A stretch of 64,000 nt of DNA, taken from NCBI GenBank assembly GCA_002390675.1, contig DGPZ01000019.1, forward strand, positions 6,795-70,794, written 5' to 3'. Source of the stretch: Deltaproteobacteria bacterium UBA4427 (GTDB taxonomy: Bacteria; Myxococcota_A; UBA9160; UBA4427). Shown piece after piece: positions 1-64,000 of the stretch. Numbering within the stretch: position 1 is the first letter of the stretch; each line of letters starts with the position of its first letter. The position numbers and the translations under genes were made by a program. Below the pieces are notes generated by a model. That model saw only the letters and a list, made by a program, of their open reading frames with translations, searched no databases and was not told where the DNA came from.

Positions 1-506
1 TCGACCAGCTGAGGTCCCTCGACTGGGTGCCGCGCAGCGTTCGCCAAAAAGGACGCAAGCTCGAACGCGCCTACAGCGAAGTAGAACAGCGCCTCGGCCG
101 CCAGGCCAAGGAAGAAGAAGTCGCTGACTCTCTAGGACTTGAGCTCGACAAGTTCCACGTCCTCATCAATCAGGTTCGCGGCATCTCCCTAGTAAATCTC
201 GAGGAAATTCGTGGCACCAACTCTGATGGCGACCAGGCCGGCACGTTTGCCGACATCATCGAAGACGTTCACTCCGAGAACCCCTTTGCCTCCTTCAAGT
301 ACATGGAGACGAAGCACGTCATTTCGGACACGATCGGCTCTCTTCCCGAAAAAGAACGCCTCGTGATCTCACTCTACTATTACGAAGATCTCAACATGAA
401 AGAGATCGGCGGCATTCTAGGCATCACCGAATCCCGCGTCTGCCAAATCCACACGAAAGCCGTGATGCGCCTTCGATCCAAGCTTAAGGGCATTGTGGAT
501 ACCTGA
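1..506 (+). CDS. fliA: FliA/WhiG-type (sigma-28) RNA polymerase sigma factor, 5'-truncated by the window edge
   Basis: The frame is open from nt 3 (DQLRSLDWVPRSVRQKGRKLERAY, a region 3 pattern). Region 4 is LVISLYYYEDLNMKEIGGILGITESRVCQIHTKAVMRLRSKL, closely resembling E. coli FliA [37 protein letters not shown]. Confidence 0.8.
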   Translation, partial: DQLRSLDWVPRSVRQKGRKLERAYSEVEQRLGRQAKEEEVADSLGLELDKFHVLINQVRGISLVNLEEIRGTNSDGDQAGTFADIIEDVHSENPFASFKYMETKHVISDTIGSLPEKERLVISLYYYEDLNMKEIGGILGITESRVCQIHTKAVMRLRSKLKGIVDT

Positions 507-1065
507 AAGCGGCGCTGGTTAGAGTGATGAATACGTCGCCTTCGTATGGCGTCATTTCTGCGCGGTCGTGTCCCGTCCGTGGTCGGATGCCAAGGGCTCG
601 GGCCGAATGTATCTGTGCAGATGCTGAGCCGCGTCGGCCTCAGCAATTTCGTGGTGCCGCAAAAATTCTCCGACGATCGAGTGATCGTCGGCCAGAGGAT
701 GCAAACGCCCCTGCCGGAGCAGACAGGCTCCTCTGTCCCCGACGCGGGCGAGCGCCAGGCGGCTCCCGCCAAAGACCATTTCGACGAAGGTGGTGCCCTC
801 ACCAGAGAGTTCGGGCTTCGCCTGAGCCACCGTGAACATTTCTCGATTTTCGCATGCGACGGCGTGGCGCTGCCGCTCAGCAAGGCCACGGAGGCGTCCA
901 GGATAGCTTCGATGGCTCGGATGTCGTCCTCAGCTGCCAGGTGACCTGCACGGCTTTATGTCCCGCCCATCCCCTCGGCAACGGGGAGAGACCGGCCAGT
1001 ATGAGGTGCCGATCCTCGTTCGATTGTCGGTTCATCCCGATATGGCGGTGGCGGTGGCGATGGGG
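484..1065 (-). pseudogene. PP2C-family Ser/Thr phosphatase remnant with multiple frameshifts
   Basis: PP2C blocks are found on the minus strand in three different frames: GMNRQSNED..RGWAGH; AGHLAAEDDIRAIEAILDA; GEGTTFVEMVFGGSRLALARVGDRGACLLRQGRLHPLADDHSIVGEF (ORF 552..839); and SARALGIRP..YEGDVFITLTSAAF. The last block ends at a TAA at 486-484, inside the fliA 3' end. Confidence 0.55.
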
Positions 1066-1289
1066 TGGATCGCAGCAGCATTCGGCTCCCCTTAGGTCGG
1101 CATCACAAGCGGACTTCTCTGTTTTTCCTATCGGAGGCGTTCTCGGGCGGCTTAGCTGTCTGAGTCACCGGGGTTTCCCTCATTCAGACGCAAAAAACCG
1201 GTGAATCATGCTCAAGTCCGGGACGATACGCCCATCCAGCGGTACGCTCGTCCCTGGATCGGGTCGTCACGACCCGAAGGGGGGCCTTA

Positions 1290-3590
1290 ATGTCCAAAAT
1301 GCTCTTGTTGGCTGATGATTCGGTCGTGATTCAGAAACTCGTTGGCCTCTCGTTCGCCAACGAGAACATCGAAATCGTATCGACTGATAACGGGGATGAC
1401 GCCGTTACTATGGCGCGTGATCTGCGCCCCGATATCGTTCTAGCCGACGTCGTGATGCCAGGTCTCAGCGGCTACGAAGTCTGTGAAGCCATCAAACAAG
1501 ATGCCGGTCTCGCACACACGCCCGTGCTACTGCTGACGGGCACGTTCGAGGCCTTCGACGAAGCTCGGGCGGCCGCGGTTGGCGCAAACGGACAAATAAC
1601 GAAGCCCTTCGAAGCGCAAGCGCTCGTCGAGCGCGTGAACGTCGCCATAAATGCATCCGTCGAAGTGCGAGTGTCTGGTGCGAGCCTAGGTTCACAAGAG
1701 ACGACCGTCGGGCCGATTAGCCACGACTTGAGCGCCTCGATCCCGGGTGCGATCAAGAATGCAACATCCCCTTCAAGCGACCTTTTCGAAAGCGGCATAA
1801 CGTCTCTCACCGAAGATCTTTTATTCGACGATGAGACCTCCCTCGACGCGACGTCCTCGATAGCGGTTGGCTTCGAAAATGCGAATGAAGAGACGGCTTC
1901 GGGAGTTTTCGGCTTACCCGAGGATGACGCCAATGATCTGCTCGATACCCAGGGCGGCTCGATAGTCCATGGACAACCGGTGTCCTCGGCGAATGCCGAT
2001 GCATCTTCTACGTTGGGCGCACCGAAGTTGGACCCACCGCGCCCCCCCTTTTCCGAATCCTCGTTGAACGTGACCGACGATTCGGCGATCGACCGCGATC
2101 AGTTGGCTTCACTGGACAACGATTCGCTTGCGCCCCCGCCACTTCCGATCACTACCGCAGCCGAACTCGGCAGCGTGCTCGATGCGGAGGGCATGGACGG
2201 CGACACAACGATTCTCACCGCAAACGATGACATTATTGCGACGACCTCTCCGATTCTTCATGATCCTCTTGGGGATCCCTTCGAGGCGACGGACAGCTTC
2301 GATGATTTGACGGCTCACGCTCATTTGTTAGATATCGACCAGGACGTCGCAACCGCCAACGGCCCCGTATTCAATGACTCTGGCAGCCGTGCTGCTGTCA
2401 GCGCTTTGGATGCGCTGGGTGATCTTGACGCCGACGCGACGATCGTTGCCAACCTCGACGAAGCCCTCGCAGACCCGCGCCTAATCGATGCAGTGCCGGC
2501 CGACTCCGGCTTTACACACGGTCAGTACCCGAGCGCCGATCCTTTCACGCCTAGCGCGATCGCCGCCGCTGAATCGACGATTGTGGAGCCGGATCCTTTG
2601 GGCCCCGTGCCGCCGCGCACCGCGTCTAACGAAGTCGATTTCGCATTCGATGTCTCGGAGCAGATCGCCGCAAACGATCTCTCGGAAACGGCCAGCGAAT
2701 CCTCGGCGTCCCTAGACAACTCCTTCTCCTCATTAATGGACATCTCCGAGTCACAGATTAACTCGGCCTCGCCGGCCGACGCGGGGTCCGCCGTTCCTGA
2801 TGCGACGAACACGATCGGGGGTGACTTCGACGTATCCTCAAATGATCTGGCGACGGCTCCGGTAACGGACCTCATCCAGGCGGAGGACACGATTGCTGGA
2901 GCAGGCGGCAGCCTCGCCGCCGCTCCGATCTCTCAACCCGAAGCGCTGATTGAAATGCCCGAGCTTCCGCAGTCCTATTCCCCCCCGCAGAATGCAGCGG
3001 CCGACGACTCGATCACCGGCAGCGCTTCGCTCTTCGATGACCTCGCCACGGGATCGCCGCTCGATGAGCTTGATGTGCCCAACGCCTTCGCATCCGCTGG
3101 CGATCTAGACATCGACCAGGATCTCCTCAACGACGACCTATCGGTTGGCCTCCGTGCATCAAGGGAAGACTCGGAGACCTTCGAGGCAGATCTCGAACAC
3201 GCAGAGCCCTATTCGACGGACGAGCCCGCAGCTGCCCCTGAATTTATTCGCGCCGTCTCTGACGACGAATTCGACATGGGCGCTCATGCTGATATCGGCA
3301 CTGACTTAGGCGCCGACTTAGGCGCCGAGTCCGGCGCAATAGACGGACTCGGCGGACAGGCTGGCCCCGAAGCGCGTGAGCATTCGGTCCCAGATCTCAC
3401 CCCGATGATGGAACAGCGCATTCAGGAGACCCTCGAAAAAGTCGCCTGGGAAGCCTTCTCCGATCTGTCGGAATCAATCGTCAAGCAGGTCATGGGTCGC
3501 GTGGAGCAGATCGCCTGGGAAGTCATTCCCGAGATGGCCGAGACCCTCGTGCGTGAAGAGATCCGCAAGATGAAGGGCGACGACAAGTAG
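1290..3590 (+). CDS. CheY-like receiver protein with a ~560 aa acidic disordered linker and a short conserved C-terminal helical module (RomR-like architecture)
   Basis: The receiver has DD (LLLADDS), the phospho-acceptor D (VLADVVMPG), T (LLLTG) and K (ITKPF). It is followed by a D/E/S/A/P-rich low-complexity stretch. The C-terminus is EKVAWEAFSDLSESIVKQVMGRVEQIAWEVIPEMAETLVREEIRKM. Confidence 0.85.
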   Translation: MSKMLLLADDSVVIQKLVGLSFANENIEIVSTDNGDDAVTMARDLRPDIVLADVVMPGLSGYEVCEAIKQDAGLAHTPVLLLTGTFEAFDEARAAAVGANGQITKPFEAQALVERVNVAINASVEVRVSGASLGSQETTVGPISHDLSASIPGAIKNATSPSSDLFESGITSLTEDLLFDDETSLDATSSIAVGFENANEETASGVFGLPEDDANDLLDTQGGSIVHGQPVSSANADASSTLGAPKLDPPRPPFSESSLNVTDDSAIDRDQLASLDNDSLAPPPLPITTAAELGSVLDAEGMDGDTTILTANDDIIATTSPILHDPLGDPFEATDSFDDLTAHAHLLDIDQDVATANGPVFNDSGSRAAVSALDALGDLDADATIVANLDEALADPRLIDAVPADSGFTHGQYPSADPFTPSAIAAAESTIVEPDPLGPVPPRTASNEVDFAFDVSEQIAANDLSETASESSASLDNSFSSLMDISESQINSASPADAGSAVPDATNTIGGDFDVSSNDLATAPVTDLIQAEDTIAGAGGSLAAAPISQPEALIEMPELPQSYSPPQNAAADDSITGSASLFDDLATGSPLDELDVPNAFASAGDLDIDQDLLNDDLSVGLRASREDSETFEADLEHAEPYSTDEPAAAPEFIRAVSDDEFDMGAHADIGTDLGADLGAESGAIDGLGGQAGPEAREHSVPDLTPMMEQRIQETLEKVAWEAFSDLSESIVKQVMGRVEQIAWEVIPEMAETLVREEIRKMKGDDK

Positions 3591-3730
3591 GCGCAGATCA
3601 GCTTTTCTCGCGGTCTACTTAAACCGTCGCGCCCGAATTGGGTGCGGGCGGGTTGAAACGCCCGCCTGCGATAGACTCCGCGGCCCGTTGTCGCCCATCC
3701 GCGGCGAGCAACCAGATACGGAGTCCCCGC

Positions 3731-4648
3731 GTGTCCGACCAATCCCAAGCCGCACCGAGCGCCCCACCCGTCTCCGACTGGTCCGCGCTCCTCGATCTCG
3801 CTCTAGCCGAAGATGTGGGTCCTGGAGACGTTACCAGCGACGTCGTGATCGATGCAGCTCGACGGGGTCGAGGCCGAATCGAGGCACGTCAACCGATGGT
3901 CGTGTGTGGTTTGCCTATCGCGCGAGAAGTCTTTCGTCGCGTGGATCCCGACCTCGTCGTCGAATCGATTGACGGAATCGAAGATGGGGTCGTCGCTGAG
4001 GCCGGGCAACCGCTGCTTCGAATTCACGGACGTTATGGATCAATCCTAACCGGCGAACGGACCGCACTCAATTTCATGGGCCGACTCTGCGGAATAGCAA
4101 GCCAGAGCCAACGCCTCGTCGATCTAGTCTCCGACCTCTCAGTCCAATTGGTCGACACCCGGAAGACGACCCCAGGATGGCGATTGCTTGAAAAATATGC
4201 GGTGGCTGTAGGCGGCGGGCTGAATCATCGAATAGGCCTCTACGACGCACTACTCGTAAAGGACAATCACATCGCGGCGGCGGGCAGTCTAGACCTCGCC
4301 ATTGTCCGCGCGGTTCAAAACTCGCCCGAGGGCTTGCCCGTCCAGATCGAAGTAGAAAGCGAGGCCTCTGCGGACCGCGCGATCGAACTCGGATGCAATT
4401 TTCTCCTACTCGACAACATGACGCCGGAAACCATCGCGAAGATCGTCGATCGCCACTCGAAGAACGTCGTACTCGAAGCGTCTGGCGGAATCCACGAGGG
4501 GAATCTTCGCGCGTATGCCGAAACGGGCGTCGCTCGAATTTCCATGGGCGCCCTCACCCATTCGGTCATGTCCACAGACGTTGCACTCGAAATTGATCTC
4601 GAAGACGGCGACCTGGACGAATTCCCTAGCGAGTCGGCGCAAGCATGA
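3731..4648 (+). CDS. nadC: Nicotinate-nucleotide pyrophosphorylase (quinolinate phosphoribosyltransferase)
   Basis: Motifs LALAEDVGPGDVTS, LTGERTALNFMGRLCGIAS, DTRKTTPGWRLLEKYAVAVGGGLNHRIGLYDALLVKDNH. The longest ORF starts at 3638, but the GTG at 3731 gives a typical N-terminal length. Confidence 0.9.
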   Translation: MSDQSQAAPSAPPVSDWSALLDLALAEDVGPGDVTSDVVIDAARRGRGRIEARQPMVVCGLPIAREVFRRVDPDLVVESIDGIEDGVVAEAGQPLLRIHGRYGSILTGERTALNFMGRLCGIASQSQRLVDLVSDLSVQLVDTRKTTPGWRLLEKYAVAVGGGLNHRIGLYDALLVKDNHIAAAGSLDLAIVRAVQNSPEGLPVQIEVESEASADRAIELGCNFLLLDNMTPETIAKIVDRHSKNVVLEASGGIHEGNLRAYAETGVARISMGALTHSVMSTDVALEIDLEDGDLDEFPSESAQA

Positions 4649-5673
4649 GCGACGCGACCACCGGATCCAGTGCGATCCTTGCAGCGCTCCGCGCAGCCGG
4701 AAGCCAAGCAATGTCCGGGGAGGCCCTCTCGGAGACGCTCGGCGTCTCTCGGGCCCAAGTGTGGAAGCATGTCGGCGCGTTGCGCAAGCGCGGCTACGAG
4801 ATCGAAGGCGAGCGGGGGGACGGCTATACGCTTCGCGGCGTACCCGACCGGCTCTACGCCGACGAAGTACAGAACGGCCTCGACACGCGATGGGTCGCAC
4901 AGAACATCGAGCACCTCGAAGAGACGGACTCAACGAACCGCGTCGCATTCGACCTTGGTCGCCAAGGCGCTCCCGCCGGCACCGTCGTCATCGCCGAAGC
5001 GCAGAGCGCCGGTCGTGGACGCCTCGGCCGCGCATTCTACTCACCAGCGCACCAGAACATCTACTCCTCGACGCTATTACGCCCGACGTGCTCGATTGCA
5101 GATACACCGACCCTAATCCTCGGGGCCGCCGTCGCGGTCGCTGAGAGCGTCGCAAAGTTTCTCGGCGATGAAGAATCCGTCGAAATCAAATGGCCTAATG
5201 ACGTGCTGATTCGGCAGCGCAAAACCTCCGGGATCCTGATGGAAAGCAGCGCCGAGGGCACCCGGATCGCCTTCGCGATTCTGGGTATCGGCGTGAATCT
5301 CAACGTCGACCGGGAGACCTTCCCCGAGGAGTTCCGCCCGCTCGCTACGAGCCTGGCGAGCGAGCTCGGGCATCCCGTCGACCGCGCTGACTTTGCGCGC
5401 TGTCTATTCGAGCGACTCGAGGCCCAACTCAACCTCCACGCCGCCGGCGGATTCGACGCCGTCCGGCCTCGATTCGAGTCCTTCTTTCGAATGACGGGTC
5501 AGCCGGTCGGGGTCGAGGAGATCGGTGGTCAGCGAATCGATGGGCGCGCCCTGGGTATTGCTCCGGGCGGCGCCTTGGAAGTCGAAATCAGCGAAGGCCC
5601 CCGGATCGGTGAGATCGTTAGTGTCATGGCTGGAGATGTCACGCTGGCGAAGCCACCCCCGGACGCGCAATGA
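4645..5673 (+). CDS. birA: Biotin-[acetyl-CoA-carboxylase] ligase / biotin operon repressor
   Basis: N-terminal wHTH (GEALSETLGVSRAQVWKHVGALRKRGYEIE) and the GRGRLGRAFYSP biotin-ligase motif. ATGA overlap with the nadC stop. Confidence 0.9.
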   Translation: MSDATTGSSAILAALRAAGSQAMSGEALSETLGVSRAQVWKHVGALRKRGYEIEGERGDGYTLRGVPDRLYADEVQNGLDTRWVAQNIEHLEETDSTNRVAFDLGRQGAPAGTVVIAEAQSAGRGRLGRAFYSPAHQNIYSSTLLRPTCSIADTPTLILGAAVAVAESVAKFLGDEESVEIKWPNDVLIRQRKTSGILMESSAEGTRIAFAILGIGVNLNVDRETFPEEFRPLATSLASELGHPVDRADFARCLFERLEAQLNLHAAGGFDAVRPRFESFFRMTGQPVGVEEIGGQRIDGRALGIAPGGALEVEISEGPRIGEIVSVMAGDVTLAKPPPDAQ

Positions 5674-5842
5674 TCTCGTCGGCCTGTTTACCTGCGGCTC
5701 TATGTCGATAGCCCCAGCTACAGGCCGACCGACATATTTCCGTACACACCCACCGCTAGACCCAACGTCAGACCGCGTGTAGTCGCGGGCAATGGCCCGG
5801 ACATGAACCCGCCGCTAGGCGGAGCCCCCAGAGAGGAACCCT

Positions 5843-6640
5843 GTGAACGAGCCAGTTCTACTCGTCATCGACGTCGGAAACACCAATGTGGCCCTCGGCG
5901 TCTACGATTACCAAAACGGAGAGTCGGCCCTCAGCCATCACTGGCGGGTATCGACCCATCGGGAGCAGACCTCGGACGAGCTCGTCATTACGCTGTCGTC
6001 GCTCTTCGCGACTGAGGGCCGTAAGACCAATGAGATTACGGATGTGATCCTATCGAGCGTTGTACCGCCGGTGGTGCCCATCTGGGAGCGCGTCTCCACG
6101 AAGCTTTTTGGAAACCCGCCGTCGATCGTTGGCCCCGGAATTCGAACCGGAATGCCGGTCCGCTATGAAAATCCCCACGAGGTAGGGGCCGACCGGATAG
6201 TCAACGCAGTCGCCGCCTTCGAGCTCTACGGCGGGCCGATCATCGTGGTCGATTTCGGAACTGCAACGACCTTCGATTGCATCTCCCACCTGGGCGAATA
6301 CCTGGGCGGCGTCATCTGTCCCGGGATTCACATCTCTATGGAGGCCCTCTTCGAACGAGCCTCCAAACTTCACCGCGTTGAAATCGCACGGCCTAAATCC
6401 GTCATTGGTCGAACCACCACCGGTGCGCTGCAATCCGGTCTGCTCTACGGCTACGCGGGGCTCGTCGATTCTATGATCGAGCGAATTCGCGGAGAACTCG
6501 GCGCGGACGCAAAGGTGATCGCGACAGGTGGGTTGGCGAGGCTGATCGCGGAAGAAAGTGAAGGAATCGGCCAGGTAGCACCCTTCCTGACCCTCGATGG
6601 CCTCCGTATCCTCTTCGAAAAGAACCGCAGCGAAGGCTAA
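5843..6640 (+). CDS. coaX: Type III pantothenate kinase
   Basis: LLVIDVGNTNVALGVY, GADRIVNAVAA, VVDFGTATTFD. Classical birA-coaX adjacency. Confidence 0.9.
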   Translation: MNEPVLLVIDVGNTNVALGVYDYQNGESALSHHWRVSTHREQTSDELVITLSSLFATEGRKTNEITDVILSSVVPPVVPIWERVSTKLFGNPPSIVGPGIRTGMPVRYENPHEVGADRIVNAVAAFELYGGPIIVVDFGTATTFDCISHLGEYLGGVICPGIHISMEALFERASKLHRVEIARPKSVIGRTTTGALQSGLLYGYAGLVDSMIERIRGELGADAKVIATGGLARLIAEESEGIGQVAPFLTLDGLRILFEKNRSEG

Positions 6641-6729
6641 ACCCTCGCCTGAGTCTCACCCAGGTGGCCCTCAACTCCCACGTCACAGGGGTCAACACCC
6701 CGCCATCAAGTCCCCATCTTGCCTGACCG

Positions 6730-7911
6730 ATGCACTCTGAGGGATGCCACGTCGCAATTGCCCGGAAAGCACAGGCTTTGGGGAAATGGTGGCCTTTGGA
6801 AGCTCCGGCCGGAAACGGACCGAAGACGGGGAAACACGCGTTGAGCGAGTCAAGCGGAAGCCAGAAGGTGCAGCTCAAGCTGTCGGCGCAGGCGGAGAAA
6901 TATACTCGTCGCGACGCACCTATCGAGGTACGCCAAATGGCCGCCCGCGGGGCGCTGCCTCTTGAGCCCATCGAGCTGGCCACCGTCCTTTTCGTGCTCG
7001 CGAACGATCCCGAGGCTTCGGTCAAAGAGACCGCACGACTGAGTCTCGAGAATCTGACCGTGCACGTTCTTTCGACCGTTCTGAGTGGACCGACGCACCC
7101 GGCTCTGCTCTCCTTCATGGCCCGCGTCCACCAAGAAAACGAGACTCGCTGCGAAGCCCTCGCATTGAATAACTCGACGGATGATCAAACCATCGCCTGG
7201 TTGGCGACCCTGCCGCATAGCCGCGTGGTCGACATCATCAGCCAGAATCAAGAGCGCATGATGCGCACCGAGGACATCGTCGACGCGCTTGGGGCCAACC
7301 CGCTGACCGGACGCGCCGTGATCGAGCGGATCCTGACTTTCCTCGGCCTCGAAGAACGCGATGTCGCAGAAGACACCGAGGAGCTTGGCGAGGCCGAGGC
7401 GGAAGCCGCCGTGCTCGAGTTGCTCGGCGAAGATATGGCGGATGTCGCGAAGCTGCTCGTGCAGGATCGCGAGTCCGATGAAGAGGACGAAGACGTTAAG
7501 ATTAGTCTCTACGCGGCCGTGCAAAACATGACCGTCATGCAAAAGGTCAAGCTTACGCGAATGGGCGGCAAGGACGCCCGTGCGATGCTGATCAAGGATC
7601 GTAATAGAATCGTCTCCGCTTCCGTGCTCGGCAGTCCCAAGCTGACTGAAACAGAAGTCATCGGATTCGCGCAGAACCGCTCGATCGGCGAAGAGTTGTT
7701 GCGCATCATCGCTAGCAACCGAGACTGGACGAAGAATTATAAGGTCAAGTACGCGCTGGTAACGAACCCAAAGACTCCACAGCCGCAAGCGCTTAAGTTC
7801 ATCAATTACCTGCAGGACAAGGATCTGCGAGGACTCATGAAGAGCCGAGAAGTTTCGAGCAATATAAGCGCCCACGCCCGGCGAATCCTGAGCAAGAAGG
7901 GGAAAATCTGA
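6730..7911 (+). CDS. Helical-repeat (HEAT/LRV-like) protein of unknown function, first gene of the GTPase module
   Basis: Repeated 'NP.TP / SPKLTE'-type helical units (KYALVTNPKTPQPQALKFINYL; VLGSPKLTETEVIGFAQNRSI; LFVLANDPEASVKETARLSL) and a central acidic stretch. A more likely start is the GTG at 6868, preceded by GGAAG. Its stop overlaps the next ATG (ATGA-type junction at 7909-7913). Confidence 0.6.
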   Translation: MHSEGCHVAIARKAQALGKWWPLEAPAGNGPKTGKHALSESSGSQKVQLKLSAQAEKYTRRDAPIEVRQMAARGALPLEPIELATVLFVLANDPEASVKETARLSLENLTVHVLSTVLSGPTHPALLSFMARVHQENETRCEALALNNSTDDQTIAWLATLPHSRVVDIISQNQERMMRTEDIVDALGANPLTGRAVIERILTFLGLEERDVAEDTEELGEAEAEAAVLELLGEDMADVAKLLVQDRESDEEDEDVKISLYAAVQNMTVMQKVKLTRMGGKDARAMLIKDRNRIVSASVLGSPKLTETEVIGFAQNRSIGEELLRIIASNRDWTKNYKVKYALVTNPKTPQPQALKFINYLQDKDLRGLMKSREVSSNISAHARRILSKKGKI

Positions 7912-9065
7912 TGGGGGACGTGAATGCGCGCATCCTGCTCTGGGGACTCGAAGGCTCGGGCAAGACCACGACCCTCGAAACCATTCACGCAAAGCTTCGC
8001 GAAGACCTGCGAGGCCCCCTGCGACGCGAAACCACGCGCCTTGACCCGACAGTCTTTTTCGAATCGCTTTCGATCACGCTAGGCGAAGTCGGAGGTGTCG
8101 GAACGCAGCTCGACTTAATCGCGGTGCCCGGTGCATCCGACCAGGTCATGACGCGCAAGCAGCTGCTCGACGAGGTCGACGGGATCGTACTCGTGCTCGA
8201 TTGCTCCGCGGAACGGATCGAAGACAACTGCGAAAGTATCGCGGAACTCCGGGCATCACTCGAAGCCTATGGCCGAACTCTCGAAACCTTCCCGGTCGTG
8301 CTCCAGTACAATAAGCGCGACATCGCCGACCCCTTCGCTATCGAAGACCTGCATCGCCGTATCGGTCTTGAGCAGTGCGCTGTATTTGAATCCATCGCCA
8401 CGACAGGCCACGGCATCCTTCCGACACTTACTACGATTTCAAAGCACGTCGTGCGCGCACGACGTGGCGCGAGTCAGGAGATCGACCCGGCGGTAGCTGC
8501 TGCCGCAGCGATCGGCGCGGCCTCCCCGGCGGCACCGATCGATCTGCCGTCCCCGCCGATCGAGATGCTTGCGAACTCTGCCGGGGGTCTAGAGATCCCA
8601 GAACTAACGCCCCTGAAATTGGGTAAAGAGCTGGGCGACCCGACCGAAGCAGAACTCGCCGGTGAGATCCTCGAAGCGGTCTCTGTCGCGGAAAACGCCC
8701 CTGACGAATCCGTATTCGAAGCCGAATCATTCGAAGCCATATCGACTGCGGAACTCTTCGAATCCGCCATCCTAGCGGAAGGCGAGCAGGAGAGCTTTCA
8801 GGCATTAGGCGCAGTCGAAATAGACCTTTCAGACGACGAGATCGACGCTTGGTCGGCGATCGACGAGCAAGTCGAGAAACCCACGAACTCTCTCGGTGAA
8901 CTCCGCATCGTCTCAGCAGGCCGAGCGACCGTCGAGGCGGATGGCGGCCTCCGTTTACCGCTGGTGCTCGGTGATGAATCTGGCGCGTCGCGCAGCATCG
9001 TACTTTCACTACGACTCGATTCACTAATCGCATCCGATGTATCCGATGCGCGGTTGGACGACTAA
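7911..9065 (+). CDS. MglA-family Ras-like small GTPase paralog with a ~190 aa acidic C-terminal extension
   Basis: Collinear with M. xanthus MglA: P-loop GLEGSGKT, PTVFFESLSITLGEV (MglA RTLFFDFLPLSLGEI), AVPGA (MglA TVPGQ), VDGIVLVLD, VLQYNKRDIADP (MglA VIQYNKRDLPNA). The C-terminal half is D/E/A/S-rich. Confidence 0.8.
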   Translation: MGDVNARILLWGLEGSGKTTTLETIHAKLREDLRGPLRRETTRLDPTVFFESLSITLGEVGGVGTQLDLIAVPGASDQVMTRKQLLDEVDGIVLVLDCSAERIEDNCESIAELRASLEAYGRTLETFPVVLQYNKRDIADPFAIEDLHRRIGLEQCAVFESIATTGHGILPTLTTISKHVVRARRGASQEIDPAVAAAAAIGAASPAAPIDLPSPPIEMLANSAGGLEIPELTPLKLGKELGDPTEAELAGEILEAVSVAENAPDESVFEAESFEAISTAELFESAILAEGEQESFQALGAVEIDLSDDEIDAWSAIDEQVEKPTNSLGELRIVSAGRATVEADGGLRLPLVLGDESGASRSIVLSLRLDSLIASDVSDARLDD

Positions 9066-11344
9066 TGCGCCGTCGTCTCGGCATTTGGGGCGCCTCTGAG
9101 GAGTCGCTTCGACTCCTGCGCCTGCTGTCGGGCAATCCGGACGTCGAGGTGCTGCGCATCTTTGACGACTCCGTCGCGAGCGCTCTCGAACGAGCGCGCG
9201 GCATAGGGACCGCCCTCGCCCATCAAGTCGCTCCGCTTCTGCTCGACGACGAAGCTGCTTTTTTCGCCGAAACTGAATTCGATGCAATCATCGATGCGCG
9301 AGGCGACTTCGCGAGTCACGTGCCGGCCGGGCCACGCTCCGCCATTCAGGCTGTCACGCCACTCACCGCACGGCTACTTTGGGGTTACGGCGTTGCGCCG
9401 AGGGATCGCAAAGCTGAGCTCCTGCAGGCGCTGCATGAAGTTGTCGAGTCTGTCGACATGACCGTCGCGGCGGACGAACTCTTCGAGCGCATGCTTGAGA
9501 TCGCAGTCGGAGTCACTGGCGCTGAAGGCGGAAGCCTTATGCTTCTCGATCCCCGCGCAAACGTACTTCGCATTCGAGTCGCACAGGGCGTCGAACCCGA
9601 GTTGTGGCCAAAGATTCGCGTCGAACTCGGACAGGGTATCTCCGGACGCGTCGCCGCAGAAGGTCGACCGATCCATCTTCGCGGGCGAGCGGATGGCGCA
9701 AACTACGATCTACTCCGCGAGCGCGTTGACGTCGAGTCTGCGCTCTGTGTCCCCATGATTCATCATGGCAAGGTGCTAGGCGTCATCAACGTCCATCATT
9801 CACAGCGCGCCGATGTTTTTTCCGACGACGACCTCGCCTTCATGGAACAGCTCGCATCCCTCGATGCGCAGATCATTGCCCGCGCGCAAGAGCACGAGAG
9901 CCTCCGTAGTCAGGCTGCCCGCTACGACGCTATTCGCGAGGTGCAGCGCATCCTCAGCGGCGCAGCGAGCCTGACTGACCGCCTAGAAGAATTCTGCCGC
10001 TTCGTCGCGGAACGAGCTGGCCAAGGCATCGCACAGCTCTACTTGCGAGAAACGGATGGCGAACTCCGCATGGTCGCGACCTCCCTCGAGGGCAGCGGTT
10101 TCGGTGGTGAGTATCGACTTCCGCCGGACGCCGGTGTGGATGGCGACGCAGTTCGTCATCAAAGACCTGCTCTTCTGCGGTACGAAGACGGACGTATCGG
10201 CTACGCCGCGCTTCCTTTGGTAGCGGGCAAGCAACTGGTCGGCCTTCTTTCGCTCCAGGCCGGCGCGACTTCCGAACAGAATCGTGGAACCCTCGAATCC
10301 TGGCAAGAAATAGCTGCGGCAGCCGCCGACACCATCGCGCGCCGCAACAAAGAAGCGCGCATGGCCACCCAGGCCGAACGCGTCAACGTCATCAATGAGA
10401 CCTCAATCCGGATGCTCTCTTGCAAGGAACCTAACGAGGTCGCACGCCTCGCCACGTCTTCGGCGTCGATGATCCTCGAAGGTGATCACGCCATCTTGCG
10501 CCTGCAAGACCCGACGACGCGCCGTTATTCGATTCGCTCCTATTTCGGAGCCGCAGACGGCGAAGCGCAGGAAGCTCTCTTCCGGCTCGATAAGGCAGTG
10601 ACCGTCGACACCATCAGACGACGAGCGGCCCATCTCATACAAGACGCGAGCCTCGAACCTCAGCTCGGCGAGTTCGTCGACGAAATACGTTCGGTACTCA
10701 GTGCGCCCATCAAACGAAACGGCGAAGTAGTCGGCACCCTTGCGGTTTATGACAAGGTCGCGCTCGATCGGTTCTTTGCGAGCCGTTTCGATGATGAAGA
10801 TTTGCAGGTCTTCGGGCGCTTTATTTCGTACGTCGAGCGCGCGCTCGACCACGCACTCTCTCACCGTGAGAACCGCCAGAACCGGAACTTCGACGAAGAA
10901 ACCGGGCTCCCCAACGACAACTATCTCGGCAAGCGGCTCTCAGAAGAAATCGCGCGTGCCGCAGGACGCGAAAATGCCTTAGCCCTCTGCGTCTGCAAAC
11001 TCGAGAACCGCGCAGAGCTGACGGCCGAGGCGGGTGCGACTCATGTGGGTCGAATCATCGCTCTTCTCGCTGAATCCCTGAAGACCCATCTGCGGGAATT
11101 CGACGTACTCGCCCGCATCGATCGCGACGAATTCGCGGTCCTCATGCCCGAGCCAGGCCGTACGCCGGGAGAGCGAGTTTTTGAACTCGCCCGCGCCGTC
11201 GCGGACGAGGTTTCGAAGAACGAGTCTCTCAACCAACCGCTTCGAATAGGCCTAGCCTTCGGCTACGGAGTTCATCCCACGGATGGCGACGACCGCGAAT
11301 CTCTCATTAGGCATGCCCGAGAACCGCGCATCCGGATGGTCTAG
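9065..11344 (+). CDS. Multi-GAF protein with a C-terminal degenerate GGDEF domain (A-site DRDEF, I-site REFD retained)
   Basis: GAF signatures (GAEGGSLMLLDPRANVLRIRVAQG..GISGRVAAEGRPIHL..SALCVPMIHHGKVLGVINVHHS, plus further GAF-like blocks). GGDEF-domain start ETGLPNDNYLGKRL. Core LREFDVLARIDRDEFAVLMPE. TAATG overlap with the upstream GTPase gene. Confidence 0.8.
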   Translation: MRRRLGIWGASEESLRLLRLLSGNPDVEVLRIFDDSVASALERARGIGTALAHQVAPLLLDDEAAFFAETEFDAIIDARGDFASHVPAGPRSAIQAVTPLTARLLWGYGVAPRDRKAELLQALHEVVESVDMTVAADELFERMLEIAVGVTGAEGGSLMLLDPRANVLRIRVAQGVEPELWPKIRVELGQGISGRVAAEGRPIHLRGRADGANYDLLRERVDVESALCVPMIHHGKVLGVINVHHSQRADVFSDDDLAFMEQLASLDAQIIARAQEHESLRSQAARYDAIREVQRILSGAASLTDRLEEFCRFVAERAGQGIAQLYLRETDGELRMVATSLEGSGFGGEYRLPPDAGVDGDAVRHQRPALLRYEDGRIGYAALPLVAGKQLVGLLSLQAGATSEQNRGTLESWQEIAAAAADTIARRNKEARMATQAERVNVINETSIRMLSCKEPNEVARLATSSASMILEGDHAILRLQDPTTRRYSIRSYFGAADGEAQEALFRLDKAVTVDTIRRRAAHLIQDASLEPQLGEFVDEIRSVLSAPIKRNGEVVGTLAVYDKVALDRFFASRFDDEDLQVFGRFISYVERALDHALSHRENRQNRNFDEETGLPNDNYLGKRLSEEIARAAGRENALALCVCKLENRAELTAEAGATHVGRIIALLAESLKTHLREFDVLARIDRDEFAVLMPEPGRTPGERVFELARAVADEVSKNESLNQPLRIGLAFGYGVHPTDGDDRESLIRHAREPRIRMV

Positions 11345-11351
11345 GCGTCCG

Positions 11352-11510
11352 CGCCGTACGTAGCTCTTCCATATCCGGCAGTAGTTCGCGGCAAGCAATC
11401 AGCCCGAAGTCCAGTTGATCTCGGTAGCTCACGACGGTCACATTTAGCCCCTGACCGTCCGTAATCGCAGAGGCCGGATAGTAGGTCTGCGTTCCCGACC
11501 ACCCACAAGC
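11352..11510 (-). pseudogene. C-terminal relic of a WS/DGAT acyltransferase gene
   Basis: Minus-strand translation TQTYYPASAITDGQGLNVTVVSYRDQLDFGLIACRELLPDMEELRTA matches the C-terminal block of the two full WS/DGAT genes in this window (GLGITVMSYAGSLFFSFNCDPDIVPD; GLNITVLSYCGELHFGLVHDPALVPE). Nothing N-terminal to it is recognisable. Confidence 0.55.
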
Positions 11511-11691
11511 GACTCGCGGGGACGCGGCAAGTTCGAGATGATCCCGTTGGGCAAGCGCGCAGTGAGCCCCCGCCGCCGCGCGACACGCTCTATCCCAAAC
11601 GCAACGAGGGGGCGGCCAAATTGGCCACCCCCTCGTATGGAGTTCAGATCCTAAGCACGGCAGAACCGCCCTCACGTGATCTCGTACAGAC

Positions 11692-12948
11692 TTACTTCGT
11701 GTAGGCCTCAATCAGGACGTCTGAGGTCTCGGGCCGCATGATGCGCGGGTCCGGGCGTTCGCCGGCCTGCAGCATGGAGCGAACCTTCGTTCCGGAGATC
11801 CCAAAGGGCTTCTCGTCTTTGTGACGCTCGGTGAGGTCGACTCGGCCGAGGCTCTCGTAGAAGGCTGCGAAGCCGACCTTGCAGGCCTGGATCGAGAGAT
11901 CGCCGGGCAGCTTGTCGAAGATCTCATGGGCATCGAAGTCGCCCCAGATCGCTTCGCCATCTTCGAAGGGTGCGTCGGCGTGCTTGCGGCCGATCACGAT
12001 GTCCGAGAAGCCATAGTTCTGTCGGTAAATGCCGTGCATGACCGCTTCTGAAGGACCGCCGTAGAACATCTTGATATCGAGACCGATCAGCTCGAAGACA
12101 TCCGAGATGTCGTAGCCAGCCTTGTCCCAGATCGCCTGATCCTTGTCGCCTTCGCCGAGCAGACCCTCGCCGTGCAGTCGTCGGTAGCAGAGCATGCGCG
12201 TGGCGGCGGGAACGTCATCGCCCTTGAGCTCACCCATCAACGGGTTGAGTACGGCGCCAGCAAAATGTCCGGCGGCCGTGAGGGCTTCCACGCCGTATAC
12301 GAGTGCGTATTCATGTGCGCGATGAAGCGGGTTGCGAGTCTGGAATGCCAGCGCGCGTTCCCACTTCTTGCCGCGGATAAATTCTCGGGTCATTCGGGGC
12401 GAGAGCATGAACTCGCCGTAGGCCGAATTCCGGGGCTGGGGCAGAGCGCGGAGCGTGCCGCCGATCAGCTTGCCTCGGTCGTCGTTCGCGACGATGCGGC
12501 CACCGGGATGATCAACGCGCTCAGTGCCATAAACGCACTGGAGATACTTGGGCTTGTCCCAGTCAAAGACTTCCAGGTCTTCGATGATTGCGACGATATT
12601 GCCCGCCTCCGTCTTCACAGCGCAGGCGCCGCCAGCAGAGAGCGTTCCGGCTTCGACGTCGGTCAGCGGGAGCGAAATCGGAATGGTCCAGGCGTATCGT
12701 CCGCCCTCGGAGAGAATAACCTTCTCGTCGAGCGAGAGATCAAAGGCCGCCTTCTTCATAGGGCCGGTGAGCGGCGAAAGCGCGCCGTCGGCGATGCGGT
12801 AAATGGTCGAGAGATCGGCATCGGTCACGCGGATCGACGGGAGGCCACCGGCCTCGGACAGGAATGCCGCTTGGTCCTTGAAGGAGACAATGCGGTCGAC
12901 GGGCTCGGTAAGGCCACCGTGGACGGGAACGAGATCTTGCTGGCTCAT
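11692..12948 (-). CDS. sat: Sulfate adenylyltransferase (ATP sulfurylase)
   Basis: [17 protein letters not shown] motif, PUA-like N-terminal domain, length 418 aa. Confidence 0.9.
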
Positions 12949-13144
12949 TTGAGGAAGCTTCCTTTTGTCCCCTTACGTCTGCGCTGCGCTGCGGATCGAT
13001 TCCGTGGCGAGTGCTGCATTCGTTACTGGGGACTGCGCTGGGTGTTATTCGGACTGGGTCGTTCCAGTCGTCGGCTGCTAGGCCAACCCCTTTTACCGCG
13101 CCATCCATCTTCTGTGCAAAGGCGGTGGGCAAAGAGTTGGGTCG

Positions 13145-14269
13145 CTACCAGACCGGAAACTCGGTCCAGCCCGATGGAAGGAGGATTCTCTCATCCTTAC
13201 CATTGAAGCGTCGGACCACGAGGCGGCGGCGACCGTATTGGAACTTCACGAAGGCGACGAATTGGCCATCCGGGGAAACAGTCGGCATACGCTCTTCCGT
13301 GCCCCCGGGGCCAATCGGCACTCTAGAAGTGCCGTCGAGCCTCATGCGCCGAAGTCGATAGCCCGCCGCCGACGGAGATGCAAACACGATCCATTCGCCA
13401 TCTGGTGTGAGAGAAGGCTCGCGCCCCTTGAGTAGCAACCTCTCCTCACCCAGGGCGCCGCCTCTGCCGGTCAGGGGCTGAATCGCGATAAAAGATTCAA
13501 AAACTGTCGGTCCATTGCTCCGCGGTCGCGTCAAGACCTGTTCGTACACCGCGTGCTCGCCGCTGGCGTCGATTCGCACCGTTCCCGGTGGTACGTTGTC
13601 GGCGAGTATCTCCCCGATCTCTCCGGCGATATCGACCCGGTGAATCGAATTCCGCGACGCTCCCTTGGATTGAGTCCGCGCCATCCGCTGCGCGTAGATG
13701 CGACCTGACAAATCATAATCACCCCTGGTGTGCTCACTCGGTCCCTGAGTCACCGGACGCAGATCCTTTCGGTCGACGTGATACTCGTAGAGTTGTTCGC
13801 GGTCTCCGCGATGTGCAGTCGCAATCAACAGACGTTTCCTATCGGCCGACCACGAGAGCGGAATCGAATTCGCTGGGGCTGCTTCGATCCGCTCCATCTC
13901 CCCCGTGCGCGGCCATATCAGCATCAAGCGGCCCGGATATTTCGCGAGTGCCCCTTGGATCTGCAGGATCACATCCCCGCGGAGATAGGCGCGCTTCCTT
14001 AACTCTTCTAGGCGATCCGGGTCGTTTCTGTCCGGCGGAAGCGGTGGCGCCTCCGATACCTTGGAGAAAGCCTCACTTCGCTTCTGACCCGCGCGATCCT
14101 CCCAATGCAGAAACGCGATGGGATTTTCAGGCAATTCCTCGGGAGCGAGCCGCAACTGAACGGCGCAGCCAAAAGAAGCCATCATCACAACCACAAGGGA
14201 CATGCCGACTATCCAGCGAAAGCTCTCGGCGGCAAACCGATTCGCTGATCTCTGAGACGGCTGCCTCAT
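13145..14269 (-). CDS. TolB-like WD40/PD40 beta-propeller lipoprotein
   Basis: Signal peptide with a lipobox-like MMASFGC. PD40-type repeats (LTPDGEWIVFAS; VSPDGQFVAFV; WSADRKRLLIAT). Confidence 0.7.
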   Translation of the reverse strand: MRQPSQRSANRFAAESFRWIVGMSLVVVMMASFGCAVQLRLAPEELPENPIAFLHWEDRAGQKRSEAFSKVSEAPPLPPDRNDPDRLEELRKRAYLRGDVILQIQGALAKYPGRLMLIWPRTGEMERIEAAPANSIPLSWSADRKRLLIATAHRGDREQLYEYHVDRKDLRPVTQGPSEHTRGDYDLSGRIYAQRMARTQSKGASRNSIHRVDIAGEIGEILADNVPPGTVRIDASGEHAVYEQVLTRPRSNGPTVFESFIAIQPLTGRGGALGEERLLLKGREPSLTPDGEWIVFASPSAAGYRLRRMRLDGTSRVPIGPGGTEERMPTVSPDGQFVAFVKFQYGRRRLVVRRFNGKDERILLPSGWTEFPVW

Positions 14270-14778
14270 TAAATGGCCTCCAGGCGACGACCTATAAATC
14301 GGCCCGCAGCATCTGCTCTTGGCTCGAAGACGCCTACCTCCTGCACCTTCCCGCGAAGCAGGGAAACGACGATCTGATCCGCATCAGGAAAGGGAAATAG
14401 CGGATGCGAAGCGAAGGCAAGGTCATCCGCTGAGAGATAACACCCCTGCCCGAAATGCGAGTGATAGACGGCGACGACTTGCTCGCCCCGGGCTTCCGCG
14501 TCCTGAATCGACCGCAAATATTCCACTTCCGACATGTAGTAGGCGTGTCGCGCATCGCGGGGAAATGCCGCGGGATCCGCCGCGTGCATCTTAGTCATCA
14601 CGTTCGTGACCCGCACGGCGCGCTCCGCCTGCTGTCCTGGCATAGCCAAAAGCAAGCCGCAGCACTCTTCCGGCGCGACATCGAGCGCGTGCTGACAGAT
14701 CTCATGCAACAGATCACTCGCCAGCGTTCGGCTCTCGAGTTCTGGGTCCAAGTCAACGCGATCTGACACGGTCTCCAT
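14269..14778 (-). CDS. JAMM/MPN+ (Mov34) metallopeptidase
   Basis: EECCGLLL and VAVYHSHFGQGCYLSADD (E..HxHx7Sx2D JAMM motif). The probable start is METVSD at 14778; the longest ORF reaches 14877. TAATG overlap with the downstream TolB-like gene. Confidence 0.75.
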   Translation of the reverse strand: METVSDRVDLDPELESRTLASDLLHEICQHALDVAPEECCGLLLAMPGQQAERAVRVTNVMTKMHAADPAAFPRDARHAYYMSEVEYLRSIQDAEARGEQVVAVYHSHFGQGCYLSADDLAFASHPLFPFPDADQIVVSLLRGKVQEVGVFEPRADAAGRFIGRRLEAI

Positions 14779-14966
14779 CCCCGCCCAGACAATCCAGGCG
14801 ATACTGGTCATACGGGGGGTTCGACCACAGCGGAGCTTAACCCCGTCCCGCCGGGGAATCGAGGTCTTTCCGGGCACGTTTTCGAACGGGCGTCCACAGA
14901 GGTAGGACTCGAGAAATCGAAGGACGAAGGTAGGTGTCCGCGGGGTCCAGAGATCCCGGGATTGAG

Positions 14967-15416
14967 TCAGATCTGATAGTCCATGCCGACCGGAAGGTCG
15001 CGATCGATCGACTTCCGCACCGCTTCACGACACACGTCCGACACCGCCAGCGATCCGAGCACACTCGCCATCCGCTCCGAGATGTCGCCCCAAAGAAAAT
15101 CCGGACGATGTCCAGAGGCTGGCCAGCCTTCTCGGTCGGCCGCATCCGCCGAAGCGAAACTTCCATCAACCGCCTCGACAACCTGAAGCAACGTGATCTC
15201 TTCAGGAGGCCGCGTCAGCACATATCCGCCACCCGGCCCGCGCTTTCCCGCAACGAGCTCCGCCCGCCGCAAGTCCTGAAAGATCTGCTCCAAAAAGCGA
15301 TACGAAATCGCCTGCCGCTCTCCGATTTTCTGGACGCGCACAGGCTCGCCAGCACCGTTATAGGCGAGGTCGAAGATCGCGCAGAGGGCATAGCGAGCAC
15401 GGCGTGATAGGCGCAT
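14967..15416 (-). CDS. Rrf2-family transcriptional regulator
   Basis: MRLSRRARYALCAIFDLAYNG..PVRVQKIGERQAISYRFLEQIFQDLRRAELVAGKRGPGGGYVL. The longest ORF extends to 15479. Confidence 0.85.
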   Translation of the reverse strand: MRLSRRARYALCAIFDLAYNGAGEPVRVQKIGERQAISYRFLEQIFQDLRRAELVAGKRGPGGGYVLTRPPEEITLLQVVEAVDGSFASADAADREGWPASGHRPDFLWGDISERMASVLGSLAVSDVCREAVRKSIDRDLPVGMDYQI

Positions 15417-15595
15417 GGCGAGCGCAAGCATGCATGACGACTGGCCCCCATGCCATCCGAGCCACTCAGAACTTCTCACGATCCGACTCGGCCAGGCAAT
15501 TGGAGGGCGTCCGGCCTTGCCTGCTCGGCGGTCCGCCGCGATGCTACCGCCCCCCGGCGTCGTGACTACGGTGCCCGCTCTGGAGATTCTCCCTG

Positions 15596-17578
15596 CTGCT
15601 CAGACTCGATGCACTCGAAAAGCGAATCGGCAGCCGATTGCTCTACGGCGACGCTTCGGTCGTCGTTCGCGCCGGAGATCGCATCGGAATCGTAGGCCCC
15701 AACGGCGCTGGCAAGACCACCTTGCTCAAGACCCTGATCGGAGACGAACCCTACGACGGCGGAGCGTTACATCTCGCACGCGGAACCCGCCTCGGTTTGC
15801 TTAGACAGGAAATCGATCCACACGCGCCGCATACGATCCGCGAGGAAGCGCGAACGGCCCTCTCGGATCTCGATGATCTAGAAGACGAACTCCGGCGCCT
15901 CGAAGTGGAGATGAGCGAGTGCGGCGCACGCGGAGAAGGCCTGCCCACCTCGCTGACCGAACGCTACGACACCGTCGGACTGCGATTCGAGCAAGGCGGC
16001 GGATTCGAGCGACATGCTCGGGTTGCGGAAATACTCTCAGGCTTGGGCTTCGAGGAAGAACATCTCGATCGCCCGCTCTCTACTTTCAGTGGCGGTTGGT
16101 TGATGCGAGTCGAGCTCGCAAAGTTGCTACTCGGCCAGCCCGAAGTCCTGCTGCTTGATGAACCGACAAATCATCTTGACCTTCCCTCGATTCAGTTCTT
16201 TGAAACGACCCTCGAACGATTCCCCGGCGCTGTGATCGTTGTCTCGCATGACCGGACGTTTCTACGCCGCCAGGTAAACCGAATCATCGAACTGGACGGG
16301 CGCGGTGGATTCAACCTCTACGAGGGCAGCTACGACCGCTATTTGGAACAGCGCAGCCAGCGACGCGAAGAACTTCTCGCACGCAAAGCCAACCAGGACC
16401 GCTTGATCGCCGAAAAAGAGCGATTCATCGAACGCTTTCGCGCCCAGGCCACAAAAGCAAAACAAGCACAGAGCCGTATTAAGGCACTCGATAAAATCGA
16501 ACGCATCGAGATCGAGCCCGAGGGCCGTCGTTCTATGCGGCTAAAGATTCCGGCTCCATCGCGATCAGGGGAGCGGGTGCTCACCCTTGATCAAATCCAC
16601 AAAGCTTATGAGGGCGAACCCGTTTACGAAGGCGTGGATTTCCACGTACAACGCGGTGAAAAAGTGGCACTCGCCGGGCCTAACGGCGCCGGTAAATCGA
16701 CACTTCTCCGGATCGCCGCGGGCGTCAGCGAATTCCAACAGGGCGAGAGAATACTCGGGCATAACGTCGACACCGCCTTCTTTGCGCAGCACCAACTCGA
16801 ATCGCTAGACCCGGGCTCAACGATCCTTGAAGAGTTGGCGCGCGAAGCACGAACGGATGAAGTGCCGCGCTTGCGTGGTCTGCTCGGCGCCCTGCTCTTC
16901 ACGGGCGACGATGTTGAAAAGAAGATTTCGATCCTATCGGGCGGCGAAAAAGCCCGCGTCGCTCTAGCCAAACTCCTTCTGCGGCCCGCGAATTTATTGA
17001 TTCTGGACGAGCCGACCAACCACCTCGACATCGAAGCCTGCGAGGTCCTCGAAGACGCGTTCCGTGAGTTCCAAGGAACCGTCCTATTCGTTTCCCATGA
17101 CAGGTCATTCATCAATGCCCTGGCGACCCGCGTCGTCGAAGTCGAGCACGGGCATCTCGAAAATCACCTTGGGAATTACGACGACTACGTCGAACGCAAG
17201 GCGCGGCGCGGGGGGGACACGTTGGCCCCAACACGCAAAGCGAGTCCATCCGCGATTCCCGGCGGCGGGCAACCCGCCTCGTCAGGCGAAGCAGCCGACA
17301 ATAAATCGGATCGGCAGCTCGACCGCGAGCGTCGCAAGGATCGCGATCGGCACACACGAAAAATTGCCCGACTCGAGGAACTGATCGCTGAACAAGAAGC
17401 GGAGAAAGCCGCGCTCACCGAGAAGCTTGCGGAGCCGGAAGTCTACGGCGACCCGGGGCGCATCCAGGCCATCCAGGGCGAGGAGAGCGAAGTCGACGCA
17501 CGGATCGAGGCGGCCTATGGAGAGTGGGAATCTCTCTCCGAGGCGCTCGCCGAAATTGAAGCCGTGCTCGAAAACTAG
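15596..17578 (+). CDS. ABC-F family ATPase (two ABC cassettes, no TM domain)
   Basis: Two Walker A motifs (GPNGAGKTT / GPNGAGKST), LSGGW/LSGGE signatures, LLLDEPTNHLD twice, and a coiled-coil C-terminus. Family homology (LLRLDALEKRIGSRLL) extends upstream of the first canonical start (TTG 15638), so the start is uncertain. Confidence 0.9.
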   Translation: MLRLDALEKRIGSRLLYGDASVVVRAGDRIGIVGPNGAGKTTLLKTLIGDEPYDGGALHLARGTRLGLLRQEIDPHAPHTIREEARTALSDLDDLEDELRRLEVEMSECGARGEGLPTSLTERYDTVGLRFEQGGGFERHARVAEILSGLGFEEEHLDRPLSTFSGGWLMRVELAKLLLGQPEVLLLDEPTNHLDLPSIQFFETTLERFPGAVIVVSHDRTFLRRQVNRIIELDGRGGFNLYEGSYDRYLEQRSQRREELLARKANQDRLIAEKERFIERFRAQATKAKQAQSRIKALDKIERIEIEPEGRRSMRLKIPAPSRSGERVLTLDQIHKAYEGEPVYEGVDFHVQRGEKVALAGPNGAGKSTLLRIAAGVSEFQQGERILGHNVDTAFFAQHQLESLDPGSTILEELAREARTDEVPRLRGLLGALLFTGDDVEKKISILSGGEKARVALAKLLLRPANLLILDEPTNHLDIEACEVLEDAFREFQGTVLFVSHDRSFINALATRVVEVEHGHLENHLGNYDDYVERKARRGGDTLAPTRKASPSAIPGGGQPASSGEAADNKSDRQLDRERRKDRDRHTRKIARLEELIAEQEAEKAALTEKLAEPEVYGDPGRIQAIQGEESEVDARIEAAYGEWESLSEALAEIEAVLEN

Positions 17579-17584
17579 CGCCAC

Positions 17585-19852
17585 CTAACGACGAATATTT
17601 TTTTCTCGGCCCTGACGCCCCGCGAGTCTAAAGGTGAGGCGCGCACGGTCGGAGTCCACCTCAATGAGCCGGACGCGCAAGATATCTCCGACACCGATGC
17701 GCTGACGCCCGCCTTGGGAGATCAACGCTTCCTCCTCCTCAACGAGTTCCCAGCGCCCGTCGAGCAATCTGATCGGCAGCAGCCCCGAGACCGAAGGCGC
17801 CACCAATCGAATAAAGAGACCGAATTCAGTCGCCCCAGTCACCTCTGCTTCAAAGTTTTCGTCCTCATGGCCGGCCATCATCGCGCAACTCGCGAGCGCC
17901 GCCGCGTCCCGCTCCGCTTCTTGCGCGACGCGCTCACGTCCCGAAAGCCAGATGGAAACGCTCTCCGCGCGCTCAATAATGCGCGCATCGCGAGTTTCGG
18001 CCGCAGGCTCGTCTCGGATCAGCTTTCGCAAGGCCCGGTGCACCTCGAGATCCGCATAGCGCCTAATCGGAGAGGTGAAGTGCAGATAGTGGTCGAAGCG
18101 CAGAGCGTAGTGTCCAGCCGAGTCGAGCTGATAGCGTGCCTGACTCATAGAACGTAGAGCCGCCATGTGGATCCGCTCTTCGCTCGGCATCCCCTTTGCT
18201 GCCACTAACGCAGCCGCAAGCATGCCGGGCTCCGAAAGGTCGCCAGCCGCGTCGATCCCGTGCCGCTCAAGGAGCATCGCGAGGTCGTCGAGTTTTTGCG
18301 GCGACGGCGGCGGATGAGAGCGATGGATCGTAGGCCTTTCGGCTAGATCCAGCGCACGAGCCACTGCCCGGTTTGCTGCCAGCATCGCTTCTTCGATCAA
18401 AATGTGCGCGCGATTGCGAGACCGCAGCTGCGCATCGATGGCACGCCCCTCATCGTCGACAACGATCTGAACTTCCGGGAGCTCAAGCGTCAAAGCACCC
18501 GCCGCCGTCCGCTCCGCCCCGAATCCCTCGGCGATTCGATCAAGGCATCGCAGAGAGGCCCCCCACGGTTGATCCGCGAGCTTGCCTTCTTCGTCTTTCA
18601 GCCACACGGCCGCGTCCTCATAGGCCAGCCGCGCGTGACTTCGGATCATGGCCTCATGAAAAAGCGCGTTCACGACGCGCCCGTCAGAGCCAATGCGGAG
18701 CTCCGCAACCAGAGCGCGGCGATCCACATCCGGCCGCAACGAACAGAGATCGCTGGAGAGCCGCTCCGGCAACATCGGAATCGAGCGATCCGGGAAGTAG
18801 AAGCTATTTCCTCGGCGCCGGGCTTCAGAATCGATAAACCCCCCGGGTTCCACAAAATGACAGACGTCCGCGATGGCGACCCAAAGACGCCGAGTCCACG
18901 GCCGCGCGTCATCTTTGCCTTCGCCCGGATTCAGGTCGGCCAATCCTCCGTCGACAGCCTTTAGTGCGAGCGCTGAGATGCGGTCTTCCGCAAAGACGGC
19001 ATCGTCATGATCCTTGGCAGACGCCGGATCGATCGTGATGAAGGGCAGATGCCTAAGGTCAACTCGGCGGCCCATCTCGACCGGCGAGACCGCGTCATCC
19101 AGACCTTCCGCTTCTAGCGTCGTTCGGCGCGAAAATCGGCTCGTGAGGCGATGCTTCCAAACGAGAGCTTGATGATCCGCATCGGGCTGTCCCGCCTGCC
19201 CTAGCACGGTGACGACTCTCACCGGCATTCCGGGACGAGTGCCGCCCGAAGATCCTCGTGGAAGCCGGCTACGGCTCCTCTTTTTCCCAACGCGTCCTTC
19301 GTCAAGGGGTGCCACAACGACGCGATCTCCGACTTCGGCACCCTTCGCATCCCGCTCTTTCAGCAGAAAATCGGGACATTCGACCCCCGCGAAAGGAATC
19401 AATCCAAAAATTCCGCCCTGAGGCGATCGCCCAATTCGCACGACCCATGTCGCGCGGGCCTGATCGAGGACACGCGTGAGTTCGCCGCGATGATCGCCCG
19501 CGCCCTTTTCGAGCGGAACGAAAGCCACCCGGGCACCGACTGAAACCGGTTCACCGAGGCACTCGATCTTCCACGAAACGCCGTCCGCGTCTTCGACCTC
19601 GAGCCATTGGCCCGATGCGTCCGGCGCTGCTGTCGCGATCACTAGACCGTCTTGGTCTCGATGCCCCTTTGACTTACGCCGCTCGCCACCACGACTTCCA
19701 GAGGAATCGCGTCGTCGGCCACCAGAATAAGGCCCGTCGCTCCGACCGCGAGACCGGCCGCCGTCCCGCGACGACCGGCCACTTGCACCCGACTTGCCGC
19801 CAGTACGCTTTGAGCGCCCCGCACCACGCCCCCCAGAGTTCCGCTTAGCCAA
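17585..19852 (-). CDS. rnr: Ribonuclease R (RNB family 3'-5' exoribonuclease) with an Arg/Gly/Ser-rich N-terminal region
   Basis: RNB motifs (ITIDPASAKDHDDAVFAE; HYALRFDHYLHFTSPIRRYADLEVHR), a C-terminal S1 domain, and an N-terminal ~70 aa RGG/RS-rich stretch. Confidence 0.9.
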   Translation of the reverse strand: MAKRNSGGRGAGRSKRTGGKSGASGRSSRDGGRSRGRSDGPYSGGRRRDSSGSRGGERRKSKGHRDQDGLVIATAAPDASGQWLEVEDADGVSWKIECLGEPVSVGARVAFVPLEKGAGDHRGELTRVLDQARATWVVRIGRSPQGGIFGLIPFAGVECPDFLLKERDAKGAEVGDRVVVAPLDEGRVGKKRSRSRLPRGSSGGTRPGMPVRVVTVLGQAGQPDADHQALVWKHRLTSRFSRRTTLEAEGLDDAVSPVEMGRRVDLRHLPFITIDPASAKDHDDAVFAEDRISALALKAVDGGLADLNPGEGKDDARPWTRRLWVAIADVCHFVEPGGFIDSEARRRGNSFYFPDRSIPMLPERLSSDLCSLRPDVDRRALVAELRIGSDGRVVNALFHEAMIRSHARLAYEDAAVWLKDEEGKLADQPWGASLRCLDRIAEGFGAERTAAGALTLELPEVQIVVDDEGRAIDAQLRSRNRAHILIEEAMLAANRAVARALDLAERPTIHRSHPPPSPQKLDDLAMLLERHGIDAAGDLSEPGMLAAALVAAKGMPSEERIHMAALRSMSQARYQLDSAGHYALRFDHYLHFTSPIRRYADLEVHRALRKLIRDEPAAETRDARIIERAESVSIWLSGRERVAQEAERDAAALASCAMMAGHEDENFEAEVTGATEFGLFIRLVAPSVSGLLPIRLLDGRWELVEEEEALISQGGRQRIGVGDILRVRLIEVDSDRARLTFRLAGRQGREKNIRR

Positions 19853-19914
19853 ACATCACCTCATTCATTTTCAGTTTGACGCAATCCAACACGCACCGTA
19901 CCCTGCGCCGCGTT

Positions 19915-20001
19915 GCCCGGGTGGCGGAATTGGTAGACGCGCTGGACTCAGAATCCAGTGTTCGCAAGGACGTGCTGGTTCGACTCCAGTTCCGGGCACC
20001 A
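19915..20001 (+). tRNA. tRNA-Leu (anticodon CAG), long variable arm, encoded CCA
   Basis: Hand fold: acceptor GCCCGGG/TCCGGGC, D-arm GCGG..CGCG, anticodon stem CTGGA/TCCAG with loop CUCAGAA, variable arm, T-arm GCTGG TTCGACT CCAGT, then ACCA. Confidence 0.9.
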
Positions 20002-20259
20002 CTCATACTCAGCGAACGTCAAAAAAAGAGCCTCATCATTAGAGCCTGGAACTCGAAGCATTGGGTTTGGCCTCGTGGGGACAGATTAGCTGTTCAGCGG
20101 CGATGAAGATCGCGGGATGTGATCCCCAACGCTCGTTTCGAAAAACGTCGCGCGCTTTCAGAGGATACGCCTCGGACTTAGCGATGGCGCTGCCCAAGGG
20201 TAGCGGCGAAGCCCGCTAGATCGCAGATCAAAAGGCTGTCGATCGCTATAGTAATCGGC

Positions 20260-21075
20260 ATGAGTGACGAAGCTATTATCTTTGAAGTGGATGACGATGG
20301 TGTGGCGCTGATCACGCTGAATCGGCCGGACCAGATGAATGCTTGCTCGGAGGCGCTTCTTGACCAGCTGACCGCTGCATACCGGCGTTGCGACGAAGAT
20401 GATTCGATTCGCGCGGTTGTCGTCACCGGGGCCGGCCGAGCGTTTTGCGCTGGCGCGGACATGAGCGACGCGGAGAACACCTTCTCCGGAAGCGGCATGG
20501 ACGGCTTTAGTGCTGCCGCGACCGGAATGCCCGCCTTCAGGATTCGAAAGCTCGTGGTCGCCGCCGTGAATGGACACGCGATCGGGCTTGGGATGACGCT
20601 CGCCATGCAATGCGATGTCCGCATTTTTGCCGTTGAAGGCAAATACGGGATCGTCCAGGTGCGACGCGGCGTGATGGGCGACGCGTATTCCCATTGGACG
20701 ATGGTGCGGCTCGTGGGATTGGCCAAGGCTGCGGAAATCATGCTCACGGGTAAGACATTCAAAGGCAACGAGATCGAGCGCCTTGGCATTGCGAGTCAGG
20801 TGCTCCCCTCTGTGGAGGTTTTGCCCGCCGCCTTGGCGCTCGCGCGGGACACCGCTATCCACGCGGCTCCGCTCTCCGTCGCGGTTTCAAAAAAGTTGCT
20901 TTGGGAGTCCAGCGAACTCAGCGCCGAGCAAGTTGAACAAAAGGAAACCGAGCTTCATAAGGTCGTTATGACCTCGCCCGACGCGATAGAGGGTCCGGTA
21001 TCTCATGCGCAAAAGCGTGCCCCCGAATGGCAGGGCCGACTTTCTACCGATTGGCCTGAATGGCCGATTAGTTAG
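20260..21075 (+). CDS. Enoyl-CoA hydratase/isomerase (crotonase) family protein
   Basis: ITLNRPDQMNA, VVVTGAGRAFCAGADM, AAVNGHAIGLGMTLA. Confidence 0.85.
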   Translation: MSDEAIIFEVDDDGVALITLNRPDQMNACSEALLDQLTAAYRRCDEDDSIRAVVVTGAGRAFCAGADMSDAENTFSGSGMDGFSAAATGMPAFRIRKLVVAAVNGHAIGLGMTLAMQCDVRIFAVEGKYGIVQVRRGVMGDAYSHWTMVRLVGLAKAAEIMLTGKTFKGNEIERLGIASQVLPSVEVLPAALALARDTAIHAAPLSVAVSKKLLWESSELSAEQVEQKETELHKVVMTSPDAIEGPVSHAQKRAPEWQGRLSTDWPEWPIS

Positions 21076-21108
21076 TCAGACGTTAGGCGTTCCATCACTC
21101 GTCGGCTG

Positions 21109-21996
21109 CTAAATCGCGTCACTGATACCGCGCTCGAAGAGTGGCTCAATCCCCATCGATTCAACATCTTGCGCCATGTCAGTATCCGCGGGGGAATCGG
21201 AGACGCTCGTGAATTGTGATGCGGCGGTAAGCGTCGCTTCCAGGAGACCGCCGTCGCTCGAGCTGTTGAGAAAAACGTCCTCGCGTGAGAGCACCCAATG
21301 CACGGCACGCGTCAGCGCCTCTACATCGCGGATCGGCTCGTACCAGCTGAACCTCCGCTGCGTCTCGCTCTGCCAGCGTCGGCGAGCGATCGATTTGATC
21401 GTCTGCAAAGCCACGCCACGCTCGGCGCATGTGCTCGCGAGCAGCTCGAAATCCTTCGCGTATTCCGGCTGGGCCATCATCGAATAGTTGTACGGAGCGA
21501 GCACCGAAGTGAAATCGTATTCCGCAAGGCTCCGTAAATGAAACGCCGGCGCGAAAGTGCCATGCCCCGTAACACCGATATGCCGCACCAATCCCTCATC
21601 CCTGGCCTGGATCAGCGCCTCCAGCGCACCGCCGGGCCCCATGGCCGTGAGCCATCCATCCTCGTCCGTGAGGTTGTGCAGCTGGATCATGTCGACAAAA
21701 TCGACGCCCATACGCTCGAGAGAGCGTTCCAAGCTGGCCCGTGCCTCGGGCCCTTCGCGGTCTCCGGTCTTGGTCGCTAGAAAAACGCGATCCCTGTTCA
21801 GCATCAGCCAACCCGCCAGGTTCAGCTCGGATTCGCCATAGCTGGCCGCTGTGTCGATGTGATTGATGCCGGCAGCCTCAATCGTCGCGAGCGTTTTCTC
21901 AACCCGCTCGGGCTTCATCATGGCCAGGGCCGCGGCCCCGAACAGAATCCGAGAGCTGTCGAAGCCGGTGCGCCCGAAAGGCTGTCTAGTAATCAT
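21109..21996 (-). CDS. Aldo/keto reductase family oxidoreductase
   Basis: GINHIDTAASYGESE, FLATK, VRHIGVTGH. Confidence 0.85.
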   Translation of the reverse strand: MITRQPFGRTGFDSSRILFGAAALAMMKPERVEKTLATIEAAGINHIDTAASYGESELNLAGWLMLNRDRVFLATKTGDREGPEARASLERSLERMGVDFVDMIQLHNLTDEDGWLTAMGPGGALEALIQARDEGLVRHIGVTGHGTFAPAFHLRSLAEYDFTSVLAPYNYSMMAQPEYAKDFELLASTCAERGVALQTIKSIARRRWQSETQRRFSWYEPIRDVEALTRAVHWVLSREDVFLNSSSDGGLLEATLTAASQFTSVSDSPADTDMAQDVESMGIEPLFERGISDAI

Positions 21997-22224
21997 GGGC
22001 AGAGTCTAGCGACCGCAAGAAAGTCGACGAGAACCTCGATTTAGATGAATATTTTCAATCGCTTGCGGCATCTACACGAATTCGTGCCGATTCCTGTCAT
22101 TTTGCCTAGCTCCTCCTTTTGGCCGGTTGACCTCGACCGTCCGCTGCTTACGTTGACGCCTGCTTCGGGGCGACCCCGGAGCGCCGCGTCGGCTTGAACC
22201 GAACCGCGGCAGAACGGGAGTTCC

Positions 22225-24678
22225 GTGTCCGACGAAGAACGCAACGACGACGATTCCAGCCAGAATGAAGGCGACCGCCAGGGAAGCGCGAGTGATATCG
22301 CATCCTTGATCGTGGAAGTCCCCGGCTCCGATGTCATCGAGGTGCCTGCAGACCTCCCCGTGCTCCCAGTCCGTGACGTGGTCGTTTACCCCGGCGTGAC
22401 CATGCCTTTGGCAATTGGGCGCGAACGCTCCCTCGCAGCCTTGGACGACGCGGGCCAAGACGGATTTCTGCTCGTCGTATCCCAGCGCGATCCGATGACC
22501 GAGGATCCCGCACTCGAAGATCTCTACGAGGTCGGCACGATCGTTCGTGTCATGCGCATCATAGACGCTCGACGCGAAGGTAAGCAGGCGCTCGTCGTAG
22601 GCATCGCTCGTGCGGTCATGACCCGCACCGTCGCGACGCAGCCTGCCCTGCGAATGCAAATTCGGCCCCTCATCGAAAACGACGAGACCACACCGCAACT
22701 CGAGGCGGCATGGCGTCGTGTCGTGATGCTCGCGCAGCGAATTGTCGGGCTCCGCGAGGATATGCCCGACGAATGGAAAGCCTTCATTCAGGGAATTCCG
22801 ACACCCGGCATACTGGCCGACCTTGTCGCCTCGAATATCGCGCTGACAGCGAAACAGAAAATTGAATTACTTGCGGAAGCAGATCCCGAAACGCGCCTTG
22901 CTCTCGTCGAAGCGCACCTCGAAAAAGAAGTCACGATCGCCGAGACCCAGCGCAACCTAACAGACGAAGCCGGCGGCGAAACCGATCCGAAGCGGCGCGA
23001 GAAGATGCTTAGACGGCGTATGCGCGAGATCCAAAAAGAGATCGGCGAAACCGACGCAGGAGCGCGCGAAGTCGACGATTTACGCGAAAGCCTTGAAGCC
23101 CTTGACCTCCCCGAGGAAGCGCAGACGCTGGCCGATCGTGAACTCCGCCGTCTATCCTCCCTGCCCCAACATGCCCCGGATCGACATCTGATCAGAACCT
23201 ATCTCGACTGGATGGTCGATCTGCCGTGGAACACACGGACGGACGATGATCTCGACCTTCATCAGGCACGCGAAATTCTTGACGCGGACCATCACGGCCT
23301 CAAAGAGGTCAAAGATCGCATCCTTGAATTCCTTTCCGTTCGGAAGCTCGCTCCCGATGCACAGGCTCCGATCCTCTGCTTCGTCGGACCGCCCGGCGTC
23401 GGCAAGACGTCTCTCGGAAAGTCGATCGCTCGCTGCATGGGTCGCAACTTCACGCGCGCTTCCCTCGGCGGCGTGCGAGACGAAGCCGAAATCCGTGGAC
23501 ATCGCCGGACCTACGTCGGCTCGATGCCCGGTCGCGTCCTTCAAAGCTTGAAGCGGGCGGGTTCCAAGAACCCCGTCTTCCTGCTCGACGAAATCGACAA
23601 GGTCGGCTCCGATTTCCGCGGCGACCCAAGCTCGGCGCTCCTAGAAGTCCTCGACCCCGAACAAAATAATGCCTTCTCCGACCACTACATCGAAGCACCT
23701 TTTGATCTTTCTAGTGTCTTGTTTATCGCCACCGCGAATACCCTCTCGACGATTCCCGCGGCCCTGCTCGACCGCATGGAGGTCATCGAACTCGCCGGCT
23801 ATACCGAGCGCGAGAAGCTGGTCATCGCCGAAAAGTTCCTAGTGCCACGACAGCTCGAAGCGCACGGTCTCGAAGCCAATCAGGTCACGATCAGCGAAGC
23901 GGCACTTGACCGCATCATCGTCGAGTACACCCGCGAAGCCGGTGTTCGAAACCTAGAGCGCAACGTGGCAACGCTCATGCGAAAATGCGCGCGCAGAGTT
24001 TCAGAGGACCGCGAACTCATCATCGCCGTCGACCCCGACTTCGTATCCAAGGCCCTCGGCGCACCGCCCCACCTTTCCGAGACTGCGGAAGAAGTCGCGC
24101 TCCCAGGAGTAGCCGTTGGCCTCGCAGTGACTGCCCACGGCGGCGATATTCTCTTCGTTGAGGCCGCACGCAACCTCGGTGGCAAGGGCATTCGCCTCCG
24201 CCTCACGGGCCAGCTAGGCGATGTCATGAAGGAATCTGCAGAGGCCGCGCTCTCCTGGGTACGCTCGCATGCCAAAGAACTTGGCCTTAGCGAAGAGGCC
24301 CTCGCCCCAGGCGAAATTCATCTTCATGTCCCTGCCGGCGCGGTACCAAAAGATGGCCCCTCTGCTGGCGTTGCGCTCGTCACGGCACTCGTGTCTCTCC
24401 TGTCCAACCGGAGCGCCCCGAGTCATGTCGCCATGACCGGCGAAATTTCGCTTCGAGGACGCGTGCTGCCGGTCGGCGGCATCAAGGGCAAGCTTCTCGC
24501 CGCCAGTCGTGCAGGGATCGATACGGTCGTAATTCCTAAACGAAACAAGAAGGACCTCGCTGAGGTCCCAGATGAAGTGAAAGCGAACCTCGGAATTCAT
24601 CTAGTGGACACAATCGACGAGGCGCTATCGCTGACACTCGGTGGACTACTCGACACTAATCCGCCAACGTCCGCCTGA
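22225..24678 (+). CDS. lon: ATP-dependent Lon protease (paralog 1)
   Basis: LON N-domain, [15 protein letters not shown] Walker A, and the protease domain [17 protein letters not shown] with catalytic Ser. Confidence 0.95.
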
Positions 24679-24782
24679 CGCAGAGTCAGCAATTCACTAG
24701 GTGAGGCGACCTACGTTCTAGGACGTCAAAAATCGCACAGTCTCGTTCGTATCGCGGCCCAATTCTTTCGCGCCCGCCGCCA

Positions 24783-26027
24783 ATGTCGCGGTCACATAAT
24801 GCTAGGATCCCGACGTTGAAGGTAGCCCTCGTACACGACTGGCTGGTTGGCTATCGCGGTGGGGAGCGTGTTCTCCACCACTTAGCGAGCCGCTTTCCGG
24901 ACGCAGATCTGTACACGCTGGTCCACGAACCAGGGTCGGTGCCGGAGGAGATCGAAGCGCGATCGATTCACACGAGCGTGCTCGACCGGATCCCTGGAAG
25001 CGGGAAGCATTACCGGAAATTCTTGCCGCTCTTTCCCTGGGCCATTCGTCGCTTCGACTTCACAGGGTACGACCTCGTCCTGTCCACCAGTCACGCCGTC
25101 GCGAAGAGCGTTCGCGTCCCGCCGGGCGTCGCTCACGTGGACTACTGCTTCACGCCCATGCGATACGTCTGGGACCATGTCGATACCTACGTGGGCCAGG
25201 GCTCCAGACGCGTCCTCGCAGGGCCTCTGATCAAGGGGCTCCGGCGTTTCGATGTACGCACGAGTTGCGAAGAATCGGTCACGCGCTTCGTTGCGATCTC
25301 AACGGACATCGCCGAACGAATCCATCGGCACTACGGCAGAACGGCGCGTGTGGTGGCTCCGCCCGTCGACCTCTCCTGGATCCAAGCGGCCGAGACTCCT
25401 GCGGAAGACTTCTATCTGCTGGTCGGCGGCTTCGTGCCCTACAAGCGAGAGGCCCTCGCCATAGAGGCTTTCCGCCGCCTCGGACGTCGACTCGTCGTCG
25501 TCGGTGACGGGCCGATGCGGGCCCGGGTCGAGCGCGACGCACCGGAGCACATCGAATTCCTCGGGCGCGTCTCCGATGAGGCCCTGGCGGATCTCTACCG
25601 GCGTGCACGCGCCTTGATCTATCCACAGCACGAAGATTTTGGACTCGTTGCAGTCGAGGCGCAGGGCGCTGGCCGTCCCGTGATCGGATTCGGTCGAGGA
25701 GGCCTTGTCGATACGGTGCGACCGTACGTTGCTCAGGAGGGCGTCACGCCGGATTCAGTCGGGTTTGATGCGACGGGCGTATTTTTTCACGAGCAGACGC
25801 CCGAGGCAATCTGTGAAGCTGTCACGCGCTTTGAAGAGGTCGAAGCGTATTTCGATCCGCCCGCATTGCGGCGCTGGGCAGAAAGCTTTTCGCCGGCGCG
25901 CTTCGATGCAGAACTCGACTTAGAAGTCGCAGCTGCATTAACACGGGCTCGCGCTCCGCGGCCGAGAGAGCCCTTCCCCACTCTGACAAAGCCGCGATCC
26001 GGACAGTCCCTGGAGTCGACGAGATGA
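24783..26027 (+). CDS. Glycosyltransferase family 4 (GT-B fold)
   Basis: VALVHDWLVGYRGGERVL N-terminus and the EDFGLVAVEAQGAGRPVIG E-x7-E region. Confidence 0.8.
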   Translation: MSRSHNARIPTLKVALVHDWLVGYRGGERVLHHLASRFPDADLYTLVHEPGSVPEEIEARSIHTSVLDRIPGSGKHYRKFLPLFPWAIRRFDFTGYDLVLSTSHAVAKSVRVPPGVAHVDYCFTPMRYVWDHVDTYVGQGSRRVLAGPLIKGLRRFDVRTSCEESVTRFVAISTDIAERIHRHYGRTARVVAPPVDLSWIQAAETPAEDFYLLVGGFVPYKREALAIEAFRRLGRRLVVVGDGPMRARVERDAPEHIEFLGRVSDEALADLYRRARALIYPQHEDFGLVAVEAQGAGRPVIGFGRGGLVDTVRPYVAQEGVTPDSVGFDATGVFFHEQTPEAICEAVTRFEEVEAYFDPPALRRWAESFSPARFDAELDLEVAAALTRARAPRPREPFPTLTKPRSGQSLESTR

Positions 26028-27199
26028 GCGACCACAAACGCATTCCTATGCTCGATCTCGTCGCGCAGCACGCAGAGATCGAAGAAGAATTGCTCGACGG
26101 CTTTGCCGAAGTCCTTGCTAGCGGACGCTTCGTATTAGGCTCGCAGGTCGAGACCTTTGAAACGGAACTCGCAAAACTCTGCGACGCCCGCCAGGCGGTG
26201 TCATGCAACTCAGGGACCGATGCGCTCTGGCTCGCACTCCGCGCATTAGGCATCGGCGTAGGCGATGCTGTGCTCTGCCCCGCCTACTCTTTTTTCGCAA
26301 CCGCCGCGACGATCGCTCGCGTGGGCGCCACGCCGATCTTCGTCGACATCGACCCTCTGACACTGAACATGGATCCCGAAGATGCGATTCGTCGCGCTGA
26401 GAGCATCCCTAATTTGCGTGCCGTCATGACCGCGGACCTCTTCGGCCAAATCTGCGAACTCGGCCCCCTGGAGGCTTATTGCGCAGAGCATAATCTCCCG
26501 ATCATTGAGGATGCCGCGCAATCCATCGGCGCGATCGACTTGGGCGGAAAACCAGTTGGCGAACGCGCGCACGTCGCCTGCTTCAGCTTCTATCCCACGA
26601 AGAATCTCGGCGCCCTCGGCGATGCCGGCGGCCTAGTCACCGGCGACAGCGCACTCAGCGAGCGAATCGCGAAACTCCGCATCCACGGCGAAGACGAGCC
26701 CGGTCTCTATCACGAGCTTGGAGTCAATTCGCGCATGGACGCGCTCCAGGCCGTTGCACTTTCGATCAAGCTCCGACATCTGGAGCGCTGGACCCGGGCG
26801 AGACGCGAGCGAGCGCTTCACTACGATGCCCTATTCGCATCTCGTGGTGCTGTCTCGGGAGATGCCTCCCTGTCGGATGGCAACCTGTCCCTACGCACAT
26901 CGCCGCCGCTGCCCGAACCCGGCCGCCACACCTACCACCGGTACATCGTGCGCGTCCCCAAAGACAAGCGCGCCGCTCTCATCGCAGCGCTGGACCAGCA
27001 GGGCATTGCCAGCGAAATTTACTACCCGCGCGGACTTCATCAACAGCCCGCTCTCGCCGACTTTGCTCCGCGCGAGGGGCTGCCGCAAACGGAGCGCGCG
27101 ACCTGCGAAACCCTCGCACTGCCACTCTACCCGGAGCTCGAATTCGACGATATCGAACGAGTCGTCGACACAATCAGCGAGACGCTCAAAATCCTGTAG
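26024..27199 (+). CDS. DegT/DnrJ/EryC1/StrS-family PLP-dependent sugar aminotransferase
   Basis: GTDALWLAL, DIDPLTLNMD, SFYPTKNLGALGDAG (PLP Lys). ATGA overlap with the GT4 gene. Confidence 0.85.
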   Translation: MSDHKRIPMLDLVAQHAEIEEELLDGFAEVLASGRFVLGSQVETFETELAKLCDARQAVSCNSGTDALWLALRALGIGVGDAVLCPAYSFFATAATIARVGATPIFVDIDPLTLNMDPEDAIRRAESIPNLRAVMTADLFGQICELGPLEAYCAEHNLPIIEDAAQSIGAIDLGGKPVGERAHVACFSFYPTKNLGALGDAGGLVTGDSALSERIAKLRIHGEDEPGLYHELGVNSRMDALQAVALSIKLRHLERWTRARRERALHYDALFASRGAVSGDASLSDGNLSLRTSPPLPEPGRHTYHRYIVRVPKDKRAALIAALDQQGIASEIYYPRGLHQQPALADFAPREGLPQTERATCETLALPLYPELEFDDIERVVDTISETLKIL

Positions 27200-27222
27200 C
27201 GAACGTTAGGTCGCTGCTCGGT

Positions 27223-28605
27223 TTAATACCCGCGACCGCCTCGAGAGAGCGTCATCACCAGAATTCGAACGTCTAGCAAGAACGACCATTTCTGGATGTA
27301 GTAGAGATCATGCTCCACCCGCTCATGAATCGACGTGTCACCGCGCCAGCCATGGACCTGCGCCCATCCTGTCATCCCCGCGCGCACTTTGTGGCGCAGC
27401 ATGTAGCCGGGAATCTCGCGCCGAAAATTCTCGATGTACGTCGGCTGTTCGGGGCGCGGTCCTACCAGACTCATATCTCCTCGTAAGACGTTAAAGAGCT
27501 GGGGGAGTTCGTCGAAGCTGTTTCGGCGCATCCAGCGTCCGAAGCGCGTCCTTCGAGGGTCGTCATCAGTCGTCCAACCCGGCCCCTCTTGTTCGGCGTC
27601 CTGCTTCATAGACCGAAATTTGAGCATCTCGAAAACGCGACCATCGTGTCCCATCCGTGACTGGCGGTAGAAAATCGGACGACCGGAGCTAACTAAAACA
27701 CCTACCCCAAGACCCACTAACAGCGGAGAAAGCGCGCAAATCAAAGAAGCGCTCCCCAGCAAATCGAAGGTGCGCTTGCCGAGTGCGGCCCAACCGAACA
27801 GGGCCGTCTCCTGCATGCCGATCACCGGAATCCCGTCGAAGCTCTCGACAGAACTCCGCAAGTTGAATCCGTGCAACAAATCCGGGACGATCTTCACGTT
27901 CACTACTTCGTCGGAAAGTTCCGCGGCGACCTTTTCGAACCGCTCGGACTCGTGACGCGAGAGCGCAATAATTACTTGATCGACTCGACTGGCGCTAAGA
28001 ATCGATTTTAACTCGGAATAGCCGCCGATCAGTGGCACCCCGGCAACCGCGCCTCCGATCGCGCCGTCTGCAACCACGCCGATCATCCGCAGACCGGCAT
28101 CGGGCCGGGCAACGATACGCGAAACTACGTTCTCGGCGACTGAACCTGAACCGACGACGAGCACATAGCGAAGGTTCATGCCCCTCAGCCTAAGGCGACG
28201 CAGGGCCATACGGATCGTCGATCGAAGTGCGATCACCGCAAGCGGCGCCATCACAGCAAAGAGCCCGAGCACGCCGCGGGAGTAGGAGTAGTTGCGCGCG
28301 AAGAACGTAATCGCCGTCAGCAGCACTAGCGCCATCGCTGTTGATCGCACGATCGCCGCTACCTCTCCGAGCGAAGAGTCCATACGCCTTGCCTCGTAGA
28401 GGCCATTTGAACGGAACAAAAGCAAGAAGAGCGGGACAATCAGTGCGAGGGCGTAGAGATAGGGTTCGGGCGCCGGTATGCCCAGGGGCGTTGCCAATCC
28501 GCTGTCAAAGCGAATCGCGTACGCAGCAAGCCACGCCAAGGCAATCAACGCGCCGTCCGCCGCGCCCATGATCGTGCGGAATACTTCGCTGTGTCGGTAA
28601 AGCAT
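27223..28605 (-). CDS. Polyprenyl-phosphate hexose-1-phosphate transferase (WbaP/bacterial sugar transferase family)
   Basis: N-terminal TM helices, a Rossmann-like linker, KRTFDLLGS, PIFYRQSRMG, LKFRSM, DELPQLFNVLRGDMSLVGPRP. The probable start is MLYRHSE at 28605; the longest ORF reaches 28761. Confidence 0.85.
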   Translation of the reverse strand: MLYRHSEVFRTIMGAADGALIALAWLAAYAIRFDSGLATPLGIPAPEPYLYALALIVPLFLLLFRSNGLYEARRMDSSLGEVAAIVRSTAMALVLLTAITFFARNYSYSRGVLGLFAVMAPLAVIALRSTIRMALRRLRLRGMNLRYVLVVGSGSVAENVVSRIVARPDAGLRMIGVVADGAIGGAVAGVPLIGGYSELKSILSASRVDQVIIALSRHESERFEKVAAELSDEVVNVKIVPDLLHGFNLRSSVESFDGIPVIGMQETALFGWAALGKRTFDLLGSASLICALSPLLVGLGVGVLVSSGRPIFYRQSRMGHDGRVFEMLKFRSMKQDAEQEGPGWTTDDDPRRTRFGRWMRRNSFDELPQLFNVLRGDMSLVGPRPEQPTYIENFRREIPGYMLRHKVRAGMTGWAQVHGWRGDTSIHERVEHDLYYIQKWSFLLDVRILVMTLSRGGRGY

Positions 28606-28667
28606 AAAGTTTCCGGACTCCCATGTCCGGGGTGAGCGTGCCAGAAAAACATTCGAATCGCAGCGCC

Positions 28668-30335
28668 TCAGCGCAATTCGAGTACTAGAACGCGTCGCCC
28701 CTCCCCAGATTCCACGTGAACAAGATGGAGCCAATCCCCCACGCCCTTCATGAGGCCCCAATGTTCAGCAACCCGTCTCTCATCGATCACGAGCCATTCA
28801 ACCCCTGCGTGCCGCAAAGCCTCTTCGATGCTCGAACTTTTTCCCGACGGTAACGGCACGTGTCGCGCCCGCGCATAGTAGGCGACGCGCATTTTCTGAG
28901 CGCCTACGACCAGTCCGGGCCCTTCACGTTCCGCCAACCAGTTCGCGGCCGCCCGAACTGGAGCGCGATCAATTCGTCGCTCTCGGAGATCGCGATCTCC
29001 CCACACTAAGGCCAATACTAAGACCAGTCCAAAACACACAGCAGGGGGAGACGCCCAACGCGCTCGAGGGCTCGAATCCGGCTCGGTCCACCGATTCACT
29101 AAGAGATGGTGAAGGCCGCGCCAACCGACTGCAGCAAAGACCGTGAGCGGCAACCATGCCGCCAGAGCGTGGCGACGCGCGACGTACCCCGCGCCCCAAA
29201 CCAACAAAACCAACACAGCCGAATAGAGCACCGCCGGCAACGCGAATAGCACCAAGCGCTTTCGAAAGTCAGTACCCCTCATCACGATCAAGCCGATAGC
29301 CGCAAAGAGCGCAATTTCGTATCGAAAGGCTGCGAGTGAGGTTCGCATAGCACGCGAAATCGCCTCACCTACACCCAACAACGTACGAGGCGGTCGATCA
29401 AAGCCCGAACCACTCACGCGTACCGACGAAAGAGGCAGCGGAAGCGCAGTCTCCCCCTCGCCAGTCGGCATTTCGACACGGACGCCAGTGCGTCCTGCTG
29501 CAAGCTCGACGATCGATTTCTTGCGGGTCAGCGTGAGATCGCCTGTCTGCTCGGAGACAGCCGCCACCAAGGGCCCCACCAGCGCGAGCGTCGCGAGTAC
29601 CAAGGCGAGCGCGGAAACGAACATGCCACGTCGCGCCGAGGCATCCCGCCATCCGCGGGCGGCGAACACGACGATCGCGACGGCACAGAGTCCAAGCCCT
29701 TCCGGACGGACGAGGTACGCGAGTCCCGCTCCAACGCCACAGCCGATGGCCAGCAAGAGTCTTGGACGTTCATTCCATTCACTGAGCGCCGCAAAGCCCA
29801 TCAAAAAGAGGCCTGCGTAAAGCCCATCGCTCATCACATCGCTTGAAAAATCGATCGCCCACGGATGAAGCGCGACCACCCACCCCGTCATCCAGGCGAT
29901 CTCATCCCCGAACGCGCTCTTTGCAGCGCAAAACAGTCCAAGAACGGAAAGTACGCCGCCCAAAACGGAGACCCAAATCGCCGCCGTCTCAAAGCCAACA
30001 CCGAAAACTGAATAGACCGACGCGACCAATGCGGGGTAGAGCGGATGAAAAGGATGCTCGAGTACAGCCTCCCAGCGTCCATCAGCGATCGCCTCAGCAA
30101 GCGCGATAAAAATCGGACCATCATTAAAGATCGCATGCGTGTGCTGCCACGCTTGTAAGCGCAACCAGGCTGACACACCTAGCAAGACCGCAAGGCCCAC
30201 GGTTATGCGAAGCCTAGGGGGAAGACCAGATCCGGACGGTGACGGCGCCGAAGCCTCTCGCCGATCATCGACTGTCACGATGTATTCAGCCCGCCTCTTC
30301 GGCGTCTGCCACAACAGCACCCGCGAGTTCATCAA
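28668..30335 (-). CDS. GT-C fold membrane glycosyltransferase (family 39/83, PMT_2/ArnT-like)
   Basis: About 10+ hydrophobic segments. First loop FNDGPIFIALAEAI..HPFHPLYPAL is typical of PMT_2/ArnT-like enzymes. There is a soluble C-terminal domain. The start is uncertain (overlaps the upstream gene by 50 nt). Confidence 0.6.
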   Translation of the reverse strand: MMNSRVLLWQTPKRRAEYIVTVDDRREASAPSPSGSGLPPRLRITVGLAVLLGVSAWLRLQAWQHTHAIFNDGPIFIALAEAIADGRWEAVLEHPFHPLYPALVASVYSVFGVGFETAAIWVSVLGGVLSVLGLFCAAKSAFGDEIAWMTGWVVALHPWAIDFSSDVMSDGLYAGLFLMGFAALSEWNERPRLLLAIGCGVGAGLAYLVRPEGLGLCAVAIVVFAARGWRDASARRGMFVSALALVLATLALVGPLVAAVSEQTGDLTLTRKKSIVELAAGRTGVRVEMPTGEGETALPLPLSSVRVSGSGFDRPPRTLLGVGEAISRAMRTSLAAFRYEIALFAAIGLIVMRGTDFRKRLVLFALPAVLYSAVLVLLVWGAGYVARRHALAAWLPLTVFAAVGWRGLHHLLVNRWTEPDSSPRARWASPPAVCFGLVLVLALVWGDRDLRERRIDRAPVRAAANWLAEREGPGLVVGAQKMRVAYYARARHVPLPSGKSSSIEEALRHAGVEWLVIDERRVAEHWGLMKGVGDWLHLVHVESGEGRRVLVLELR

Positions 30336-31518
30336 GGAAATCAGGCAGAGCCGAGACGACGCGGCTCCAATTGGGAATCTGCGGCGCGCCCATTGGATCT
30401 CCTACGAAGTCGAGTCCCGCCGCTCGCAGTGCGCCGGAAAACGTCTCAACAGCGACTTCTTCTTCATGACGATCGAAATAAAGTCCGTTCAATTTGGCGT
30501 CATCGCTATAGCGAGCGATCGCGTCTTGAGCCGTACGCACATAGGCAGCAATCAGCGTATTCAAGAAACCTGAATCGAACTCAACGCCGTAGCTCGCCAA
30601 GTTACGAATCAACGAAGCCGCGATGTCCCGAACCATTCGGTGCAACCCGGCATTGCCGTCGTGCTCCGAGAGTTCCTGATGCTTATGGTCATAGTTCTCG
30701 ACGAGCTCGACCTGGCAGATGCGCTTCAGCGAGCAGTTCCGGTAGACCTCAGCCAACACGCCGACCTCGAGTCCCCAATCTGCCGGAATGCGATTCGCTC
30801 GGATGAGTTCCGTTGTCATAGAACATTCGCCAGCGAGCGGATATCTAAAAGATTCGAGATAATCGAGCAGCGGCACCGGGCCAAGCACGGACTTCATGGC
30901 GCGTATCAGCGGCGTCATAAAGAGCCGAGTCACGCGCCCGTGCATCCGGTCGGACACGCGGCTGTAGTAGCCCTTTGCAAACTCGTAACTCATATTGGGG
31001 TTCGCGGTAGGAAAAACGAGCCGCGCGAGGAGGTCGCGGTCGTAGTCGAGGATGTCGCAGTCGTGCGTCGCGACGACTCGCGCTCGATGGGTCGCAAGGA
31101 CATAGCCATAGGCGAGCCAATTCGCGCGCCCCTTGCCCTCGCTGCCGGGATCGAGGCCTTCATCACGAAGCCGCTGGATGAGTGCCTGGATGCGCGGCCC
31201 CTGATTCCAGATCACAGTCGCCGACTCATCGTCCATGGACCGGATCGGCTCAACGAGCTCGCGAAACTCCCGATACTCGGCGGGCCCAGCAGGCCCCGAC
31301 AGGCTCAGCACGCACTGCGTGAGATACGGCACCTGAATGAGTTCTTCCACGATCCGCTTGAGCGCTGGACCGCGGATCTCTGAATAGAGCGACGGCAGCA
31401 CCAACGCGATCGGGCGTTCCTCGGCGTAATGCATGAGCTCGCGCTCGAGGCGCGGGAGGTCAGCCTTGCCGAGGCGATGAAGCGACGTGATAACGCCGGT
31501 TTGATGAAAATCCGCCAT
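30286..31518 (-). CDS. GT81-like glycosyltransferase (glucosyl-3-phosphoglycerate synthase-like)
   Basis: HGRVTRLFMTPLIRAM...YPLAGECSMTTELIRANRIPADWGLEVGVLAEV...ICQVEL resembles the M. tuberculosis GpgS block GGRVTELVARPLL..QPLSGEYAASRELL..YGVEIGLLID..IAQVNL. Also has a DxD-like HDCD. The assignment rests on recalled similarity only. Confidence 0.5.
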   Translation of the reverse strand: MADFHQTGVITSLHRLGKADLPRLERELMHYAEERPIALVLPSLYSEIRGPALKRIVEELIQVPYLTQCVLSLSGPAGPAEYREFRELVEPIRSMDDESATVIWNQGPRIQALIQRLRDEGLDPGSEGKGRANWLAYGYVLATHRARVVATHDCDILDYDRDLLARLVFPTANPNMSYEFAKGYYSRVSDRMHGRVTRLFMTPLIRAMKSVLGPVPLLDYLESFRYPLAGECSMTTELIRANRIPADWGLEVGVLAEVYRNCSLKRICQVELVENYDHKHQELSEHDGNAGLHRMVRDIAASLIRNLASYGVEFDSGFLNTLIAAYVRTAQDAIARYSDDAKLNGLYFDRHEEEVAVETFSGALRAAGLDFVGDPMGAPQIPNWSRVVSALPDFLDELAGAVVADAEEAG

Positions 31519-31638
31519 GGCTGGGACGGTCGCACTGGCGCCCTGCGGGTGTCAAGGAATCCTAAGTCGAGATCCCGGGCCTACGAAGGAAAAAGCTCCA
31601 AAATCAAAGGGTCTGGGCTCAATTCTTCGAGCAGGATC

Positions 31639-31992
31639 TCAATAGATGCCGACGGGCGTGAGCGAGGGCTCAATCGCGTCTTCTAGCAGGCGGACCGCTT
31701 CAGGATCGATCTCATGGAATTCGATGCCCACTTCCTGAGTAATCTGATCCGTGTCGGTTGCCCACATGACCGTTCCCTTCGCGACAACCGTCTCGTCGCC
31801 GACATTGAAGGTCACGCGAAGGACGTCTCCCAGGTTGATCTCAATTCCGACGGCCTCGAAGCTGATGCCGCCTGTGGAGAGATTCTTCGAGACAGCCAAT
31901 TGGTCGGGCCTGTCGATTTCCGAGAAGGAAATAACTTGATCCGTCGCGATGCGATGAAATTTTCGACGTTCTGCCCCGGATGCTTCGCCCAT
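31639..31992 (-). CDS. PilZ-domain protein (c-di-GMP receptor)
   Basis: RRKFHR (RxxxR) and KNLSTGGISF (D/NxSxxG) motifs at the correct spacing. 117 aa. Confidence 0.8.
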   Translation of the reverse strand: MGEASGAERRKFHRIATDQVISFSEIDRPDQLAVSKNLSTGGISFEAVGIEINLGDVLRVTFNVGDETVVAKGTVMWATDTDQITQEVGIEFHEIDPEAVRLLEDAIEPSLTPVGIY

Positions 31993-32141
31993 ACCATCCC
32001 CTCAGGTGCGTCCGGCGATTCCGACACGCATATAGAGGTCTCGGCTGCGAGCTGCCCCGGCTTGAGCAACCAGGCCTGGCGAAACAGCAAATGGTGCTCC
32101 CGGCGACCACGCCTGCACCACCGATAACATTCCGATTCCGT

Positions 32142-33218
32142 CTAGAACAGATCGAGCTGTCGATCAGGAGCCCCCGCGGTCTCCAGCCCTTTCAGAATCA
32201 GAGCGAGCCTACGGAAGCGGCGACCGTCCAAAGTCACCCGGCCGAGCAGCTCGCGCCCCGCATCGGCCAGTACGGCTGCCTCTGCGGTCGGTTCGCCGAG
32301 GCTGCAGCTTCGTGTCAGCGCGCGCTCCCCCGCGCCGGATAAACGGAGCGCGATTCGCGACGCGCGGAGCCCGTCCCGGCGTAAAGCTCGCTCCAGCGCA
32401 TCGGCCAGCCGGCCAGAGGCCGCTTCGAAAAGCTCGCGGCTCACGACTTGGCCCCCGGACAGCTCGAGGGTCTCCTCCCTCGAGAGCGATGCCGGATGGC
32501 GTGTGACACGAAGGGGCTTAGGGTCCTCTCCGCATGCGAGCAGCCAAAGAGATCGGCCGTGATTGCCTAACAAGATGTCCAGACGTTCGAGCCCAAGCTC
32601 GCGCAGCCCAGGGATATCGACGGCGCCTAGCTCGGCCAATCGTGCCGCTGTTTTAGGGCCAACGCCCGGCAATCGCTCGAGGGACTGGTCATTCAACCAC
32701 GACTGGAACTCGCCCGCTGTGACGACAACTGCCGTCCCGGAACTCGCCGCTTCCGCCGCGAGACGCGCTGCGAACCGCGCCGGAGCGACCCCGCAGTGCA
32801 AAGGCAGTCCAACCCGCTCGAGGACCGCTGCTTCGAGCCGAGCCGCGAGCAGTCGGGCCTCGTGGCTCTCTCGGGGCGCACGCAGATAGAAGCCCGCCAA
32901 GCCATCGATCTCCACGGCATCTACCACTTCTCGCATAGCAGCCCGCAGCAACCCCGAGACCTCACGCGCACGCGCCATATCCGTCGGGGCTCTTTGCGCC
33001 TCGGGTACGCGATCGAGGGCTTCCGCCATTCCCATGCCATCCACGATTCCACGAGCGCGAAGGACATCACTCGCACAGACGACCTTCCCACGCTTCAAAG
33101 GATCTCCACCGATCAGGAGAGGCCCATCGCCGAGCATGGGGTTCGCGCGCCGCGCGACCTGCACATGGAACTCGGGGACGTGGCTATATCCGACGGGTTC
33201 GCCCGCTCCTGAGGACAT
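32142..33218 (-). CDS. Y-family DNA polymerase (DinB/ImuB-like) homolog lacking the catalytic carboxylates
   Basis: Collinear with DinB: NPMLGDGPLLIGG, LPLHCGVAPARFAARLAA, LERLPGVGPKTAARLAELG (HhH), and a little-finger region. However HVPEFHVQVA replaces HVDMDCFFAAVE, and EIDGLAGFYL replaces SLDEAYLD. Confidence 0.7.
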   Translation of the reverse strand: MSSGAGEPVGYSHVPEFHVQVARRANPMLGDGPLLIGGDPLKRGKVVCASDVLRARGIVDGMGMAEALDRVPEAQRAPTDMARAREVSGLLRAAMREVVDAVEIDGLAGFYLRAPRESHEARLLAARLEAAVLERVGLPLHCGVAPARFAARLAAEAASSGTAVVVTAGEFQSWLNDQSLERLPGVGPKTAARLAELGAVDIPGLRELGLERLDILLGNHGRSLWLLACGEDPKPLRVTRHPASLSREETLELSGGQVVSRELFEAASGRLADALERALRRDGLRASRIALRLSGAGERALTRSCSLGEPTAEAAVLADAGRELLGRVTLDGRRFRRLALILKGLETAGAPDRQLDLF

Positions 33219-35860
33219 CAGGGCGCCGGCTCGAGCACAAGTCGTTCGGCGCTCTGCTCTTCGATCGCAAGCCGACTCGTCGCAAACAAGGCAAGGCGAC
33301 CATGGGTCCAGTGTGAGATGCCATCGGCAAAATGCGGATGTCCGGGATGCTCACTCTGACCGGGGGTAAGGCTACTCAGGAAACGGTCTTGGCTGCCTAG
33401 ATCGATGGCTACGCGATACAGAGCTGTTCGCTCGACATCAAAAGAGATACCGGGCCGGTGCCGCGTGAAAGACAGTGTCTGCCCACTTCCGGAAGCGGGG
33501 AAAACATAACCTTCAGTAGCATCTGTTGCGGTCCGCCCGAGTCTTTCGAATGCGACTCGATGCAATCCGCCCCAGGACCAACGAGCTCGCGTCGGCCCGA
33601 GGCGCTGATTCAAACTCACCCAGGTTTCCCGCAAACTCGCCCGTGCCGCTTCCGTCACCACCGATTCGTCGGTCCATCCCCCTGACTGCCGGAGGGTCGC
33701 TGCGCGCAGAATCAATCGTTCCACTGCGGTTTGAGGCTGAACATGAGGCGCAGCGAGATAGCGCTCGAAGAGCCCATCACCAAAGGGCTCACGAAGCAAG
33801 TGGCCTAATAAACGCTCGATCGCCAAGTGATAGGCGGCGGCGCCAGCGCTATCGGAGTCAAATCGACCATCCCATCGCTTCAGAAGCGCCGCGACCTCCT
33901 GTGCCTCGGCCGGCAAGGGTCCGCCGCGGCGTGCCATCCCATCGATCGCGGTCACGACTCGTGTCGCACGCAGCGCACCGGCGTCAAAGAGGATATCCGC
34001 GGCAGAGCGCAGCGTGAGAGATCCACGCCCCAAGGCTTCGTCGAGTGCGAACTCTAGCCGCATTGCGCGGTCCCCCGGCCGCCAGAGCCATTCCGTCTGA
34101 TCCAGGCCGCCGCGTCCGGACCAAGGTTGATCCAGAGCCATCACCCAAGCTCGACCGCTCTCACCGAGTGCCATTCCCGGGAGCGATGCTAGTGACACAG
34201 GCTCTCGCCAATCAAAACTTCGCAAGCGACCTTGCACGGGAACCAAGCCCGTCGGGAGCGGCCGATTAGGCAACCACCCCGCGACCTGCACGCCACCCTC
34301 GCCTTCTGCGTCAGCGAACGTGAATGCAAGAACCGGTTCGTGATGCATTTCAAGTATCGCCGCAATCTCCTGGCTACCGCCCGCCCGGAGTAGCCCAAGC
34401 ATTGAGGTAAGCCCATCTCCAGACCTTGCTCCCGTCCAGGAAAGGGCTCTTCCCGATCGCGCGCGGGGCATTTTTGAATCCTGTTCTTCGTCGAGTCCCG
34501 ACCACAAGGATTCAATCAATGGACCATGCCCCGTCGAGCGCAGGGATAACGTGGTGTCGATCAATTCGCCGCGCGGGCCCATCCAGGAAACGGTCTCTTC
34601 CCGCGCCTCGACCGGAACCCAGAGCGTCCCGTTCTGATAGAGGCCCCCGCGATCGCGTAGTGTCTCCATGAATAGATCTGAAATCGGCGCACTCGCCGGC
34701 ACCGAGGCCCAAGCGAAGTTTGGATTGCGCCCGGCCCAGAAAATAGGAGAGCCGGGCATAGTCGCACCCGCCACGTCAATCGCCCCGGCATCAAGGTGTG
34801 CCTCATAAAAGAGGCTGGGCAGCGTCGGCGCAAAGTGCCAGTCCGCCACCAAGATAGGAGCACCGCTTACCGTCTTTGAACCCTCGACTGCCCACGCTCC
34901 ACCCGTCGGAATCCCAATGCCTTCGCAGAGTTCTTCGGTCGCGCCCATGATCGCGTTCGCCAGCGCATATTCCCCGGTGCTCGATGCCACCGGGTGACGA
35001 GGCACTTCAGGCGCCACACCGAAATCAACGGAGGCTCGCCCCGGAAAGAATGGTCTGGCGGGAACCGAGTCCAGGCGCTGAATCAAGTCATCGAGAACGA
35101 GAGTTGTCTCCAGCGTGCCGCCGATGCACCAGGACAGCAGCTTTACGACGGCGATCGAATCCGCAGGGCGCCAATCCGCAACGGAGGCAATACCGCCCTG
35201 CAGACGGCGTGGCGCGCGAACGCGGCCTTGCCGAACACGGTCGATACGCGCGTTCACGCCCGCCGAGTAGAGCTCGAGCACCTTAAGGGACGACGCGGGG
35301 AGATCAGCAACGACCGCCTCAGATGCCCGACCTATTTCAAGCAGCCTCGCAAGGCGGTCCGCACGTAGAGCCGGTGCGCCCTGGAGTTCGGCGGCGCGAC
35401 CGAGGGCCTGTCGCCGCAGAAAAGCCATCTGCGCGAGGCGGTCCTGCGCGTGAGCGAACCCGAGCGCAAACCATCCTTCAGACTCTCGCTCGGCGATCAG
35501 ATGCGGGATGCCCCGGACGTCTCGCAACACCTCGACCGGAGCCTCCAAATTGGAAATGCGAATTGTGCCCGAAACGGGAGCGAAGGATTCACGTTCGGCC
35601 CGGTCGCTGGCCCCCCAGCGCTGGCTGATCAGGAGCGCGACGAGGATCAGCAAAGCGCCGACTATCAGCCGCCCACCCAGCTGCGGTAAACCCGGCGTAG
35701 GCTTTTCGGCCTGCGGCCCCTCGGACACCGACATCGAACGCATACCCTCCAATGTGAGCAATGTGAGCGCCGGCGAACCGAAGTTCGAGCTCCTCACACC
35801 CCCGGATGCTTCTTTAATCACGGTGCCGCGGACCCCCGTCAGCAACACCTTTGGCATCAA
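33218..35860 (-). CDS. Penicillin/AHL acylase (MEROPS S45, Ntn-hydrolase) family protein; nucleophile position is Gly
   Basis: RDVRGIPHLIAERESEGWFALGFAHAQDRLAQM (alpha subunit). The beta-subunit start is GIPTGGAWAVEGSKTVSGAPILVADWHF, where the family has G-S-N-x-W..DPH. N-terminal TM anchor. An alternative start is at 35743 (MRSMSV). Confidence 0.8.
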   Translation of the reverse strand: MMPKVLLTGVRGTVIKEASGGVRSSNFGSPALTLLTLEGMRSMSVSEGPQAEKPTPGLPQLGGRLIVGALLILVALLISQRWGASDRAERESFAPVSGTIRISNLEAPVEVLRDVRGIPHLIAERESEGWFALGFAHAQDRLAQMAFLRRQALGRAAELQGAPALRADRLARLLEIGRASEAVVADLPASSLKVLELYSAGVNARIDRVRQGRVRAPRRLQGGIASVADWRPADSIAVVKLLSWCIGGTLETTLVLDDLIQRLDSVPARPFFPGRASVDFGVAPEVPRHPVASSTGEYALANAIMGATEELCEGIGIPTGGAWAVEGSKTVSGAPILVADWHFAPTLPSLFYEAHLDAGAIDVAGATMPGSPIFWAGRNPNFAWASVPASAPISDLFMETLRDRGGLYQNGTLWVPVEAREETVSWMGPRGELIDTTLSLRSTGHGPLIESLWSGLDEEQDSKMPRARSGRALSWTGARSGDGLTSMLGLLRAGGSQEIAAILEMHHEPVLAFTFADAEGEGGVQVAGWLPNRPLPTGLVPVQGRLRSFDWREPVSLASLPGMALGESGRAWVMALDQPWSGRGGLDQTEWLWRPGDRAMRLEFALDEALGRGSLTLRSAADILFDAGALRATRVVTAIDGMARRGGPLPAEAQEVAALLKRWDGRFDSDSAGAAAYHLAIERLLGHLLREPFGDGLFERYLAAPHVQPQTAVERLILRAATLRQSGGWTDESVVTEAARASLRETWVSLNQRLGPTRARWSWGGLHRVAFERLGRTATDATEGYVFPASGSGQTLSFTRHRPGISFDVERTALYRVAIDLGSQDRFLSSLTPGQSEHPGHPHFADGISHWTHGRLALFATSRLAIEEQSAERLVLEPAP

Positions 35861-36007
35861 CCTTCGACAGCCTTCATTTCCCTACATCGAATGCCCAAAA
35901 AGAGAAGTTAAGTCGAATACTTGAGAGCATACCGGAGGGTCGGTACATTGCGCGCGCCGCCCCTCTTCAATCGAAATACTCAATCTCTCGTCCCCTCCGC
36001 ATTTGCT

Positions 36008-36040
36008 CGCCCTTTTTCGCCCTTTTTCGCTCTTTTTCGC
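36008..36040. repeat. Three tandem 10-bp units carrying phased T5 tracts (CGCCCTTTTT x2, CGCTCTTTTT)
   Basis: Direct reading of 36008-36040. Lies in the divergent region between the acylase-like gene and pgk, 50-80 bp upstream of the pgk start. Confidence 0.8.
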
Positions 36041-36089
36041 GACGGATTCCCGAAGCTCCGACGAGCTACTCCACCCCTGGCGGTTTGAT

Positions 36090-37298
36090 TTGCCGATCCA
36101 ATCAATTGAAGCTCTGTTGGCCAACTGCGAACTTGCCGGGAGGCGCGTCTTCGTCCGCGCCGATCTCAACGTCCCCCTCGACGGCAACGGCAAGATCTCT
36201 GACGACAGCCGTATCCGCGCGTCGCTCCCAACGCTCAATCTCCTCGTTGAAGCTGGCGCAAAGGTCATTCTCGCTTCGCATCTCGGCCGCCCCAAAGGCG
36301 AGCGCAATTCGGCACTCTCCTTATGCATCGTCGCAGAAGCGCTCGGAAGCCACTTCGAGACCAAGGTCCACTTCGCCCCTGACTGCGTTGGCGTGCCGGC
36401 TAAAGAAGCGGTCGACTCGCTTGCCAACGGCGAAATCCTTCTGCTCGAAAACCTCCGCTTCCACAAAGCCGAAACCGAAAACGACCCGCAATTCGCAGCG
36501 GCCCTGGCCTCTTTGGCGGACGTGTATGTGAACGACGCCTTCGGCACGGCGCACCGAGCCCACGCGTCAACCGCAGGCATGGTTGCCCACGTGGGCATCG
36601 CCGCTGCGGGCCAATTGCTCACGAAAGAGCTCGATGCCCTTACCAGCGCCCTCGAACCCGAACGCCCCTTCGTTTGTTTTCTTGGCGGTGCGAAAGTGTC
36701 TGACAAACTCGGCGTCCTAGAGGCGTTAATCGAGCGAGCGGATACCGTCGGCGTCGGCGGTGCTATGGCGTATACATTCCTTTCCGCACAAGGCCAGTCC
36801 ACCGGCTCCTCATTAGTCGAACCCGATCGCCTCGCAGATGCGAAACGGATGATTGCCCGGGCGGCCGAAAGAGGTTGTGAGCTGCTACTTCCGACCGACC
36901 ACGTAGTCAGCGACCGCCTAGCAGAAGACGCCGTAGCTCAAACAGTCGAAATAATCCCCGACGGACTTATGGGCCTGGACATAGGACCGGGCACTGCAGC
37001 GCGTTATGCGCAGGCCGCAGCCGGTGCAGCCACGATTCTTTGGAATGGTCCAATGGGGGTTTTTGAAATCGACGCCTTTGCTACGGGAACCGAAGCCGTG
37101 GCAGAAGCAGTCGCCGCCTCAAGCGCTGGAAGTATTGTCGGCGGAGGTGACTCCCTCGCCGCGGTGAACAAGGTCGGCGTGGGCGATCGCATTAGTCATC
37201 TTTCGACAGGGGGCGGCGCTTCCCTCGAGTTCGTTCAGGGGCTGACACTACCGGGCGTCGCTGCCCTCGATCGCCCGAACCGGGACGGCTCAGCATGA
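36090..37298 (+). CDS. pgk: Phosphoglycerate kinase
   Basis: GRRVFVRADLNVPLD, ILASHLGRPKG, and GGGDS/TGGGASLE near the C-terminus. A TTG at 36090 gives a normal ~402 aa protein; the longest ORF starts at 36003. Confidence 0.95.
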   Translation: MPIQSIEALLANCELAGRRVFVRADLNVPLDGNGKISDDSRIRASLPTLNLLVEAGAKVILASHLGRPKGERNSALSLCIVAEALGSHFETKVHFAPDCVGVPAKEAVDSLANGEILLLENLRFHKAETENDPQFAAALASLADVYVNDAFGTAHRAHASTAGMVAHVGIAAAGQLLTKELDALTSALEPERPFVCFLGGAKVSDKLGVLEALIERADTVGVGGAMAYTFLSAQGQSTGSSLVEPDRLADAKRMIARAAERGCELLLPTDHVVSDRLAEDAVAQTVEIIPDGLMGLDIGPGTAARYAQAAAGAATILWNGPMGVFEIDAFATGTEAVAEAVAASSAGSIVGGGDSLAAVNKVGVGDRISHLSTGGGASLEFVQGLTLPGVAALDRPNRDGSA

Positions 37299-38092
37299 GC
37301 GCCGCCACGCGAATATCACCTCCAGCGCCAATCCCGCTCATCTGCGCGAACTGGAAGATGAATCTCTCGGCCAGCGAAGCAGAACCTTATGCCGCAGCGC
37401 TTCGCGCCCGCCTAGGGGACCGTTCCGCCGACTTGAACAAGGCCTTCGAGGTAGCAATCGCTCCGGCCCATCCCGTCCTAGACCGCCTCGGTCGGGCGCT
37501 GGAGGGCTCCGGGATTGCCTTGGCCGCCCAAAATCTCCATGCGGAGGAATCCGGCGCGTTTACAGGTGAGGTCTCACTTAGGATGCTCGAAGATTTGGGA
37601 TGCCACTTTGCGCTGATCGGGCACAGCGAGCGGCGCCAGATCTTCGGCGAAACCGATGCGCAGATCGCCGAGAAGGCAGCCAGACTGGCTGGCTCGGCGG
37701 TGAAGCCGATCCTTTGTGTGGGAGAAACCCTTGAGGAACGCGAGCAGAAACGGACCCTCGAAGTGGTCGAACGGCAACTTGGGAGCGTTCTCGACCAGGT
37801 GGATGGGCTCGAGGGCGCGATGGTGGTAGCCTACGAGCCCGTCTGGGCCATCGGTACCGGTCGCACTGCGACGCCCGAGCTCGCCCAGGAAGTTCATGCT
37901 GCCCTCAGAGCAATGCTGGAAACGCGCTGGGGAACGGTCGGGACGCAGACAAGAATTTTATACGGCGGTTCCGTGAAGCCGTCGAATGCGAGAGAATTGC
38001 TCTCGCAGCCCGATATCAACGGTGCCCTCGTAGGAGGGGCTAGCCTCGATCCCGAGGCCTTTGCCGAAACCGCCCTCGCCTGCCTTAACTGA
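37295..38092 (+). CDS. tpiA: Triosephosphate isomerase
   Basis: CANWKMN, IGHSERR, AYEPVWAIGTG, YGGSVKP. ATGA overlap with pgk. Confidence 0.95.
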   Translation: MSAATRISPPAPIPLICANWKMNLSASEAEPYAAALRARLGDRSADLNKAFEVAIAPAHPVLDRLGRALEGSGIALAAQNLHAEESGAFTGEVSLRMLEDLGCHFALIGHSERRQIFGETDAQIAEKAARLAGSAVKPILCVGETLEEREQKRTLEVVERQLGSVLDQVDGLEGAMVVAYEPVWAIGTGRTATPELAQEVHAALRAMLETRWGTVGTQTRILYGGSVKPSNARELLSQPDINGALVGGASLDPEAFAETALACLN

Positions 38093-38128
38093 GCCAGACC
38101 GGGTTCGTTTAAACTGGAGAAAAGCTTC

Positions 38129-38554
38129 GTGGAGACTTTCGTCTACACCCTTCATTTTGTGGTCTGCCTGATTCTGATTGGCGTTGTCCTACTTCAGCGC
38201 GGCAAGGGCGCCGACCTGGGGGCCAGCCTCGGTGGAGGTGGGGGCAACACTATCTTCGGCAGCCGCGGGGCAGGTAACTTCCTCACCCGAATCACTACGG
38301 CCGCCGCGGCCATTTTCATGGGCACGTCCCTAACCCTCGCGTATATCGGGTACCAGAATTCTGATATACAGCTCTTCGATTCAAGCGAACCTTTCGAGAT
38401 TCCAGTCGAAGGCGCGCCCTCCGACAGCGATTCGGCAGGTGGCCTGCAAGAAATCTCGCAAGAGGCAGACGGCCTGGTCGAAATCGCTCCTGCGGATGAC
38501 GGCGCGTTGACGGATGACGGATCAGCCGGGGATTCAGCAGAAGAATCTCAATAA
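38129..38554 (+). CDS. secG: Preprotein translocase subunit SecG with an acidic C-terminal extension
   Basis: LLQRGKGADLGASLGGGGGNTIFGSRGAGNFLTRIT, two TM segments, and the conserved pgk-tpiA-secG-tRNA-Leu context. Confidence 0.9.
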   Translation: METFVYTLHFVVCLILIGVVLLQRGKGADLGASLGGGGGNTIFGSRGAGNFLTRITTAAAAIFMGTSLTLAYIGYQNSDIQLFDSSEPFEIPVEGAPSDSDSAGGLQEISQEADGLVEIAPADDGALTDDGSAGDSAEESQ

Positions 38555-38633
38555 TAATCAGCGCATTCGGACGCATTCCCGCTCACAAAACCTGTGCGGG
38601 CCCTCACGCGTTCGTTATGATGCGCGGCCCGGT

Positions 38634-38720
38634 GCGGCGGTGGCGGAATTGGTAGACGCGCCAGCTTGAGGGGCTGGTGGGGGCAACCCCGTGGAAGTTC
38701 GAGTCTTCTTCGCCGCACCA
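38634..38720 (+). tRNA. tRNA-Leu (anticodon GAG), long variable arm, encoded CCA
   Basis: Hand fold: acceptor GCGGCGG/TCGCCGC, same D-arm as the other tRNA-Leu, anticodon stem CCAGC/GCTGG with loop UUGAGGG, T-arm GGAAG TTCGAGT CTTCT, then ACCA. Confidence 0.85.
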
Positions 38721-38978
38721 CTTGTAGATCCTTGGCTTGACGCGTCTGATCCTCACAGGCGTCTTGATGCGACTCGGCTGCCGCAATTGTTGCAGCGATG
38801 TCGCATCGCCTACTCAGTCAAAGTTGTTCGGAGCGCTGTGTAGTCGCGCTCAATCGGTGGGAGCACCGACGGGGCTCCGCACGCAAGTGCCGATGCCGCC
38901 GACATCCAGCCAACTCTTTCGGCACTCCATCAGCTCAGGCCATCTCAATAGGGCCGGGTCTGCCTGCCGCCCGCCTAA

Positions 38979-39206
38979 CTAAAGATCCGGCCCCAGTCCC
39001 CAGGACGGTACCAGCGCGGCTCTTGAAAGCAGGCCCGAGTGTTGCCGTCGATCAGGCCCTGCTGCCTTTATCGACTCGACGCGCGAATCGATTTCAACTC
39101 TCTCGAATGCGGGTGGCATCGGCGCGAAAAAGACAGCACACGCGACTTGGTTCAAGAGGGTCGTACTTATCAAAAGTACGAGTCCTATGCGGCGGAAGCT
39201 GTACAT
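38979..39206 (-). CDS. Possible small lipoprotein (hypothetical)
   Basis: N-terminus MYSFRRIGLVLLISTTLLNQVAC looks like a signal peptide with a lipobox-like Cys. No other support. Confidence 0.3.
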   Translation of the reverse strand: MYSFRRIGLVLLISTTLLNQVACAVFFAPMPPAFERVEIDSRVESIKAAGPDRRQHSGLLSRAALVPSWGLGPDL

Positions 39207-39395
39207 TCTTAGGTCCGCCCTTCTGTGGATCAGCTGTCAGGAAAATGACGCGCGTCTACCAGAGCGGATCGGTCTGCGCTGAATAGCCAGACGGTCAACG
39301 TCCGAGACGGACTGCAACGTTACCAGACGTGCGTGCCCTGCGGTCGCTAGCCGTCAACCTCGGATCTCGTGCGGAGCAGCGCTTGCGCCTGCCCG

Positions 39396-40817
39396 CTATC
39401 CCTGCACGCCCACCGCACGAAGCGCTGGCCCGCGCGATTCCGTGCTGATTAACAAGGATGCTACTTCGGCCTCTACGCCGTCGCGTAGCAACCCAACGTC
39501 GGGAACGATGTCCGGATCGCAATTAAATGAGAAGAAGAGCGAGCCCGCATAACTCATTACGGTGATCCCTAGGCCTGAGGTGTCTTGAAGCGGCAGGATG
39601 CCATAACACTCTTCGAGCTTCGCGCCGTTCAGGTAAAGCGGTTGTTGCGGGCCCGGGCTTTGCAAAACGGCAAGCTGTCCGTTTTCGATTCGCTTGAGTG
39701 CACGGGCGCCAATCGCGAAGAGGCGCGCGGCAGTCCAAATGTCGCCACTCGCTAGACTCTCCGCGGAGGCGAGATTTTGCTCGCTTCGAATGCGTCGCGT
39801 CTGCTCGCCCAGAAGATCCTGCCGTGCTTCCCCGGACGCTTCCCAAACCGGAAGCTCTATGACCCACGCCTCCGCCGTTTCGCCTGTAGCATCGAGAATC
39901 GGAGTCACTGCGCGAAGGTCAACAGTCGTCGGGCTGATCTTAAGACCCTGCACGAAGCGGCGAAGCGCACCTGTTAGAATCGTAAGGACGGCGTCGTGCA
40001 CCGTTCCGCCAATAGTTTGACGAATCGCCTGCACTTGATCGAGATCGACCTCCTGAACCGCATAGGAACGATGCGGACTCAGGTTGCCATCGAAGGGCGA
40101 CTCGCCCGCTGGACGAATCTGATACCCCAGAGCACGAAGAACGTTCTGCGCGCGCTTTTGCACGAGACTAGACGCGCGAGCAGGACTTTCCCAGAATCGC
40201 ATAGCGCGACTCACAGCGCGACGAGAAGGGCTCCAGCGCCTGATCACTTCCTCGCCAAACAACTCTACCGGAGAAGGCGCTGGCCTAACGAGCGCCCGCG
40301 TCGCTTTCGGCAGCGGAGCATCCTCGTCGGCAGAAAGTAAAGCCTGCAAAAGGTCTGCCCCTTCAAGATGCGCGAGCGCCTTGTGCATCTTAAGGATCAT
40401 CGCGAAGCGTCCACCTTCAAGACCTTCAAGCACCCAACAATCCCATAGCGGGCGCGATCGATCGAGCCGAGTTGCAGCGATTCGAGACGCCGTGCGACAA
40501 AGCTGCTTGTGGCTTCCGGGGCGCGGAAGGCTGGATTGCCGGAGATGGAAGTCGAGGTTGAATTCCTGGTCATCCACCCAAACAGGATGGCCGTCTAGCG
40601 GCACCCGGCGAAGCTTCGCGCGCAGGCGCGGGAGCTCCGGGAGTCGCGCGTTCACGATCCCGCGAATCTTCTCAAAATCGACGCCTCCTTCCTTCGTAGC
40701 GAAGGGCCCCGAATCAAAAATAAGGATCATCGCCGTGTGCTCGCGTCGTCGCGAAGACTCGTTCTCTAGATAGTCCGCGCATTCATCAGAAAGGCGCTCG
40801 TAGTAGATTCTGGCCAA
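39396..40817 (-). CDS. WS/DGAT-family acyltransferase paralog with a degenerate active-site motif
   Basis: Family-wide collinearity (LDRSRPLWDCWVLEGLEGGRFAMILKMH; GLGITVMSYAGSLFFSFNCDPDIVPD), but HKALAHLEG occupies the position of HHxxxDG. Confidence 0.8.
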   Translation of the reverse strand: MARIYYERLSDECADYLENESSRRREHTAMILIFDSGPFATKEGGVDFEKIRGIVNARLPELPRLRAKLRRVPLDGHPVWVDDQEFNLDFHLRQSSLPRPGSHKQLCRTASRIAATRLDRSRPLWDCWVLEGLEGGRFAMILKMHKALAHLEGADLLQALLSADEDAPLPKATRALVRPAPSPVELFGEEVIRRWSPSRRAVSRAMRFWESPARASSLVQKRAQNVLRALGYQIRPAGESPFDGNLSPHRSYAVQEVDLDQVQAIRQTIGGTVHDAVLTILTGALRRFVQGLKISPTTVDLRAVTPILDATGETAEAWVIELPVWEASGEARQDLLGEQTRRIRSEQNLASAESLASGDIWTAARLFAIGARALKRIENGQLAVLQSPGPQQPLYLNGAKLEECYGILPLQDTSGLGITVMSYAGSLFFSFNCDPDIVPDVGLLRDGVEAEVASLLISTESRGPALRAVGVQG

Positions 40818-40926
40818 GGTTCGATTCCTCGGGTGATCGACCGCGTGAGGCGGACGAAATCATGTATTGCCTGAATCGTCGCCAGGCATGTGGCGGCCGA
40901 TCGATTGGACGAGAGCTAAGCGCGAC

Positions 40927-42156
40927 CTAACTCGCCGCCCTCGTCTTTTCCGTGGCAGTCGCGAATGGCGCAGCGCCCGTCTCGAAGAGCGTTTCCGCAA
41001 TAATCGAACGCAGGATCGGCTTAATATCAGACTTCATGGTCGCCATAACATGCCCCGAGGACATCCAATCGATCCGCGGCTTTCCCCAGTGTCTCCACAG
41101 CGCACGCGACTGATCTGGACGCGTCACGCGATCCGCAACGCCTGCGTAGATAAAGCGACGATCGACAGGAAGCTTCGGTTCGAAAGTGAGAGGCGAAACC
41201 GGATGCATGACTTCGGTCACCAAGCCCCAATCGGTCTGCAAGTCACCACCGTAAGCTAGGTAGGCCCACGGCTCGTTGTCTCGAGCAAGTGCTGCGAATT
41301 CGACTGCCGGGATCCCGGCTATCACACAGGAAAGATCCTCTATGAATGCCGAGGCAAGCGAGACCGTGTAGCCACCGAGGGAGATGCCGTGGAGGCCGAT
41401 CGGAGCGTCACTTCGCTCACGAATCCACCCAACCGTGCGGCGAATATCCCAGACCGCTTGGCTGAACAGATGCAGCATGTTCGCGTATTCGGGCTGCAAC
41501 AGACCGCCGCCACTGAATACTGTCGAAGACCGCGGGCCATGCAAAGGAAGCACCGGCATCAGCACGTTCATGCCAAGTTCTTCATGCATCCAATCCGCCG
41601 CGAGGCCGCGGATATTCGCGGTTGGACTTCCCATGCCGAAACCATGGGTCGAAATCATCCAAGGGCGATCGCCGCCCTCGTGCTCGAGGATGTACGCCGT
41701 CGCAGTGCCGTTATCGTCGTGGGATAGCCAACGCTCGCGCCCCGGTTCGCCGGGATGCGGCTCATATTCACTTTCGAAGACCAGCTCTTTATAGGCGGTC
41801 CTGCCACCGAACCTAGACGTCTCGCGGTCAGTCAGGGTGAACGCTCGCAGTTCCGGCGGCGTCTGGTGATAAGCCATCGGATCATCGAACCAGCCGTTGC
41901 CCTCGATGAACTCGCGCATGGCCAGCAGCTCTCTATGCCCATGTCGCACGTGCTGCGCATCGGGAACGCCGACCATTAAGCCCACAAGAAGCGTAAAGCT
42001 CCCATCTATCAAGGCCTCCGCGATCAGTCCCGCGTTAGGCTCAACCGCCGGTACATCCCGGTAGCGCTCTTCCTTGCGAAGAACGGCCAGGGTCTCATTC
42101 ATCATCGCCGCAACTTCAATCGCCGGGGCGGTCATCCACTTCATGAAACTGCTCAT
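40927..42156 (-). CDS. Alpha/beta-fold hydrolase (putative lipase/esterase)
   Basis: Nucleophile elbow GLHGISLGGYT (GxSxG). The ATG at 42156 forms an ATGA overlap with the tetR stop; the longest ORF starts at 42189. Confidence 0.7.
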   Translation of the reverse strand: MSSFMKWMTAPAIEVAAMMNETLAVLRKEERYRDVPAVEPNAGLIAEALIDGSFTLLVGLMVGVPDAQHVRHGHRELLAMREFIEGNGWFDDPMAYHQTPPELRAFTLTDRETSRFGGRTAYKELVFESEYEPHPGEPGRERWLSHDDNGTATAYILEHEGGDRPWMISTHGFGMGSPTANIRGLAADWMHEELGMNVLMPVLPLHGPRSSTVFSGGGLLQPEYANMLHLFSQAVWDIRRTVGWIRERSDAPIGLHGISLGGYTVSLASAFIEDLSCVIAGIPAVEFAALARDNEPWAYLAYGGDLQTDWGLVTEVMHPVSPLTFEPKLPVDRRFIYAGVADRVTRPDQSRALWRHWGKPRIDWMSSGHVMATMKSDIKPILRSIIAETLFETGAAPFATATEKTRAAS

Positions 42157-42794
42157 CCGGCCTCCTGAATGAGCACGGTGTTTTTGCACACCATGCGAAG
42201 CAAACGTTCAATTAGGCGGTCGGCAATCGCTTCGCAGTCGGTTTCGCCCTGTTCGATGGCATTCGCGACCTGCACACGCGTCATCGCCCGAATCATCAGC
42301 GCCATCTCAGCTGGATCGTCATCATGAAACACGCCCGAAGCGGCACCGGCTGACAACATCTCGGCATGCGCGTTCTGGCCCGCATCCCAAAGCTCGCCAA
42401 CGACCTTGCCCTGGGGCCGCATCGCCCACGAGATCTGGCTGCGCACGTGAATACGTGACCAAGCTTTGTGCTCAAACAGGTAGGAGACAAAGGCGCGGGT
42501 CCCGTCTACAAGCTTGGTCAGTGGATCATTGGCCGCATCATGGGCCCTTTGCACGGACTCAAACATCTCTCGCCCGCGCAAGATCATGATCGCTTCGTAG
42601 AGGTCCTGCTTCCCAGGAAAGCTCCCATAGACCGTCTTCAGCGAGACCCCAGCCTCACTGGCGATCTGCTGCATGGTCGCGTTCTCGAAGCCGTGTTCGC
42701 CGAAAACAGTCTCGGCGGACTCGAATATCAGGTCCTGATACATCCGCGCCCGGGCGTCCTCTAAACGAGACGCAGCAGCGGTTTTCTTAGGCAT
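42153..42794 (-). CDS. TetR/AcrR-family transcriptional regulator
   Basis: HTH region FGEHGFENATMQQIASEAGVSLKTVYGSFPGKQDLY. Confidence 0.9.
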   Translation of the reverse strand: MPKKTAAASRLEDARARMYQDLIFESAETVFGEHGFENATMQQIASEAGVSLKTVYGSFPGKQDLYEAIMILRGREMFESVQRAHDAANDPLTKLVDGTRAFVSYLFEHKAWSRIHVRSQISWAMRPQGKVVGELWDAGQNAHAEMLSAGAASGVFHDDDPAEMALMIRAMTRVQVANAIEQGETDCEAIADRLIERLLRMVCKNTVLIQEAG

Positions 42795-42912
42795 TGATCA
42801 ATCCCCCAATTCGCAAACACGGTGTCGACAACTTCTGAATCGGTCGATTACTCGAAAAACAGTCTAAAACTTCAGAAACCGTCCACAGCTGTCTGCGCCC
42901 TCTCACATGCGC

Positions 42913-42938
42913 CGTAGAAGCGTAGCGCGCTTCCTACG
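42913..42938. promoter_or_regulatory. Imperfect inverted repeat CGTAGAAGCG-N5-CGCTTCcTACG in the tetR / WS-DGAT divergent region (candidate operator)
   Basis: Read directly. It lies in the 306-bp AT-enriched intergenic region between the divergent tetR (42794) and WS/DGAT (43101) genes. Confidence 0.3.
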
Positions 42939-43100
42939 CGTCTAGACCGCTCAAGACCAGCAACATTGAAATAGTCACTAACCCATGGAGAACTTCACAT
43001 TATTTATGAAAAATTCTTGAATTGCTTAAGGAAATCTATATTTTCCGACTTATCTGACCGATACCCTTGATCAAAGATCCGCAGGCACCAGGAAACCAAA

Positions 43101-44534
43101 ATGCAACAGCTCACCCCCCAGGACACCGCCTTTCTTTCCATCGAGACCCCCGAACTCCCCACTCATATTGGCGGCCTCGTCTTTCTCCGTCCGGAGGCAG
43201 GAAGTGGATTCGGCTTCGCCGCCTTCGCGGAGTTCGTCCGTGAGCGACTCGGAGCCGTCGACCGTTTCTCCTGGCAATTGCAGGAAGTCCCGTTCGGACT
43301 CGATCGCCCCTATTGGGTAACGCGCGAGAATTTTGATCCGGCAGACCACATTCATGAAATTCGACTGCCGGCGCCCTACTCCCACGAGTCGCTGAGCAAA
43401 TTAGTGGGTCGGATCTTTGAACGCCCGATGGACCGCAGTCGACCGCTCTGGGATATGACCTTGATCGGAGGTCTCCCCGGCGGACGATACGCGGTTCTCT
43501 GGCGCACCCATCACTGCATGATGGATGGCGCTTCCGGTGCGAGCCTGACTGAGCAGCTCTTCGATATCACGCCCGATGCGAAGCGCGAGATCGCGCCGAA
43601 GCTGTCCGAGGATGCAACCGCCGGCGAACGACTGTCGACCTCCAAGATCTACGGTCGCGCCATGATGAACGCGAGTGTTCTGCCACAGAAGCAGTCAAAG
43701 TATTTGGGACAGATCGCCAATAGCCTACTCACAAAGGATAAAAAGGAGACGAAAGACAAGGCGGGGTCCTCGACATCGGAATCGGACAGCAATGTTCTGG
43801 CTCCCAAGTCTCGCCTAAACGGCGTCGTTGGCCCCCACCGCGGGTTCGCTTGGTCCTCTGTTTCCCTCGACGACGTAAAGCGCATTAAAAATACGCTCGG
43901 TGTCACCATCAACGATGTCGTTCTTGCGATCACCGGCGGCGCTGTTCGCGACTACCTCGAAGCCCGCGGAGGACTCCCTTCAAAGTCCTTAATCGCCTCG
44001 GTTCCTGTTTCGATGCGCGCCAAGGGCGACACCGCGATCGGCAACCAAATACGTGAGCTCCCGATCTATTGGGGAACGGATTGCGAGGATCCGATTGAAC
44101 GCCTCACCGCAATCCACAATCACGCCTCGGAAGCGAAGCGAAAAGCGCACGAAGGCGACGCCTTCGACTTGATCGGCATGGTGAGCGAAGCGCTCCTTCC
44201 TGGTGCGCTGAATCTCCTCATGCGCGGTGCGGCCAAAGCAGGCGATCACATGCCTCTACCGGCGAATGCCGTTGTCTCGAACGTGCCGATGGCACCTATG
44301 CCGCTCTACTGCGCCGGCGCGCTCATCGAGCAGGTGATACCGCTCTCTCTTCTCGCGCCGACTCAAGGCCTCAATATCACGGTTCTAAGCTACTGCGGCG
44401 AGCTGCATTTCGGCCTCGTCCATGATCCCGCACTCGTGCCGGAGGCTTGGGACCTTGCCGGGTTGATCGGAAAGAACCTGCAGAAATTGCAGGGCGCCCT
44501 CGATCGCGAATTCGAAGACTCGATCAGCGCGTAA
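43101..44534 (+). CDS. Wax ester synthase/diacylglycerol O-acyltransferase (WS/DGAT), canonical active site
   Basis: MQQLTPQDTAFLSIETP, RPLWDMTLIGGLPGGRYAVLWRTHHCMMDGASG (HHxxxDG), NVPMAPMPLYCAGA, GLNITVLSYCGELHFGLV. Confidence 0.9.
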   Translation: MQQLTPQDTAFLSIETPELPTHIGGLVFLRPEAGSGFGFAAFAEFVRERLGAVDRFSWQLQEVPFGLDRPYWVTRENFDPADHIHEIRLPAPYSHESLSKLVGRIFERPMDRSRPLWDMTLIGGLPGGRYAVLWRTHHCMMDGASGASLTEQLFDITPDAKREIAPKLSEDATAGERLSTSKIYGRAMMNASVLPQKQSKYLGQIANSLLTKDKKETKDKAGSSTSESDSNVLAPKSRLNGVVGPHRGFAWSSVSLDDVKRIKNTLGVTINDVVLAITGGAVRDYLEARGGLPSKSLIASVPVSMRAKGDTAIGNQIRELPIYWGTDCEDPIERLTAIHNHASEAKRKAHEGDAFDLIGMVSEALLPGALNLLMRGAAKAGDHMPLPANAVVSNVPMAPMPLYCAGALIEQVIPLSLLAPTQGLNITVLSYCGELHFGLVHDPALVPEAWDLAGLIGKNLQKLQGALDREFEDSISA

Positions 44535-44592
44535 GCCGCATAGCCGCCAGCGTAATTTTACAATCGCCGCTCCGGCCCCATGGCCTAACGCA

Positions 44593-45228
44593 CTAGATAG
44601 TGACCAGACCTTCACCGCGTTCAAGGCTGCGATCGATCCAACGTCGATAAAGTTCTTCGGGATGCGCGCCCACGATCACCGCGTCGTTGTCCGCACGTCG
44701 AATTGCGGGCACGCCGGACGCTCCGAATTCGCGGGCCTCTTCGTGATCCCGCAATACCGAAGCTTCGATTGAGGGATCCTCGGCCACTCCAAACGCCTCG
44801 CTCGGCAGGCCCTGCCCGTCCCATATCTCGCGCAAAACATTCAGGGATGAGATGTCGCGGTTTTCCGTAAAATAGGCACCCATTAGGCGATCGTGCATTC
44901 CACGAAATGCCTCGGGGCTTACGCGCGCCGCAGCCTTGGCCACAAGGTGAGCCGGAATGCTATGCGAGGGCGGCGATTCGCCGGAAGACCAAGCATTGAA
45001 CTCGCCCGCATCCGGATCCGCTCCGGGCCCACTCCAGCCTTCGGTGTACCGCCGGAATTTCTCCACATCTCGGCCGCGCCTTTCGACTGGACGCAGCAAA
45101 TACGCCTTCCATACAATCTCGATCTGGCCTTCATACTCGTCCGCGAGACGTTCGAGGCGACGTGACGCGTTCCAGCACCACGGACAGAGATAGTCAGACC
45201 ATGCATAAAAGCGGACAAGCTCCGGCAT
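44593..45228 (-). CDS. DsbA-family (FrnE-like) thiol:disulfide oxidoreductase
   Basis: FYAWSDYLCPWCW (CxxC) and a thioredoxin-fold C-terminus (ASGVPA). The probable start is MPELVRF at 45228; the longest ORF reaches 45300. Confidence 0.8.
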   Translation of the reverse strand: MPELVRFYAWSDYLCPWCWNASRRLERLADEYEGQIEIVWKAYLLRPVERRGRDVEKFRRYTEGWSGPGADPDAGEFNAWSSGESPPSHSIPAHLVAKAAARVSPEAFRGMHDRLMGAYFTENRDISSLNVLREIWDGQGLPSEAFGVAEDPSIEASVLRDHEEAREFGASGVPAIRRADNDAVIVGAHPEELYRRWIDRSLERGEGLVTI

Positions 45229-45238
45229 CGGTACCCCG

Positions 45239-45724
45239 CTAGGAGGCCGGCTCGAAGCCGCCGTAGCTCCCTCGAAAGTAGACCAGTGGTTCACCGTCAC
45301 GAACGTGGGACTCTTCGATTTGTCCGACGCAGAGCACGTGATCGCCTGCCTCGTGCACGGCGGTTAGGCGGCAATCTAGATTTACGAGCGCACCCGAAAG
45401 AAGCGGGGCACCAGTCGTTCCTTCGAATGTTTCAACGCCTTCGAAGCGCTTAAACTCGTCCTTCTTGGAAGCGAACTTGTTCGACAGATCCGACTGGTCG
45501 GCGCGCAGCACATTGACTCCGAAACACTCGCCTTCCTGAATCACGCCTGTCGTCACCGACGTCTTTGAGGCGCACACGAGCGCCAATGGCGGGTCCAGCG
45601 ATGCACCACTGAAGTCGGACACGGTCATGCCGTGAATCTGATCACCGGACTTGGACGTAATGATCGTGACCCCGCTCGGCCATGACCCCATTGCTGCCCT
45701 GAACTCGTCCGCATTAATCGCCAT
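45239..45724 (-). CDS. Flavin reductase-like FMN-binding (split-barrel) protein
   Basis: FRAAMGSWPSGVTIITS..GMTVSDFSGASLDPPLALVC.. Confidence 0.85.
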   Translation of the reverse strand: MAINADEFRAAMGSWPSGVTIITSKSGDQIHGMTVSDFSGASLDPPLALVCASKTSVTTGVIQEGECFGVNVLRADQSDLSNKFASKKDEFKRFEGVETFEGTTGAPLLSGALVNLDCRLTAVHEAGDHVLCVGQIEESHVRDGEPLVYFRGSYGGFEPAS

Positions 45725-45854
45725 GCTCGTCTCCGCTCCTGTCGCTCACTCGGCTATGCCGAGCGAATTCTTCATAATCCTTACCGCCTCCCGCTTAGGA
45801 GAGTTCCTAACGCTAACACGCCTCAGGCCATCGAGGCCCGGAGCTGTTGGGGCT

Positions 45855-47210
45855 TTACGTTTCGGCCGTTTCCGCAGAAGTTGTTGGACGTGCACCCTGA
45901 AGAAAGCCCAACACGTAGGGGCCAATTATGTCCAAGGGCCGAATGCCCGGAGCCAACTCTGCGGCGAGACCGTAGAGCAGCGAAAACGCGCGTCCCCAGG
46001 ACACCAAACCGTCCGGCAGCTTGAAGCTCTTCAGCATCCACATGTGCTCGCGCATCTTCACAAAATATTCGCCGAAATCAATCTCGGACAACTCCGAGGG
46101 CGTCAGATTGAAATAGGTCGGGTCGAAGGATAGCTTTGCGAGTTCTCGCGCCGCTTCTCGGTCTTCCTCACGAAGGATTCCGATTTGAATCATGCTGTCT
46201 ACCCACAACTCATCGTTGCGGGTGACCGCAGCGAGCACGTTCTGTCGAATCCCGTCCATCGTCTCGGACTCGATTTCCTCGTTCATTCCGAAATCGATAA
46301 TCGCAACACGACCTTCCAGGTCTACTAACAGGTTTCCTGGATGCGGATCGCAGTGAAAGAAATAATCGCGAAACATTTGATGAAGAAACGCCCGCGTCGC
46401 TGTTTGAACGATTTCTTGTACGTCGACATCTCGAGCTTCCAGGGTTTCGCGGTCGTTGATCTTGTCGCCTTCGATAAACTCCATCGTCAAAACGCGCTGT
46501 GACGTCGTTGCCCAGTCGATGCGGGGAATTCTGACCTTCGCGAAGAGTTCGGGATCCGCCGCCAAGTTCTCAGCGACACGCTCCGCCGCCCGCCCCTCCG
46601 AGCGGTAGTCCATCTCGCCCCTGATTGATCGCGCGATCTGCACGTGGATAGAAAGCAAATCCGGCGCTACGAACGGATTAAATAGCCAGAGTGCTAGGCG
46701 CGCCATTCGCAGATCAACCGCGACGGAGCGCTCGACGCCGGGATAGAGGACCTTTACGGCAACATCACGGCCTTCATGATCTCGTGCCTTATGCACCTGC
46801 CCGAGGCTCGCCGAAGCCACGGGGTCCTTATCGATCAATGCGAAGAGCTCGTCACTGCCCTTGCCGAAAGCCGTCCGGATTTGGTGTTCGATCTCTTCGA
46901 AGGGATGTGGCGGAACGCGATCCTGAAGCCTGACCAACTCCGCCGTCATTGAATCAGGAATCACATCGACGCGAAGACTTGCCACCTGTCCAAGTTTGAT
47001 CAGTCCACCGCGGTAGCGCGACGCGATCGTCACGAATCGATGGGCTAGGCCTTTATAAAGATTGTCGAGCCAAGCTTCGTCTCGCCGAAGCTGTCCGCGG
47101 CGAACGGCCCGGCCCATAAGATAAACCCACGCCGCATGCACTATCAGGGTCGCAAGCACGAGCGTGCGGGTGGCCAGAGCGAGTCGGGACGGACCCGGAA
47201 CGGGAGACAT
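45855..47210 (-). CDS. ABC1/UbiB-family atypical protein kinase
   Basis: LIKLGQVASLR, ASASLGQVHKA, VAVKVLYPGVE, FHCDPHPGNLLV, IIDFGM. Confidence 0.9.
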   Translation of the reverse strand: MSPVPGPSRLALATRTLVLATLIVHAAWVYLMGRAVRRGQLRRDEAWLDNLYKGLAHRFVTIASRYRGGLIKLGQVASLRVDVIPDSMTAELVRLQDRVPPHPFEEIEHQIRTAFGKGSDELFALIDKDPVASASLGQVHKARDHEGRDVAVKVLYPGVERSVAVDLRMARLALWLFNPFVAPDLLSIHVQIARSIRGEMDYRSEGRAAERVAENLAADPELFAKVRIPRIDWATTSQRVLTMEFIEGDKINDRETLEARDVDVQEIVQTATRAFLHQMFRDYFFHCDPHPGNLLVDLEGRVAIIDFGMNEEIESETMDGIRQNVLAAVTRNDELWVDSMIQIGILREEDREAARELAKLSFDPTYFNLTPSELSEIDFGEYFVKMREHMWMLKSFKLPDGLVSWGRAFSLLYGLAAELAPGIRPLDIIGPYVLGFLQGARPTTSAETAET

Positions 47211-47218
47211 CTACAAAA

Positions 47219-48352
47219 TCAACTTTCTGGGGCGGCTTCCAAGGGCGCGGTTGGCTGCTCCTCCGCGAGTCTACCCCCATCTTGCGCCGGTGGCTCCGAT
47301 CCATCTGCCGCTGGTGCGGGAGCGGCCTCCGGGACTTTGGAAACCATGGGGGCCGCGGCGATTATCGGCGGCGCTGGTGCGGCCTCATTCGATGATTGGG
47401 TTTCGCCGGCGGACACAGCAGGAACGGTCGCTTGCGCGGCTTCGCCTTGTATCTCTTTAGCAGCAGCTTCGTTCTCTGCCTCGTCAGACGTAGGCTTTGA
47501 CACTGGAAGTTCCGCGCCCTTTGTGGGCACGAGACGAATTTCGATTCGGCGATTCATCCGACGATTGGCGACGGTATCGTTGGGCGCAATGGGAACATTC
47601 GGGCCGAGCGATATAACGGCGAGTCGACCACCCGGAATGCCGTGCTCCTCTAATAAGCGCACTACCCGTGCCGCGCGAGCCGCCGCCAACTCCCAATTCG
47701 TGGGATAGCGCTTCGCGAGCGCGCCGCGGATGCGACGATCATCCGTATGTCCACGCACTTCGATGAAGTCCTCAAGGTTCTTGAGTTGCCCCGCGACCTT
47801 GACCAGTACGCGGCGGCCGACCGAATCGAGTTCGGCTGATCCCGACGCGAATAACACCTCGTCGGACACGTTCAGGCGCAGGCCTTCGCGCAATCGCTCG
47901 ATCTCTATCTGCCCCGAGGAAACCTCTGACTCCAGATCCGTCACGAGTTCATCGTAAGTCGATTGCATCGACGAGATCACCGCCTCACGCTCGGCGAGCG
48001 CGGCAGCCGCCTGCAGGTGCGCCAGGCGCTCAGCATCTAGATTCTGATCGAGCCTATCTGCGCGCTCCTTTTGAGATGCCAGATTACTGGCCAGCGTAGT
48101 TCGCGTGACTCGCTCGTCCTCATAGGACTCCTGAGCCTCGACCCATTGTTCCTCGAGGCTGTCGCGCTCAATCGTCAGCCGCCGAACCTCGTAGGCCAGC
48201 CTTTCGCGCTCTTTTTCGAGCGAGACATGCTCGTCATTCAGTGAGTCGTAGGCGCTCCGCGCAACGCAGCCCGTCCCGATCCACACCACTGAAACCAACA
48301 ACAACCAACGCGCTACAACTCGCGAAACGAACTTCGGCAAACCGACCCCCAA
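47219..48352 (-). CDS. OmpA/MotB-family peptidoglycan-binding protein with an N-terminal coiled coil and an Ala/Pro/Glu-rich tail
   Basis: Signal/lipobox-like VWIGTGC, a long heptad-rich region, and an OmpA_C block LFASGSAELD..VRGHTDD..TNWELAAARAARVV..RRIEIRL. Confidence 0.85.
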   Translation of the reverse strand: MGVGLPKFVSRVVARWLLLVSVVWIGTGCVARSAYDSLNDEHVSLEKERERLAYEVRRLTIERDSLEEQWVEAQESYEDERVTRTTLASNLASQKERADRLDQNLDAERLAHLQAAAALAEREAVISSMQSTYDELVTDLESEVSSGQIEIERLREGLRLNVSDEVLFASGSAELDSVGRRVLVKVAGQLKNLEDFIEVRGHTDDRRIRGALAKRYPTNWELAAARAARVVRLLEEHGIPGGRLAVISLGPNVPIAPNDTVANRRMNRRIEIRLVPTKGAELPVSKPTSDEAENEAAAKEIQGEAAQATVPAVSAGETQSSNEAAPAPPIIAAAPMVSKVPEAAPAPAADGSEPPAQDGGRLAEEQPTAPLEAAPES

Positions 48353-48461
48353 CGTATTCGCCCAACTGACCTGAACTCACAGACTGTCGGGTGCCATAAT
48401 ACGATGCCGTGAATTGAGCTTAGGTTCAAATCGAGCCGGCTTTCCGTCTCGTCCTGGGTGC

Positions 48462-50879
48462 TCAGTTCACCTTATCAGTAAGCGTGTGCCGCAGCGCTTC
48501 GTCGATCGTCGCCACGAATTCAAGATCCAAGCCGTCGAGCAAACCCTCGCCAATCTCTTCAACATCTCTTCGATTCCGCTCGGGCAATACCACGCGCTCA
48601 ATACCGGCCCGCTTCGCCGCCAGCACTTTCTCCTTGATGCCGCCAACCGGCAGCACCTTTCCACGGAGCGTGATCTCACCAGTCATTGCGAGCCGAGGCC
48701 TGATTGCACGTCCGGTCAACAGCGACGCAAGCGATGAAACCATGCCGACACCTGCAGACGGACCATCCTTCGGCACCGCGCCCTGAGGAACGTGGACATG
48801 AACGTCGTGAGAATCGAAAGCCATCGGCCCAAGGGCGTAATCTTTTGCGTGGTTGCGGAGCCAGGAACGAGCTGCCTCGACGGACTCTCGCATGACATCG
48901 CCCATAGAGCCGGTTAGTTTGAGGTCGCCCTTCCCATCCATATGGGTCGACTCAATAAAGAGAATATCTCCACCCGTCGGTGTCCAAGCGAGTCCGACTG
49001 CGACTCCGGGCATCGCATCATCTTCCGCGAGTTCCGGCTCTGCCTTGATCGGCCCCAGCAGTTCCTCAATATCGGCACCAGCGATCGTGAACGGTCCCTC
49101 GCGCTCGCCTTCAGCCACCTTCCGCGCAATCTTACGGCAGACCCCACCGATCTCACGCTCGAGACTCCGGACGCCTGCTTCGCGCGTGTACGACTCGATC
49201 AGCTTAACAACGGCATCGTCGGCGAGTTCGAAGCCCGTCGCGCCAATGCCATTGCGCTCAACCTGGCGTGGAACAAGGAAGCCCTTGGCTATCTCGACTT
49301 TTTCCTCGAGGGTATACCCCGGTAGATCGATCACTTCCATTCGGTCACGAAGCGCCGCGGGCACATTGTCGATCACGTTAGCCGTGGCAATAAACAGAAC
49401 CTTCGAGAGATCCAAGGGCACTTCGAGATAGTGATCGCTGAACTCGTTGTTCTGTTCGGGATCGAGCACTTCAAGCAGCGCCGACGACGGGTCTCCTCGT
49501 CCATCCGCGCCGACCTTATCGATCTCGTCGAGCAGAATGACAGGGTTGCGAGTGCCTGCCTTGCGAAGGCCCTGCACGAATCGGCCGGGGAGTGCTCCGA
49601 CATAGGTTCGGCGATGACCACGAACTTCGGCTTCGTCGCGTACGCCGCCGAGGGAGATGCGAACAAATTCGCGTCCCAGAGCACGTGCCACGGACTTACC
49701 GAGCGAGGTTTTACCGGTGCCGGGCGGCCCCGCAAAGCAGAGAATCGGACCCTTGAGGTCACGCTTCAGGGAAAGCACCGCGATGTATTCGACAATCCGG
49801 TCCTTGATTTTATTCAGGCCGAAATGATCGGCGTCCAGCACTGCGCGCGCGGCATTAACGTCAAGCACGTCCTCGGACGTCTCGTTCCAGGGCAGAGCGA
49901 CCATCCACTCTAGATAGTTTCGAATCACCGCGTGCTCAGCCGCCGCGGAAGGCGTCTGCGAAAACCGCTCGAGTTCGCGGGTCGCCTGCTTATGAGCTTC
50001 TTCGGGCATCCCAGCTTCTTCGATTTCCGTACGAAGCCGTTCGACTTCTTCTTCGTCGTCTTCGCTCTCGCCTAACTCACGCCGAATCGCATCGAGCTGC
50101 TGGCGCAGCATGTATTCACGCTGCGTCTTGCCCATCTCGTTCTGGACCTTCTGCTTGATCTCCGTCTCGATCTGGATTGCTTCCGTCTCCTTCGAGAGTT
50201 GATCCAATACGAGACGCAGTCGGATGCCTACGTGATTCGCTTCAAGCACTTGCTGCTTACCGGCAACATCGAGTTCAAGATTCGAAGCGACCAGATCCGC
50301 GAGCTTCGAGGGATCTTCCAGATTAGCGACGAGCACCTGAAGCTCATCGGACAACCGAGAGCTCTCAGCGACCAGCGTGCTGAACTGTTGGGCCACGCTT
50401 CGCACGAGTGCCGTCATCTCAACGGATTCGTCGTCTTCACCAACTTCCTCGACACGCGAAATTTCTGCGCGGAGGAAGGGATCCGTCTCAGTAAATCTTC
50501 CGAGTTCCACCCGGGCGACGCCCTGCACGAGCAACCGGTAGGAGTCATCGGGAAATTTCAGCATCTTAACAACGCGCAGCACCGTGCCGACGGAATAGAC
50601 ATCATCGGGTCCCGGCGGACCGCTGAGATCCCGCTTAACAGCGGTACAGACCATCAGCCGATCCGGTCGAACTAAGGCGTCGTCGACCAGTCGCTGAGAT
50701 GCTGGGGTATTCACAACTAGAGGCGACAAGAGATACGGAAAGAGAACCGTATTCTTGAGGGGCAGCACGGGCAGCACTCCCGGAAGCTCCATGATCTCAT
50801 CAAGTTCATCGTCCGGACCGCTGCCAACGGCAATTTCCGTACCGCCGAGCTGCTCGTCTATCTGTCCCTCGTCTTCCAT
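48462..50879 (-). CDS. lon: ATP-dependent Lon protease (paralog 2)
   Basis: [32 protein letters not shown], full-length collinearity with paralog 1. Confidence 0.95.
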   Translation of the reverse strand: MEDEGQIDEQLGGTEIAVGSGPDDELDEIMELPGVLPVLPLKNTVLFPYLLSPLVVNTPASQRLVDDALVRPDRLMVCTAVKRDLSGPPGPDDVYSVGTVLRVVKMLKFPDDSYRLLVQGVARVELGRFTETDPFLRAEISRVEEVGEDDESVEMTALVRSVAQQFSTLVAESSRLSDELQVLVANLEDPSKLADLVASNLELDVAGKQQVLEANHVGIRLRLVLDQLSKETEAIQIETEIKQKVQNEMGKTQREYMLRQQLDAIRRELGESEDDEEEVERLRTEIEEAGMPEEAHKQATRELERFSQTPSAAAEHAVIRNYLEWMVALPWNETSEDVLDVNAARAVLDADHFGLNKIKDRIVEYIAVLSLKRDLKGPILCFAGPPGTGKTSLGKSVARALGREFVRISLGGVRDEAEVRGHRRTYVGALPGRFVQGLRKAGTRNPVILLDEIDKVGADGRGDPSSALLEVLDPEQNNEFSDHYLEVPLDLSKVLFIATANVIDNVPAALRDRMEVIDLPGYTLEEKVEIAKGFLVPRQVERNGIGATGFELADDAVVKLIESYTREAGVRSLEREIGGVCRKIARKVAEGEREGPFTIAGADIEELLGPIKAEPELAEDDAMPGVAVGLAWTPTGGDILFIESTHMDGKGDLKLTGSMGDVMRESVEAARSWLRNHAKDYALGPMAFDSHDVHVHVPQGAVPKDGPSAGVGMVSSLASLLTGRAIRPRLAMTGEITLRGKVLPVGGIKEKVLAAKRAGIERVVLPERNRRDVEEIGEGLLDGLDLEFVATIDEALRHTLTDKVN

Positions 50880-51345
50880 GATGCCTTCCGTGTCGTGGGT
50901 GGCCTACACCAAACACACGACGTTGACGCTCAATTAATCCGCTTTTTCAGTTTCGACAGGGAGCGTCCGGCGTTCGGGACTCCGCCTCGGAATACGAACC
51001 TCGAGAAACCCATCTTCAAGCCGTGCACGAACAAGATCGGGATCGAAACTGGCCTCGATACCGATCTCCCGTTCGAAGGGCCCAAAAGAGATCTCCATTT
51101 GCTTGAGTCGATCGATCGCAGCCGAAGGCGGCAATTTCCGCACTCCCCGTAAACGAAGCATGGATCCCTCGACGTTCACTTTGAGATCCTCACTCCTGAC
51201 GCCTGCGACCTCAAACCGGATGACGACCTCGGCCTCTGTCTCGAAGACATCGGCCGAAGGCTGCCACCGGTCGCCGCGCAAGCGATCCGGGAACTCGCCG
51301 TAAAGTTCGACAAGCGGATGGGGACGCGACTTCTCAGAAATAGGC

Positions 51346-53286
<1,941 letters not shown>

Positions 53287-53475
53287 GGGTCTCTAGCCTC
53301 TCATGCTCTTACTTAAATCGTGTAGGGTTCGTGCACTGCCCCGGGGACATCGTTCCGATATCTGCGGCACTCGCGATCAATCCACCGTGGGTCAAGCCAC
53401 TCGGTCTCATAACCACCTGAATTGGCTGGAAACCTCGGGCCGACGGCGGTCATGTCAATCAGCCTCCGTGATTTT

Positions 53476-53493
53476 CTGAGTTCGGTGACTCAG
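53476..53493. promoter_or_regulatory. Perfect inverted repeat CTGAGT-N6-ACTCAG upstream of dnaK (HAIR-like candidate operator)
   Basis: Read directly. It lies 190-207 bp upstream of the dnaK start in a 566-bp intergenic region. It resembles the HspR HAIR consensus CTTGAGT-N7-ACTCAAG but has an N6 spacer. Confidence 0.3.
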
Positions 53494-53885
53494 CGCGCGT
53501 CGGACAAGCTAAAGTGAGGGTTAAAAGAACCACCCTGCGCACTGCAGTAAGGTAACGATGGCGGGAACACCCGATTCTTAGTCGGGGTCCACCTAGAAAT
53601 CTGCACGCATGGAGGCTTTCGACACGCGGCAATCATGAAAGATCTCCAGTAACCGCTTGAATTTCCGATGGTTTGAATGGAGAAGGAGTCAACCTCCGGC
53701 TATGTTCCACCCCTCCGGGTAGACCAAGCAGAATGTTTGCGGAAAGACCGCAAAGCCCGACCCTATATGAGATCTCGGATCATATTTGAACCGGTCTCAG
53801 AGCGTATCCAGCACACAGACTGTCCGCGGAGGCAATTCGCAGGTCAGTCCGTTTGAGAGATAGGACGAGAGGAACAAGGATCGGG

Positions 53886-54773
53886 ATGGGTCCCTGGGTG
53901 ATCAAGGCACTGAATTTCGTCCTGGTGGGAGCGAGCTGCTTCCTGGTGGCCGGAGTCGTGACCGAAATTGGAGGAGAGGCGATTGAGCCGCCGCCGATCT
54001 CGAACGAGGTCCATCGGATTGAATCCGGCGATGCCGTCGCTGCCGCGTCGCCTTCGGCCATTCTTGATCGCAATCTTTTTGGTGCCCAGCTCGCTGGCGA
54101 AGCTCAGATCGTCAATACGAGTGCCGCCGCTTCCGACGAAAATCTCGAGGCGACGAAACTTCCGCTCCGGCTTCTCGGAACCGCAGCTGCCCGTGACGTT
54201 GACCGATCGCGCGCCGCGATCCAAGATGAAAAGACGCGAAAGCACATCGTCGTCGCCGTCGGCGACGAACTCGCAGGGCATACCCGAGTCCGCGTGAGGG
54301 ATATTCAGCGGTCACGCGTCGTCCTCGACAATCGCGGGAAGCTCGAAGAACTCGCCCTGCACGACGAAGACGACCGGCCGAAGCTCAAGGCGAAGAGGCC
54401 CCGCGTGCGCGAAGCCCGACGTAAGCCTCTGAAGGACACCCTCAACGACCGTCTAGCAAAGATCAACGGTAAGAATGGACAGGGCATTTCCAACCTTCTC
54501 TCCTCCGCACGGATCGTCCCGGAATACGACAAGGCCAGCGGCGAGATGCTCGGCATGAAAGTCGATACGATCAAAGCGGACAGTCTCTTAGAAAAAATCG
54601 GTCTTCAAAATGGCGACATCATTACGGAGGTGAACGGCATAGTCGTCGACCGCCTCGAAGCAACTAGCAAGATCTTTGAAGAGCTCTCTAGTGCAAAAGA
54701 AATCAACGTAGCCGCTACCCGCGGCAACGAAGGCGTGATCCTTGGTGGTATCGCCGACGACCTCATGGAGTAG
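53886..54773 (+). CDS. gspC: Type II secretion system protein C (TM anchor + C-terminal PDZ)
   Basis: N-terminal TM VIKALNFVLVGASCFLVAGVV. PDZ block GMKVDTIKADSLLEKIGLQNGDIITEVNG. Sits immediately upstream of gspD. The longest ORF starts at 53853. Confidence 0.8.
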   Translation: MGPWVIKALNFVLVGASCFLVAGVVTEIGGEAIEPPPISNEVHRIESGDAVAAASPSAILDRNLFGAQLAGEAQIVNTSAAASDENLEATKLPLRLLGTAAARDVDRSRAAIQDEKTRKHIVVAVGDELAGHTRVRVRDIQRSRVVLDNRGKLEELALHDEDDRPKLKAKRPRVREARRKPLKDTLNDRLAKINGKNGQGISNLLSSARIVPEYDKASGEMLGMKVDTIKADSLLEKIGLQNGDIITEVNGIVVDRLEATSKIFEELSSAKEINVAATRGNEGVILGGIADDLME

Positions 54774-54781
54774 TAACAGCA

Positions 54782-57247
54782 GTGCGCCCGTACCGCTTTA
54801 AGCAATCAACTCTATTGACTCGGCTGGCAATACCTTTGCTGGCATGCTTCGCCTTGTGCTCGGTCCCGTTGACCAGCTTTGCTCAGCCTGCGGACGAAGA
54901 GGAACTTATTTCTCTCGACTTCGCAGACGTCGAGCTTCCCGTGGTCATCGACACAATTTCGCGGCTGACGGGATACAACTTCATCTACGACGATCGCGTA
55001 CGCGGTCGCGTCACGATCGTCTCCCCAACCGAAGTCACCATCGACCAAGCCTTCGCCGTCTTCGAATCGGTTCTCAAGGTTAAGGGTTTTTCACTCGTCC
55101 TCGGTCCGGGCAACACCTACAAAATCCTGCCCATTCGAGACATCAAGGAATCCAGCGTCGACACGATCAAGGACAACCGCCCGTCGCCGAATCGTGACCG
55201 CTTCGTCACTCGTCTCGTTCCGCTCCAGTTCATCGACGCCGCGGCCATCACACAAACGATCAAGCCACTCATCTCGAAGGACGCGTCCCTCGTCGCCTAC
55301 GACGCTACGAACACGATCATAGTCACCGACAGCGAAAGCAATATCCGGCGCCTGCTGTCGATCCTCGCCGCGTTAGACGTCGAGAGTTATCGCCAAGAGC
55401 TCGCTGTGATCAAGATTGAGCATGCGGATGCCAACACGCTTGCGGAGCAGCTTTCCGAAATTTACGGAGCGGAAGTCGCTTCTGCGTCAGGTGGTTCGAC
55501 AGCAGCGCAGAGACGCGCTCGATCGCGGCGTCGAACTACGAATACCTCCAGTGCGGCAGCAGCTACGGGAGGCGACAACGCCGTGGGCCCGACCGTGCGC
55601 ATCCTCCCCGATGAGCGCACGAATTCGCTGCTCGTCCTTTCGTCGCGCCAGCAGCTCGCAGACATTCGCGGGCTTGTTCGTAAGCTCGACATCCAAGTTC
55701 GCGGCGAAGGTCGCATCCAGGTCTACTACTTGCGGCATGCGGATGCCGAAGAACTTTCGGAGACGCTCAACTCGTTAGTCGGGTCCGGCGGTGGAAGTTC
55801 GAGCCGAAGCTCCAGCCTCCCTGGCTCCACTTCAAATAACCAGAGTATTCGCTCCGCCGTCACGCCTCTTGATGACGGCATCACCGTGACAGCTGACCCC
55901 GCCACGAACGCACTCGTTATCAAGGCGAGCAAGGAAGGCTACGAGACTCTCAAGCAGGTCATTGAGAAGCTCGACGTCTCCCGGCCGCAAGTGCTCGTCG
56001 AAGCGCTGATCGTGGAGGTCGACGTTACCGACGACCTCTCTCTCGGATTCGACATCGCCTATCGAATGGTCAACGGCGATATGGATCTTCTGCTCCAGAC
56101 TGGCAACGCCGTCGTTCCTGGCAGCGGTCTCGCAGCCGCAGCGCTTTCGAACGCCTTCGAGAACCCGGCGGACGCATTTACGCCCGGCGCAGTCGCCACA
56201 AGCAACGGCGGCAGCTTCGGAATCGGCATGCAAGCCCTGGCCTCGGATAAGGACGTCAACATCGTCTCTGCCCCACACATTCTGACCTCGGACAACGAGG
56301 AAGCCGAAATCATCATCGGCGACAATATTCCGATCGTGACCGGTCGAACCGAAGCGGCAACCGGCGGTCCCAGCCTCTCCCAGGCGGTCAATGTTGAACG
56401 TCAAGATGTCGGTGTCACCCTCCGTGTCACACCGCAAATCAGCGAAGGTGAAACGCTGCGGCTAAATATATTCCAGGAAATCACGGAGGTTTCACCTAAC
56501 CCGGCAACTGGCGATCCCGACGAAGTCGGCGTCGCGCTGAGCAATCGCAAGATCGAAAACACGGTCGTCGTTAACGACGGCGAAACCGTTGCAATCGGCG
56601 GGCTAATCGACGAGAGCTATACGGAAACAGAGCGTGGTGTCCCCTTCCTGCGCGACGTTCCTTACCTCGGCTGGCTCTTCAAGACTAAGACCGAGTCGCT
56701 CCGCAAGACTAATCTGCTCATCTTCTTGACGCCGCATATCATCAGGAACGCGGATGACCTCGAGCGGGAAACGATCCGCAAGCGGCTCGAACTTGAAGAA
56801 CGGGTCGGAAACGAACACGCGTTTGCCGAGCTGGAAGATTGGAACCGACCCACCGGAGGACGAGACTTTGCCGTCGCGGAAGAGCTGACGCGCCACAGCC
56901 TTCGCTACCCGATCGATCGAATGCGTGAACTCGAAGAACGACATGAGAAGCTTCGAGACGAGCGAGAAGCCGAGGCGGAGCGAGTCGCCGAAGCCGGCAT
57001 TCAGCGTTACGCAGTCCGCGTCGCAAGCTTCCTGGACGAAAACCAAGCCGCGCAGACATTGACGGCTCTGATCGACTCGGGCTACGACGGAACACTCGTG
57101 ACCAGCGAATCCGACGGCAACCTCGTCTTCACGATCCAAATCGGTCCCTTCGAAGACCTTTGGACTGCCGACAGGACCGCGCAGACGCTAGATGCTGCCT
57201 ACGGCCACCAGTCGTCCGTAACTGTTCTGCGAGGCTCCGCTCCGTGA
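54782..57247 (+). CDS. gspD: Type II secretion system secretin GspD with a C-terminal SPOR domain
   Basis: Signal peptide, N0 domain (ISLDFADVELPVVIDTISRLTGYNFIYD), and secretin core (VNIVSAPHILTSDNEEAEIIIGDNIPIV; VPFLRDVPYLGWLFK). The C-terminus is RYAVRVASFLDENQAAQTLTALIDSGYDGTLV..FTIQIGPFEDLWTADRTAQTL. Confidence 0.9.
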   Translation: MRPYRFKQSTLLTRLAIPLLACFALCSVPLTSFAQPADEEELISLDFADVELPVVIDTISRLTGYNFIYDDRVRGRVTIVSPTEVTIDQAFAVFESVLKVKGFSLVLGPGNTYKILPIRDIKESSVDTIKDNRPSPNRDRFVTRLVPLQFIDAAAITQTIKPLISKDASLVAYDATNTIIVTDSESNIRRLLSILAALDVESYRQELAVIKIEHADANTLAEQLSEIYGAEVASASGGSTAAQRRARSRRRTTNTSSAAAATGGDNAVGPTVRILPDERTNSLLVLSSRQQLADIRGLVRKLDIQVRGEGRIQVYYLRHADAEELSETLNSLVGSGGGSSSRSSSLPGSTSNNQSIRSAVTPLDDGITVTADPATNALVIKASKEGYETLKQVIEKLDVSRPQVLVEALIVEVDVTDDLSLGFDIAYRMVNGDMDLLLQTGNAVVPGSGLAAAALSNAFENPADAFTPGAVATSNGGSFGIGMQALASDKDVNIVSAPHILTSDNEEAEIIIGDNIPIVTGRTEAATGGPSLSQAVNVERQDVGVTLRVTPQISEGETLRLNIFQEITEVSPNPATGDPDEVGVALSNRKIENTVVVNDGETVAIGGLIDESYTETERGVPFLRDVPYLGWLFKTKTESLRKTNLLIFLTPHIIRNADDLERETIRKRLELEERVGNEHAFAELEDWNRPTGGRDFAVAEELTRHSLRYPIDRMRELEERHEKLRDEREAEAERVAEAGIQRYAVRVASFLDENQAAQTLTALIDSGYDGTLVTSESDGNLVFTIQIGPFEDLWTADRTAQTLDAAYGHQSSVTVLRGSAP

Positions 57248-59019
57248 GTGCTCCGCCTTCACCGCCTTCAGCACAGAATGAACGCAGCGAAGCGCGAGGC
57301 GAGAGCCTTGACCTCGGCGACATTCTAGTACGTGAGACACGCCTATCGCCGGAGCAGCTCGAGCAAGCCCGGTTACGGCAGATCGAAAGCCATGAGCGCC
57401 TTGGAGATGTCCTCGTAGAGGAAGGCTTCCTGAACGCGGATGAAGTACTTCACGCCTTAGGCCACCAGCAAGGACTCGAGGTCGTCGCCGCGATCGACCC
57501 CAGCGAGGTAAATGAATCCCTGCTCAGCGCCGTGCCGATTACGTTCGCTAAGCAGCATCGCGTCCTACCCCTCGCGTGGGTAAGCGAAGGCGTGCTCCGC
57601 GTCGCTGTCGCCGACCCACTCGAAGTCTCCCCACTCGACGACCTGCACCTGTTATTCGATGGCGCCGAGATCGAAGTCGTCCTGGCCCGAGAACCGGTGA
57701 TCCTGAATGCGATAAACCTCGCCTATGACCGGGGTACGCACTCCACCGACCAGCTCGCCGAGGAAGCAGAAGACGACCTCGACGCCCTCGGAAGTGAGCT
57801 CTCCCACACTCCTAAGGACCTACTCGAGTCAACGGATGACGCGCCGATTATTCGGCTCGTGAATTCAATGATGCAGCACGCCGTAAAAGAGCGCGCGAGC
57901 GATATCCACATCGAGCCTTTCGAGCACGAGATTCGCGTCCGCTTCCGCATCGACGATGTCCTCTACGAACCGATGAAGCCGCTGCCCCGTGCTTTGCAAG
58001 CCGCCATCGCTTCACGCATTAAGATCATGGGCAACCTTGATATCGCGGAGAAGCGCTTGCCCCAGGATGGGCGCATCCGTCTGAAGATTGCAGGACGCAA
58101 CTACGATGTGCGTCTCTCAACGGTCCCCGTCGCCCACGGCGAGCGCCTCGTACTTCGCCTCCTGCCAGACACGCAGGAGCTGCTCGATCTAAGCAAGATC
58201 GGCTTCAACGATACTCAGCTCCTAGCACTCGATCGCATTATCAGACGGCCTAACGGCATCTTCCTCGTCACGGGCCCGACGGGCTCCGGTAAGACGACCA
58301 CGCTGCACGCAGCGCTGCACTCTATCAACGGGCCGGACAAGAACATCATCACGATCGAGGATCCGGTTGAAATTACCCAAGAAGGCGTCGGGCAGATCGA
58401 GGTCAACCCGAAAATCAGGCTGACCTTCGCCACCGGACTACGCGCGGTGCTTCGCCAGGATCCGAACGTCGTGCTCGTCGGGGAAATTCGAGATGTCGAA
58501 ACCGCCGAGATCGCGATCCAGGCTTCGCTGACCGGTCACTTCGTGCTCTCGACACTACATACTAATGATGCAGCTAGTGCCCTGACACGCCTTGTCGACA
58601 TGGGAGTGGAACCGTTCCTCGTGGGGTCTTCCCTCGTTGCGGTCCTCGCCCAGCGCCTCGTCCGTGTGCTCTGTTTAGAGTGCAAAGAGGCCTACACAAC
58701 GACCGACGAAGAGCTGCGCGAGATCGGGTTCAAGCCGCCCGGCCGCCCTGTCACGCTCTATCGAGCCAAGGGTTGCCCGACCTGCAAGAGCACTGGGTAC
58801 CGCGGACGACTTGGCATCTTCGAGCTCATGGCGATCGATGACGAAATTCGCGGACTCGTGAGCAAGAACGTTGACGCGAAAACAATTAAGGCGGCGGCCA
58901 CACGTAAGGGCATGGGAACCCTGCGTGCGGACGGAGCTCGCAAAGTGTTATCGGGCATCACCTCCGTGTCGGAAGTCATTCGCGCCACGGAAGAAGAAGG
59001 AGCCGCAGCGCAGGTGTGA
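57244..59019 (+). CDS. gspE: Type II secretion system ATPase GspE
   Basis: Walker A GPTGSGKTT, Asp/His boxes, and tetracysteine CLECKE..CPTC. The GTG at 57244 overlaps the gspD stop (GTGA); the longest ORF starts at 57160. Confidence 0.92.
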   Translation: MSAPPSPPSAQNERSEARGESLDLGDILVRETRLSPEQLEQARLRQIESHERLGDVLVEEGFLNADEVLHALGHQQGLEVVAAIDPSEVNESLLSAVPITFAKQHRVLPLAWVSEGVLRVAVADPLEVSPLDDLHLLFDGAEIEVVLAREPVILNAINLAYDRGTHSTDQLAEEAEDDLDALGSELSHTPKDLLESTDDAPIIRLVNSMMQHAVKERASDIHIEPFEHEIRVRFRIDDVLYEPMKPLPRALQAAIASRIKIMGNLDIAEKRLPQDGRIRLKIAGRNYDVRLSTVPVAHGERLVLRLLPDTQELLDLSKIGFNDTQLLALDRIIRRPNGIFLVTGPTGSGKTTTLHAALHSINGPDKNIITIEDPVEITQEGVGQIEVNPKIRLTFATGLRAVLRQDPNVVLVGEIRDVETAEIAIQASLTGHFVLSTLHTNDAASALTRLVDMGVEPFLVGSSLVAVLAQRLVRVLCLECKEAYTTTDEELREIGFKPPGRPVTLYRAKGCPTCKSTGYRGRLGIFELMAIDDEIRGLVSKNVDAKTIKAAATRKGMGTLRADGARKVLSGITSVSEVIRATEEEGAAAQV

Positions 59020-59143
59020 CGCTCGCCAAGAGTTCGACCGAGTCGCGCTCCGACACGATTAACGATGATCGACTAATCACTAACAACACCTATTTGATCA
59101 GCCATCTGATCGCAGAGCAAGCTGGGAATCACGGAGAACTAAG

Positions 59144-60379
59144 GTGCCGGTCTACGCCTACAAAGGGGTGAACCAAGCGGGCAAGGCGAACAAGGGGACG
59201 GTCAGCGCGGACAGCGCTCGATCGGCGCGTGCGCAGATGCGCGCGAACGGTATTTTCCTGACCGAAATCGCCGAAACCGATGCAGGCGCCAGCACTACGC
59301 CCAAATCTGGCGGCAGCCGGTTCAACGTAGAGTTCAATCTCCCGACGCGGATACCGCCTATGGAACGCTCTATGGCGACGAGGCAGTTGTCCACACTCGT
59401 CTCCGCCGGCGTGCCGCTCGTGGAAGCGCTTAACGCCCTCGTCGACCAGACGGAACATCGTGGCCTTAAGGGCGTCTTCGCTCATGTCCGAGATAAAGTG
59501 AATGAAGGCAGCTCTCTCGCAGACGCACTCGTCACGACCGGCAAATTCGACAACCTTTACGTGTCGATGGTCCGCGCCGGCGAAGCGTCGGGCGCGCTAG
59601 AAGCTGTCCTGGATCGAATCGCCGACTATCTCGAGGACCAGGTTCGACTGAACAACCGCGTCCTTTCCATCCTCACCTATCCACTCTTCATGTTGCTCTT
59701 CGCGGTCGTTGTAGTCGGCGTGATGGTCACCCTCGTCCTCCCGCAGATCACAGAACTGCTCCTCGCCCAAGACCTAGAACTGCCCTGGTACACCGTCATG
59801 GTAATCGGCAGCTCTGACTTCTTACGCGGCTATTGGTGGCTTCTCATTCTGCTCGGCATCGCACTCGGCTACGGATACCGCGCGGTCGCGCGCACCGAAG
59901 GGGGCCGAAGCACCCTCGACCATTTCTGGCTCCGCTTCCCCGTGATCGGGCGTGTGATTCGCTTTCTCGCGATCGCCCGCTTCACTCGAACCATGGGATC
60001 ACTCCTCGCCAGTAGCGTCAATATCGTCGAAGCCCTCAATATTGCCAGACACGTGTCGAATAACGCAGTATTCGAGGCCGCGGCGGATACCGCTCGCGAG
60101 AGCATCCTTGAGGGTTCCCCCCTCGCCGTCCCGCTCAAGGCATGCGGCCAGTTCCCGCCCATGGTGACCACCATGGTCGAGGTAGGAGAGCGCTCTGGAG
60201 ACCTCGAGGGCATGCTGATCAAGGTCGCGGATACCTACGAGGAACAGGTCGAAACCAGCGTATCCCGACTCACGTCCCTCATGGAACCCGTTCTCATCTT
60301 GGTCATGGTGGGCGTCGTCGGCATCATCATAATGGCCGTCCTTATGCCAATGCTTCAATTGACGGAGAACGTGGGTTAG
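59144..60379 (+). CDS. gspF: Type II secretion system inner-membrane platform protein GspF
   Basis: Duplicated T2SSF domains, three TM segments, typical N-terminus PVYAYKGVNQAGK. Confidence 0.92.
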   Translation: MPVYAYKGVNQAGKANKGTVSADSARSARAQMRANGIFLTEIAETDAGASTTPKSGGSRFNVEFNLPTRIPPMERSMATRQLSTLVSAGVPLVEALNALVDQTEHRGLKGVFAHVRDKVNEGSSLADALVTTGKFDNLYVSMVRAGEASGALEAVLDRIADYLEDQVRLNNRVLSILTYPLFMLLFAVVVVGVMVTLVLPQITELLLAQDLELPWYTVMVIGSSDFLRGYWWLLILLGIALGYGYRAVARTEGGRSTLDHFWLRFPVIGRVIRFLAIARFTRTMGSLLASSVNIVEALNIARHVSNNAVFEAAADTARESILEGSPLAVPLKACGQFPPMVTTMVEVGERSGDLEGMLIKVADTYEEQVETSVSRLTSLMEPVLILVMVGVVGIIIMAVLMPMLQLTENVG

Positions 60380-60540
60380 AACCATTTGACCTCGACTAAC
60401 CTCATAGTCCCGGACGGCCGAAGAAAGAAATCGTACCCACCCGAATTTCCCGGCCCTTGCCGGGTAGCCAGAGAGATCCGATGACCGACTTTTATACCTC
60501 CGCTTCTTCTTCATATTCGAGCCCTTCCGTCTCCGCGCAT

Positions 60541-61020
60541 ATGCGTGAGGTGCCGTTTCCCGAGGCGCAACGCAATGCTCGACGTCACACGCGAGGCAGT
60601 GCGGGCTTCACCCTGATCGAGATCATGGCCGTCGTCGTGATCATGGGCATGCTGATGGCGACCCTCGCGGTTGGGATCAGTGGGCAGCTTGACCGCGCAA
60701 CAATCGCCAACACAAAAACGCAGATCAACCGCATCGAGCAGGCCCTTGAGTTCTACAAGCTGGACAACAAGCGATTCCCGAACGCCGATCAAGGCCTCGA
60801 CGCCCTGCTCCGCCAGCCGACTGCGCCCCCAGTTCCTAAGAGCTACAACCCTGCTGGGTACATAAAGAGGGAGGCACTCCTAGATGCGTGGGACATGCCA
60901 TTCCAGTATCGGATCCCTGGCTCTCATAACCCGTACACCTTTGACATCTGGTCCTATGGTCCGGACGGCGTCGAAGGCGGTGACGACATCAAGAATTGGT
61001 CGGATGAAGGCGACGCCTAA
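60541..61020 (+). CDS. gspG: Type II secretion major pseudopilin GspG
   Basis: G|FTLIEIMAVVVIMG prepilin motif and the GspG core YKLDNKRFPNADQGLDAL..DAWDMPFQY..SYGPDGVEGGDDI. The longest ORF starts at 60457. Confidence 0.9.
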   Translation: MREVPFPEAQRNARRHTRGSAGFTLIEIMAVVVIMGMLMATLAVGISGQLDRATIANTKTQINRIEQALEFYKLDNKRFPNADQGLDALLRQPTAPPVPKSYNPAGYIKREALLDAWDMPFQYRIPGSHNPYTFDIWSYGPDGVEGGDDIKNWSDEGDA

Positions 61021-61636
61021 TATACGTCGAGCTGGCTTCACGCTGATCGAGATCATGGCGGTCGTCGCCATCATGATGATGGTCACGGTCGTCGGGCTCC
61101 CTCGCATCGGGAATAACGCCTGGGATCCCCTCGAAGACGAGGCCGAGAATATCGCCCAGACGCTTCGCTTCGCTCGCCAACGAGCAATCATGACCGGCAA
61201 GCCCCATCGCCTCTTGATCGACCTTGAAGAAGGCGGCTATCAAATTGAATGGATGGTCACCGATGATCGCGCGTTAGGTGAGTCTTCGGGTGGCGACTTC
61301 GCGGGTGCACTCTTCGGTGGCGACGGCGGTAATAATGCCGACGACGAAGGCGTTATCGACTTTACGCCCCCGCGTAAAGCCGAACGTGACTACTACCCGA
61401 TCCCCCATCGACGGATGGGGACATTCCATTGGCTCGACGATTCACTCTTCTTTGTCGGCATCGAAAGCGATGCAGGCTGGGCCGAGGGTGGCGACTACGC
61501 GATCGTCTTCCATGTCGATGGCACGACCGATTCCGCGCTCGTTGAACTCTCAGACGCCGAAGATCACCATCTAACGTTGGCGATCGAACCGATCCTGCAA
61601 CATGTCCGCCTATTTAAAGGTGGCGCACGGTCGTGA
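61004..61636 (+). CDS. gspH: Type II secretion minor pseudopilin (GspH-like)
   Basis: MKATPNIRRAG|FTLIEIMAVV, and its position after gspG. Confidence 0.7.
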   Translation: MKATPNIRRAGFTLIEIMAVVAIMMMVTVVGLPRIGNNAWDPLEDEAENIAQTLRFARQRAIMTGKPHRLLIDLEEGGYQIEWMVTDDRALGESSGGDFAGALFGGDGGNNADDEGVIDFTPPRKAERDYYPIPHRRMGTFHWLDDSLFFVGIESDAGWAEGGDYAIVFHVDGTTDSALVELSDAEDHHLTLAIEPILQHVRLFKGGARS

Positions 61637-62295
61637 TAAGCAGCCTCACGAGAAACGACCCCGCTCGCCCCCTGACCCGTCACCAAGCCCTGGGAGGCTT
61701 CACGCTTCTTGAGGTTCTTGCCGCCGTGATGATCTTCGCGACTGTGGTAACGATCTTAATTGGATCCAGCTCTGAAACGATCCATAGAGCCCAGATCTCA
61801 CGGGATCGACTTCAAGCGAGTGAGATCGCAGACCGTGAGATGGCGATGCTCGAAGCTATTCTCAGTCAGCAGGAGGCCCTTCCCGAAGACAAAGAAGAAC
61901 TCGGCGAAGAGTTCATGGTGCAAATGTGGTCCGAACCTGCGCTCGAATCTCTTGGCGGTGGCGGTGGACGTGGGGGCAATTTTTCCGGTGACGCAGTCCA
62001 AGCACTCGCGAACGGAGATCAAGGCGCCGTTGGGATCGGCCCGCTGATGGCTGCGCAAGTCCCAGGTATCGACGTATTTCTTCGTCGCTATGAGATCCGC
62101 GTCGAATGGACCGACGGAGCGGTTGTCGATAGTGTGCGGCGCACCACTTTTGCATTCGATTGGGAAGCTGCACGCGAAGCCCTTCCAGAGCTCTTCAAGG
62201 AAAACGGGGCGGAAGGCATTCCTGAAGGCGGGCTGGACGCGAACACGTTAGGCCAAGACGCAAAGGCACTGCTTCAGCAGTTACCGGGGGGGTGA
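61633..62295 (+). CDS. gspI: Type II secretion minor pseudopilin (GspI-like) with a Gly-rich insertion
   Basis: GG|FTLLEVLAAVMIFA, and its position. GTGA/ATGA-type overlaps with both neighbours. Confidence 0.65.
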   Translation: MISSLTRNDPARPLTRHQALGGFTLLEVLAAVMIFATVVTILIGSSSETIHRAQISRDRLQASEIADREMAMLEAILSQQEALPEDKEELGEEFMVQMWSEPALESLGGGGGRGGNFSGDAVQALANGDQGAVGIGPLMAAQVPGIDVFLRRYEIRVEWTDGAVVDSVRRTTFAFDWEAAREALPELFKENGAEGIPEGGLDANTLGQDAKALLQQLPGG

Positions 62296-63353
62296 TCGTG
62301 CGAAATCCCCTGCGACAAACCTCGTCCCTCGGCGAACCGCGCGAGGTTCCCGCGAAGAATGAGCGAACCTCGTATGACCGTTCGCCTGGCCACGCCATGG
62401 GCTTCACGCTTATCGAAGTCGTTGCTGCCTTCTTCCTAACGACGGTCGTGCTCTTCTTCGTGACCGGCATCTTCAGTGAAAACGCGAAACAGCGCAGCGC
62501 AGCGGCGGAGTTACTTCGCGTAGAGACGACGGCGTCTGCGGCCCTCGACTTGATCGCACAAGATCTTGAAGGGACCGTATTCGTCACGCGCCCATCCGGC
62601 AGTGATCCGAGAAGCCATCCGTGGCGCTTCCTCGGGGAGGGATCGGGAGAGTTAGGCGCAAGTTTCGTGCGCTTCCAAACTCAGAATGTGCCCCGTGGAA
62701 ACCTCGGTGAGAACGCGTCGACCTGGGTCGATATCGCGTATTTCGTCACCGAGGAGGAAGCGGACGAAGACAGCGAAACAGAAGGACCGAGCTACACGCT
62801 CTGGCGGTGGAGATCGTCGCGGCCTCCGAGCGAAGCCGCGCAACGCGATCCCGATCCAGATGATCCCGCGTCCGCACGAGTCGCCGAAGGCCTTGCCGCA
62901 TTCGGCGTCCGCTTCGTCGATCCCGAAGGCGGCGTCGTCGACGATTGGGATTCGGCCTTCGCTCCGGATGATGCACCGATCCCGATGGGCGTGGAGATCA
63001 ATCTCATGCTCCATAGGCTTGCCCGTGAAGGCGAGACCGATTCCGGTGCACTTCTCATTCCTGGACGACTGCACGAACGCGTCGTCACGCTCGCTATGCA
63101 TCGACCGATCGACCTCGACGTACTGATCAGCTTGGCCTCAAATTCAGACGGCGACCCGACCTGTGGCACGATCGCCGACTGCGCGGATTTCGGAGACGAA
63201 TGGTTCGTCGACCTGCGCACGAGCGAATGCGACGGAGACGAGGAGCTCTGTAGCTTGCTTAACGCCTCAGCTGAGACCTGCTGGAGTGCGGTCGAAAAAG
63301 ACTGGCCATCCATAGCGAACGAAGCCGCCGCCGAATGCGAGGACCTCCTATGA
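62292..63353 (+). CDS. gspJ: Type II secretion minor pseudopilin (GspJ-like) with a Cys-rich C-terminal extension
   Basis: MG|FTLIEVVAAFFL, its position, and six Cys in the last ~70 aa. Confidence 0.65.
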   Translation: MIVRNPLRQTSSLGEPREVPAKNERTSYDRSPGHAMGFTLIEVVAAFFLTTVVLFFVTGIFSENAKQRSAAAELLRVETTASAALDLIAQDLEGTVFVTRPSGSDPRSHPWRFLGEGSGELGASFVRFQTQNVPRGNLGENASTWVDIAYFVTEEEADEDSETEGPSYTLWRWRSSRPPSEAAQRDPDPDDPASARVAEGLAAFGVRFVDPEGGVVDDWDSAFAPDDAPIPMGVEINLMLHRLAREGETDSGALLIPGRLHERVVTLAMHRPIDLDVLISLASNSDGDPTCGTIADCADFGDEWFVDLRTSECDGDEELCSLLNASAETCWSAVEKDWPSIANEAAAECEDLL

Positions 63354-64000
63354 GTCGCCCTCTTCGCTCTGGCTACCTACCGAATGTGCAACGCACTCGG
63401 CGTTCGGAACGAGGCATCGTGCTCGCAATCGTCCTCGTCATGATTTTCGCGCTCGTCACCGCCGTCTATGCATTTCAACATCGCGCCATCATCGACAACA
63501 CCATTGCTGCCAACCGACTCGAATCAGCCGAAGCGGATGCCCTCGCCAAAGGCGGTCTTCGCCTTGCCGAAGTCATCGTCATGATCGTCCGCGCGAAGTA
63601 TGTTCAAGGCGACGCCGGGAGCAGTGGCCTCGGTGAACAAGACCTCCCCGGCAAAAGCAATACAACGCCGGAGCTCAGCCTTGGCAACGTTGAAGGTGGC
63701 GAAGCCGCTGCCGCGGACGCCTTATGGCAAGGCATCGGCGGCGCTCCGATCGACATCGATGACGAGCGGCGACTCCGAATCGACATTGAAGACGAAGGCG
63801 CCAAGCTTAACCTCAATGCGCTCGTTCCTGCGAGGCCCGCGGAGGAAGACTTAGGCGGAGGTGTTGGTAGAGGTAACGGATCGGATTCAGAAGGACGAGA
63901 TGACGATGACGAGCCTTCGCTTTCGGACCGGGATGACGGAGAGGGATCGAGTGCGAGCGAGGAAGCGGTCGAGTATCTGACCGCGGTCATCGAATACGTC
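63350..64000 (+). CDS. gspK: Type II secretion minor pseudopilin GspK, 3'-truncated by the window edge
   Basis: Hand translation is open from ATG 63350 to the window end: ERGIVLAIVLVMIFALV (no Glu+5) and RIDIEDEGAKLNLNAL (GspK signature). It is not in the ORF track because no stop is reached. Confidence 0.75.
   Translation, partial: MSRPLRSGYLPNVQRTRRSERGIVLAIVLVMIFALVTAVYAFQHRAIIDNTIAANRLESAEADALAKGGLRLAEVIVMIVRAKYVQGDAGSSGLGEQDLPGKSNTTPELSLGNVEGGEAAAADALWQGIGGAPIDIDDERRLRIDIEDEGAKLNLNALVPARPAEEDLGGGVGRGNGSDSEGRDDDDEPSLSDRDDGEGSSASEEAVEYLTAVIEYV

Follow-up and report, generated by a model that had tools for sequence, protein, structure and literature searches.

The window, the whole 64-kb stretch of DNA that was analysed, contains three open reading frames (6730-7911, 7911-9065 and 9065-11344) in which neighbours share one base at both junctions (Table 1). 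They encode an alpha-solenoid protein, here called HEL, an MglA-family GTPase and a GAF-GGDEF protein, and are best read as one translationally coupled operon. An SD-like AAGGGG was located 8-13 nt upstream of the GTPase ATG. The initial annotation had described these three genes as joined by stop-start overlaps, with TAATG at the second junction, and the features were found at their positions. Its ATGA-type overlap at the first junction has to be corrected, since the TGA stop and the ATG have one base in common and the bases read TGATG. A promoter and terminator scan of 5600-11900 gave the same outcome as shuffled sequence. Rfam returned two tRNAs only across the entire window and no riboswitch close to the operon.

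Table 1. Features of the trio and its surroundings in the window.
Feature	Position	Strand	Remarks
RomR-like response regulator	1290..3590	+	REC with Asp53, 566-aa acidic disordered linker, Glu-rich C-terminal helix
nadC, birA, coaX housekeeping block	3638..6640	+	kept upstream of HEL across distant lineages
HEL, ARM/HEAT-like alpha-solenoid	6730..7911	+	AlphaFold2 model, fold search; probable true start TTG 6841
Stop/start overlap, HEL to GTPase	7909..7913	+	TGATG
MglA-family G domain, aa 1-186	7911..8468	+	P-loop, switch-I Thr47, Gly74 and NKRD kept
Disordered acidic tail, aa 187-328, net charge -29	8469..8894	+	has near-invariant helix motif
C-terminal three-stranded beta mini-domain, aa 329-376	8895..9038	+	signature of HEL-linked MglA subfamily
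Stop/start overlap, GTPase to GAF-GGDEF gene	9063..9067	+	TAATG
N-terminal region, aa 1-120, then three GAF domains, aa ~121-600	9065..10864	+	
Degenerate GGDEF domain	10865..11344	+	PF00990, E=1.7e-17
GC-rich hairpin between convergent GGDEF and ATP-sulfurylase genes	11606..11634	.	sequence only; possible operon end

The trio recurs in eight further Myxococcota-labelled loci (L001-L005 and L161-L163), with GTPases 52-71% identical. Six of the eight show the one-base HEL/GTPase overlap, whereas 1 nt separates the two genes in L003 and L004. The GTPase/GGDEF overlap, also of one base, was present in seven, the start being ambiguous in L001. An orthologous, shortened trio was detected in a Candidatus Deferrimicrobiota MAG (L066) and a relative, L058. 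The flanks of this version differ from those in the window's clade, where the entire 20-kb region is syntenic. Its GTPase is catalytically intact, so coupling to the GGDEF gene does not need a dead G protein. All sources were uncultured MAGs or metagenomes; the metagenome scan used a 7-sequence alignment as query, and a homologue search with a mixed HEL alignment returned the same close relatives and nothing further. The neighbourhood survey called for in the initial annotation thus places the trio in other genomes and, because it co-occurs outside this one, the arrangement is not peculiar to it. In the literature searched, no description of the fused arrangement as a unit was found, in line with what had been claimed.

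The AlphaFold2 model of HEL (pLDDT 76) comprises 25 helices in two all-alpha solenoid domains, an N-domain (aa 53-206) and a basic C-domain (aa 254-393, net charge +15, pI 10.3), with an acidic linker between them (aa 207-253). With the probable TTG start, the protein has 356 aa, matching the length of its homologues. The best PDB fold matches were designed armadillo, importin-alpha and PP2A-A HEAT repeats, the importin and ARM matches being generic with E about 1e-3. HEL had no match at E<=0.1 in Pfam, TPR included, or in NCBIfam, and distant members gave only sub-threshold LRV_2 or HEAT_2 matches. The HEAT/LRV-like repeat protein of the initial annotation is therefore supported by model and fold, without a curated family match.

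For the second gene, a sequence search of the PDB with the G domain returned MglA chains only (E=8e-32, gapless over 3-183, 35% identity). With Foldseek, MglA structures took the first 14 places (E 1e-15 to 1e-12), and Ras/Rho came well behind at about 1e-6. Both searches favour the MglA family (Ras superfamily, group-1-like) over Ras, Arf or Rab, and the long acidic tail that had been noted with it is present. A helix motif in the tail, (E/D)(I/L)(L/F)E(A/S)AILAE(G/A)(E/D) at aa 281-292 (nt 8751-8786), is nearly invariant. The C-terminal mini-domain was restricted to GTPases whose gene immediately follows HEL; the one exception is TPR-linked. This GTPase subfamily almost never occurred without HEL. 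The intergenic gap from HEL to the GTPase was 0-30 nt across HEL loci. At locus L009, a TPR gene resembling sgmX overlaps the gene for a GTPase that belongs to this tail-bearing subfamily.

The catalytic residues of MglA are replaced in this protein: Gly21 by Glu14, Arg53 by Pro46, Thr78 by Ala71 and Gln82 by Ala75. Among 121 clade sequences, the arginine-finger position 46 was Pro in all 121, and position 75 of the catalytic Gln held Ala, Gly or Ser (Gln in 0/121). Position 14, equivalent to Gly21, held Glu, Ala, Asp, Gln or Ser (Gly in 0/121), and the Thr78 equivalent was Ala71 in 109/121. G12, G17, K18, T/S19, T/S47, G74 and NKxD were essentially invariant in the same set, the P-loop reading GLEGSGKT in the window. 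Canonical MglA comparison loci showed G/R/T/Q at the catalytic positions. Judged by these residues, the GTPase is a pseudo-switch that has lost all hydrolysis residues and kept the nucleotide-binding motifs. A roadblock/MglB ORF was found by jackhmmer neither in the 64-kb window, as had been noted initially, nor in any HEL locus; as a control, the search recovered MglB beside canonical MglA in 40/80 comparison loci.

The third product contains the GAF stretches and the GGDEF domain that had been annotated, and its dead A-site and kept I-site were likewise recovered. The stretch with both sites, REFDVLARIDRDEF at nt 11093-11134, reads REFD-VLARI-DRDEF. The RxxD I-site is preserved as REFD (aa 677-680), with five residues between it and the GG(D/E)EF position, where DR stands instead of GG. 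Relative to the active cyclase 6zxm, the metal and base ligand positions DxD, N and D read K/E, T and R. Orthologues carried D[RKGTV]DEF at the A-site, and L058 carried SEGKF. The I-site equivalents were R(E/D)FD in L001-L005, the five clade loci examined, and REYD in L058. In both phyla, RxxD is retained and GG, metal and base ligands are lost. The protein is predicted to be of the c-di-GMP-receptor type and to bind this ligand.

Upstream of the housekeeping block, the regulator at 1290-3590 has RomR architecture, as the nearby RomR-like gene of the initial annotation implied. In RomR, an N-terminal REC is followed by a disordered linker that is not conserved, and the C-terminal region is alpha-helical, rich in Glu and conserved (PMC3441718). 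Here, the REC was detected with E=9e-23, the linker has a net charge of -100, and orthologues are conserved solely in the REC and over the final ~70 aa. Within the clade, the gene keeps its synteny with the trio. The regulators of the window, L133 and L138 share a conserved Trp 23-24 residues before the C-terminus (23 in the window); in RomR, W394, 26 residues from the end, is required for MglC binding (PMC12719032). The REC specificity positions are SVIVLSE versus STIVLAD reported for RomR_Bd, and a PDB search with the C-terminal helix returned a designed repeat protein only. The romR gene of M. xanthus has valS, a double-CheW protein and an RR-GGDEF as neighbours and the HEL/GTPase pair is absent there, so the trio is not simply a described Myxococcus locus. 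Wherever the GTPase is catalytically intact, a gene for a SPOR-domain bitopic membrane protein precedes HEL, and this protein takes the place of the GGDEF protein as third partner. PADLOC gave no match for any of the three proteins, and an anti-phage defence system was rejected on this basis; the locus shows stable chromosomal synteny.

From the observed gene structure, residue states, conservation and neighbourhoods, we infer complex formation, nucleotide locking, c-di-GMP binding and a spatial (polarity) role. The explanation we favour, to which we give about an even chance, is a stoichiometric complex of the three products in which c-di-GMP or GAF ligands replace the GTPase cycle, probably in a positional role. 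As an MglA paralogue, the G protein would have kept guanine-nucleotide binding and lost hydrolysis; with nucleotide bound yet not hydrolysed, it is proposed to be permanently 'on' and MglB-independent. HEL would serve as its fixed binding partner or adaptor, and the basic C-domain may dock the acidic GTPase tail or the conserved helix motif therein. The protein with three GAF domains and a dead GGDEF domain would bind c-di-GMP at the intact I-site and possibly another ligand at the GAFs, and this binding would supply the regulatory input lost with the GTPase cycle. The output would probably be positional, something being placed at the pole or division site. The conserved coupling, the specific HEL-GTPase pairing and the charges of the HEL C-domain and the tail (+15 versus -29) argue for the complex. 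The SPOR-domain proteins before HEL in loci with intact GTPases and the syntenic RomR-architecture regulator are hints of a positional role.

A wider reading is offered tentatively, as a possibility we consider doubtful: HEL and the tail-bearing MglA subfamily may form an undescribed MglB-independent small-G-protein system of several phyla, SPOR-anchored ancestrally and rewired in the window's clade. Ancestrally, septal peptidoglycan would be the anchoring point, reached through a SPOR-domain membrane protein, and would mark the division site or new pole; the solenoid would represent an MglA regulator or effector of a new class. The window's clade would then have given up the GTPase cycle and handed control to the c-di-GMP/GAF sensor.

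HEL has a life apart from the G protein, since a GTPase followed it in 10/56 (~18%) of the sampled distant HEL loci with enough downstream sequence and coaX (or birA) preceded it in 23/52 sampled distant loci. An EF-G paralogue sat between coaX and HEL in 19 loci. HEL is thus mainly a coaX-linked family, most members of which lack an adjacent GTPase; it is unnamed, has no Pfam model and comprises 3432 clusters at 50% identity. These figures, together with the C-domain pI of 10.3, are what would be expected if HEL were the centre of a housekeeping module linked with the birA-coaX-(EF-G paralogue) block, for instance as an RNA-, ribosome- or membrane-binding basic solenoid, with the MglA-like and GGDEF proteins as lineage-specific accessory regulators and no polarity function. 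We regard this as unlikely, because the other partners that recur are of a signalling or positional kind (the SPOR membrane protein, the RomR-like regulator and the c-di-GMP receptor), the GTPase subfamily almost never occurs without HEL, and the fold search with HEL gave no nucleic-acid-binding fold among its matches.

The G protein might also not be locked at all, with HEL or the GGDEF protein supplying catalytic residues in trans; if HEL did so, it would be a new GAP unrelated to MglB. The Asn thumb of RapGAP serves the Gln-less Rap in this way. HEL occupies the position that mglB holds in canonical operons, and its R284 (in GNKEAR) and N346 (in NPKTP) are invariant across homologues of about 30% identity. 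Nevertheless, hydrolysis in trans appears improbable. Where Glu, Asp or Ala replaces Gly21, a finger in the active site should be obstructed, as is established from the behaviour of Ras G12 and MglA G21V. Three or four catalytic positions were lost together and stay lost in 121/121 sequences, and HEL is little altered beside catalytically intact GTPases. A fortuitous operon, in which the trio is co-transcribed with housekeeping neighbours and its products function independently, is given a low probability as well. Adjacency within the clade could be simple inheritance, because the whole 20-kb region is syntenic, but the same adjacency exists in another phylum with different flanks, the start/stop overlaps are conserved and HEL co-occurs with a C-terminal mini-domain specific to the GTPase subfamily. 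That the GGDEF domain is an unusual but active diguanylate cyclase under G-protein control was rejected on residue evidence as highly improbable: the GAF-GGDEF architecture is like that of active cyclases such as M. xanthus DmxA (PMC11255338), but GG is changed to D[RKGTV] in all orthologues (SEGKF in L058) and the equivalents of the metal-binding Asp and the base-binding Asn/Asp are replaced.

The favoured complex has a precedent in the invasive-pole hub of Bdellovibrio bacteriovorus, which comprises MglA (S21), the TPR protein Bd2492, RomR and the degenerate-GGDEF receptor CdgA and has no MglB (PMC3983030); the initial annotation had presented this hub correctly. Both systems have an MglA-type protein that lacks Gly at position 21 and is without MglB (here, none in the window), a partner built of helical repeats, a c-di-GMP receptor with a degenerate GGDEF domain (predicted here) and a RomR-type regulator. 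The hub genes of Bdellovibrio are dispersed and their contacts come from pull-down and two-hybrid assays, whereas the genes here are joined in one overlapping operon. The repeat protein is ARM/HEAT-like by Pfam and fold instead of TPR, the G protein also lacks Arg53 and Gln82 and carries the tail and beta mini-domain, and the receptor differs from CdgA in its three GAF domains. The interpretation put forward initially, that analogous parts are united in one operon, therefore stands in part: the parts, the operon, their co-occurrence and the nearby RomR-like gene hold, and the likeness to the Bdellovibrio hub is one of analogy only.

With the MglA/MglB/RomR-RomX module of Myxococcus xanthus, the locus shares a homologous G domain (35% identity) and a nearby RomR-architecture regulator. 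It differs in having no MglB in the window and extra C-terminal regions on the G protein; no GTPase cycle is expected here, because the protein has other residues in place of the intrinsic Arg finger, the catalytic Gln, Gly21 and the hallmark Thr78 of M. xanthus MglA. SgmX, a TPR effector, and SofG likewise involve a small MglA-family G protein acting through an alpha-helical repeat protein, but these partners lack an operon fusion with a c-di-GMP receptor. In SofG, the catalytic residues are retained. CdgA-type degenerate-GGDEF receptors share the dead A-site and the RxxD I-site five residues upstream, and PopA, PelD and SgmT are further c-di-GMP receptors with degenerate GGDEF domains. The protein described here is distinguished by its extra N-terminal domain, three GAFs and obligate genetic coupling to a G protein. 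In actinobacterial conservons (CvnA-D), an MglA-family G protein also belongs to a conserved multi-gene signalling operon, but they include CvnB, a roadblock protein, as well as a histidine kinase, they lack solenoid and GGDEF proteins, and their G protein is of a different MglA group (PMC4316618, PMC13343842). Eukaryotic Ran-importin-beta and Arl/ARM effectors, with a G protein bound by HEAT/ARM repeats, and pseudoGTPases, with a G domain binding nucleotide without hydrolysis (predicted here), are alike by analogy only.

Ras-like spatial switches in bacteria are modelled mainly on MglA-type G proteins, whose regulation is still disputed. One 2026 paper makes the case that RomRX acts as an effector and not as a GEF (PMC13408092). 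New relative to the initial annotation are the pseudo-switch state of the G protein, the breadth of the HEL family and the SPOR partner beside intact GTPases. The locus is a natural variant in which all hydrolysis residues were discarded and the predicted nucleotide binding was kept under selection, and its G protein is tied genetically to a solenoid partner and a predicted c-di-GMP receptor. Should the three products assemble into a complex, this would exemplify how second-messenger signalling replaces a GTPase cycle and offer a first way into the function of the very large, unnamed solenoid family.

The window, of about 60% GC, encoded three proteins in one same-strand run, the trio: HEL, an ARM/HEAT-like solenoid; an MglA-family G protein, termed the GTPase; and a GAF-GGDEF protein. 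The initial annotation had described the genes as fused by stop-start overlaps. Overlaps were present at both junctions, with stop and start sharing one base in each. The first, at 7909-7913, reads TGATG and is not of the ATGA type named there; the second, at 9063-9067, reads TAATG. An SD-like AAGGGG was located 5' of the GTPase ATG. The true start of HEL is probably TTG 6841, giving a product of 356 aa, because homologues comprise 356-358 aa and several have a TTG start. The GAF-GGDEF gene and the ATP-sulfurylase gene converge, and between them lies a perfect GC-rich hairpin, GAGGGGGCGGCC AAATT GGCCACCCCCTC. Elsewhere, the window contained genes for type II secretion in one cluster, among them a GspC-like gene, the secretin GspD and GspF. 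GspD bears a C-terminal SPOR domain, a seemingly uncommon fusion. Two paralogous WS/DGAT wax-ester synthase/acyltransferase genes lay a few kb apart.

Coordinates of features in the window and in homologous loci (L-numbers) from the genome and metagenome scans
Feature	Sequence	Coordinates	Remark
Response regulator	window	1290-3590	same strand as trio
nadC, birA, coaX	window	3638-6640 (birA-coaX part 4645-6640)	same strand as trio
HEL	window	6730-7911	trio
GTPase	window	7911-9065	trio
GAF-GGDEF protein	window	9065-11344	trio; first 120 aa at 9065-9424
ATP-sulfurylase gene	window		3' of GAF-GGDEF ORF, convergent
GC-rich hairpin	window	11606-11634	
WS/DGAT gene	window	39396-40817	(-)
WS/DGAT gene	window	43101-44534	(+)
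Type II secretion cluster	window	53853-63353	
GspD secretin	window	54782-57247	
SPOR bitopic protein	L008	7400-8650	
SPOR bitopic protein	L010	7603-8787	
SPOR bitopic protein	L127	4797-5966	
SPOR bitopic protein	L137	2128-3099	
SPOR bitopic protein	L120	5174-5998	
SPOR bitopic protein	L096, L101, L121, L128, L145, L152		
EF-G paralogue	L127	2747-4831	
EF-G paralogue	L066	7400-9484	
EF-G paralogue	L006, L007, L058, L096, L101, L120, L149, L152, others		
Short response regulator	L133	3156-3893	
Short response regulator	L138	1377-2201	
Valyl-tRNA-synthetase-like gene	L008	2241-4904	
TPR/GTPase gene group	L009	7550-12154	
Degenerate GTPase	L098	1802-2800	

HEL showed no Pfam or NCBIfam match at E ≤ 0.1. 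An AlphaFold2 model built from 20 homologues (pLDDT 76) showed aa 53-206 and 254-390 as separate all-helical solenoid domains, with a disordered acidic linker of net charge -17 between them. The C-domain was strongly basic (net +15, pI 10.3). Foldseek matches in the PDB were designed armadillo proteins, importin-alpha/beta and the PP2A A subunit, with E values of only about 1e-3. HEL was therefore classified as a generic ARM/HEAT-like solenoid, in agreement with the helical-repeat protein initially recognised. In an exhaustive HMMER search, 3432 clusters (50% identity) reached E ≤ 1e-3, of which 458 reached E ≤ 1e-30; the matches were full-length at 30-45% identity. None of ten distant members checked had a significant Pfam match. 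Given the 3432 clusters and the lack of a match to Pfam or NCBIfam, HEL represents a large family without a curated model in either library.

The sequence relatives of the GTPase in the PDB were MglA chains only (E = 8e-32). The alignment was gapless, with query residues 3-183 on MglA 10-190 at a fixed offset of 7, and the best 14 fold matches were all MglA, followed by a nine-order E-value gap to Ras/Rho/Arf. The acidic tail, aa 187-328, is disordered and carries a net charge of -29; it contains the nearly invariant helix motif (E/D)(I/L)(L/F)E(A/S)AILAE(G/A)(E/D) and is followed by a confidently predicted three-stranded beta mini-domain (aa 331-368). The protein is thus the MglA-family GTPase with a long acidic tail that had been proposed. 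Four MglA residues were replaced: the P-loop glycine Gly21 by Glu14, the intrinsic arginine finger Arg53 by Pro46, the hallmark G3 threonine Thr78 by Ala71 and the catalytic glutamine Gln82 by Ala75. GLEGSGKT, Thr47, Gly74 and NKRD were retained. Among 121 GTPase-clade sequences, position 46 was Pro in every one, position 75 was never Gln and position 14 never Gly; G12, G17, K18, T/S19, T/S47, G74, N134, K135 and D137 were invariant or nearly so. Given what is established for Ras G12 and for MglA mutated at R53 or Q82 or carrying G21V, the GTPase is predicted to bind GTP yet to be unable to hydrolyse it, whether alone or with MglB. Judged by these residues, catalysis is lost in the Myxococcota-labelled clade of the window (with L001-L005 and L161-L163) and in its nearest outgroups, L006 and L007. 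G, R and Q were present at the three catalytic positions in 70 of the 80 genome-scan loci, and in all 70 the Thr78 position was Thr or Ser. A jackhmmer search with an MglB seed detected no MglB/roadblock ORF in the window, as already noted in the initial annotation, or in any HEL-containing locus; it found roadblock ORFs adjoining canonical MglA in 40 of 80 loci. Only one MglA-like ORF was present in the window.

In the third product, three GAF stretches are followed by a GGDEF domain. Its first 120 aa matched no Pfam family and are missing from the 483-aa Deferrimicrobiota-type orthologue. The GGDEF motif reads REFD-VLARI-DRDEF, with RxxD at canonical I-site spacing and GG changed to DR. Relative to the active cyclase 6zxm, the DxD metal site is K/E, and the base-binding Asn and Asp are T and R. 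With metal- and base-ligand positions replaced, an active diguanylate cyclase was rejected, and the earlier description of a multi-GAF protein with a dead A-site and a kept I-site held. D[R/K/G/T/V]DEF occurred with R(E/D)FD in the five clade loci examined (L001-L005).

The genome scan, covering one genome per species, gave these five loci from Myxococcota-labelled MAGs; all source organisms are uncultured. The order coaX-HEL-GTPase-GAF/GGDEF, then the ATP-sulfurylase gene, was found in 5/5. The regulator and nadC also lay 5' in four; L001 ends within birA. Relative to the window, the GTPases were 55-71% identical, the HEL proteins 67-80% and the GGDEF proteins 74-86%. Three further contigs showed the same gene order, with GTPases 52-58% identical, a third protein of 759 aa in each and coinciding stop/start coordinates. 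One-base overlaps were present in six of eight related loci at the first junction and in seven at the second. Another version of the trio occurred outside the clade, in a Candidatus Deferrimicrobium MAG of a separate phylum (L066) and its relative L058. There, coaX is followed by an EF-G paralogue, a short HEL of about 147 aa (C-domain only), a 348-aa GTPase with the same C-terminal mini-domain and a 483-aa GAF-GGDEF protein, which reads SEGKF with REYD and is degenerate with the I-site retained. The GTPase stop overlaps the GGDEF start. Co-occurrence beyond this genome, proposed initially as a test, was thus found in eight related loci and in L066/L058.

The mini-domain was confined to GTPases directly 3' of HEL, with the single exception of L009, a Bacteriovoracaceae MAG locus with an SgmX-like TPR gene in HEL's place. 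The stop of this 350-aa TPR protein abuts the start of the tail-bearing MglA-like GTPase, downstream of which come another TPR protein and one of 322 aa whose N-terminus is DUF4388/PATAN-like by eye only. Bdellovibrio MglA has Ser at the Gly21 position, as does the L009 GTPase. In a metagenome scan with distant HEL homologues as queries, a GTPase was present in 10 of 56 HEL loci with enough downstream DNA, and nearly all HEL-linked GTPases retained G/R/T/Q. The distant L098 GTPase was degenerate (A/T/N) by independent loss (G21->A, R53->T, Q82->N), with coaX directly 5' of HEL and no SPOR gene. Wherever the linked GTPase was intact and upstream sequence exists (11 loci), the gene directly 5' of HEL encoded a bitopic protein, made up of a cytoplasmic part with the acidic motif ..DELL.DDFFKPP, a single TM helix, a Pro-rich linker and at least one SPOR domain. 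This gene was absent beside HEL in the window's clade. HEL and the tail-bearing MglA are thus an old pair with alternative third partners: the SPOR protein in most lineages, and the GAF/dead-GGDEF protein in the window's clade and Deferrimicrobiota.

The main alternative ties the function of HEL to coaX and EF-G, with the G protein an accessory. The metagenome loci had coaX 5' of HEL in 23 of 52 cases, and in 19 loci of several lineages coaX and HEL were separated by an EF-G paralogue that is full-length (about 690 aa) and has all five EF-G domains. Across homologues of about 30% identity (metagenome loci L081-L160), birA-coaX was the commonest 5' neighbour of HEL, often with a small TPR protein of about 160 aa in between, an unusually deep synteny of a housekeeping pair with an unnamed solenoid family. 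A second alternative is that HEL supplies catalytic residues in trans. A defence system was rejected, as none of the three proteins gave a PADLOC hit.

The window's response regulator, noted initially as RomR-like, was compared with published descriptions of RomR (architecture, Trp position, REC residues). Its REC domain, with phospho-acceptor Asp53, is joined to a conserved, Glu-rich helix at the C-terminus by a disordered linker of 566 aa with a net charge of -100. Its architecture is of the RomR type, because only the REC and C-terminal ends are conserved among orthologues, with the long disordered linker between; REC, variable linker and conserved C-terminal helix define RomR (PMC3441718). 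This regulator and its shorter homologues in L133 and L138 share a conserved Trp 23-24 residues before the C-terminus; in RomR, W394, on which MglC binding depends, is 26 residues from the end (PMC12719032). At the REC specificity positions the window regulator has SVIVLSE, versus STIVLAD reported for Bdellovibrio RomR. The L133 and L138 regulators (245-274 aa), 5' of birA-coaX-HEL, match the 766-aa window regulator in REC type and in the C-terminal helix 'W..(L/I)P.LAE.LLK(E/D)EI'; these lineages have no adjacent GTPase. In M. xanthus, valS (MXAN4460) adjoins romR (PMC2034494), and the romR neighbours differ from those in the window. The gene just 5' of birA-coaX-SPOR-HEL-GTPase in L008, valyl-tRNA-synthetase-like by N-terminal sequence and length, may be what is left of an old block of synteny that joined romR to the HEL region.

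HEL, the GTPase and the GAF-GGDEF protein most likely form a complex of fixed stoichiometry. We infer that the G protein would be locked in its GTP form, with the solenoid HEL as its adaptor. Docking of the HEL C-domain on the GTPase tail is plausible because their charges are opposite. The GAF/GGDEF protein would sense c-di-GMP, and possibly also a GAF ligand, and such sensing could stand in for the regulation no longer given by hydrolysis. The output may be positional, judging from family precedent in MglA, SofG and the Bdellovibrio hub; the SPOR partners and RomR-like neighbour are further hints in this direction. Gene structure, residue states and neighbourhoods are direct observations; binding, nucleotide locking and localisation are proposals drawn from them. 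The hub described in the initial annotation, in which MglA contacts a TPR protein bridging to RomR and the degenerate GGDEF protein CdgA, was verified in PMC3983030. Neither HEAT nor GGDEF neighbours are mentioned in a 2014 survey of prokaryotic small GTPases. Full-text literature searches on MglA combined with GGDEF, HEAT, gene neighbourhood, pseudoGTPase or SPOR turned up no account of the arrangement, in keeping with its presumed novelty as a unit. The module is of the MglA type and wired to a degenerate-GGDEF receptor, and the undescribed partner family HEL adds to its interest.

Follow-up and report, generated by a model that had tools for sequence, protein, structure and literature searches.

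Organization of the Locus

The window analyzed in this work (a stretch of 64,000 nucleotides from the genome of the uncultured bacterium UBA4427, phylum Myxococcota) contains on its forward strand three overlapping genes, which encode an ARM/HEAT-like alpha-solenoid protein, a G protein related to MglA, and a protein with GAF and GGDEF domains. The central gene (7911..9065) is an open reading frame of 384 amino acids (aa) whose product lacks the catalytic Gly, Arg and Gln of MglA. Its G domain (residues 1–190, 7911..8480), which is modeled by AF2 with a pLDDT of ~85–93 and is recognized by Foldseek and by the Pfam model Arf (4.6e-08), is followed by a tail of 194 aa (residues 191–384) in which Asp and Glu make up 21% of the residues and Lys and Arg number 9 in total. 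The first part of this tail is a variable acidic linker (residues 191–326, 8481..8888; 23% Asp+Glu), which is predicted to be disordered, with pLDDT <50 outside of a conserved helix (residues 276–292, 8736–8786) seen in both the AF2 model and the conservation profile. The linker leads into a C-terminal module of three beta-strands (residues 327–372, 8889..9026; strands 332–336, 346–354, and 360–368; pLDDT ~90), in which many columns are invariant or nearly so. A preliminary description of this DNA had regarded the tail as a D/E-rich extension absent from MglA; the acidic bias is confirmed, but the conserved and confidently modeled helix and beta module indicate that there is more to the tail than its acidity. 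No Pfam family and no usable Atlas match were found for residues 276–384. The acidic linker and the beta module may together form a second docking element of the protein.

The upstream gene (6841..7911, forward strand) encodes a protein of 356 aa that is modeled as ~25 short helices (AF2 pLDDT 85.5). Its start is likely the TTG at 6841 rather than the ATG at 6730, as the longer open reading frame is conserved only from about residue 45 onward and a GGGGAA precedes the TTG. The protein is rich in invariant Arg, Asn, and Gln residues, and it matches no Pfam or NCBIfam family; fold searches returned only generic ARM, HEAT, and alphaRep proteins at values (Foldseek TM ~0.2, VIA Z ≤6.5) that are below what is meaningful for repeat proteins. 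Its stop codon overlaps the start of the G-protein gene by 1 nt in a TGATG sequence (7909..7913), and the G-protein gene is translationally coupled to it. A second 1-nt overlap, TAATG (9063..9067), joins the G-protein gene to the downstream gene (9065..11344, forward strand; 759 aa), in which Pfam recognizes GAF_2 (three stretches) and GGDEF. The A-site of the GGDEF domain is degenerate (DRDEF, 11120–11134, coordinates checked), and an I-site of the RxxD type (REFD, 11093–11104) lies five residues upstream of it. Up to three stretches of the protein are thus of the GAF type. Among its orthologues, 12/12 have a degenerate A-site and 12/12 keep the RxxD motif. These motifs indicate a dead cyclase site with a retained c-di-GMP-binding I-site, a pattern that matches the degenerate-GGDEF receptors.

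Of 14 loci examined across the order and the class, 13 retain this gene order (viz. solenoid, G protein, GAF-GGDEF); at the remaining locus (L036), no GAF-GGDEF match follows the G-protein gene. The G-protein and GGDEF genes are both absent from the locus in one genome of the family and the GGDEF gene is absent from it in one genus, so that some lineages can do without the module. The possibility that the solenoid protein is a dedicated partner of the G protein was considered and rejected, as 265 of the 301 genomes sampled from the phylum encode members of the solenoid family, in most cases with no adjoining G-protein gene. A complex predicted for the solenoid protein, the G domain (1–190), GTP and Mg scored 0.21 against a mark of 0.32, which speaks neither for nor against binding. 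Elsewhere in the window, 4.3 kb upstream, lies a gene for a protein that combines a receiver with a long acidic linker.

Relationship to MglA and Loss of the Catalytic Residues

MglA is a model for the Ras-like switches that set bacterial cell polarity, and its action rests on Gly21, Arg53, Gln82, and the GTPase-activating protein (GAP) MglB. A phmmer search of the G protein against PDB sequences gave matches to MglA only (M. xanthus 5YMX, 6H17, and 6HJH; T. thermophilus 3T12), with E values from 8e-32 to 1e-30. Residues 3–183 of the query align with residues 10–190 of MglA over 181 residues with zero gaps and a constant offset of +7, and the residue equivalences are thereby fixed; the region from the PG motif to VDG, for which a gap-free alignment had been claimed earlier, lies within this span. 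In a structural comparison, the predicted G-domain structure matches MglA-GTPgammaS (6H17) best in Foldseek (E 2e-15, TM 0.77 on the target) and the top 12 matches are all MglA; the insertion that bacterial proteins carry between G1 and G2 is present as in MglA. NCBIfam lacks models both for MglA and for this G-protein family and gave only the generic small_GTP domain, below cut-off.

All three determinants of hydrolysis in MglA are replaced in the copy within the window. In the P-loop GLEGSGKT (7944..7967), Glu14 (codon 7950–7952) occupies the site of MglA Gly21 and Ras Gly12. The switch I/G2 motif TRLDPTVFFE (8034..8063) carries Pro46 (codon 8046–8048) at the site of the Arg53 finger, whereas Thr54 is kept as Thr47, and the G3/switch II segment AVPGASDQVMTRKQ (8121..8162) carries Ala75 (codon 8133–8135) at the site of Gln82. 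The assignments of Pro46, Thr47, and Ala75 are those of the preliminary description, and they hold; its list of substitutions was nevertheless incomplete, as Glu14 had been missed. The phmmer alignment reveals two further exchanges, Thr78 to Ala71 and Asp58 to Glu51. The motifs for binding of Mg-GTP are retained (viz. the P-loop Lys/Thr, Thr47 of G2, the acidic Glu51, the NKRD motif of G4 at 8310..8321, which confers guanine specificity and is intact, and G5). Judged by sequence only, the protein thus has the combination that characterizes a nucleotide-binding but inactive pseudoGTPase, in which the catalytic residues are gone and the binding motifs are kept.

In the published classification of the MglA family, the members of Group 1 all have the conserved Arg and share the G3 motif TVPGQ, and Groups 2–5 are marked by Thr-Thr in G2 and GTPGQ in G3 (Wuichet and Sogaard-Andersen, 2014; PMC4316618). 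With DPT in G2 and AVPGA in G3, the G protein matches neither the TVPGQ and Arg53-Thr54 of Group 1 nor the signature of Groups 2–5. It resembles Group 1 in the xVPGx frame of G3, the NKRD motif, the Thr of G2, the acidic character of the Asp58 position, and in the fold, length, and switch-I insertion of its G domain, but it differs from Group 1 in lacking the Arg finger, the catalytic Gln, Gly21, and Thr78, in having no coupled mglB, and in its 194-aa tail with the beta module. Since the Arg finger is reported for all Group 1 members, the clade described here extends the published picture.

Conservation and Origin of the Family

A comparison of 41 distinct relatives with 75 canonical MglA-like sequences indicates that these replacements are characteristic of the entire family. 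The Arg-finger site is Pro in 38 of the 41 relatives and Arg in 75/75 canonical sequences; Gln is present at the Gln82 site in 0/41 relatives as against 75/75 canonical sequences; and the Gly21 site, Gly in 71/75 canonical sequences, is Gly in 0/41 relatives (Glu in 26, Ala in 8, Asp in 3, and other residues in the remainder). More than 540 database homologues (52–100% identity) were found for the G protein, and in 120 database homologues examined for close-relative conservation, which span the same range of identity, Pro46 is kept in 120/120 and Ala75 in 116/120, with Gly absent from position 14 throughout. Conservation of the catalytic substitutions across the homologues argues that they are not due to chance. 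The binding motifs are under similarly strong constraint in this set (K18 119/120, N134 119/120, K135 118/120, and a nearly invariant Thr/Ser in G2), and in a separate alignment of 68 sequences D137 is invariant and a total of ~70 columns, including some in the C-terminal module, do not vary. The near-invariance of these motifs in the sub-clade of the window's copy points to selection for nucleotide binding there.

Outside of this sub-clade the nucleotide-binding site is less secure. The NKxD motif is present in 37/41 family members, and in 11/41 relatives, which are the more distant ones, either the P-loop Lys/Thr or NKxD has been lost, independently. One additional copy is without any P-loop, and here also the gene and its position are retained. 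These losses point to a drift towards pseudoGTPases, and they imply that the conserved job of the family cannot depend on a GTP cycle. The earlier characterization of the paralogue as GTP-locked therefore fits the window's copy, whose motifs are intact, but not the 11 relatives that have lost a nucleotide motif. Two further positions are specific for the family: residue 43 is Arg in 36/41 members and Glu/Asp in canonical MglA, and residue 78 is Gln or His in 33/41 members (Gln78 in the window's copy) and Tyr in canonical MglA.

In the phylogeny, a step that the preliminary description had recommended, the family is separated from the canonical sequences by a single branch with an SH-aLRT of 100 and a long stem, and it has a single origin. 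As the tree is unrooted, it is the distribution that points to a catalytic Group-1 ancestor, from which the clade most likely descends. All carriers are uncultured Myxococcota, and the family occurs mainly in one class of them. Confinement to this class was considered and rejected, because two genomes of other families (G044 and G292) carry copies; these are dead, more divergent, and longer (open reading frames of 887 and 761 aa), and they occupy the same place after the solenoid gene.

No Roadblock (MglB-type) gene was found in the operon. A search with PF03259 of the genome, which is 95% complete, identified one Roadblock gene, which lies on another contig beside the canonical mglA, so that a canonical mglB-mglA pair is present elsewhere in the same genome. 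A second MglA paralogue of 218 aa in this genome retains the Arg finger and TVPGQ.

Probable Role of the G Protein as a Non-Cycling Adaptor

In M. xanthus MglA, the Q82L substitution yields a protein that binds GTP without hydrolyzing it and is insensitive to MglB (PMC2907295), in agreement with what the preliminary description had stated, and MglB acts by repositioning Arg53 (PMC6876712). With the Arg53 finger replaced, the mechanism by which MglB pushes this residue into the active site is not usable by the G protein. Its Glu, Pro, and Ala are situated at three positions where single substitutions GTP-lock MglA or Ras, and the protein is expected to be held permanently in an "on"-like, nucleotide-bound conformation. 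We therefore consider it probable that the G protein is a hydrolysis-deficient member of the MglA clade that serves as a static nucleotide-bound adaptor in a three-protein signaling hub. A non-cycling adaptor, rather than a timer switch, is its most likely role. The solenoid, G, and GAF-GGDEF proteins are products of the one operon and would probably constitute this hub, whose regulated input would be c-di-GMP or a ligand of the GAF domains and not GTP hydrolysis. Of the two possibilities raised earlier, a constitutively GTP-bound scaffold or pseudo-GTPase and the use of a different GAP, the former is favored by the evidence that sequences can provide, as the three losses are fixed and the family is monophyletic.

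The main alternative is that the protein still hydrolyzes GTP, either through a rearranged active site in which Arg43, Gln/His78, and perhaps Glu14 participate, or with residues supplied in trans by the solenoid or GAF-GGDEF protein. There are precedents for such arrangements: RapGAP provides an Asn to Rap, whose catalytic Gln is absent, and some GTPase families, the HAS-GTPases, hydrolyze GTP by an alternative catalytic arrangement although a conserved hydrophobic residue takes the place of the catalytic Gln, so that an Ala at this site is by itself no proof of inactivity. Arg43 and Gln/His78, as family-specific polar residues near the lost ones, could constitute a relocated catalytic pair; the alternation of Gln and His is possible for a water-positioning residue, the solenoid protein would offer invariant Arg, Asn, and Gln side chains, and the constraint on the nucleotide motifs in the near relatives would also suit a working enzyme. 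However, Arg43 and His78 are kept even where the P-loop Lys is lost (L032 and L022), an indication that they serve in structure or binding, and the Gln site, Ala in the window's copy, is A, G, E, S, N, D, or T across the family, with no defined substitute. An essential enzymatic cycle is also hard to square with the 11 motif losses and the loss of a whole P-loop, and we regard a rewired enzyme as unlikely.

The same losses could be carried further, to a reading in which the G domain, in the window's copy as well, is free of nucleotide and only a folded interaction module; in this copy the acidic Glu14 lies beside the expected place of the gamma-phosphate. The P-loop Lys, the G2 Thr/Ser, and NKRD are, however, almost invariant in this copy and its 120 closest homologues, which makes a nucleotide-free protein quite improbable here. 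It is scarcely conceivable that the gene is an mglA duplicate in decay and without function, as the missing catalytic residues and the genome in which no such gene is found at the locus might suggest, when the 384-codon frame is intact, the homologues are so numerous at 52–100% identity, the invariant columns extend into the C-terminal module, and both the translational coupling and the synteny are conserved across the class.

Comparison with Known Systems and Evolutionary Significance

Proteins that bind GTP without hydrolyzing it are known among eukaryotic pseudoGTPases: the Rnd proteins and RhoH, whose fold is that of the Ras superfamily and in which the counterparts of Gly12 and Gln61 are substituted, are regarded as permanently bound to GTP and as regulated by other means. 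Their lineage is unrelated to that of the G protein, and the likeness is one of functional analogy only. By analogy, the closest counterpart of the operon appears to be the predation hub of Bdellovibrio bacteriovorus, which comprises MglA(Ser21), the TPR protein Bd2492, RomR, and CdgA (Milner et al., 2014; PMC3983030). The Bdellovibrio MglA is predicted to be permanently GTP-bound and works without MglB, and CdgA is a degenerate-GGDEF receptor for c-di-GMP (PMC3983030). Both systems share a non-Gly residue at position 21 (Glu14 here), the lack of a dedicated Roadblock gene, and a link to a helical-repeat protein and to one with a degenerate GGDEF domain, which here is a linkage of the genes. 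The receiver protein encoded 4.3 kb upstream in the window is a further point of likeness. Unlike the G protein, the Bdellovibrio MglA retains Arg53 and Gln82 and is the sole MglA of its genome; no single operon encodes its partners, whereas here an operon is present, the repeat protein is ARM/HEAT-like instead of TPR, and the GGDEF protein has GAF domains.

A search of the accessible literature revealed no described bacterial MglA-type pseudoGTPase and no operon of an MglA-like and a GGDEF gene. We accordingly advance, more tentatively than the adaptor role itself, the possibility that this is the first small Ras-like pseudoGTPase family described in bacteria: a duplicate of MglA that may have abandoned its cycle to become a permanent member of a hub of three proteins, in which a second messenger or GAF ligand would be the switch in place of GTP hydrolysis, the loss of nucleotide binding having advanced further in some lineages than in others. 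If the adaptor interpretation is correct, a conserved natural clade with all three determinants replaced provides a ready-made "locked" MglA, and it can reveal what the MglA fold does without cycling, which has so far been approached only with engineered mutants, with some lineages of the clade also losing the ability to bind nucleotide. Its fixed operon with the solenoid and the degenerate GGDEF receptor would offer a testable link between small G proteins and c-di-GMP signaling, in parallel with the Bdellovibrio hub.

Paralogues beside a canonical MglA are also found in other cases (viz. SofG of M. xanthus, the 218-aa paralogue of the present genome, and the copy L038 of genome G197), and some of them have terminal extensions. 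In contrast to the G protein, the paralogues examined all keep the Arg finger and TVPGQ, and by these residues they are cycling GTPases.

An MglA-derived G protein with a substituted catalytic site

The 384-codon open reading frame at positions 7911–9065 (+ strand) encodes a G protein. When compared by sequence with every chain in the PDB, it matched MglA proteins alone: 5YMX, 6H17, and 6HJH of M. xanthus and 3T12 of T. thermophilus (E 8e-32 to 1e-30). Residues 3–183 of this protein align without gaps to residues 10–190 of M. xanthus MglA, and hence its residue n corresponds to MglA residue n+7 throughout. This alignment bears out the preliminary description, which had placed Pro46 at the arginine finger Arg53 and Ala75 at the catalytic Gln82, with the Mg-binding Thr54 kept (Thr47). 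Three further substitutions, absent from that description, are Glu14 at Gly21 of MglA (the Gly12 site of Ras), Ala71 at Thr78, and Glu51 at Asp58. The P-loop frame, GLEGSGKT, is intact, as is the guanine motif, NKRD. In an AlphaFold model built from 68 homologues the G domain is confidently predicted (pLDDT about 85–93); its top structural match is MglA with GTPgammaS, and the next 11 matches are also MglA entries.

By its fold and overall sequence the G protein fits MglA Group 1, but two of the features that define this group, viz. the intrinsic Arg finger, which the 2014 classification of MglA found conserved in all Group 1 members (PMC4316618), and the TVPGQ motif, are absent. Because these features are missing, and because the protein does not match Groups 2–5 (Thr-Thr, GTPGQ) either, it is best regarded, on sequence grounds, as a variant probably derived from Group 1 and not as a plain member of it. 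No description of such an MglA-derived clade was found in the literature searched.

The acidic tail noted previously is also present: residues 191–384 consist of 21% Asp + Glu, with 9 Lys + Arg. The tail is mostly variable and predicted to be disordered, and within it a short helix (residues 276–292) and a three-stranded beta module (about residues 327–372; pLDDT about 90 in the model) are conserved family-wide. The beta module has no relative in Pfam or Atlas.

Catalytic-site substitutions across the family

More than 540 homologues of the G protein, 211–672 residues in length, are present in a large protein collection. In the best 120 of these (52–100% identity), Pro46 is found in all 120 and Ala75 in 116, position 14 is Gly in none, and Lys18, Asn134, Lys135, and Arg136 are conserved in 118–119; Asp137 is unchanged throughout a 68-row alignment. 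Whole genomes of the same phylum, together with a scan of species representatives, supplied further G domains, whose residue pattern is sharply bimodal, separating 75 canonical sequences, which span several phyla, from 41 distinct family members. The Arg53 site is Arg in 75/75 canonical sequences and Pro in 38/41 family members; the Gln82 site is Gln in 75/75 and is occupied in the family by A, G, E, S, N, D, or T (Gln in 0/41); and the Gly21 site is Gly in 71/75 and mostly Glu in the family (Gly in 0/41). The catalytic-site substitutions are thus a trait of the family. In an unrooted maximum-likelihood tree a single branch with a long stem (SH-aLRT 100) divides the family from the canonical set; although the tree itself is unrooted, we infer descent of the family from a catalytic Group 1 ancestor, because its range is narrow compared with the multi-phylum range of canonical MglA.

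Operon structure and partner proteins

The G-protein gene overlaps both of its neighbors, sharing TGATG (7909–7913, +) with the stop of the upstream solenoid gene and TAATG (9063–9067, +) with the start of the downstream GAF-GGDEF gene. The solenoid gene's longest ORF begins at ATG 6730; its true start is probably TTG 6841, which lies 7 nt 3' of a GGGGAA box, because conservation among orthologues begins there, about 45 codons past the ATG. The solenoid protein (356 residues) is predicted to be an all-helical repeat (pLDDT 85.5) whose structural matches are of the generic ARM/HEAT type only, and neither Pfam nor NCBIfam has a family for it. In the GAF-GGDEF protein as many as three GAF-type stretches accompany a GGDEF domain whose signature reads DRDEF, while the RxxD inhibitory site (REFD) is retained five residues upstream; the signature is degenerate and RxxD retained in 12/12 orthologues. 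Its first ~130 residues (9065–9460, +) have no Pfam match and are conserved in orthologues, where tblastn alignments begin at residue 1–6.

At each of the 14 loci examined, which span the order and class, birA, coaX, the solenoid gene, and the G-protein gene occur in this order; they are followed by the GAF-GGDEF gene in 13 and by sat in 10. The solenoid protein is older than the module; its family occurs in 265/301 sampled genomes of the phylum, usually with no G protein adjacent. The module can also lose components: one genus (loci L157 and L160, from genomes G133 and G143) has the G-protein gene and no GAF-GGDEF gene at the locus, and one genome has neither. In many relatives an EF-G-like GTPase gene (708 aa at L126:2185–4311, +) lies between coaX and the solenoid gene, which are separated by a 2.2-kb gap in loci L028–L037; the window and the relatives closest to it lack this gene. 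An ORF at 11307–11711 (–), situated between the GGDEF gene and sat, terminates in sequence characteristic of the WS/DGAT acyltransferase C-terminus and upstream resembles translated non-coding DNA, in agreement with its earlier reading as a gene relic.

A 766-aa protein encoded at 1290–3590 (+), 4.3 kb upstream of the module, has an N-terminal receiver (Pfam Response_reg, residues 6–117), a very long acidic linker, and no other recognized domain. It had been labeled RomR-like (receiver, long acidic linker, short conserved C-terminus), and this RomR candidate is of interest near the module because RomR takes part in MglA hubs in both Myxococcus and Bdellovibrio.

Proposed function

M. xanthus MglA Q82L binds GTP, does not hydrolyze it, and does not respond to MglB (PMC2907295), which acts by bringing the loop that carries Arg53 into the active site (PMC6876712); Bdellovibrio MglA has been proposed to be permanently GTP-bound from the non-Gly residue at its position 21 (PMC3983030). 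In the window's protein changes at all three of these sites are combined with retained binding motifs, and because of this combination we consider that it is probably a nucleotide-bound, non-cycling G protein acting as an adaptor. The proteins encoded alongside it point to c-di-GMP or a GAF ligand as the regulated input, which would arrive through the dead-cyclase GAF-GGDEF protein, and to the solenoid protein as a possible scaffold. The nearest functional precedent is the Bdellovibrio hub, in which MglA(Ser21) acts at the invasive pole in concert with a TPR protein, with RomR, and with CdgA, a receptor with a degenerate GGDEF domain (PMC3983030). In M. xanthus, too, MglA-GTP is reported to act through a TPR protein, SgmX.

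It is unlikely that the GTPase has instead been rewired or is activated in trans. Arg43, at a position held by Glu or Asp in canonical MglA, is present in 36/41 family members, and Gln or His occupies position 78, Tyr in canonical MglA, in 33/41; lying near the lost residues, these might form a relocated catalytic pair. However, both persist in members whose P-loop Lys is missing, and this favors a structural or binding role.

Eleven of the 41 members lack one nucleotide-binding motif: one small clade carries Arg in place of the P-loop Thr, and another member Leu; three members have Val or Thr instead of the P-loop Lys; and in four the NKxD motif has become NHRD, NFRD, or NKRG. In the genus that lacks the GAF-GGDEF gene (G133 and G143), the copy of one genome reads GPQGTGKT, whereas that of its sister genome reads GPESVNTLG, without P-loop Lys or Thr or a recognizable P-loop. 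Such losses would suit a nucleotide-free module, a reading that we regard as improbable for the window's protein; its copy and those of close relatives retain every nucleotide-binding motif. Decay of the gene is very improbable; despite the motif losses, the gene, its length, C-terminal module, and position are all retained. The losses fall on separate branches of the tree while the gene is kept, and the family shows signs of drifting toward a pseudoGTPase, a pattern that would be expected of a conserved function independent of the GTPase cycle.

Distribution and other MglA-type genes

Every named carrier of the family is a metagenome-assembled "Myxococcota bacterium" or "Deltaproteobacteria bacterium," and the carrier genomes are uncultured. 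Of the 57 genomes from the window's class within a 301-genome sample of the phylum, 48 have a G-protein match at E at most 1e-36, clearly better than canonical MglA matches reach. One genus has a further-diverged copy in the same genomic place, and two genomes from other families of the phylum, G044 and G292, carry a longer, more divergent, apparently dead version (open frames of 887 and 761 aa; L119:7180–9843, +, and L159) directly 3' of coaX and the solenoid gene. In this version the Gly21 site is occupied by Lys/Gly and the Arg site by Pro, the Gln is absent, and the long C-terminal part is devoid of Pfam domains. Downstream of it in G044, phoH and a 7TM-HD gene take the place of GAF-GGDEF.

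The window's genome (4.86 Mb, 95% complete) also encodes a canonical mglB-mglA pair adjoining recR, and the Roadblock profile matches a single gene in it, the mglB beside canonical mglA, with no second mglB. A further MglA paralogue of 218 aa, with the Arg finger and TVPGQ retained, is encoded on contig C28 of this genome (L003:1399–2055, –). In this paralogue Ala occupies the Gly21 site and the C-terminus is extended slightly; it forms a very long branch in the tree, and its gene adjoins one for a MeaB/ArgK-like P-loop GTPase.
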